DNA of 64,000 bases, taken from NCBI GenBank assembly GCA_951406725.2, contig OX597835.1:12896001-12960000 (forward strand). Reading direction: 5' to 3'. How positions within the stretch are numbered: the stretch's first letter is position 1; the number at the start of each line of letters is the position of its first letter. Shown here piece by piece: positions 1-64,000 of this stretch. The position numbers and the translations under genes were made by a program. The notes under the pieces are model-generated. The model worked only from the letters and a program-made list of their open reading frames with translations. It searched no databases and was not told the origin of the DNA. The stretch is from Octopus vulgaris. Its lineage: Eukaryota.

Positions 1-12800: not shown

Positions 12801-13916
12801 CCCAAAATAAAGAAAAATATGTATTTGCATGGCTATATGATAAGAAGTTTGCTTCTCAATCACATGGTTCCAGGTTCAATCCCACAGCATGGCACCTTGG
12901 GCAAGTGTCTTCTACTATAGCCTTGGGCTGACTAAAGCCTTGTGAGTGGATTTGGTGGATGGAAACTGAAAGAAGCCTATGGTATGAGTGTGTGTGAATG
13001 TGCCTTTGTGTTTGTATTTGTTCCCCCACCACCACTTGACGACCAGTGTTGGTGTGTTTATATCCATGTAACTTAGCAGTTCAGCAAAAGAGACTGATAG
13101 AATAAGTTGCAGGCTTAAAAAAAAAAGAGTGCTGGGGTCGATTTGTTCGACTAAAATTCTACAAGGCAGAATATGTCCGGTCCCCAGCATAACTACAATT
13201 TAGTGACCAAAACAAGTAAAAGATAAAAATTTTTTTAAAATATATATATATACACAAAACAAATTCTTGGCAACAATCCAATAAAAAGGGTAGGATTTGA
13301 TCCCCCGACTCAGATTGTTAATCCAAGAATCATTTGATTTATCCCTTTAGCATTCAGATTAATGCCTTCTCTCTCCCCCAACACTCCCCCACTGGTCTTG
13401 GAGGCCCTGAAAGAGACATGGTTCCAGGTTCAAACCCACTGCATGGCACCTTGGGCAAGTGTCTTCTACTATAGCCTTGGGCTGACCAAAGCCTTGTGAG
13501 TGGATTTGGTGGATGGAAACTGAAAGAAGCCTATGGTATGAGTGTGTGTGAATGTGCCTTTGTGTTTGTATTTGTTCCCCCACCACCACCACTTGACAAC
13601 CAGTGTTGGTGTGTTTACATCCCTGTAACGTGGCAGTTCAGCAAAAGAGACCAATAGAATAAGTTGCAGGCTTAAAAAAAAAAAGTCCTGGGGGTCGATT
13701 TGTTCGACTAAAATTCTACAAAGCAGTATATGTCCGGTCCCCAGCATAGCTACAATTTAATGACCGAAACAAGTAAAAGATAAAAAAATTTTTTTAAATA
13801 TATATATACACAAAACAAATTCTTGGCAACAATCCAATAAAAAGGGTAGGATTTGATCCCCCGACTCAGATTGTTAATCCAAGAATCATTTGATTTATCC
13901 CTTTAGCATTCAGATT
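12723..13916 (+). repeat. Local tandem duplication (~560-640 bp units) containing SINE family A plus unique flank
   Basis: Both units end ...GATTTATCCCTTTAGCATTCAGATTA (13360 and 13917). Confidence 0.9.
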
Positions 13917-14281
13917 ACTGTCAAATGTAATGTTTATTTATTCGCATTGCTTTGGATTATTCATGGATTATCTCATAGCTTTGAGATATCAATTATATTT
14001 TTTCTTTTATTTGTTTCAATCTCTTGAGTGTGGCCATGCTGGGGCACTGCCCTGAAGGAATGGTATTAAGTTTTTTTTTAAAAACTGTTAGATGTAAGGG
14101 TTAGAAAGAGAAGGGGCAAAGGAAGGAAAAAAAGCAGAAAACTAATAAAGGAGATATATAGAGCGATATGTGAATTAAAATAAAAGCTTAAAGGCTTGGA
14201 AATAGATATATCTAGTGGAAGTGAAATGTAAGAAGAAAATCAATGTTCAAATTATACAGAATGGTAGATATAAATATGGTG

Positions 14282-14344
<63 letters not shown>

Positions 14345-14345
<1 letters not shown>

Positions 14346-14620
14346 GATTCAAATGAATATGGTACTTAATTTAGATGCACCAGAATTTTGTATGGTGTTA
14401 TCCATAAAAATCCTTGGGGTGATTATAATCAAAATAAGCAACAAGAATGACTCCGGTAATTTGGTACAATCGTTTCGTACTACATCATTTTATTAAATTT
14501 GTAAGTATTACAACAGATTTAAGATGCTGAGTACTCATCAGCCAATTATAGAGGTTTTCCATTAATACAAAAATTTTCATATCAAGTGGCAACATTATAG
14601 AGAAGGTAGATATACAGACA
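14345..14620 (-). mobile_element. Hammerhead-bearing repeat HH-B, copy 1
   Basis: Reverse complement of 17636-17913; abuts (TA)n. Confidence 0.8.
14461..14545 (-). ncRNA. Type I hammerhead with extended stem II
   Basis: Minus: TTGG-CTGATGA-GTACT...AGTAC-GAAAC-GATT-GTA-CCAA. Confidence 0.8.
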
Positions 14621-14701
14621 AAGATATGGATTTAAATTTTAAGAACATATGAGGTAGTGGAGTCCCTCCACTGACTGACTAAGATTTGGTTGTTCCAGAC
14701 T

Positions 14702-14749
<48 letters not shown>

Positions 14750-14804
14750 GAAATATTAAAATTACGAATTCTCTATAATAGAGATTGCAGCAGCGTTTAC
14801 TGGA

Positions 14805-15097
14805 AATTAATTGTTATCGCCATATTAATATGGCATTCTTATAGAAATAAGAATAATCGCTGCTGCTGGTCAGCTCCATGAGGCCACCGCCATCAAGATA
14901 GCAATACCCCGAAACGCGTCTGTAGCTGTCGGACTGGCAGTGTGAAGCGGCTGACCTCCCTTGTTCGAAGGTTATAATGGATACAGTCGTGTATCAATAG
15001 CTATCTTGATGGCGGTGGCCTCATGGAGCTGACCAGCAGCAGCGATTATTCTTATTTCTATAAGAATGCCATATTAATATGGCGATAACAATTAATT
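14805..15097. repeat. 98-bp inverted repeat with 97-nt spacer, embedded between (TA)n tracts
   Basis: 14805-14902 is the reverse complement of 15000-15097; spacer starts AATACCCCGAAACGCGTCTGTAGCTG. Confidence 0.9.
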
Positions 15098-15127
15098 ATA
15101 TATATACATATATATATACATACATAC

Positions 15128-15169
<42 letters not shown>

Positions 15170-15192
15170 TATATACATACATACATATATAT

Positions 15193-15265
<73 letters not shown>

Positions 15266-15609
15266 GTCTTTCATGTGCTTGGTGACCCCGTCAGTGCTGG
15301 TGCCACTTAAAAGCACCCAGTCCACACTGTAAAGTGGTTGGTGTTTGGAAGGGCATCCAGCCGTAAACATCCTGCCGAAACAGTCACAGAAGTCTGGTGC
15401 AGTCTTCTGCCTGGCTGGAAAGCAGACATTAAACGATGATGATGATGAATATATATTAAATAAATATATTAAGGAGAACAGAGATTTATATATCCAGTTT
15501 TATTCTGCTGTCAATCACGTCTTTCCACTTCTGCACCTACATACGTTTCTGCTGCAATTTTGTGCTCACTGCAAAATTTTGCCTCTTGGTGTACTCTCTA
15601 GTGTTAATG

Positions 15610-16572
15610 CACATACTCACATATACACACACATATTCACATACACACATATACACACACATATTCACATACACACATATACACACACATGCATACACAT
15701 ACTCACAAATACACACACATGCATACACATACTCACAAATACACACACATGCACATACACAAACACATGCATATACATACATGTACACATACACACACAT
15801 ACACACATATACACATGTATACACATACACACATACACACATGTACACATACATACTAAGGAATACACATACACACACACAAATATACATACCCATGTAT
15901 ACACATACATACACACACATGTACACATACACACATATATAATATACACAAACACATGCATTATACACAAACACATGCATACACGCACATGCACACACAC
16001 TCATACACATGCATACACATACACACATGCACACCCATACATATGCACACATATACACATACACACATACAATATACGCAAAACACATACATACACATAC
16101 ATACATGTACACATATATACATATATACATACACACATAATCACATACACACATACAATATACGCAAAATACATACATACACATACATACATGTACACAT
16201 ATATACATATATACATACACTCATAATCACATACACACATACAATATACGCAAAACACATACACATACATACATGTACACATATATACGTATATACATAC
16301 ACACATAATCACATACACACATACAATATACGCAAAACACATACATACACATACATACATGTACACATATATACATATATACATACACACATAATCACAT
16401 ACACACATACAATATATGCAAAACACATACATACATACATGTACACATATATATATACCTATATACATACACACACATACGATATACACAAACATATGCA
16501 TACACATATACACACATACACACACGTACACACACGTACACACACATACAAGTACGTACATATACATACACT
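15610..16572. repeat. Compound (CA/TA) microsatellite with ~70-bp higher-order units
   Basis: CATACAATATACGCAAAA recurs several times at 16066-16420. Confidence 0.9.
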
Positions 16573-17595
16573 AACTGAATGTAATTAATTGGGGCCACTC
16601 AAAGCCGCCACCATAATCTGGACACCAGAATTACACCGACTGCAAATAAGTTAATCTTCCTTCCTCCGACCAAACCCCAAGAGACTAATGGAATCAATCC
16701 GAAAGCTGCAAACAGGTCATCCGTATGAATAATACAGGCTTTAATCAGAGTTCGTTAGCAAAAATATGTTACTGATTAATTTTTACATTCTAGATGACAT
16801 TTCGAATTGATCCATTTAACAATATGATTTTATACTGCTAAATATCTTATTTCGATATTTATTAGAATGGCACTGGTTGGTTGGTTGGTTGGTTGGTTTG
16901 TATGCTGGTCGCTTCCTTGTCTGGTATGTTGATGACCTATCAGTCTCTTTCCCTCTTTCTCTCTCTGTCGTTCTCTGCCTGTCCGTCTCTGCTTGTATCT
17001 CTCTCTCTATCTATCTATCTCTCTCTCTCTCTTGCTGTCTGCTTGGCTGGCAAATGTCAGCACTTGACACAACTGTCTGGCTCTGAAAAAAGAAAACACA
17101 CACACACAATTGCCATTGAATGATATATATAAAGAGAGTATTCTTTAATTCTTTAATTCTTTAATTCTTTGATTCTTTGATTCTTTGACTAGTTTTCACT
17201 CACTGGACTGTGGCCATGTTGGGGCAATGCTATCAGAGCTTTCGGCAAACAAATCAACCTCTGTACTTGTTTTTAAAAACTTTTTAAAGCCTGGTACTTG
17301 TTCTATCAGTCTCGTTTTGCTGAACTGTTAAGTTATAGGATGTAAACAAACTAACACTGGTTCTCAAGCAGTGGTGGGGCAATCAGACACTCAGAACATA
17401 CACACAGAGATATATACATACATAGATATATGAATACATATTGTATATATATATCTGTTTATGCAAATATCTATGTATGTATATATGCATGTAAATATAT
17501 ATCTAAGCATGTATATACCTATGTATATATATATATCTACATATGTATATATCTATGTATGGATATATCTATGTACACATATATATATATGTGCA

Positions 17596-17635
<40 letters not shown>

Positions 17636-17636
<1 letters not shown>

Positions 17637-17927
17637 TGTCTGTATATCTACCTTCTCTATAATGTTGCCACTTGATATGAAAATTTTTGTATTAATGGAA
17701 AACCTCTATAATTGGCTGATGAGTGCTCAGCATTTTAAAACTGTTGTAATACTTACAACATTTAATAAAATGATGTAGTACGAAACGATCGTACCAAATT
17801 ACCGGAGTCATTCTTGTTGCTTATTTTGATTATAATCACTCCACGGATTTTTATGGATAACACCATATAGAATTCTGGTGCATCTAAATTAAGTACCATA
17901 TTCATTTGAATCTAAATTTTTGCTGAA

Positions 17928-17930
<3 letters not shown>
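17636..17930 (+). mobile_element. Hammerhead-bearing repeat HH-B, copy 2
   Basis: Inverted relative to 14345-14620; flanked by (TA)n on both sides. Confidence 0.8.
17712..17797 (+). ncRNA. Type I hammerhead with intact core, extended stem II and palindromic helix III
   Basis: TTGG-CTGATGA-GTGCT..CATTTTA..TGTTGTAA(tac)TTACAACA..TAAAATG..AGTAC-GAAAC-GATC-GTA-CCAA. Confidence 0.85.
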
Positions 17931-17961
<31 letters not shown>

Positions 17962-18914
17962 CATCATCATCACCATCGTTTAACACCTGCTTTCCATGCT
18001 AGCAAGGGTTGGACGATTTGACTGAGGCTGGCGAATTTAAATGTTGAAGTGAATTTAAAGGATTTTGTATAAATATATTTATATTAAAACAATAACATAG
18101 CAAGTCTGGTCATAGAGTGACCAATGGTTTTGCATCAAAGAAAACTGCAGCCTTGTGGTCAGCTAATCAGACTCTATACAGACAAAATTAGCTCTTCACC
18201 TCTTAGAGGTGAAAAGTTGTTATGGTTAATTGATTAAAAGGTCATCAGAAAATAAAAGGGTCCAGTTTTGGTGAGGATGGGTTATCTCCCCTGCACCAGC
18301 TATTTGGGGAATAGGGATCTATCTCTTGGCCTGCTAACATATTGTAAGGGCTCTTACGAGCTTAGTCAGTAAACAAGGAATCCTAATTTTGCAGCAGGTA
18401 AAGCTTGAAATGGATTCATTGTGTGAATATGTATTTATATATGTATTTATATATTTTGATGAGATAAAATATATGTCTGGTCACTCTATAACTGGACATA
18501 TAACTGTCCTTGCATGTAAGTACATTATTTCTCTATCCTTTTGAGCATGTTTCTTTTTTCGGATACATGATTCACTAATGATATTTACACAGACATGTAG
18601 GAAATAAATAGACACCTTTAATTTTAAAAATTTCTGATCTAAGCATCTTAATATGTTTTCAGTAGTGTAGAATTTACAATGTAATTATTCTTTTTCATTC
18701 CAGGTGCCATTATATTAAACATTTGCGAAGAGTAACCATGCCACACACAAAAAATTCAGGAGAACTCATTAGAAAGGGCATCCAGTGGTAGAAACCATGC
18801 CAAATGAGGCTGGGGTCTGGTGCAGCCCTGGTCAAACCATCCAACCCATGCCAGCATGGACAATGGACGATAAATGATGATGAAGATTATATATATATAT
18901 ATATATATAATCTA

Positions 18915-19133
18915 AGGCGACGAGCTGGCAGAGATGTTAGCACGCCGGGCGAAATGCGTAGCCGTATTTTGTCTGCCGCTACGTTGTGAGTTCAAATTCC
19001 GCCGAGGTCGACTTTACCTTTCATCCTTTCGGGGTCGATTAAATAAGTACCAGTTACGCACTGGGGTCGATATAATCGACTTAATTCGTTTGTTTGTCCT
19101 CTCTGTGTTTAGCCACTTGTGGGTAGTAAAGAA

Positions 19134-19135
<2 letters not shown>
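18915..19135 (+). mobile_element. tRNA-derived SINE family C
   Basis: GGCGACGAGCTGGCAGA head, GAGTTCAAATTCC B-box, Meta-like core; other copies at 28577-28797, 30905-31132, 39195-39549, 47318-47546 and 62285-62450. Confidence 0.85.
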
Positions 19136-19164
<29 letters not shown>

Positions 19165-19527
19165 TACACACATGCATACATATACATATAGAAATGTATA
19201 CACACACACATATGTGTGTGTCTATGTGTGTATATATATCCATATATGTGTATATATACTTGTATGTCTGAATGTGTGTCTCTTTATTTTGACAATACAT
19301 GACAGATGTAAGCAAGTTTTCCTAGCATGCAAGTGATGTCAACTTCAATTCTCTTGAGCTAGTGGAGTCACTGAGTATAAAGACAGACTGGCTCCTTGTT
19401 TCTCTGGGATTGGTGAAATTAATACAGAAGCCCCTGATGAAACCCCAATAAGGCTCGAAAATCAATTATCGCTGTACATCAGTTCTTCTATCCACAGACA
19501 AATAGTTACATTTGCCATGCTTATATA

Positions 19528-19845
19528 CATCATCATCATCGTTTAACGTCCGTTTTCCGCGCCAGCACGGGTTGGACGGTTTGACCGGGGTCTGGGAAGC
19601 CAGGGGCTGCCCCAGGCTCCAGTCTGATCTGGCAGAGTTTCTACAGCTAGATGCCCTTCCTAACGCCAACCACTCCGCGAGTGTAGTGGGTGCTTTTTAC
19701 GTGCCACCCGCACAGGTGCCAGGGGGGTCCGGCATCGGCCACGATCAGTTGGAGCTTTTAACGTGCCACCGGCACGGAAGCCAGCCAAGGCGGCACTGGC
19801 AACGGCCACGTTCGGATGGTGCTTTTTATGTGCCACCGGCACAGA
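19528..19845 (-). mobile_element. SINE-like family B copy
   Basis: Same core; further copies at 23528-23817, 24800-25069, 31375-31610, 42745-42935, 46158-46490 and 56998-57330. Confidence 0.8.
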
Positions 19846-19892
19846 AGACATAGGTTACATATATCATTGAATTAAAGAATAGGAATACTAGA

Positions 19893-20680
19893 ATAATAGT
19901 TGTATACTGTCAACTTAACGTGACAGTAGGGGATTACACCACCGCTGTTTAGCCCTAGGAAGCATCAAATGCTCCCTGTTGGCTCCGACACATTTCCTGT
20001 GTCCTTATATATTTACGAAGGGGAGACAAATATCCCCAACAGCTAGGCCTGCATCTAGAGACACATATGTTTCAGGGTCTTTGTCCATCATCGGTCTAGA
20101 GTAGCAAAAGCCAGCTAGCTGCAGATATCTGTCCCGACTTCGTGGCTGTGTGGTAAGTAACTTGCTAACCAACCACATGGTTCTGGGTTCAATCCCACTG
20201 CGTGGCATCTTGGGCAAGTGTCTTCTGCTATAGCCCCGGGCCGACCAATGCCTTGTGAGTGGATTTGGTAGACGGAAACTGGAAGAAGCCTGTCGTATAT
20301 ATGTATATGTATATATGTATGTGTGTGTGTGTGTTTGTGTGTCTGTGTTTGTCCCCCTAGCATTGCTTGACAACCAATGCTTGTGTGTGTTTACGTCCCC
20401 GTCACTTAGCGGTTCGGCAGAAGAGACTGATAGAATAAGTACTGGGCTTACAAAAGAATAAGTCCTGGGGTCGATTTCCCCGACTAAAGGCGGTGCTCCA
20501 GCATGGCCGCAGTCAAATGACTGAAACAAGTAAAAGAGAGAAAAAGAGAAAAAGAGAGTATCTAATTTTCAGTGAAGTATATTCACTGATCACCAAAATC
20601 AGAAATATTAAATTTCTAAATATCTCATAGAGATATGTACGGTGGTGGGGTGATATAATAGTTGTATACTGTCAACTTAA
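19893..20680. mobile_element. Unclassified structured ~350-bp element with a 26-bp terminal direct repeat, interrupted by a SINE
   Basis: ATAATAGTTGTATACTGTCAACTTAA at 19893-19918 and 20655-20680; architecture shared with 54177-54538. Confidence 0.6.
20142..20558 (+). mobile_element. tRNA-derived SINE family A (probably of the octopus OK/OR type)
   Basis: GTGGCTGTGTGGTAAG A-box, GGTTCAATCCC B-box, CTTGGGCAAGTG CORE-like motif, central (GT)n, AAACAAGTAAAAGAG tail. Confidence 0.85.
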
Positions 20681-21162
20681 TTCTGAATACTAGAATAAAA
20701 ATATTAGAATACAGAAGAGTTATACAGGAACATTAGAATATTAGAATAGTTATATAGAATACCAGAATGTAGAAATATCAACTATTCCAGTGAAGTGTGA
20801 AGATGCTAAATTCTCATACACACATATATATATTGTTTAATTATGTATAATCATTATATTTAAGTATGCAAAAGTAATTTTATGATATTGACCTCATATA
20901 AGAAATGCGTTGAACAGGTTGCCAAGAAATATTGATTGAATATTTCGGTTTTGTGTGTTGCGTCTTGGAAATATAGAAAACAATATCATGATGGCGTCAA
21001 GTTTGATGGAGCAGAAATGCCAAGTGTCAGTTGTAGTCAGAGAAAAGAGACTGGCTTACCTTGTGTCCACTGTATACATACATACACACATACATACATA
21101 CGTACATACAAACATACATACGTACATACATGCATGCATACATACATACATACATACATACA

Positions 21163-21194
<32 letters not shown>

Positions 21195-21239
21195 CATACA
21201 TACATATACATAGATACATATATATATATAAATATATGT

Positions 21240-21270
<31 letters not shown>

Positions 21271-21275
21271 CATAG

Positions 21276-21321
<46 letters not shown>

Positions 21322-21340
21322 GTATTTATGTGCTGAGTAT

Positions 21341-21399
21341 ATTCCACTGATGAAGGCAGAGCATTTCTTATGCAGAACCAGAAATTCAGGATCTGGAAT
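21341..21399 (+). ncRNA. Type I hammerhead motif with AUC cleavage triplet
   Basis: ATTCCA-CTGATGA-AGG..GCAT(ttctt)ATGC..CCA-GAAAT-TCAGG-ATC-TGGAAT; 6-bp stem I, imperfect stem II base. Confidence 0.6.
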
Positions 21400-21613
21400 T
21401 ATCCAGTAATTTTTTTTTGCTAGTTTATTTTGTCTCTGTCTTCTCTCTTCGTGCTGTATAAACATTTAATGTGGTTTTAGAGTCAGTTTTGGCTACTATT
21501 TCCAGTGTGATGGTATCTCTTAGATACTTATATACATATATATATATATATATGTACATGTACATGTATATATATATATATATATAGTCAAATCAAACAT
21601 TAAAAATAACATG

Positions 21614-21645
<32 letters not shown>

Positions 21646-22662
21646 CACACATATCTATATATATATATATATATATATAGATATGAAATGATGAGAGAAA
21701 ATGGAATTCCCAAAACTATTCAGAATCACTACAATCGTTTCGGCTCATCATGCGTTGGCACCTTACAGGTGAGATCCTGCACAACTAACTTGTCATGCAT
21801 CAAAGGCGCAGATGCATCTCCTCAGGGGACTTTTCAAAAAGTCATTTTTGTATTTGCCATTTTGCTTATCTCTATTACGATACACTTTGGTGTAGCATTC
21901 CATCTGTTTCCATAAGGAACGGAGACGGAATAAGAGAATCCTTCTCATCTAAGCTATAAGATACGGAATACAAGAATAAAAGAATGAGGAATCAAAGAAT
22001 AGAAAAAAAAGAAGATAAAATAAAATGGAATACACCAATAAAAAGACACAAATAAAAATGTAAAATATATTTGAGATCAGACATTTATGTGGACCTTACA
22101 TTTCATCAAAGCAAATAAGTTAACACACACACACACACACACACACGTGTGTGTGTGTTTGTGTATGTGTGTGTGTTTGTGTGTGTATATATATATATAT
22201 ATATACATATATATATACATATACACACACACACATATGCACATTATAATATATATATACATATACACACACACACATATGCACATTATAATATATATAT
22301 ACATATACACACACACACACACGTATATATGTGTGTGTGTGCTTGTGTGTGTATGTATATATATATAAATATATATACATTTACATATATGTATGTATAC
22401 ACACACATACGTATGCACATATATAATATATATATACATATACACATACACACATGCAGATATATATAAATATATATATATAGATACCAATACATACATT
22501 CTCACATATATATATATATATATATATGCACATATACATAAACATATATATATACACACACACACACACACATACATATATATATACATATATACATCTA
22601 TATATGTATATACATGTGTGTGTGTATATATATATATATGTCTATATATGTATATACATGTG

Positions 22663-22699
<37 letters not shown>

Positions 22700-23322
22700 G
22701 TCTATATATGTATATACATGTGTGTGTGTATATATATATTTATATATATATGTGTGTGCATATGTATCTAAATATACATAAATATATATTGACCAATAAA
22801 TTACATATGCAAATGGATGGACATGTTACAGACACTTCCAGCTTTTGCATTTGGGGTTAATCTAATTATGTGGAGAGAGAGAGAAAGGACATAAAAAAAA
22901 CCGAAGCCAGTGAAAAGCCGCAGAGGTCAGGCTGTGGTCTCATGAACAGGTATAGAGTGACCGGTCATTAGGCATTCAACCAGATTTCACTTACATCTGG
23001 TCATTCCTTTCACCTTTTGATTCTAGATGCTTCTCCATCCGTCTGATGTCCATTCTTTTTTTTTTTTTTTGAATTTGAAGTTAATTTATTGCCACAGCAC
23101 ACGTTCGTCCACCCATATATTCACTGATATATACACACGTCGATACATATACACCCTGCAACGCAGTACCACATATTGAGATGTACATGATGTAGACACA
23201 TATGCTGTTGTATATACTCGTTCATACATCTGTACACTCACATTCCAGCCAGCCAATATATTTTTATCCAATGGCCATATAGTTGGCCATATTCAATGGC
23301 CATATCCAATGGCCATATCCAA

Positions 23323-23490
23323 AGGCGCAGGAGTGGCTGTGTGGTAAGTAGCTTGCTAACCAACCACATGGTTCCGGGTTCAGTCCCACTGCGTGGCATC
23401 TTAAGCAAGTGTCTTCTGCTATATACCCCGGGCCGACCAATGCCTTGTGAGTGGATTTTTGTAGACGGAAACTGAAAGAAGCCTGTCGTA

Positions 23491-23530
<40 letters not shown>

Positions 23531-24055
23531 CGATGCCAGCACCGCCTTGACTGGCTTCTGTGCTGGTAGCACATAAAAAAAGCACCATCCGATCGTGGCC
23601 AATGCCAGACCCCTCTGGCACTTGTGCAGGTGGCACGTAAAAAGCACCCACTACACTCGCGGAGTGGTTGGCGTTAGGAAGGGCATCCAGCTGTAGAAAC
23701 ACTGCCAGATCAGACTGGAGCCTGGGGCAGCCCCTGGCTCCCCAGACCCTGGTCGAACCGTCCAACCCGTGCTAGCGCGGAAAACGGACGTTAAACGATG
23801 ATGATGATGATGATGATATATATATATGTATGTGTGTTTGTGTGTCTGTGTTTGTCCCCCTAGCATTGCTTGACAACTGATGCTGGTGTGTTTACGTCCC
23901 CGTCACTTAGCGGTTCGGCAAAAGAGACCGATAAAATAAGTACTGGGCTTACAAAAGAATAAGTCCCGGGGTCGATTTGCTTGACTAAAGGCGGTGCTCC
24001 AGCATGGCCGCAGTCAAATGACTGAAACAAGTAAAAGAGTAAAAGAGTAAAGAGT
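23323..24055 (+). mobile_element. SINE family A with a family B copy nested in its central (TA)n
   Basis: Head 23323-23490, insert 23528-23817, tail 23830-24055. Confidence 0.85.
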
Positions 24056-24077
24056 TATATATTTATGCATGTTTATT

Positions 24078-24780
24078 TACGAGGTCTGATCCATATGTAT
24101 CCCAGATTGTTGCCATAGTAACGAAGCTAAAGCACGCAAAGTGAAGCCATTTGGTAAAGAATGACCTTAAACTCTGCTGTGCAGGTGCACTAAGTTTTAA
24201 CGTTATACCTCACTTCCACTGTTTACAGCAGTGCTTGGAAGGAAGGTGTGTAGCATGTGATTGTCGCATTGACAATGACAGAGAAAGCTATCATGGCAAT
24301 ACCTGCTCAGAGGCCTACACAAAGATGCAGAAAGTGTATGGAAAGGAGTGTATGAACTGCATACAAGTGCACAAGGGGTTTAGATGTTTCCAAGATGGCT
24401 GAAAAATGTTGATATTGAGGAAAATTCTGGGAGACCCACAACCAGCAGAACTGAGAAAAACATCACGAATGTACATGCAGTTGTGAGGGGAAATCACCGA
24501 ATCACCATCCATGAGTTATCAGAGGATGGTCAGATTAGTTACGGTTCAGTTCAGTCCATTATCACTGAAGATTTGGGTACTTGACGCATGTCTGCCAAGT
24601 TTTTGCCAAAACTGTTTTCAGTTGATCAAAAAGACACTGGGGTTTCAGTTGCACAAGATGTCCTTGATTGTGTTGAGAATGATGAAAACTTGTTGAAAAT
24701 TTTGTGTAGGTGTCTGAGCAGATATCGCCAAGTTTTTGGCAAAATTTGATGCAGATTCTCTGCTCAACTTCCTCTGTCAT
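24078..24780 (+). mobile_element. Decayed mariner transposase N-terminus with an inverted copy of its own start
   Basis: TACGAGGTCTG TIR-like start; SGRPTTSRT..RITIHELSE..ISYGSVQSIITEDLG..SAKFLPK; 24700-24780 (-) reads MTEEVEQRICIKFCQKLG. Confidence 0.8.
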
Positions 24781-25068
24781 ATATATATATATATATAAAT
24801 AGCCGTTGCCAGCCTTACCTGGCCTCTGTGCCAGTGGCACATAAAAAGCACCCTCCGATCATGGCCATTTGCCAGCCTCGTCTGGCACATAAAAAGCACC
24901 CATTACACTCTCAGAGTGGTTGGCGTTAGGAAGGGCATCCAGCCGTAGAAACATTGCCAAATCAGACTGGGCCTGGTGCAGCCTTCTGGCTTCCCAGACC
25001 CCAGTTGAAGCGTCCAACCCATGCTAGCATGGAAAGCGGATGCTAAACGATGATTATGATGATGATGA

Positions 25069-25121
<53 letters not shown>

Positions 25122-25123
25122 TT

Positions 25124-25228
25124 TCGTGACCGACCAGACCATCAGATGTTGCGACACATCGCTGGTCACAATGCGTTCGCATTGTTTTAGCCTTCGAATG
25201 ACGCCACCCCGCTGGCTAAGCGAGCAGG

Positions 25229-25232
<4 letters not shown>
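25124..25232 (-). mobile_element. ~110-bp structured repeat inserted in (TA)n
   Basis: Reverse complement of 36875-36992. Confidence 0.65.
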
Positions 25233-25274
<42 letters not shown>

Positions 25275-25728
25275 TACAGGGTAGAAAAATTATAGAAATT
25301 TTTATACCAGTGGCTTAGCATGTATTAAGTAGTCAATAGGCAACATATTTTTCATATAAAATTAGTGTACTTTTAAACACAAAAGAGGTGACTATTTTTG
25401 CACATCTCCACACACAGCACAAATGGCTCAAGCAGCTTTGGTAACTTTGGAACTGTGATTAAAAGTGAAGAGGAGCAGGTGTTGAAAATGTTCAGTTTTT
25501 TTTTTTTGTTTTCTATTTGTTATTCCATTGTCATATATGTCTGCAAAGAGATAAGATTTATTTGAATTTCAAAAGTAATCGACAAAAGCTGTAGAGGAAG
25601 ACACCATAAAGCTGTATGAAAGAAAAAAATAGTCTTTTGTGTTATCTGTCAATCAAATATGTACACACACACATACATACAGACATATGCACACACACTC
25701 ACCTAAATACACTCTCCCACACACACAT

Positions 25729-25763
<35 letters not shown>

Positions 25764-26174
25764 AAAACATGCACACACACACTCACCCACACACATACAT
25801 ACAAATACATGCACACACACTCACACCACACACACATGCACACACACACACACACACACATACAAATACATGCACACACTCACCCACACACACACACATA
25901 CATACAAATACATGCACATACACTCACCCACACACACATGCACACACACACACACATACATACATATACATGCACACACACTCACCCAAACACACATGCA
26001 CACATGCACACACACACACACACATACATACAAATACATGCACACACACTCACCCACACACACATGCACACACACACACACATACATACAAATACATGCA
26101 CACACACTCACCTACACACACATGCACACACACACACATGCACACACACACATGAGCACACATACTCTTGAGCA

Positions 26175-27150
26175 TAGCTGTGTGGTCAGAAGTTGGCTTC
26201 CAACCACAAGGTTCCAGGTTCAATCCCACTGCAAGGTACTTTCGTCAGGTGTCTTCTACTACAGCCCCAGGCAGACCAAAGACTTGTGAAAGGGTTTGGT
26301 GGGCAGAAACTTAAAGAAGCCCATTGTGTGTGTATGTATGTGTGTGTGTGTGTGCGTGTGTGTTTGTGATGTAGTGGGGGGTCTTTGCATCTATGTTTGT
26401 CCCCCATCACCGCTTGACAACTGGTGTTGTACCCAAAACTTAGTGGTTCAGTAAAAGACACTGATAGAATAAGTAACAGGTTTAAATAAAGCAAGTTCTG
26501 GGGTCCTTTCATTCGGCTAAAAATAATTCTTCAAGGCAGCGTCACAGAATGGCAGCATCACAGAAGTGAGTAAAACAAGTAAAACATAAAAGAGATATAT
26601 AATGGAGTGGATGTGTGGTAAGTAGCTTGCTTACCAACCACATGGTTCCGGGTTCAGTCCCACTGTGTGGCGCCTTGGGCAAATGTCTTCTACTATAGCC
26701 TCAGGCTGACCAAAGCCTTGTGAGTGGATTTGGCAGACGGAAACTGAAAGAAGCCCGTCGTATATATGTAAGTGTGTGTGTGTGTATGTTTGTGTATGTG
26801 TGTTTGTCCCCCCCCCCACCATTGCTTGACAACCGATGCTGGTGTGTTTACGTCTCTGTAACTTAGCAGTCCGGCAAAAGAATCCGATAGGATAAGTACT
26901 AGGCTTACAAAGAATAAGTCCTGGGGTCGGTTTGTCCCCACCCTCATCGCCACTTGACAACTGGTATTGGTGCGTTTACATCCCCATAACTTAGCGGTTC
27001 AGCAAAAAAGAGACTGACAGAATAAGTACTGGGTGTAAAAAAATCAAAATAAAACGAGTCCTTGGGTCCATTTGTCGAACTAAAACTCTTGAAGGTGGTG
27101 CTCCAGCATGGCCGCAGTCAAATGACTGAAACAAGTAAAAGAATAAAAGA
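26175..27150 (+). mobile_element. Cluster of SINE family A copies
   Basis: Heads at ~26175 and ~26612; 3' half duplicated at 26930-27150. Confidence 0.8.
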
Positions 27151-27206
<56 letters not shown>

Positions 27207-28883
27207 ATGTGTGAGTGTTTCTCTGGTGCGTTCAGTGTAACGTAAGTGATACCACTATCTCTTATAATTCTTCTGAAGAATAAATATTGATTGGAATGGC
27301 TGTTATTGTCCAGAGTTATTAAACGGTAAAGGTTTTGTCATTCTTTGATGTTTCTCGATGCCATTTAATCACAGAAGGGAACCAAGATGATAGGAAGCAT
27401 TTAAAGAAAACGTGTTGCAACTTTTCTCCGTTTAAAGAATTCAGGCAATTCATAATTGCATCATCTTGGAGAAGGATTCCCACCCAACGCTCTTACTAAC
27501 AACGACTTGATCTGGACAATCTCCTGGGTGACACACTCTTTGAGTAATATTTCCACATTGAAACACATTCTGAAAACCATACTTATAAACACATACATGG
27601 TGTGGGCTTGGCCGTGTGGTTAAGCATGGCATTTTGCAACCACATGGTTCTCTGTTCAGTTCCACTGTGTGGCACCTTGGGCAAATATTTTCTACAATAG
27701 CTCAGGCTGGCCGAGACCTTGTGAGTGAAACTGTGAGGAAGTCCATTGTGCATATATATATATTTACTGTACTCTTTAACCACATCTTTTTCCCATTCTT
27801 TCTTCCTATTTCAAAGGGCCAGCCTTGTAACACTCTGCGTCACGCTGAATCTCCTTGAGAACTATGTTAAGGGTACACGTGTCTGTGGATTGCTCAGCTG
27901 TTTGCATGTTAATAAATGAGCTGTGACGTTACTGGTACCAAGCTGTATTAGTCTTTGCCTTTCCCTTGGATAACATCAGTGGTGTGGAGAGGAGGGGAGG
28001 CTGGTATGCATGGCCGACTGCTGGTCTTCCATAAACAATCTTGCCCTCAGAGGGTAACTTTCTAGGTGCAATCCCATGGACATTCGTGACCAAAGGGGAT
28101 CACAACACAATATATATATATATAAATTTGAATTAAGCAGAAAATGGCCACAGTATGGTGCCACAGTATGGTGCCACAGTACTCCCTTGCCTCCTCTATG
28201 CCACAGAAATCATGGCCCTCTACTGCTGGTACATGAAGGCCCTGACACTGGGTGGGACATGTTTGTAGGATGGAGAGTGACAGGCTCCCAAAAGCAGTGT
28301 TCTTTGTTGATCTGTGTCAGAGTAGGTGGAGCTGTTGTGGCCAGAGGTTGCAATACAGCAATGTGCTGAAGTGACATATGAAGAACCCCCTGGCACCTCC
28401 CCAGAGATTTTATGACAGTAAACTGCATGTGTGTGTGTGTGGAATCTGTGTAGTTTTTTTATGCAGTATTGTGCTGGGACAGATATGACCACTGACTAAA
28501 CTTGGAATACTTTGCTGGGATTAAAAATGTGGTATGTAAAAGATAAATTATTTTGATGCAAAATTTCTGTCGACATTTCTTTATTGCCCACATGGGGCTA
28601 AACATAGAGGGGACAAGCATGAACAGACAAAGGGATTAAGTCAATTACTTCAACCCCAGTGCTTAACTGGTACTCAATTTATCGACCCCAAAAGGAGGAA
28701 AGGCAAAGTCGACCTCGGCAGAATTTGAACTCAGAATATAACTGCAGACGAAATACTGCTAAGCATTTCGACCGGCGTGCTAACATTTCTGCCAGTTCAG
28801 TGTCTTACATTTCTGCCGACAATTATGTTATTTTTATCAGACATGTAGCAACACATGCTCACAAACGTGCACACACACACACA

Positions 28884-28915
<32 letters not shown>

Positions 28916-30189
28916 TACACACACACACACACCCACACACACACACATGCACACACACATGCACAAGTTACTTGCAGATCAACATAGTTCACCATGATTG
29001 TGACTGAATGAAATTTCAGAATGAATTATTCGCTATTTCTGTATAAACGCATGAAAATAATTTGTGCCTTGGCACCAAAATTGAAAAAGAAGTGGAGAGT
29101 TGAGATTTAGATAAAAGAAAAAAAATCCTCAAGAATCTTCACACATGCAAAATTGTATCTCAACTCCAATTAAAATGATGACCAAACTTTTTATTTTGCA
29201 ATCCATGATAAACGGATTTTAAAAAACCTGATCTCAGATAAAATAAATAAGGATTTTTAGGATTTTTACTAAAGTTTAAATGAATTTTTTTTTCAGAAAC
29301 CATACAAAATAAATAAAACCCCTTAAAATTCGAGGATTTTAACTGGTGATTACATCCTATGACAGAGTTGTAAAATGAAAATTATGCAAGGAAAAAATAT
29401 TTTCCAGATATCTCACTGTTATTTTTAGCATATCAAGTTTTGACAATTTTTTTTATCTGGTTTCGGAAGAAATCTATTCCTGCACAAACTAACATATCCA
29501 ATGTGTAATACATCAGGAAAAGATGGAAAGTAGCAACATAGGATGTTTTTTAAGAAAATTTGAAATTTAAAAAGAAAAAATCTTTTTCTAGATTTGTAAT
29601 CTCTGTATTTTTTCCATGTGGATTAAAAAAAAAATCTAAAAAAAAAGTGAAAAATTAAAAAATTGGAGCGGGAAGGGGGAAAATTAGAATTTTGAATATG
29701 TGTTTTTTTTTTGGCAAAATCGTAATCTCTGATATCAAAAATATAAGAATCCCAAAAAATTCTTGAAAAAAATGGGTGTCAGGTGCAAACACCCGACCTC
29801 CATCCAGAGTACACAGAGCCATGTAGTGGGATAGTATGAAGGTTGACAGAGACAGTAGTGTTTATAGGGGGCGGGGTGGGGTATACAGAAGCCATAGGCC
29901 AAAGATATATGGGAAACTGATTTCCTAAAATGTCCTGGTGGCTCCCTGGGAGTTGTAGCTAATTTTTGCTACGTAGTGCCATAACTAACACTGGGTACCC
30001 TTGATGGAGGTCTGGTGACCTAATTAGCAGTGGAGAAGGTTGTACTGACAGTGTAATTGCTAGAATAAGAATAGGATGAAGGAAAGTTCAGAGAGCTTTC
30101 ACCTTAGTTGGCAACCACAGTTTCTCACTCTGAATGAAGAAGGGAAGATTGTGTGATGCATGTGTACAAACTGTACTGCTGCAGGGGAG

Positions 30190-30735
30190 TTTAACTCTTG
30201 CTGAAATACAAGCTTTCAACGAGGTTAAACAGAAATTCTCTCATGTCTCCAGGTTAGCTCACCCCATTCCTGATGCCGAAATTTCTCTTGTAGTTGATGC
30301 ATCTGAAATTGGCATTGGTGCAGTCATTCAACAACTTCATCATGGTGAATGGCAACCTCTGGCGTTTTTCACTTAGCAGTTAAAACCAGCTGAAACTAAA
30401 TATAGTGCATTCAGTCATGAACTGTTAGCTATTTACCTCTCACAATATTTACAGATCATAAGCCGTTATTTTTCACTTTACACTGCAAGCCAGATAAATT
30501 TTCTCCGTGAGACATTCGACATTAGTATTACATTTCACATTTCGCAAGTGATATATGATATATTCCAGGTTCTGAGAACATTGTTGCAGATTCTTTATCC
30601 CGTTTACCTGTAAATGCATTATTTTCAACTGCAGAAATTAAGTTGGACGAAATGTCGGACGATCAACCATCCATTAATTTGAATAATACACACACAGTCA
30701 TATCTATACTTGATACTGAACATATATTCTCTCTA
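30190..30735 (+). mobile_element. Ty3/Gypsy LTR retrotransposon pol remnant (RNase H region), pseudogenised
   Basis: LAHPIPDAEISLVVDASEIGIGAVIQQ..WQPLAFFT*QLKPAETKYSAFSHELLAIY..TDHKPL..YIPGSENIVADSLSR. Confidence 0.9.
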
Positions 30736-31755
30736 CAGTCGTAAGATGTTGGCCCTGAATGTGGAGAACATGCAAAGGCTGGAGAGGAAAGAAGCTGGTA
30801 TGGTCCACTGGATGTGCAATGCCAGTATGCATGTGTGACAGAGCATTGGTGTATTGAGACAGAAGCTGGGCATAAGAGGAATATCATGCGGTGTGCAAGA
30901 GGGAAGGCGGCGAGCTGGCAGAAACGTTAGAATGCCGGGCAAAATGCTTAGAAGTATTTCGTCTGCCGTTACATTCTGAGTTCAAATTCCACCAAGGTCG
31001 ACTTTGCCTTTCATCTTTTTGGGATCGATAAATTAAGCACCAGTTGCGCACTGGGGTCAATGTAATTGGCTTAATCCCTTTGTCCTTGTTTGTTCCCTCT
31101 GTGTTTAGCCCCTTGTGGGCAATAAAGAAATAAGAGGGAAGATTGAGCTGGTATGGGTATGTGATGCGGATGGACAAGGACAGTTACATTAAGAGGTGCT
31201 GACCCCTTAAAATAGGGCAAAGTTGTGGAAGAGAGCCCTGCAAAAAACAGGAAGAAATGTTGAAAGCCAATTTCAAAATGCTGAGCCTTATGAAGGAGAA
31301 GACCGAGGATCGAGACGAGACGCATTGCTCTACGCAAGGGGACCCACCACCACAAACAAAATTGAGATCCTAAAACCAAGGTGCCACATAAAAGCCATTG
31401 GTGATGTTGCCGTGTAAAACGCACCAAGTACACTCTGTAAAGTGCTTGGCATTAGGAAGGGTATCCAGCTGTAGAAACCATGCCAGAACAGACTGTGGAC
31501 CCTGGTGTGGCCTCTGACCTTGCCAATTCTTGTTAAGCTGTCCAACCCATACCAGCATGAAAACGGATTTTAAATGTTGATGATGATGATGATGATGATG
31601 ATGACGATGATGGTACACATATATGCACAGCACTGTCAGTTGACACATTCATTACTTAAACATTTATGTAGTAAGAAGGGATCTGTGACTACACATGGCC
31701 CCTCAGCAAAACACTGATGGAAGAGAGGAACTGGGAAAGCATTGACGGAGTCACA

Positions 31756-32157
31756 TCTTTATATATAAAAGTGAGCTTGTGTGCTGTCTGTCTCCTACGA
31801 TTTAGATTCCTAACTACTCCCACATTTTGCGGTGCAGTTTAACCAAAACCGGGTATCTTATAGTCGTGATTCATATCGAACCCTTCTGGGTATTAGCGCG
31901 CATCTACGATGAGTCTACGATTTAAAAAAAATTTACCATCATTTTTTTCCATTTTAATGCATTTTTTTCGCTATTATATAAGGGAAGTAACTCTCTAAAA
32001 ATGTCTACGATGAGTCAACGATTTAAAAAAAAATTTACTATCATTTTTTTTCCATTTTTAATGCATTTTTTTTGCTATTTTTTGGCTATAACTCTCTAAA
32101 AATTCTTATATAGTTATTTGCCTTACAAACCCGAGCAACGCCAGGCGATACTGCTAG
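31756..32157 (+). mobile_element. Non-autonomous Helitron
   Basis: A|TCTTTATATATAAAA 5' end, subterminal CCCGAGCAACGCCAGG hairpin, CTAG|T 3' end; internal ~95-bp tandem duplication. Confidence 0.85.
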
Positions 32158-32602
32158 TTTTGCAATAAAGCAAGAGCTTAGCTGTAGTTTCAGAGAGCAT
32201 GCTTCTGGCCAAAATCAACAACGTTAAGGAAGTTTACGGCACTGTATATACAAATGGATGCTTATCTTTAGAAACAACATGAATCTGTCATAGTACTTTA
32301 TACTATCACATAAACTGAATAAGAGGACTTGTAATATTAATAATATTAATACTATCAGGACTATCACACATCCACACACACATATATATATAAGAAAAAG
32401 GAGAGAAATGGAGAAATTGGATTTGTTTCAATAAATTGATATCTGCATATCAATTTCTCTATTTTCTTTTTTATTATACGTAAATGGTAATATAGGATAT
32501 CCATCAATGTGAAGCTAACATCTTTTAGTATTTCACCGATATGCTGGATAAAACTAGGCAACCAGGATGCTGACATCTCTTTAAGAGTTATTTATAGCTT
32601 CA

Positions 32603-32649
<47 letters not shown>

Positions 32650-32680
32650 TATGTATATATATATATATATAATATATATA

Positions 32681-33183
32681 TAGTTAATCCAAACATGAAA
32701 ACACAAATAGAAAAGACAACAACGCAAGGACGTGGAACAAGTATAGTGTTATTGGACGCTCAGGAAAGAAGGAAAGAAGGAGTGCTTAACGTTTCGAGTG
32801 GAGCTCTTCGTCAGAAACATAGAAAAAGGAAAGATCCAAGGAAGGGAAGACGGAGGAAAAAAAATCGCGAACGATACACACGCGGTCACATATTGAATAT
32901 ATATATATGTATATGTATGTATACTATATAGCATCAGTGGTGCTTTTCCCTGGCACAAACCCAAACAGCATATATATATAGTTAATCCAAACAAGAAAGC
33001 ACAAAAAACACAACAACGCGAGGACATGGAACAAATATAGTATTATTGGACACTCAGGAAAGAAGGAAAGAAGGAGGGTTTAACATTTCAAGCAGAGCTC
33101 TTCGTCGGAAACATAGGAGAGGGAAAGATCCAGAGAAGGGAAGACAGAGGAAAAAAATTGCCAATGGTACACATGCAGTCACA
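32681..33183 (-). mobile_element. Direct tandem pair of HH-A repeats
   Basis: Units 32681-32890 and 32980-33183; hammerhead motifs at 32784-32818 (CTGACGA) and 33078-33112 (CCGACGA). Confidence 0.8.
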
Positions 33184-33205
33184 TTTTGAATATATATATA
33201 TATAT

Positions 33206-33659
33206 AAGTTCAGCAAAATTTAGATTCAGATGAATATGGTACTTAAGTTAAAGGCACCAGAATTTGGTATGGTATTATCCATATAAAGCAAAGGGGGTGA
33301 TTATAATCAAAATAAGCAACAAGGATATCCAAGATAGTGTAGTACAATTTTTTCATGCCACTTCATTTTATTAAACACTGTAAGTATTACATCAGTTTTA
33401 AAATGTCAAGCAATCTTCAGCCACATATAGAATTGTTTAATTAAATGGACAATGTACATTTTTATACTTATACTTTTTATACTTTTATACTTATTATACT
33501 TAACTAAGTATAAACATATACATTGTCCATTTAATTAAAAAATTCTATATGTGGCTGAAGATTGCTCAATATTTTAAAATTGATGTAATACTTAAAGTGT
33601 TTAATAAAATGAAGTAGCATGAAACGATTGTACTACACTACCTTGGATATCCTTGTTGC

Positions 33660-33666
<7 letters not shown>
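33206..33666. mobile_element. Inverted pair of an HH-B subfamily
   Basis: Arms 33206-33458 (-) and 33519-33666 (+); hammerheads at 33339-33424 (-, decayed) and 33551-33636 (+, GTGG-CTGAAGA..GAAAC-GATT-GTA-CTAC). Confidence 0.75.
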
Positions 33667-33706
<40 letters not shown>

Positions 33707-33817
33707 AATTCCTCTATTTACATATTATGAAGGTTTCATACTTTTGTTATCATTACATTATTATTATTAATAATATATATATGTGTGTGTGTGTGTATGT
33801 GTGTGTGTATATATAGG

Positions 33818-33888
<71 letters not shown>

Positions 33889-34529
33889 CTCCTCCCTCCC
33901 GTCATTGACCTGCGACGAGAGCTCTGCTACTGTCTTTCTGACCTGGCTTCCTTCAGGTGCAGACGGCATTTTCTATTGCTCCTTCGCCGTTCTCAAAAAC
34001 AGCATTCGTAATACTTTATCTTGTTTGGCTTAACAGCCCTTCTTGTCTTGTTATTCTCCTTGTCCTGTCTTTTACTGTTTATATTTTGTACTGTCGTTAC
34101 TGTCCTGTTTCTGTTACCATTTTTACCCCTGCGCAAAAAGATCTCAAATTTTATTTAATTTGCTTTACGCGGGAAGGAAAGTTTCTATCGAAGATGCGTA
34201 TCGCCTTCACCTTCGAAACGCAGAGTAGATGAAACCATGGCAACTGAAGAAGGGGAATTTTCTTTGTTTTATATGTCCTGTACTCTATTTTTTCTTTGTT
34301 TAAGAAAAATGTCCATTTCCTTGGTTTTGTGTTTATGTTTTCATTTCTCATTGTGTTCAACGTTTTTTTTGGTGTCCTGTACCCATATATGCATGTATAT
34401 ATACATGTAGAGGTAGGTACGTACATATATGTATGTATATATGCATATGCTTTATTTATTAATTTCTTATATATATATATATATATATATACATATGTTA
34501 GGAAGGGCATCCAGCTGTGAAACACTGCC

Positions 34530-34638
<109 letters not shown>

Positions 34639-35204
34639 CGTATGTATGTATATAGATACATGCATCCATATGAAGCACTGTCAGTCAGTGTCTTTATCAT
34701 ATAAACATTTATGCAAGAATTCCATGCCACATGGAAAGCAGAATGGTAAAAACATAATCAATTTTATTTGCAAGAATGGTGTCTCTTTATGCCACACACC
34801 TTACCATTATTAAAATTATTTCATCTCCTCGAAACGAACCAATGGCCCCTGCAGATTCTGGTCTGTTCCCTTTTTATATCTGTCACGCTTCCGATTGGCC
34901 GAAAATGTTATGACATTTGTTTCTTTCTCTTCTGAACAACAGCTCAGAGGAATTCTCGGTCACATACGGAAGTCTTCGTAATTCCAAAGACGAACATCCT
35001 CATGGCATCATCAGCTTCTCTGCAAAAGGGGTGAAAGGGATCCAGCAGAGACCTTGGAAAATATTCAGCATTCTCTTCCGTTGAAACAAACAAACACACA
35101 CATACACACACACAAATATATGCATGTGTCAATGTGTGTACGTGCATGCATACACACATGTATATATGTAGATGTATGCACATATATGTGTATGTAATGT
35201 GAAC

Positions 35205-35313
<109 letters not shown>

Positions 35314-35556
35314 TGTGTATATGTACACATTTACATACATATATATATCTATGTATGTATGTAAACACGATATATTTGATACATATATATATGTTTGTGT
35401 ATATGTACACATTTACATACATATATATATCTATGTATGTATGTATACACGATATATTCGATACATATATATATATAGATATATATATATATACATATAC
35501 ATTTATATAGTTATATGCATATTCATATACATATATAGATATATATATGTACATTC

Positions 35557-35598
<42 letters not shown>

Positions 35599-35938
35599 AT
35601 GTGTGTATGTATGTATGTATGTATATATGTATATATGCATATATATATATGTGTGTTTATATGTCAATATATTTCTATAATTGCACACGCTTACACATGC
35701 ATGGGAAAGGCTGGCTATATGATTAGATTGATGCTAGGGTTTCATGTAGCAATCCAGATGGGAATGAGAGTGGTAGGGGGAGGAGGAAGAGGAGTAGGAG
35801 CAGTGTTGTAATGGACTCGAATCACTTTAACACATATGTCCATCGAACGATTAAATATTTATGAATGTACACCACATAAATGACCATATATAGTTGTGTG
35901 TGAGTGTGTGAGAATGTGTTTGTGTGTGTGATTATACA

Positions 35939-36077
<139 letters not shown>

Positions 36078-36184
36078 TACATATATACACATACATATAT
36101 ATACATATATATATATATGTGTGTGTTAGTGTGAATAATATGAACACAAGTAAATTTATAGCATATGTACATACACATACACAA

Positions 36185-36219
<35 letters not shown>

Positions 36220-36455
36220 CATACATACACACATGTGCATGCATGTATGAATGTACACATACATTTATATGTTTGTGTGATATGTCTCTGTGTGTGTGTG
36301 TGTGTGTGCATGTGTGTGTGTATCTATACACGTACATATAAATATGTTTATATATATATATACACAAATACATGTATACAAATATGTGTATTTCTTTGTG
36401 TGTGTATAAATATATATAGACACACATGCGTACATGTACATTACATATACCTTAC

Positions 36456-36744
36456 ATAATATGCAAGAGGTCTGTGTCTCTTCAACTGACTTCCAAAACG
36501 AACTTAATAAAAATATCTCCAGGGATCAGAATTGATGCACTTCATTCCAGAGTTGCTGACCATCCACCCGGAAAAAGCCAATACACAGGGTACAACGTCC
36601 TCTGCCTGTTTGCCAATTCAACAATTAGCGATATTAATACAACAAGAAAAGTGGACCCTACAACACAGAGCAGTCATTGCAGGAAAATACCCCAGAAATG
36701 TCAGTCCGTTTGGGATTTGTATGAAGTTGTATTCATTATTATGG
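36456..36744 (-). other. Candidate spliced exon (non-coding or orphan)
   Basis: Unique island between microsatellites; minus-strand acceptor TTCTTCATTTTCTATCAG and donor GTAAGG; no frame open through it. Confidence 0.4.
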
Positions 36745-36828
36745 CTGATAGAAAATGAAGAACACAAGTGTATATACATATATATATATAGTCTTATACA
36801 TACATACATACATATATATATATAAATA

Positions 36829-36874
<46 letters not shown>

Positions 36875-36876
<2 letters not shown>

Positions 36877-36992
36877 GCCTCGTCTTTAGCCAGCGGGGTG
36901 GCGTCATTCGAAGGCTAAAACAATGTGAAGTGCATTGTGACCAGCGATGTGTAACAACATCTGATGGTCTGGTCGGTCACGTGATCACGTGA
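36875..36992 (+). mobile_element. ~110-bp structured repeat inserted in (TA)n, with a (CACGTGAT)2 tail
   Basis: Homologous to 25124-25232. Confidence 0.65.
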
Positions 36993-37289
36993 TATATGTA
37001 TGTATGTATAGGTTTAAGAGATAGAATCACCCAATCAAGCAACTCAATCATCATTGAATGACTTTATCCACAATAGGTACACATAGGACTAAATATTAAA
37101 ATTATCAAAATTAATACCTTCAATTCTTATTCCAAATTATCACACACACACACACACATATATGTATGTATATACATTCCTTTCTATTGTCTATCTGGAC
37201 GTTTTGTTGTCCCGTTTTCGTATCACCTAACTGTCTGGATGTTTTGCCTTCTTGCCCCATTTTGTATTTTTTATAAATATATATATATA

Positions 37290-37590
37290 CTAGCAGTATC
37301 GCCCGGTGTTGCTCGGGTTTGTAAGGGAAATAACTATATAAGCGTTTTTAGAGAGTTACGTCCCTTATATAATAGCAAAAAAATGCATTAAAAATGGGAA
37401 AAAATGATGGTACTTTTTTTTAAATCGCAGACTCATCGTAGACGTGAGCTAATACCCAGAAGGGCTCGATATGAATCACGACTATAAGATAACCGAATTT
37501 GGTTAAACTGCACCGCAAAATGTGGGAGTAGTTAGGAATATAAATCGTAGGAGACAGACACTCACACAACTTCACTTTTATATATAAAGA
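37290..37590 (-). mobile_element. Non-autonomous Helitron, second copy
   Basis: Reverse complement of 31756-32157 without the internal duplication; TC...CTAG ends. Confidence 0.85.
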
Positions 37591-38096
37591 TATATATACA
37601 TACATACACACGCATACATATAACTGTGTGACTTTATATATGCTACCTTATATATATACATTCTACCTTTAGTATGTATATTTAGGTATGTGCATGTGTT
37701 CGTGCATGTATTATGTATGTGTGTGTCTGTGTGTACGTGTGTGCAAAATCTTTTTATGATGTGAACAAGAACACATTCATGTAAGTACCTCCATACAATG
37801 AAACTATTTCATTTGATTCATTTGTGAATTGGTGAGAAACGAAGAAAGTTTTGAAACAGAACAAAAATGTCGAAATATCTTACAAATACTCTTTTTGTCA
37901 GTATCTCAATGAACTTTGGTGATTCTGAAGAATGAGAATATATCAGGAAGAGTCCAAGTATTAATATCTGGCAAGCAGTGAAATTATCTCGGTTAAAATA
38001 TGGAACTGTTGGTGCCATGAACAAGACGTGATTTTTCAGAGAAATAAATTCAAACTGTTGAACCCATGTGAAAAGATTAGAGATCTTTCTCTTCAC

Positions 38097-38457
38097 CTAT
38101 TTAATATCCCAAGTTTATGAAGCTGTATAATTGTCAAGGAATTTGTCCGAGTGGAAGCGAGATAAATGATATCCAGAGAAGGACGTTCTTTGAATAGAAA
38201 ATAGATTCGGAGAAACTGACTGGCAAAATGAGAAACTGATGTGAAAAGACAAGAATTCTTCTGTAGTTTGATATCAATGCTGTGTTGATATGAAAATAAT
38301 TCAATGTAAGAGGTAAGATTCCATTTATTGATACAGTGCTGACTGCTGGGAAAATGTTGGATATCCCTGTTTAGTTTTAGTCTTGGCTGAAACTTATTTA
38401 ACTCCAGCAAGTTTAACCCCTCCTTCTGTCGATGATAACTTCTGTCTAATATATCTC
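38097..38457 (-). other. Candidate exon with an open frame, unknown product
   Basis: Acceptor TTTATTCTCTTCAG and donor AG|GTGAAG; frame DILDRSYHRQ...KLGILN open for ~120 codons; no recognisable domain. Confidence 0.35.
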
Positions 38458-38729
38458 CTGAAGAGAATAAATAAATTGATTAGAAATATAGACGCAATGC
38501 CTTGATGTATGGGGTTGGGCTAGACAATTAGATGGAATTACATACTAAACCGATGCTATATTTACGGACGATGGAAGGATGAAGGAATATGTCAAAATTT
38601 GGCAGAATCAGAAAATAAATACATTTTACTCGCTATTTAGTTTTGTTTCAAACTATTTATCGACTCTAAACAATAATCTATGGTCAAGTTCATGGCAGAT
38701 CAACAGTGTATGTACTAAGGGACAGTTTA

Positions 38730-39097
38730 AAACAAGAGCACTCAAAGAGCACAAACCTCTGCCAAGGCAACATCAACGTCCTCTCAAAAATTAGCCGGAG
38801 ATGATTTTTAAAATGAGAATACCTGAAATAAACTTGACTGCTCTCACAAATGAGAATACTAAAAATGAACTTGACCGCTCTCAAAAATTAAGTAAAAAAC
38901 AAGAAAGATAATCCAGAATCTTTGTCCAGTACTGGATTGATCCCAAAATTTAATCAGTTTGTGCCAGTCATGAGACCAAACATCCCTGAAAGTTTCATCT
39001 GAATCCATACAGTTGTTCTTGAGATATCTTGTCCACGGACAAACAAACAAACAAGATTGAAAACAATACCTCCGCCTTCATTAAGGTGGAGGTAATA
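38730..39097 (-). mobile_element. Helentron-type non-autonomous element
   Basis: Reverse complement of 3411-3763; TACCTCCGCCTT..AAGGTGGAGGTA terminal hairpin. Confidence 0.75.
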
Positions 39098-39699
39098 ATT
39101 AGGGTCAGTAATTGATTACATATAACAGAACATAATAAGGTATATCATAATGCTTTCTACTACAGGCACAAGGCCTGAAATTTTGGGGGAGGTGACTAGT
39201 TGATTACATTGACCCCAATGTTTCACTGGTACTTAATTTATCGACCCCGAAAGGATGAGAGGCAAAGTCAACCTTGACAGAATTTGTACTCAGAACGTAG
39301 CGACAGGTGAAATACCTATTTCTTTATTACCCACAAGGGGCTAAACATAGAGGGGACAAACAAGGACAGACATAGGTATTAAGTCGATTACATCGACCCC
39401 AGTGCGGAACTGGTACTTAATTTATCGACCCCGAAAAGATGAAAGGCAAAGTCAACCTCGGCGGAGTTTGAACTCACAACGTAACGACAGACGAAATACC
39501 ACTAAGCATTTCATCCGGCATGCTAACGTTTCTGCCAGCTCGCCGCCTTATTACCACTAAGCATTTCATCCAGCATACTAATGATTCTGCCAGTTCACCA
39601 CCTTAATAAGGTATGTTACAATAATTGATTAAACACACTACAATATACATTCTATAAGTGATTTCTAATTTTGGTAAAGGACAGCAAATTTTTTTTTCA

Positions 39700-40070
39700 A
39701 CTGTTCTTTGAGCCACTTCTTCACTACAGTTTTCACTTCCTCATCACTGGAATAATGTTTGTCTCTCAAACCCTCTTTCATGGGGCTGAAGAGATGATAG
39801 TCTGAAGGCGTTAATTTATTCTAGTGATGAGGAAGTGAAAACTGTAGTGAAGAAGTGGCTCAAAAAACAGTCAACAGAATTTTACAGGGCAGGGATACAT
39901 GCTCTCATTCGAAGTTGGAACATTGCTGTTGAGAGAAACGGTGACTATGTTGAGGAGTAGGGATGTGATCCACAGAGGACCAGCTTCATTTTGATGTATG
40001 ATACATGTTCCTGTGTTGGTAATTATACCTGTCCTAAACAAAATGGCATTACTTTTTGATTCACCCTCAT
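39700..40070. mobile_element. Mariner-derived foldback element, second copy
   Basis: Same inversion junction and TIR as 7094-7516. Confidence 0.8.
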
Positions 40071-40496
40071 AGAATTGGTTGGCAACAGAGTTGCAGGAAT
40101 CTGTGAAAATAGCATGACCAGATGAAGATGTGTATGTATGAGTTGGTATCTCCTTGTCTTGGCATTGCATGATAGTTGTAAATGAGTGCCATTGTCATAC
40201 AAGCAGTGTCATTCATTTCCAATATTCTGTAAAAATTATTTCTGGCCACAGGGAAATAATTAACCTTACTTGTACACATGTGAGGGTTGGTGACAAGAAG
40301 GGCATCCAGCCATAGAGAATCTACCTCAACAGATTCTGTCCAACTCATGCAAGCATTGAAAAGTGGACGTCAAAACGACAGGGAGGTTCGCACACTATTT
40401 TTTTGAATATTTAGTTTTTTTTAGTGCTTTTCTTTGATAGGTTCGCGATCTTGTTTTATCATTTTTTAAAACATTAACAATGGATTTATGGCACCA

Positions 40497-54176: not shown

Positions 54177-54538
54177 CATTGGTGTAATGTAAAGTATACT
54201 AGCCATCTCAATATGGCTAACCACTAAGGGTGCGTATTATTGTAGCTTGTAGCCCCAGGAGATCATCGTCTCCAGCTGGCTTTAAGACACACTTTCTGTG
54301 CCCTTATGGTATTTGCAAAGGTAGGTCATCCCTCTCTCGTAAACCTAAGTGACACGCACGGACTGCAGTTTCTAGGTATTTGCCTGTCTTCGGCGTACGG
54401 CAGTCACCGGTTTACGATGAAAGGGAGACCTGTTTGCAAATACTTATAGGTTTTTCTAGTAACTTCCGTCACTGATTTCGAAAAACTGTCTGCAAGCAAT
54501 AATAAATCTCTGAATGAGATGTAACATTGGTGTAATGT
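54177..54538. mobile_element. Unclassified structured ~350-bp element with a 14-bp terminal direct repeat and a long rod hairpin
   Basis: CATTGGTGTAATGT at 54177 and 54525; rod 54309-54443. Confidence 0.65.
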
Positions 54539-54993
54539 TACCCGCAAAGTGGAAAGCTCAAAGATCAGGGAGTTTCTTCACATTGAGCCACTAATTCTCT
54601 GCATTGAGAGGTCACAGAAAACCACAGACTTGTAATTAGAATGGTGCAAGAAAGAATTGCAAGATGGATTCTTCAAGGAGTGACCAAGGGGTTGACCAAG
54701 GGGTTGACCAAGGGGTTGACCAAGAATGAGATAGTGGAGAGAATATCTGTAGTCTAAGTTGGTCATGCTTAGAGATTCAGCAGAAAATTGTAATGATGGT
54801 TGCTTCTGGTAGGTTCCTACAGAGGAACTGCCTAAGGACTCTACCTCTACTACCCCCTCCACTACCCCTCCACTACCCCTCCACTACTCTCACAGGTGGA
54901 GAATATGGATGGACGAATGGATTCTACTTTCCTACATGACAGTTTCGTCTTTATTTGCTCCAAGGTCACTTACAGCAGTTGTTAATAATAATA

Positions 54994-55393
54994 AGAAGGA
55001 GGAGGAGGAGGAGGAGGAGGAGGAGGAGGAGAAGGAGGAGGAGGAGAAGAAGAAGAGGTGGGAGAAGAAGAAGAAGAAGAAGAAGAAGAAGAAGAAGAAG
55101 GAGAAGAAGAAGAAGAAGAAGAAGAAGAAGAAGAAGAAGAAGAAGAGAAGAGAAGAGAAGATAGATAGAAGAAGAAGAAGAAGAAGAAGAAGAAGAAGAA
55201 GAAGAAGAAGAAGAAGAAGAAGAAGAAGAAGAAGAAGAGAAGAAGAAGAAGAAAAAGAAGAAGAAGAAGAAGAAGAAGGGGAAGGAGAAGGGGAAGAAGA
55301 AGAAGAAGAAGGGGAAGGGGAAGAAGAAGAAGAAGAAGAAGAAGGAGAAGGAGAAGAAGAAGAAGAAGAAGAAGATAGACAGACAGAGAGACG

Positions 55394-55443
<50 letters not shown>
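54994..55443. repeat. (GAG)/(GAA)n then (GATA)n microsatellite
   Basis: Direct reading. Confidence 0.95.
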
Positions 55444-55444
<1 letters not shown>

Positions 55445-57736
55445 TGACATATATGAAAAACCAAATTTTTTTTAGGTGTTACTATAAATTTAGTGAGACA
55501 AATTCACCCCTGAGTCTTTGTGATACTCCATCGTTCTGATATTCACAGATGTTTTCTCTCAGAACAGCTGTGCTAACATCGAGATGTCTGTCACCCAAAC
55601 CACTGTGGTGCTTTTATTTCCTTCAACCTTTATAACAGAAAATATCTTTGTCTTATCTGCAGACCGTTTTTTTTCTTCCAAAAACTTCTGTGATTTCTTT
55701 GCAGCTTTTTTTTTTTTTTACCGTTTATCCTTGGTTCCGTCATTTCTTTGAGAAATACACTTCAAAGTTAACGCTCTTTTCCCAGTGATTTCCCAGACAA
55801 CCTTTTTGCCAACTTACACATTTTCAACTTCATTTTATGGGTCACCTTAATAAGGTCAGGTGTGTTCCTTTACAAAAGCCCTCTGTCTTTTTATTGCAGC
55901 TGCCATAAATTCCATATTGGTTCATAACCAATATTTTGTAATCGATAATGTTTCTTCTATAATGATCTTGTAATTCTGTTTATCGAAACATTTTCCATAA
56001 TTCAGAATCTAATTGGTTCTTTCCTCTTGAACTGCTGCAAATAATAATTCTTCATATTTTTTTTCTATTTTGAAACTTCTTCCATTTTCACACGATATTC
56101 TGTCAATAAGGATTCCAATATGAAGATTCCATGATCTAGCAGAACACCCTTTGGCTAAATTCTGCAAAATTTGTAGAAATATTCTCCCCATTGGTTTTAT
56201 TTCCTGAACCAAACTGGGCTGAATAAGTTGTTGTGTAAAAGGAAACATGATGCTTTTGTATGATTTTCCTCTCGTGAAATTCTTCATCATTAGAACCACA
56301 TCGGCAAACGACTAATGAAACACACCAACATGATTGTATTATTATCACATGATGAGTCTATTCAAATCTTCCCTGCTTTTTCTTTTCTTTTGATCTTCTC
56401 TGATATCTGTATTGGTCATCTGAATGGGGACGATTTTCATTCATCTGAGAAGATTACATTTTGAAAGAAAATTAGATATTTTTCTTTGTACACTTTACAA
56501 AATTACTTTCTGTCATAAGCAATACACTCTATTTTCAATAAATAAAACCTTTTACACATAAACCTTTCATCACTTTTTTCTTTTTTTTTTTTCTCCAGGA
56601 CATTCTAATAGCTTATTATATTCATTTTTCTGTTGCTTTAACTAAAATATTTTTCAGTAAATTCTTCATTTTTTTTTCCTATTTGTTCACCATCTTTCTT
56701 AATTTCATTTAAAATGGCCAGTTCCGTTTTGATTATCCGGAGTTTTGTAAAAATGTCGAATCGCTCTTTTTCTTAAATAGGTGTTAAAAAAGTAGAAGAG
56801 ATATTCTTTTTAAATTACATGAAATAATAAAACAAATATTGATAAAGCTTCAATCAAAACAAACTGTTTAGACAAGGACAAGAATGAAAAGAATGAACAA
56901 ACATAGAAAATAGGGTTTTGAAAATAAAAACAAAATATATTTAAAATATTCAAAATAAATTCCCATGACAATTGTGGTTTGGAGTTCACATTTGCTGTCA
57001 TCATCATCGTTTAACGTCCACTTTCCATGCTGGCATGGGTTGGACGGTTTGACTAGGGCTGGCGAGCCAGAAGGCTGCACCAGTCTCCAATCTGATCTGA
57101 CAAAGTTTCCTAACACCAATCACTCCAAGAATGTAGTGGGTGCTTTGCTTTTACCAACCACTTAACAGTACCCTCTGTAAAGTGGTTGGTGTTAGGAAGG
57201 GCATACAGCCAAAGAAACCATGCCAGAACAGACAATGGGACCTGGTATGGCCCCTGGTCTTACCAGCTTTGGTCAAACTGTCCCACCCATACCAGCAAGG
57301 AAAACAGACGTTAAATGATGATGATGATGATGGTGATGATTATGATGATTATGATTATGATTGTAGTGGTTGTGGTGATAATGGTGATGATGATGGTGAT
57401 GATGATGACGATGATGATGGTGATGATATATATGATGGGCTTCTTCCGGAGCCACTTGCAAGGATTTGGTGGTCCCGCGTTGGGTTGTTGTAGAAGACAC
57501 TTGCTCAAGGTGCCACACAGTTGGACTGAACCCATAACAATGTGGCTGGGAAGCAAACTTCTTACTACACCACCACCCCCGCACCATACAAGCATTGTCC
57601 TTCATTTCCAATCTACTCTGAAAACATCTGATCATGGGGAAATATTCCTTTCTTCTATAGGAACAAGGCCTGTAGTTTGGTGGGAGGGGTTAAGTTGATT
57701 ACATTAACTCCAGTGCATGACTGGTACTTAATTTCA

Positions 57737-58075
57737 TCCAGCCACAAGGAGGGCAATCAGCCACAAGGAGGGCAATCAGCCACAAGGAAGGCAATCAGCT
57801 ACAAGAAGGGGCATCCAGCCACAAGGAGGACATCCAGTCATAAGGAGGGCATCTAGCCACAAGGAGGGTATCCAGCCACATGAAGGGCATCCAGCCACAA
57901 GAAGGGCATCCAGTCTCATGGAGGGCATCCAGCTACATGATGAAGGGCATCCAGTCACAAGGAGGGCAATCAGCCACAAGGAGGGCATCCAGCCACAAGG
58001 AGGGCATCCAGTCACAAGGAGGGCATCCAGCCACAAGGGGGGCATCCAGCCACAAGGAGGGCATCCAGCCACAAG
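57737..58075 (+). repeat. ~20-bp minisatellite derived from the SINE family B core
   Basis: Unit CATCCAGCCACAAGGAGGG, roughly 16-17 copies, followed by the SINE tail CATGGAAAAGTGGACATTAAA. Confidence 0.85.
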
Positions 58076-58149
58076 AAAATCTGTTCAACAAATTCTGTCT
58101 GACGTTACAAGCATGGAAAAGTGGACATTAAAAACAATGCTGCTGTTAC

Positions 58150-58167
58150 TGATGATGATGATAATGA

Positions 58168-58235
<68 letters not shown>

Positions 58236-58247
58236 GATGATGATAAA

Positions 58248-58279
<32 letters not shown>

Positions 58280-58311
58280 GGAAGATGATGATGATGATGA
58301 TGATGATGATA

Positions 58312-58379
<68 letters not shown>

Positions 58380-58391
58380 GATGATGATAAA

Positions 58392-58423
<32 letters not shown>

Positions 58424-58427
58424 GGAA

Positions 58428-58493
<66 letters not shown>

Positions 58494-58505
58494 GAAGAAG
58501 AAGAA

Positions 58506-58558
<53 letters not shown>

Positions 58559-58580
58559 CGACGATGATGACAACAACAAT
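58150..58580. repeat. (GAT)n microsatellite
   Basis: Direct reading; source of poly-D/M/H/S ORFs. Confidence 0.95.
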
Positions 58581-59295
58581 GTTGGTCTTTGGGGAAAAGG
58601 CAAAAAGCTGATAAGAGTTTAATCATTAACCAAAAATAGTCAATCAAAAATACCGAATTTGAATGAAGATCTCTCTGCAGTGACACTGCAGAGAGATTTC
58701 TTTTTTTCTTTTTTTTTTTTTTTTGAAAGTTTTGCCAAAAATTACACTTTTATCTCAATGGTTTTTCAATGACACCTATTTCTTTTCTTAATTTTGTTTT
58801 CTTGGCACCATCACAAAGTTTTTCCCTTCTCTCTCTCTTTCACTTTCTCTTTCTTTCTCTCTCTATCTCTCTCTCGCTATCTCTATGTCTCTCTCTTTTT
58901 CTATTGGTCAAAAATTTCATCGATAAGAAATCAATATTAAGATTAAAATCTTGTTTTTTAAAAATTGATTTTTATTACTCTAAATGTTAGATCTTTTTAC
59001 TCAGAAGGGGGGAAAACACAACCCCAGAAAAACATTATCACAACTGAATGCAACATTTTTCTTTTTTTATCTGTATGTGTCTTCTTTTCCCAGCCTGTTT
59101 AAAAAAAATTCATTATTATTATCATTATCATTATTATTATTATTCTTATCATTATTATTATTATTATTATTATTATTGTTGTTGTTGTTGTTGTTGTTAT
59201 TGCTGTTGTTGTTGTTGTTGTTGTTGTAGTAGTTATTATCATTATTATTGTTATTAACATTACTGTTTTTATTATCATTATCATCATCAACATTG

Positions 59296-59329
<34 letters not shown>

Positions 59330-59458
59330 CATCATCATCATCATCGTTGTTGTTGTTGTTGGTGGTGGTGGTATTTTTAACATTACTGTTTTTATTATCC
59401 TTATCATCATCAACATTGTTGTTGTTAATATTATTATTATTATTTATTATTATTATTA

Positions 59459-59536
<78 letters not shown>

Positions 59537-59993
59537 AATATGTGATTTCATTTGTAGATGGTAGTTAATCATTGGTGAAGTAATTGATTTTAGCCATTAG
59601 AGATTTTCAGGTTTGAGTTTCTCCAACAAGAAAGTTTATCTGTCCAAGACCAATTCTATATTTAAGCATCCTCCCATAAGTACACACACACACACACACA
59701 CACATGCTTTCATCTTTATGCATACACACAAGCTCAAATAATCTTATGCTTGCCCACACATACATGCATGTGCACTCGCCCATACAGACATATACACTTA
59801 CACACATCAGCCATATACATCCACACACACACACACATACACACATTATCCAGACACAAGCATACACCCACCTTAACTAGGTCATTGTTATCACCCCTTC
59901 CATTCAATCACTTCCACAGCCTTCTAGTCAATTGAACATGTAAAATCATTAGTCCAGATATGTCTTTTTCTCTCTCCATTTTCTTTCTTGTTC

Positions 59994-60029
59994 CTTTCTG
60001 ACAAAGAGCATAGGCTTGAAACATCAAAG
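59994..60029 (+). ncRNA. CpG-decayed HH-A-like hammerhead
   Basis: CTTT-CTGACAA-A-GAGC(atag)GCTT-GAAAC-ATC-AAAG; stem I covaries with GTTT/AAAC. Confidence 0.45.
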
Positions 60030-60127
60030 ACTTCTTCCATTTTTTCTGAGCATCAAGCTAATACATCCTGTTTCTTGTTTCCTCATCTATCTCTGTCTTT
60101 TGTTTTTGTATAATTTTGAACACCATA

Positions 60128-60169
<42 letters not shown>

Positions 60170-60449
60170 TATACAACTTATAAACAAGGGCAAAAGAAAA
60201 AAATTTAAATGCCAAATATGCCGAAAATAGACAAATTGTCAATAACCATATAATTTATCACTATAAGCATGCGTCTTGAAGTAAACTGACAGAAATTTCT
60301 AAAAAATTCCATTATCATCGTATCTGTCCCAATTTTAGAGCTAATTCATAAGAATTTTCTCCTCATCAGTGATAAATACGGTAAGAAATAAATGAAATAC
60401 TTACTTATACCCATGGAATATGTAAATATGTAAATATGTAAAAAAGATG

Positions 60450-60509
<60 letters not shown>

Positions 60510-60922
60510 TATGTATATTTTATTAATTTGCATGTATGTCTTATGCTCACAGCCACCAATGATGGTATCTTAAAAAACAGTATCGTTCTCATATTTATTT
60601 ATAAATAATTTCACATATTTCGTTTGTTTAAATTGCTGTTTGACCACTTCAAATGAATTTACAGGCATGGTAGGGGCAAATTCCAGTAGCTGTTCCTGGC
60701 AGATTTGGCTGAGGAGATTCAGGCACCATTTGTTGCTAAATTCGAAATCATGATATCAAATTAACCAGCATTCCTTTTGCAGACTTGGTGGAGGTAGAAT
60801 GCTAATCTTGTTCACTAAACTTAGTCCTATAATGCCTTTATTAATTTTGTGATTCTTCTGTGGCTTAGAAGTATTTTGACTTCTATTTCTAAAATGTTGT
60901 TGCCCATATAGTACCCTTGTAT

Positions 60923-60978
<56 letters not shown>

Positions 60979-61105
60979 TATTCCTGAGCGCCATACTAAT
61001 ACATTTGTTTGTTTGTACTCCACCTGCCTTTGTCTTTTGTTTATTTTTGTAAACCTTCCCGTTATATATATATATATAAAGTTATTAAGACAATTTTGTT
61101 TGTCT

Positions 61106-61168
61106 TAATAACTGACGAGATGCCGGAGTAGATTTCCACCCTGACATCCAAAACTCGGAGTTTTATTA
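61106..61168 (+). ncRNA. Type I hammerhead motif with a G12A lesion
   Basis: TAATAA-CTGACGA-GATG..CATC-C-AAAAC-TCGGA-GTT-TTATTA. Confidence 0.5.
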
Positions 61169-61211
61169 TGGCAACCAAATAATTGTCACATTATATTACA
61201 GTTATAAGTTA

Positions 61212-61242
<31 letters not shown>

Positions 61243-61809
61243 TATTAATGTTATATATGTGTATGTGTGCATGTGTGATAGACTTCATACAGTTGTTCTC
61301 AACCAAATTCATTCACAAAGCATTGCTTAACCCAAGACAAGACACTTAACCCAGATGCCATGCAGTAGGATTGAACCCCTAAACTCACATAATTGAGAAG
61401 CAAACTTCTAACCCACACAGCCATCCCCTGCTCCAACCCTCACCCTTACATATATAATATTTCACATTTGACTGAACTGTTACGGAGCTAATTTAATATT
61501 AATGTCAAAATATTTTCTTAAATTGCATTTTATTTTTAAATATGAATTTTATGAAAAAATATGATCAGCTTAAATACAATTATACAGCATTGTGATTAAA
61601 TATTATTATTCATTTTTCTCAAAATAATTGAATTTCTAGATCATAAAAATAAAATATCGAAATAATGAAAAATTAATTCGGAGAAGAGGAAAAGACTTTG
61701 AAATGGAATTATTAAAACAATAAGTGAATTATCTCAAATTATATTAAGTGATAATCTATATTAATCTTAATGAATGAAGGAATGAAGGAATGACAGTGAT
61801 GATGCTGAA

Positions 61810-62252
61810 GGTGGGGAGAGGTGAGGGGGAGGAGGAGGAGGAGGGAGGAGGAGAAGAAGAAGAAGGAGGGGAGGAGAGGGGAAGGCGGGAAAGAAGGAGA
61901 GTAGGAGGAGGGGGAGGAGTAGAAAAAGAAGAAGAGGGGAAGAAGGAAAAGAAGGGGAGGAGGAAGAGAAGAAGAAGGGGAGGAGGAGGAGGAGGAGAAG
62001 AAGAAGAAGAAGAAGAAGAAGAAGAAAGAAGAAGAAGAAGAAGAAGAAGAAGAAGAAGAAGAAGAAGAAGAAGAAGAAGAAGAAGAAGAAGAAGAAGAAG
62101 AAGAAGAAGAAGAAGAAGAAGAAGAAGAAGAAGAAGAAGAAGAAGAAGGAAAAGAAGAAAGAAGAAGAAGAAAAAGAAGAAGAAGAAGAAGAAGAAGAAG
62201 AAAAAGGAGAAGAAGAAGAAGAAGAAAGAAGAAGAAGAAGAAGAAGAAGAAG

Positions 62253-62281
<29 letters not shown>
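61810..62281. repeat. Polypurine (GAA/GGA)n tract
   Basis: Direct reading. Confidence 0.95.
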
Positions 62282-62283
<2 letters not shown>

Positions 62284-62562
62284 CGGATTACGTCAACTCT
62301 CGTGTTCAACAGATACTAATTTTATCGACCCCAGAAAGAAGTGAAGTAAATTTGACCTCAGTGGAATTTGAACTCAGAACGTAAAGATGAATGAAATGGT
62401 GCAAAGCATTTTGCCGGACAAGCTGATGATTCTACCAGTTCACCATCTTACTTTGGATTTAAATAACCAAAAGCTGTATTAAGTTATGAACTCATATCTA
62501 TAGCAACGGTTCTAATCAACTGTTGTAATTCCACTAACGATCAGCATTTCAATATTTACATT

Positions 62563-62933
62563 ATAAGGGTAGAGGAACATCGCAAATCTGTGACATGAGG
62601 AGATATTGATGAATCGGGTTTAGCTGATCATGTATGGAAAAATAGAGACCACATACCCCTGTGGGATGAAGTTAAAATAATAGACAGAGAACACCAATGG
62701 AAAATATGAAAACTAAAAGAAGCAGCACATATGCTAGGACACAACAACCTTCTAAGCAGACCGAGTGCAGATATGAACAGCATATGGGAACCGGTATTAA
62801 GGAAGGATAGGAAAATATTAATTTTATAAGCCCTAAAATTCACTCCATAATTGCCCACAGGTATATGGCGTAGTGGTTAAGAGTGCAGATTACTAACCCC
62901 AAGATCCTGAGTTCGATTCCAGGCAGTGACCTG
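62563..62933 (+). mobile_element. Penelope-like GIY-YIG C-terminus plus tRNA-like module, second copy
   Basis: IRVEEHRKSV..SGLADHVWKNRDHIPLWDEVKIIDREHQWKI*KLKEAAHM; then TGGCGTAGTGGTTAAGAG..GAGTTCGATTCC and (GAT)n. Confidence 0.8.
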
Positions 62934-63835
62934 GATGATGATGACGATGATGATGATGACGACGATGATGACGATGATGATGATGACGACGATGATGACG
63001 ATGATGATGACAACGATGACGATGATGACAACGATGACAATGATGATGACGATGACGACAATGATGATGACGATGACGATGATGACGACGACGATAACGA
63101 CAATGACGATGATGACGATGACGACGACGACTTCGATTTCGATTTTAATTCTAGGTAGTGAGCTGAATAATGGTAACAGTGTATTTCAATATTTAATTGA
63201 AAACCCCAATTTAAATCCCGTAGATATTTTCCATCATGATTCCTGCCCTCCCTCATCCTATCCTCATCCTCATCACACTGCAGGTCTGCACTTCAACCTC
63301 ATTGGTAGAGATCCTTATTGGCAAATTCAGTTTGTGAATATTTGAAACTTAAAACTAAAAGCAGCCACTTCAATATTGCGGATTTGACAAGATGCCAACC
63401 TTATTTGATAGGAAAGAACCAAAACCCTTAATAAATAAGAACATCCCTAAGGCATTGATTAAAGTTTGGCACCTGTGTCTGATTCCATCCTTGCCTCTTT
63501 GCTGTTGTGCAACTCACACACATTCATTAATCCCCCCTGCACACCTACTCCCTTGCACTCCACCAGAACCACTCTGTTAACGCTGCTTATCAACAACACA
63601 ACACCGCAGTTACCCATGGCACCACCACAAAACACCCTCCACCTACCTACTGCTTCGTCCTCGTCGCTACCCCCTTTTTTTTCTTTTTTTTTTTAAACAT
63701 TTATAAAGGAATGTTATGATAATGTGCCGTGTGTGAAATTATTAATTGAAATATTAAGATTGAAATTTCAGTCTGTCAACTGTTGAATGAATTGGAATGT
63801 CTCTGTGTAGAATCTAGTAGAAGTAGTAGTAGTAT

Positions 63836-63870
<35 letters not shown>

Positions 63871-64000
63871 TAGAGGAGGAGAGAGCAGCTGTAATATAGA
63901 TGGCAGTCATGGCTGTATTATTATCATCATCATCATCATTATCATTGTTATTACCTCCGCTGCCTTAGCAAAAGTAGAGGTATTGTTCACAGTTGTATTT

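What the first reader, a model, noticed from the sequence alone, without database searches (positions are those of the whole stretch)
14345..33666. HH-B: hammerhead family with a ~60-nt extended stem II and covarying stem I
Seen: four copies (14461-, 17712+, 33339-, 33551+). Stem II is a long interrupted hairpin (GTRCT/AGTAC, CATTTTA/TAAAATG, TGTTGTAA/TTACAACA). Stem I changes from TTGG/CCAA to GTGG/CTAC between subfamilies while staying paired, and N7 varies T/A as the core allows. Helix III is the perfect palindrome ACGATCGT at 17785. Both subfamilies occur as inverted pairs. Inference: selection on the fold; the long stem II is atypical of minimal PLE hammerheads.
Basis: partly seen in the sequence, partly recalled or inferred. 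Interest (0 to 1): 0.75.

Follow-up and report, generated by a model that had tools for sequence, protein, structure and literature searches.

The report
Long-armed hammerhead in Penelope-like repeat
A dispersed animal repeat, likely the truncated end of a Penelope-like retrotransposon, carries a hammerhead ribozyme motif with an unusually long 59-base arm that is predicted to cut only as a pair of RNAs; it is real and the standard RNA family models miss it, but it is a variant of a known kind.

Summary
The four copies are real (cores at 17716+, 14541-, 33555+, 33420-). Each is a type I hammerhead motif with a 58-59 nt stem II, inside a 160-360 nt repeat that ends in (TA)n. Three DNA runs of three organisms lay 1784-2749 contigs on it. 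The core is spared: 0 of 22 subfamily differences fall in 14 core columns (p=0.03). Stem I shows one compensatory and one wobble change, and the pair closing stem II switches from G-C to the tolerated U-U. The palindrome ACGATCGT is the family majority (83-85%). Copy 17716 is predicted to misfold as a monomer and to form the double hammerhead as a dimer. Two corrections: only 33339/33551 is an inverted pair, because 14461 and 17712 are separate insertions; and the long arm has no compensatory change, so selection on it is not shown. The (TA)n targets, variable 5' ends, inversions and a Hydra-clade-like core point to truncated Penelope-like (PLE) ends, but the RT/endonuclease gene was not seen. 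Spike-moss PLE hammerheads have 48-54 nt stem II regions, so there is precedent. No cleavage data exist. Verdict: new variant of a known kind.

The parts
17636..17930 (+). Copy B1: 295-nt element between (CA)n/(TA)n and (TA)n; full 3' end ...GCTGAACT
   Evidence: 96.8% to B2 over 277 nt
17709..17801 (+). B1 type I hammerhead motif: stem I 17709-15/17794-801, core CUGAUGA 17716-22, stem II 17723-81, GAAA 17782-85, palindromic helix III 17785-92, predicted cut 3' of A17793
   Evidence: cleavage predicted, not shown
17752..17781 (+). 3' strand of the 59-nt stem II hairpin (5' strand 17723-17749, UAC loop 17750-52)
   Evidence: -15.9 kcal/mol, z -3.75, 0 of 500 shuffles as low
14346..14703 (-). 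Copy B2: 358-nt element flanked by (TA)n on both sides; lacks the last ~15 nt; has an 82-nt longer 5' part
   Evidence: reference
14457..14548 (-). B2 hammerhead motif: C3 14541, stem II 14534-14477 (58 nt), helix III ACGATTGT 14473-14466, predicted cut after A14465
14639..14704 (-). Open frame of 21 codons ending in TAA 97 nt upstream of C3; candidate last codons of the parent element's gene
   Evidence: 4 of 7 listed variants synonymous, 5 of 7 at third positions (p about 0.08); no Pfam match; inferred
14349..14405 (-). 18-codon ATG frame starting 60 nt after the predicted cut (B1: ATG at 17853, with a TAG at codon 6; open in B4)
   Evidence: 3 of 3 listed variants synonymous (p 0.013, post hoc); role unexplained
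33207..33500 (-). Copy B4 (second subfamily), full 3' end into (TA)n; C3 33420; stem II 33413-33355 closed by U-U; helix III AAAATTGT broken at 15.2, likely inactive
33505..33666 (+). Copy B3 (second subfamily), head-to-head inverted partner of B4, ending ~100 nt short in (TA)n; C3 33555; stem II 33562-33620; predicted cut after A33632
   Evidence: (93% to B4 over 148 nt)
14282..14345 (.). (TA)n tract at the 3' end of B2; likewise 14704-14746 (5' of B2), 17930-17958 (B1), 33192-33206 (B4), 33667-33706 (B3)

Best explanation
The four motifs are type I hammerhead cores with a 58-59 nt stem II, likely carried in 5'-truncated 3' ends (pseudo-LTR pieces) of an endonuclease-bearing Penelope-like retrotransposon that inserts into (TA)n, and predicted to cut after GUA only when two RNAs pair through the palindromic helix III. 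Shown: sequence, core, helices, (TA)n junctions, two subfamilies (79% identical), one head-to-head pair, and many contigs in three organisms. Predicted by folding: in the monomer, the core pairs with the palindrome and is off; in the dimer, an 8-bp intermolecular helix III and swapped stems I free both cores. Inferred from known PLE biology: the master element is transcribed as a tandem, its two hammerheads cut the precursor slowly or with help from the element's protein, and reverse transcription starting ~135 nt past the cut site and stopping early leaves these short solo or inverted copies. The solo and inverted copies in this window are likely passive. The long arm is likely a tolerated hairpin added to loop II in the master lineage, stable enough to keep the 10.1-11.1 junction, with no shown function of its own.
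For: Core spared by divergence: 0 of 22 differences in 14 columns, p=0.032. None of the 40 displayed read variants hits an invariant core base; they fall at N7, 10.1/11.1, 10.3/11.3, 11.2 and inside helix III (19 rows not shown). Stem I: U-A to G-C and G-C to G-U. U10.1-U11.1 is a known tolerated natural variant (PMC3088659 passage) and occurs in 11 of 14 Penelope-n_HM families of the Hydra clade (File S2 of PMC8557442). The palindrome is the majority allele: 85, 83 and 85% of depth at 14468 in X1, X5, X14. B1 free dimer MFE is the double hammerhead, -55.0 vs 2 x -24.1 kcal/mol; in the monomer the core-palindrome misfold has P 0.85 and the own helix III P 0.001. All four copies end in (TA)n; 26 of 27 Hydra-clade families list (TA)n as target. 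Core-to-end distance is 214 nt, against about 100-210 nt in those families. Inverted 5'-truncated partners are a PLE hallmark (PMC8557442): B4/B3 is one, and 10 of 14 listed joints switch strand. Depth on B2 falls about 7-fold from 14598-609 to 14658-669 in X1 (240,081 to 32,645), in line with 5' truncation. The upstream frame ending at 14639 has a synonymous-leaning variant pattern.
Against: No RT or GIY-YIG sequence was found: 150 of 243 longer non-repetitive frames of the window were scanned with no such Pfam hit, and the 21-aa frame has none. No whole genome was held, so no full-length element was seen. No short motif of the element or its peptide matched a Naiad, Chlamys or Hydra consensus in the supplement of PMC8557442, apart from one unrelated 11-mer. 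The covariation rests on two subfamilies, i.e. single events; 33 of 500 shuffles reach the score. Nearest-neighbour folding ignores tertiary contacts and concentration. Depth near the edge of a reference falls for technical reasons and the second subfamily does not align there. Two of the strand-switch joints (14474/14552, 14476/14550) lie symmetrically about the hairpin and may be artefacts of it. No RNA end data exist.
Confidence: 0.72

Rival explanations
1. The repeat is a self-standing non-autonomous non-LTR retrozyme: tandem masters of ~300-360 nt are cut to monomers, circularised and reinserted by a PLE protein, and these are dispersed monomers.
For: Size, low GC and a type I hammerhead with short helix III fit metazoan retrozymes of 150-450 bp (PMC7229834 passages). 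Monomer share can reach 1 and retrozymes are proposed PLE derivatives (bioRxiv 10.64898/2026.07.22.740005, parts 1-2).
Against: No head-to-tail copy in the window. Only 1 of 14 listed joints goes back (121 nt, one contig, X14), and none joins the 3' end to a fixed start (contigs show presence, not absence). 5' ends differ between copies. Two X3 contigs run on beyond B2's 5' end by 38 and about 187 letters (tables 7-8). A coding-like frame ends 97 nt before the core.
Confidence: 0.13
2. Same PLE origin, but the long stem II is a selected domain (a docking arm for stem I, a binding site for the element's RT/endonuclease, or a clamp that allows activity without loop-loop contacts), so cutting or mobility depends on it.
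For: Length 58-59 nt in all four copies across 21% divergence; 5 of 44 extension columns differ between subfamilies vs 22 of 108 overall; UGUAA-UAC-UUACA and the A/U-rich middle helix are kept; no listed joint removes only the arm in three DNA runs. The lizard PAc hammerhead needs the element's protein to cut (PMC11167929 passage).
Against: No change on both sides in columns 30-71; 4 of the 5 subfamily differences there (43, 57, 58, 59) weaken or break pairs. Stability after divergence is mostly within random expectation. B3's arm does not beat shuffles.
Confidence: 0.2
3. The motif is a hammerhead relic that no longer cuts in any form; the core is kept by recent descent or for another use, such as overlap with a promoter or start region.
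For: Metazoan PLE hammerheads cut weakly even as dimers, and no reads ended at the PAc cut site (PMC4209133; PMC11167929). B4 has a broken helix III. The core contains an ATG.
Against: Pair-keeping changes in stem I and at 10.3-11.3, the G-C to U-U switch and a kept palindrome are what selection on the ribozyme fold would give.
Confidence: 0.1
4. A DNA-level foldback or MITE-like repeat whose hairpin falls between core-like words by chance.
For: The window has several palindromic repeats, and the core words alone are not enriched over shuffles (13 matches vs mean 6.2, 8 of 100 shuffles as high).
Against: All three helices plus an NUH site; 0 strict hits in 30 shuffles; 0 of 48 collection hits with both stems; no terminal inverted repeats on the unit.
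Confidence: 0.02

Closest known systems
Hammerheads of Hydra-clade Penelope-like elements (Craig et al. 2021, PMC8557442, Files S1 and S2)
   Same: Type I; stem I of 4-5 bp often ending in UGG; core CUGAUGAG..CGAA or CUGAAGAU..UGAA (U-U at 10.1-11.1); short, near-palindromic helix III; about 100-210 nt before the 3' end; (TA)n target.
   Different: Stem II regions there are at most about 26 nt, against 58-59 here. Hydra-1_oBim has a different hammerhead. The 21-aa frame here does not resemble the Hydra endonuclease end (by eye), so the clade is not assigned.
PLE-X1_sMoe and PLE-X1_sTam hammerheads of Selaginella (same File S2, marked as deviating)
   Same: Type I PLE hammerheads with about 54 and 48 nt between the two core halves.
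   Different: Plant, endonuclease-less, 28S rDNA-targeted elements; unrelated sequence; no 8-nt palindrome.
Minimal hammerheads (min-HHR) of metazoan PLEs (Cervera and de la Pena 2014, PMC4209133)
   Same: PLE pseudo-LTR setting, mostly single copies, some on opposite strands 100-700 bp apart, palindromic 15.2-16.2/loop 3, dimer requirement.
   Different: min-HHRs have almost no helix III, a 7-8 bp helix II and an unpaired base after A9. HH-B has a 2-bp helix III with a tetraloop, no extra base and a hairpin of about 22 bp. The window's other family (43596+) is the min-HHR type.
Non-LTR retrozymes, e.g. axolotl HHR_Amex2 (Cervera and de la Pena 2020, PMC7229834)
   Same: Type I hammerhead, 2-bp helix III with tetraloop, U-U at the base of helix II, unit of about 300 nt, better cutting as dimers.
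   Different: Retrozymes are head-to-tail tandems giving circular RNAs; HH-B copies seen here are solo or inverted with variable 5' ends, and have no loop 1-loop 2 geometry.
Naiad PLEs with 'HHR_half_core' (PMC8557442)
   Same: (TA)n target; core halves reported 35-50 nt apart; Octopus families exist.
   Different: The 3' ends of Naiad_Obim, Naiad_Ovul and Naiad_Omin show no likeness to HH-B by eye and no motif matched.

Membership tests
Type I hammerhead ribozyme | Core CUGANGA ... GAAA ... UH | tested here: met
   All four copies, H=A; 15.2-16.2 pair broken in B4
Type I hammerhead ribozyme | Helices I (open), II and III around the core | tested here: met
   Stem I 4-5 bp plus 2-3 after a bulge; stem II 4-5 proximal bp; helix III 2 bp within one RNA or 8 bp between two
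Type I hammerhead ribozyme | Match to an Rfam hammerhead model | tested here: not met
   No hammerhead family at E up to 10 on 17660-17925; likely because of the 59-nt arm, so this lowers the database label, not the fold
Type I hammerhead ribozyme | Loop 1-loop 2 tertiary contact of fast hammerheads | tested here: inconclusive
   Loop II lies about 22 bp from the core, too far for the usual contact; internal loops at 17730/17773-76 could dock, not testable by folding
Type I hammerhead ribozyme | Self-cleavage after the NUH triplet | not testable with these tools
   All runs listed were contigs; no raw RNA reads
EN+ Penelope-like element | ORF with PLE reverse transcriptase and GIY-YIG endonuclease | tested here: inconclusive
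   Not in the window; only a 21-codon frame with synonymous-leaning variants; no genome held
EN+ Penelope-like element | Hammerhead in the terminal pseudo-LTR | tested here: met
   Core 214 nt before a shared 3' end in B1 and B4
EN+ Penelope-like element | 5' truncation and adjacent inverted copies | tested here: met
   Different 5' ends; B4/B3 head-to-head; 10 of 14 listed joints switch strand
EN+ Penelope-like element | Partial tandem (direct pLTR) arrangement | tested here: inconclusive
   None in the window; contigs too short (no listed piece spans the stretch)
EN+ Penelope-like element | Optional 30-40 nt tail (two 3' ends) | tested here: inconclusive
   Three 3' ends seen: full (B1, B4), about -15 nt (B2), about -100 nt (B3); may be losses at (TA)n
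Hydra clade of PLEs | (TA)n target and canonical-core hammerhead | tested here: met
Hydra clade of PLEs | RWK, DKT, CxCx5C protein motifs and RT phylogeny | not testable with these tools
   No protein available
Naiad PLEs (Octopus families) | Sequence likeness to published 3' ends | tested here: not met
   (3 cephalopod consensus ends read by eye; 6 motifs searched in the whole supplement)
PLE min-HHR | No helix III beyond the core; unpaired base between 9 and 10.1; 7-8 bp helix II | tested here: not met
   6-nt insert, direct 10.1-11.1 apposition, 59-nt stem II
Non-LTR retrozyme | Head-to-tail tandem units each with a hammerhead | tested here: not met
   None in the window; no listed end-to-start joint in 4 runs; absence elsewhere in the genome not shown
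Non-LTR retrozyme | Abundant linear and circular monomer RNA | not testable with these tools
   One run guessed to be RNA had 15 contigs and no listed joint

The most novel reading that the evidence does not exclude
The 59-nt stem II is a selected, protein-binding or allosteric domain of a retrotransposon hammerhead: with the core-palindrome misfold it makes a switch that is off in single RNAs and on in tandem transcripts bound by the element's protein, and the cut leaves a 5' end 60 nt before a conserved ATG. Long-armed hammerheads of this kind are invisible to Rfam and to descriptors with 7-17 nt spacers, so some PLE families counted as hammerhead-less may carry them.
Probability: 0.15. Interest if true: 0.62.

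Novelty: new variant of a known kind. Interest (0 to 1): 0.38.

Why it matters
The role of hammerheads in Penelope-like elements is still open (PMC8557442, PMC11167929). This family gives a clean test case: a predicted monomer-off, dimer-on switch, two natural subfamilies with G-C and U-U junctions, and a long arm that can be trimmed. It is not a new ribozyme class, and the copies in this window are most likely inert insertions.

Tried and rejected
Own genome: none held, so no genome-wide alignment or R-scape. Rfam: the whole-window scan showed only microsatellite-driven matches in the 150 of 405 rows displayed; the narrow scan gave 2 chance hits. The repeat finder was swamped by microsatellites; a masked self-BLAST replaced it. 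Naiad origin: rejected for the three cephalopod consensus ends read. Relatives in collections: 0 hits (viral, family pattern), 24 (metagenomes), 5 (prokaryote genomes), 19 (viral, generic pattern); none of the 48 had both stems, and the model found 0 matches in L001-L029. PLE protein remnants: none in 150 of 243 frames. A 47-codon antisense frame over the 3' half was dropped because a common variant at 14407 makes a stop in it and B4 shifts it. The idea that B2's three stem II changes are a compensating re-pairing was dropped: its stability is average for random change (P 0.68). The 60709+ hammerhead-like element does not align with HH-B in its flanks (14 bits). The 3' 138 nt has no fold beyond shuffles (z -0.9 and -0.3). 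Expression: no RNA holder on record listed; run X3 is only guessed to be RNA, so it was not used for or against. Earlier scan notes: three look-ups, nothing. Lunse et al. 2016 is not held and is known here only through a review passage; its variants and supplements could hold a long-stem precedent.
Full report
Observation. Each reads stem I, CUGA(U/A)GA, 58-59 nt, GAAA, 6 nt, UA, stem I. I call them B1 (C3 at 17716+), B2 (14541-), B3 (33555+) and B4 (33420-). The core words alone are not rare in this window (13 matches, shuffle mean 6.2). The full anatomy is: a strict descriptor gave 0 hits in 30 shuffles, and none of 48 core-pattern hits from metagenomes, viruses and prokaryote genomes had both stem I and stem II at 4 bp or more. 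A covariance model of the four copies finds no fifth copy in the window. Rfam has no hammerhead match on 17660-17925 at E up to 10.

The element. The motif sits in a repeat of 160-360 nt. B1 and B4 share the 3' end ...GCTGAACT followed by (TA)n, 214 nt after C3. B2 lacks about the last 15 nt and B3 about the last 100 nt, and both also end in (TA)n. 5' ends differ. B1 and B2 are 96.8% identical, B3 and B4 93%, and the two groups about 79%. B4/B3 is an adjacent head-to-head pair; a read-through RNA would fold into a long duplex (153-159 pairs over 358 nt), which would bury both hammerheads. B1 and B2 are not such a pair: 3 kb of other repeats lie between them, and 7 of their 9 differences are common variants of the family, so they come from different masters. 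The window is non-coding, rich in microsatellites and short interspersed repeats. The host is an animal by these signs; 'cephalopod-like' is my recollection of such repeat landscapes, used as a search lead and not tested by any search.

The family outside the window. Twenty of 24 listed runs hold half or more of B1's words, under four coded organism labels. Laid on B2 at 80% likeness, three DNA-type runs of organisms A, B and C gave 2749, 2484 and 1784 contigs. This suggests a large family but is not a copy number. At 14468 the base that completes the palindrome ACGATCGT holds 85, 83 and 85% of depth, so B1 has the majority form. Of the 40 variant rows shown (19 more were not shown), 13 sites lie in 14461-14545 and none at an invariant core base. 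They include N7, both 10.1 and 11.1, 11.2 (U-A to U-G) and both 10.3 and 11.3. The two helix III variants are CpG transitions, so decay could explain them. One listed variant (14545, 14-57% of depth) would mispair position 1.4 of stem I unless its partner also changes; linkage is not available. Ten of 14 listed joints switch strand, one goes back, and none removes only the long arm.

What is and is not under selection. Between subfamilies, 22 of 108 columns differ and none of 14 core columns does (p=0.032). Stem I has one change on both sides (U-A to G-C), one wobble change and a shifted bulge; 5 random changes leave it as stable in 2.5-7% of trials, but keep as many pairs in 13-28%. The long arm is a real hairpin in B1 (-15.9 kcal/mol, z -3.75), weaker in B2 and B4 (z -2.1) and not above shuffles in B3. 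It has no two-sided change, the whole-structure covariation score is reached by 33 of 500 shuffles, and 3 of 4 simulations show no excess stability. Its sequence is somewhat more conserved than average (5 of 44 columns). With two subfamilies the power is low, so selection on the arm is neither shown nor excluded.

Predicted mechanism. In a single B1 RNA the core bases UGAU pair with the palindrome (P 0.85) and the own helix III almost never forms (P 0.001). The unconstrained minimum-energy structure of two B1 RNAs is the double hammerhead, with an 8-bp intermolecular helix III, swapped stems I, intact stems II and free cores (-55.0 vs -48.2 kcal/mol for two monomers). This is the dimer rule known for metazoan type I hammerheads (PMC4209133, parts 1-2 of 4; PMC6765202 passages). 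It is a prediction. Such PLE hammerheads cut slowly in vitro, and the lizard PAc one needs the element's protein (PMC11167929 passages).

Origin. (TA)n junctions, variable 5' ends, inverted partners and a hammerhead near the 3' end are the described anatomy of endonuclease-bearing PLEs (PMC8557442 passages and section 11). The core style matches the Hydra-clade list in that paper's File S2: CUGA(U/A)GAU..UGAA in 11 of 14 Penelope-n_HM families, CUGAUGAG..CGAA in others, and (TA)n targets in 26 of 27 families. Other clades' hammerheads were not compared base by base, so this does not assign the clade. B2's extra 5' part is an open frame of 21 codons that stops 97 nt before C3, with 4 of 7 listed variants synonymous. 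An 18-codon ATG frame 60 nt after the cut has 3 of 3 synonymous (pooled 7 of 10, p=0.003; frames chosen after seeing the data, rows incomplete). The first may be the end of the parent gene; the second is unexplained because it stops before the element's end. No RT or endonuclease was seen, and no genome was held. The PLE origin is therefore inferred.

Comparison and novelty. It works like the dimer-dependent type I hammerheads of PLEs and non-LTR retrozymes (PMC7229834 passages; bioRxiv 10.64898/2026.07.22.740005, parts 1-2 of 5, supplements closed). It is not a min-HHR, not a tandem retrozyme as far as seen, and not one of the three Octopus Naiad consensus ends read. Long stem II regions have precedent: about 54 and 48 nt in two Selaginella PLE-X1 hammerheads marked as deviating; 'longer helix II' in fungal virus hammerheads means 6-8 bp in the passages read (PMC13725137). 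Eight literature searches showed no description of this family, and an Octopus vulgaris repeat paper does not use the words hammerhead or ribozyme (PMC13282606, term search). Repbase, Dfam and Lunse et al. 2016 could not be seen, so the repeat itself may already be catalogued.

Verdict. A real hammerhead family, new variant of a known kind. Interest 0.38: of use to specialists as a testable switch and as a case that standard models miss, but not a new class, and the distinctive arm has no shown function.

Noticed in passing
window 43596+, 32814-, 33108-, and inverted pair 8716-9214: A second, minimal-type hammerhead family (12-nt stem II, ACGT palindrome) in (TA)n-flanked repeats of about 200 nt; two copies lie directly beside B4.
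   Followed up: partly
window 60508-60925 (+), core at 60709: (TA)n-flanked 420-nt element with a hammerhead-like motif: 7-bp stem I, 28-nt stem II, palindrome ATCATGAT, core about 216 nt from the 3' end as in HH-B; flanks not alignable to HH-B; fold not above shuffles.
   Followed up: partly
window 11640-11675 (+): Another minimal hammerhead-like motif with 5-bp stem I and 21-nt stem II; with the others, at least four hammerhead-type families in 64 kb.
   Followed up: no
window 14806-15096, 7095-7369, 8289-8709, 42410-42602: Long palindromic repeats, possibly further inverted insertions; 14806-15096 lies between B2 and B1, next to (TA)n.
   Followed up: no
window 14405-14349 (-), 17853+, 33282- region: 18-codon ATG frame 60 nt after the predicted cut, with only synonymous listed variants and no listed indels; stops 20 nt before the element end.
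   Followed up: partly
table 7, X3 at 14449 and X5 at 14445: Loose ends suggest further subfamilies with helix III ACAATTGT (also a perfect palindrome) and different stem I 3' strands.
   Followed up: no
window 30134-30373 (+) and 24145-24399 (+): RT-RNase H remnant of an LTR-type element (E 1.7e-13) and a weak Mos1 transposase HTH match (E 6e-4).
   Followed up: no
window 12862-13364 and 13416-13920: Local 505-nt direct duplication, 94.7% identical, just upstream of B2.
   Followed up: no

Follow-up and report, generated by a model that had tools for sequence, protein, structure and literature searches.

A SINE-interrupted copy of a 355-nt probable non-LTR retrozyme family with a variant type I hammerhead core in the genome of Octopus vulgaris

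Introduction

Non-LTR retrozymes are described as repeats of ~150-450 bp with a GC content below 50% and no ORF (PMC7229834). Their mobilization by Penelope-like elements (PLEs) has been proposed and is unproven. In the canonical pattern of animal type I hammerheads, helix I has 6 bp, helix II has 4 bp, and helix III is short and palindromic and acts as a dimer (PMC4209133), and among Xenopus retrozyme dimers eight out of nine showed no cleavage in vitro (bioRxiv 10.64898/2026.07.22.740005). The core change U4C "considerably decreases activity in vitro", and a natural viroid hammerhead carrying it is weak in vitro, yet sufficient for infectivity in vivo (PMC3088659). PLEs bearing an endonuclease leave a signature consisting of an optional tail, an inverted arm, a (TA)n bias, and short duplications (PMC8557442, PMC3846280).

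Here, we analyzed a structured element within a 64,000-nucleotide stretch of contig OX597835.1 (assembly GCA_951406725.2, positions 12,896,001 to 12,960,000, forward strand), referred to as the window. The element is a SINE-interrupted, broken copy comprising 1.07 units of a 355-nt non-coding family, designated F1. The closest known system is the group of metazoan non-LTR retrozymes, especially the 350-390-bp repeats of mussels (PMC7229834). Like these, F1 and its sister families F2 to F5 have a non-coding unit of 354-360 nt with a GC content below 50% and one type I hammerhead per unit, occur in tandem copies, show duplications longer than 4 bp, and possess a predicted circular fold that is stable and branched, leaving the hammerhead free. 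Unlike the metazoan retrozymes as described there, the window families F1 and F2 carry the cores CCGAUGA or CCGAAGA together with a mismatch at position 10.1-11.1, and most of the sampled copies occur as dispersed 1-1.5-mers or inverted pairs instead of arrays.

A second set of likenesses leads to the Neptune PLEs and their pseudo-LTRs (pLTRs), with which the families share an optional 3' tail, a head-to-head inverted 5'-truncated arm and a preference for (TA)n (PMC4209133, PMC8557442, PMC3846280), as well as short duplications, a hammerhead located ~70-240 nt from the 3' end, and core variants such as U3-A8. In contrast to Neptune elements as described there, the unit lacks an ORF, its hammerhead belongs to the canonical long type (6-bp helix I, URY bulge, 6-7-nt loop II) and not to the minimal one, the tail spans 45-60 nt compared with 30-40 nt, and the PLE ends examined show no homology to the unit in sequence. 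MRC1 of Chlamydomonas likewise forms non-coding head-to-tail multicopy insertions mobilized in trans; derivatives of that type as a rule have a 3' end matching that of the autonomous partner (PMC8557442), whereas such a match was not found here. As animal retrozymes are already described, the unit does not represent a new kind of element, and we classify it as a non-LTR retrozyme with a variant core.

Results and Discussion

The retrozyme copies of the window

The features of the window copies are compiled in Table 1. Every hairpin motif listed in the initial annotation was located at its given position in a sequence check, the 26-bp direct repeat proved to be exact, and the second copy was recovered by nhmmer at 54248-54519 (E 1.2e-7). 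The proposed unit of ~345-350 nt turned out to have a length of 355 nt. The SINE, of which close copies exist elsewhere in the window, extends over 20144-20558 rather than 20142-20558, with the GT at its left edge being common to SINE and element. The direct repeat had been read as element sequence and not as a host duplication; the first part of this statement holds, and a separate 14-bp duplication of host type flanks the element. Both window copies have duplications of 14 bp. Because its flank is of low complexity, the single duplication at the F1 copy is less secure than the family-wide count given below. Since it contains only one hammerhead and a SINE within its rod, the F1 copy of the window is likely dead.

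Table 1. Coordinates of retrozyme-related features in the window (F1, F2, and F4 are repeat families)
Feature	Position	Strand	Remarks
Head-to-head inverted fragment pair, F4-related family	14744..15096	.	~82% to F4; between (TA)n tracts
Likely target-site duplication, left	19883..19896	+	14 bp; last 4 nt common with element end
F1 retrozyme, 3' part of RNA-sense copy	19893..20143	-	Unit positions 272 -> cut -> 164; 94% to F1 majority sequence; 3' end 164 nt beyond the cut, corresponding to the "short" preferred end
26-nt terminal redundancy, copy A	19893..19918	-	Element sequence
Type I hammerhead motif	20054..20103	-	Predicted cut between 20060 and 20059
URY bulge	20103-20101	-	F1 window copy
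Helix I	20100-20095 with 20059-20054	-	F1 window copy
Core CCGAUGA (U4C)	20094-20088	-	F1 window copy
Helix II	20087-20074	-	F1 window copy; one A·C mismatch
GAAA	20073-20070	-	F1 window copy
Helix III, self-complementary	20069-20062	-	F1 window copy
UC before the predicted cut	20061-20060	-	F1 window copy
5'-truncated SINE	20144..20558	+	Later insertion into AT run of the rod; 9 nt replaced
F1 retrozyme, 5' part of RNA-sense copy	20559..20680	-	Unit positions 141-262; 96% to F1 majority sequence
26-nt terminal redundancy, copy B	20655..20680	-	Copy went 26 nt beyond one full unit
Likely target-site duplication, right	20685..20698	+	After 4 extra nt
Copy 2, sister family F2	54186..54524	-	Core CCGAAGA from 54393; C17 at 54361
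Host duplication of copy 2	54177-54190 and 54525-54538		14 bp

A superfamily of 354-360-nt repeats

A search of the genome (2.80 Gb, 227 contigs) with the left part of the element yielded 53 matches among 40 scored candidates, and 93 matches were obtained with copy 2 as query; the first-look candidate counts of 2126, 2451, 2724, and 2195 are not copy numbers. At least four sister families of 354-360 nt were recognized, having a common fold and the hammerhead at the same place as F1. F1 and F2 are two 355-nt units that are 51% alike, and the flanks of family loci contained F3 (357 nt), F4 (360 nt), and F5, a single 354-nt dimer (L144). The longest ATG frame in the units of F1 to F4 encodes 56 aa, and their GC content ranges from 0.42 to 0.46. 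Units join head to tail, giving tandem copies with two or more hammerheads, and the tandem arrays for which the initial annotation had proposed a check are represented by a 10-unit F2 array (L171; G000:C4:13620758-13624367), the longest one found, besides the F1 multi-unit copy L008, the F4 tandem L097, and the F5 dimer. Retrozymes of different families and PLE fragments were observed to accumulate at the same (TA)n tracts (L115, positions 1-1870; L122; L144).

Minus-strand type I hammerhead motif with a variant core

According to the initial annotation the element lacked any known ribozyme core, implying a self-cleaving motif of another or new class. A type I hammerhead motif is located on the opposite, minus strand where the described rod ends, so that no new ribozyme class is needed. 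The window copy has the C3-G8 pair, G5 and A6, A9, G12, A13 and A14, the A15.1-U16.1 pair, and H17. U4 and the 10.1-11.1 pair are absent in F1 (C4, U·U) and F2 (C4, C·A); for this reason, the motif is filed as a variant core of putative activity. Both are present in F4, F5, and the variant of the F2 array, and a G10.1-C11.1 pair is absent in F1, F2, and F3, which are mismatched at this position. Points that speak against activity are the U4C change, this mismatch, the additional A·C within helix II of the window copy, and the lack of cleavage in most Xenopus retrozyme dimers.

On the level of single pieces, the F1 core reads CCGAUGA in 28 out of 33 cases and CUGAUGA in two, with three broken or unparsed. 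The 37 F2 pieces are more diverse, showing CCGAAGA (15), CUGAAGA (5), UCGAAGA (3), UUGACAA (6, all of the array subfamily), and eight unparsed cores. F3 and F5 mostly share CUGACGA (13/20), and F4 has UUGAUAA in 20 of 21 pieces. The U4C change resembles the one of the natural viroid hammerhead cited in PMC3088659; unlike there, it is the majority state in the genomic animal repeat families described here (an exact 23-mer across the F1 core occurs 98 times with C4 versus 11 times with U4), and it is also found in a young autonomous element.

Throughout F1 to F5 and the F2 array subfamily, the hammerhead occupies the same place and strand and matches the canonical animal type I pattern (PMC4209133). 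Within these six families and subfamilies, helix I is paired in 35 out of 36 cells with two to three pair types per position, and position 3-8 is occupied by C-G in four cases and by U-A in two. Self-complementarity of helix III was seen in 7/7, and a URY bulge following helix I as well as a loop II of 6-7 nt recur in the families compared. In the F2 array variant, six core and closing positions differ together from the F2 majority while the core is still valid (UUGACAA, G10.1-C11.1).

A relaxed descriptor, composed after the motif had been seen, gave one match per monomer on a single strand in 4/4 monomers compared with 1-5 matches per 1000 shuffles. Scanning with Rfam detected no hammerhead in the window copy or in other F1 copies, the F1 tandem L008 included, and among the matches listed (150/189) for eight loci F5 alone scored, with 32.2 bits on RF00163 Hammerhead_1 (cut-off 34, E 7.9e-7). 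A second hammerhead motif follows in F5 at a distance of 354 nt. HDV-like, twister, pistol, and hatchet folds did not fit in an informal comparison by eye with their consensus features. A plus-strand CUGAUCA...GAAA look-alike near 20586 was discarded, being devoid of a 3-8 pair and helix I and not conserved in the sister families.

Fold of the whole monomer

The strong fold claimed for the element was confirmed on an intact F1 copy, the minus strand of which reached a z-score of -11.4 with 0 out of 100 shuffles folding as well. Circular folding of the F1 majority sequence resulted in z-scores of -10.1 for the minus and -7.9 for the plus strand. Read from the cut, the modeled circle consists of a long rod capped by the hammerhead and a branched domain of approximately six hairpins at its far end. 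RNAalifold analysis of the five monomers returned 74 pairs with 93% of the cells paired and 36 pairs with double-sided change, compared with 4-6 such pairs in slid-partner controls; because the five sequences scored had also served to predict the consensus structure, the covariation support is overstated by these numbers.

Insertion anatomy and proposed route of mobilization

In order to characterize the insertions, 78 loci were counted after removal of the query loci and of overlapping or duplicate ones (L001, L006, L024, L031, L040, L042, L049-L052, L054, L057, L079, L091, L107, and L171). The RNA 3' ends cluster in two windows approximately 50 nt apart: among the 113 outer 3' ends, 53 are located 158-180 nt and another 51 are located 213-238 nt beyond the cut, with nine elsewhere (104/113 within the two windows), and 31 out of 42 F1 pieces read through the cut. 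Both counts are biased upward, as the loci are top hits of queries that span the cut and have a preferred end as their start, and as the windows were defined post hoc. The 5' ends are variable and a fixed LTR pair is absent. The inverted pairs are without exception head-to-head with their 3' ends outward (35/35). A (TA)n tract follows 53 of 113 3' ends versus 9 of 42 5' ends, and 38 of the 77 loci with both flanks sit in (TA)n. Duplications of 10-15 bp were found at 15 out of 39 non-(TA)n loci versus 2 out of 1482 mismatched flank pairs. Taken together, the features of PLE-type insertion, i.e., optional 3' tail, inverted arm, (TA)n or AT-rich target, and short duplication, were all found.

Permuted ends, for which the initial annotation had proposed a test, are not freely present: the 3' end of the RNA is placed at either of two sites, and variation is confined to the 5' end. 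Fixed ends with host-derived duplications, which had been named there as speaking against a retrozyme, were encountered in part, namely in the form of 3' ends with preferred positions and of host duplications; both agree with target-primed insertion of Penelope type and do not refute a retrozyme. The suggested origin as a reverse-transcribed, highly paired, retrozyme-like copy of a circular or tandem RNA template is borne out by the wraps, the 10-unit array, and the covariation, which do not extend to circularity itself.

A repeat operating on DNA level, i.e., a satellite, MITE or Helitron-type element whose hairpins act in DNA and whose hammerhead is incidental, might be suspected from the many hairpins, the inverted pairs, and the tandem array. 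The ends are strand-specific, with a fixed 3' and a variable 5' side, and this polarity already refutes it to a large extent. The 10-15-bp duplications, a hammerhead core that covaries and is confined to one strand, and the absence of terminal inverted repeats of fixed type argue against it as well, and we regard this origin as highly improbable.

We consider it probable that the unit is a non-LTR retrozyme with a variant type I hammerhead that has spread as a self-cleaved, presumably circular RNA by means of a Neptune-type PLE. Tandem or over-length copies would be transcribed on the minus strand, and two hammerheads would pair via the self-complementary helix III and cut after UC, with the released monomer being ligated into a 355-nt circle. 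A Penelope endonuclease may then nick AT-rich or (TA)n DNA, whereupon reverse transcription would begin ~160-176 or 215-236 nt beyond the cut, at either of two sites, pass through the joined ends, and stop at a variable point. For the window copy, a stop 26 nt past one unit would have generated the terminal redundancy. The other target strand could often prime a second cDNA, giving rise to head-to-head pairs and 10-15-bp duplications.

Penelope mobilization is also conceivable from a linear, uncleaved read-through template of over-length or tandem copies, with the hammerheads of F1 and F2 being weak or vestigial and no circle being formed. Such a template would agree with U4C and the 10.1-11.1 mismatch in both families, and linear templates exist because many copies already exceed one unit (9/42 F1 and 19/39 F2 pieces). 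Partial-tandem PLEs provide a model for it. Naiad PLEs amplify without canonical hammerheads (PMC8557442), and a circle and a multimer are indistinguishable from DNA alone. Conversely, covariation of helices I-III and of the 3-8 pair extends over families with a likeness of only ~50%, pointing to selection on the hammerhead fold, and in the predicted circular fold the rod joins both cut ends. The near-identical 10-unit array is expected from copying round a circle, and unequal crossing-over could also give it. In light of this evidence, we judge the uncleaved linear template to be rather unlikely.

Neptune-type elements as candidate partners

Mobilization by a PLE is inferred from the insertion anatomy, with the Neptune type as candidate partner class. 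A search for GIY-YIG domains, in which the best 150 of 6136 candidates were scored, showed 29 out of 30 translated loci to resemble PLE C-termini, most of them with the CxxxxCxxC linker of Neptune type. Intact RT-GIY-YIG frames, 781 and 775 aa in length and with RT scores just below the Pfam cut-off, were found in two Neptune-type families; these possess hammerhead-like 3' ends and optional tails, and most of the inspected copies end in (TA)n. The main family (781 aa) is equipped with pLTRs and a UUGAUAA hammerhead. Its members L123-L128 show an upstream frame of up to 479 aa without clear Pfam match ahead of the RT-endonuclease frame. PLEs are usually described with a single frame.

The second family is very young, with 40/40 scored copies being identical over 301 nt and all residing on C1 (L155-L170). 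It forms 4271-bp head-to-tail tandems with frames of 454 and 775 aa, the former again being an additional frame besides that of the RT-endonuclease. Its core is CCGAAGA (U4C) with U·U at 10.1-11.1, and related copies have CUGAAGA. A tentative reading is that U4C combined with the 10.1-11.1 mismatch represents a working, damped hammerhead, dependent on a dimer or a protein, that is favored in two retrozyme families and a spreading Neptune element, and that the conserved six-hairpin domain serves as start signal for a telomerase-like Penelope RT at two fixed sites on the circular RNA. If true, this would offer a directly testable system for the retrotransposition of animal circular RNAs and would imply that standard CUGANGA searches overlook whole retrozyme families.

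A third, older Neptune-type family (L172-L196) has a hammerhead core with A3-U8. The last 11 letters of its tail are almost identical to those of the F4 tail, and the spacing between its two 3' ends is close to that seen in the retrozymes. It may be regarded as a candidate partner, and common AT-rich targeting could explain the likeness.

None of the Neptune-type ends examined has the hairpin domain of the retrozymes, and a four-family nhmmer profile matched only separate insertions in the PLE flanks, showing no homology of 3' ends among those compared, which may not cover every PLE family of the genome. A hairpin common to the tails of the main Neptune family and the retrozymes was dismissed as not significant (p 0.13-0.51; lowest of ten comparisons 0.047). 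One PLE match near a retrozyme locus (L115) was examined in detail and showed no direct join. This apparent head-to-head insertion chimeric between PLE and retrozyme was not counted because of a ~47-nt non-PLE spacer between the arms and the divergence of the PLE arm, which is at best 85-91% like its relatives. As neither hairpin domain, tail, nor chimera links the retrozymes to a Neptune family, PLE mobilization rests on the insertion anatomy.

These data also bear on the idea that the unit is the pLTR or 3' end of an unrecognized autonomous PLE and its copies are the 5'-truncated ends of that element. The features of pLTRs include each of the tail, the inversion, the (TA)n target, and the hammerhead, Xenopus retrozymes are reported to be homologous to pLTRs (bioRxiv 10.64898/2026.07.22.740005), and only a subset of the scored GIY-YIG candidates was inspected. 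Still, the copies wrap head-to-tail at 354-360 nt without continuing into a body, and the unit bears no resemblance to any PLE 3' end examined. A contiguous upstream RT-GIY-YIG ORF was not found, and where PLE protein matches occur in the vicinity (6 of the 93 retrozyme loci tested), they are located outside the units. An origin as the end of a larger PLE thus appears improbable to us.

F1 pieces were additionally present in contigs of three runs that we guessed to be RNA, often with loose ends beyond the tail end; these contigs are uninformative with respect to strand, ends, and circles.

Implications and further hammerhead motifs

The F1 to F5 families were not found described in the literature covered, in excerpt, on octopus and cephalopod retrozymes, Penelope elements, and U4C or CCGAUGA hammerheads; repeat databases and the supplement of PMC7229834, which may list cephalopods, are outside this scope. 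With the majority of copies having a non-canonical core, Rfam and CUGANGA descriptors miss the family, and similar families may consequently hide in other genomes. Five cores at one position of one superfamily constitute a natural mutational series for hammerhead biochemistry. The insertion anatomy, with two fixed start sites at a distance from the cut, copies reading through the cut, head-to-head pairs, and 10-15-bp duplications, represents genomic evidence for the proposed PLE mobilization of retrozymes, and the host genome has Neptune-type elements with intact frames and identical copies.

Several further repeats of the window were noted. Just left of copy 2, a 228-bp two-unit tandem (53706-54144) has the appearance of a SINE-type dimer; related pieces occur in other parts of the window. 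A plus-strand hammerhead motif at 21347-21393 with a canonical CUGAUGA core and a long helix II, located right of a (TA)n tract and 700 bp from the element, is probably the end of another PLE-type element. The hammerhead-like motif at 60709-60755 (plus strand; CUGAGGA core, weak helix II) may be due to chance. A minimal hammerhead-like motif with a CCGAUGA core at 42536-42565 (plus strand) lies within a 35-bp tandem/inverted arrangement (42452-42600), and L065 has a similar motif, representing a third repeat type with a U4C core.
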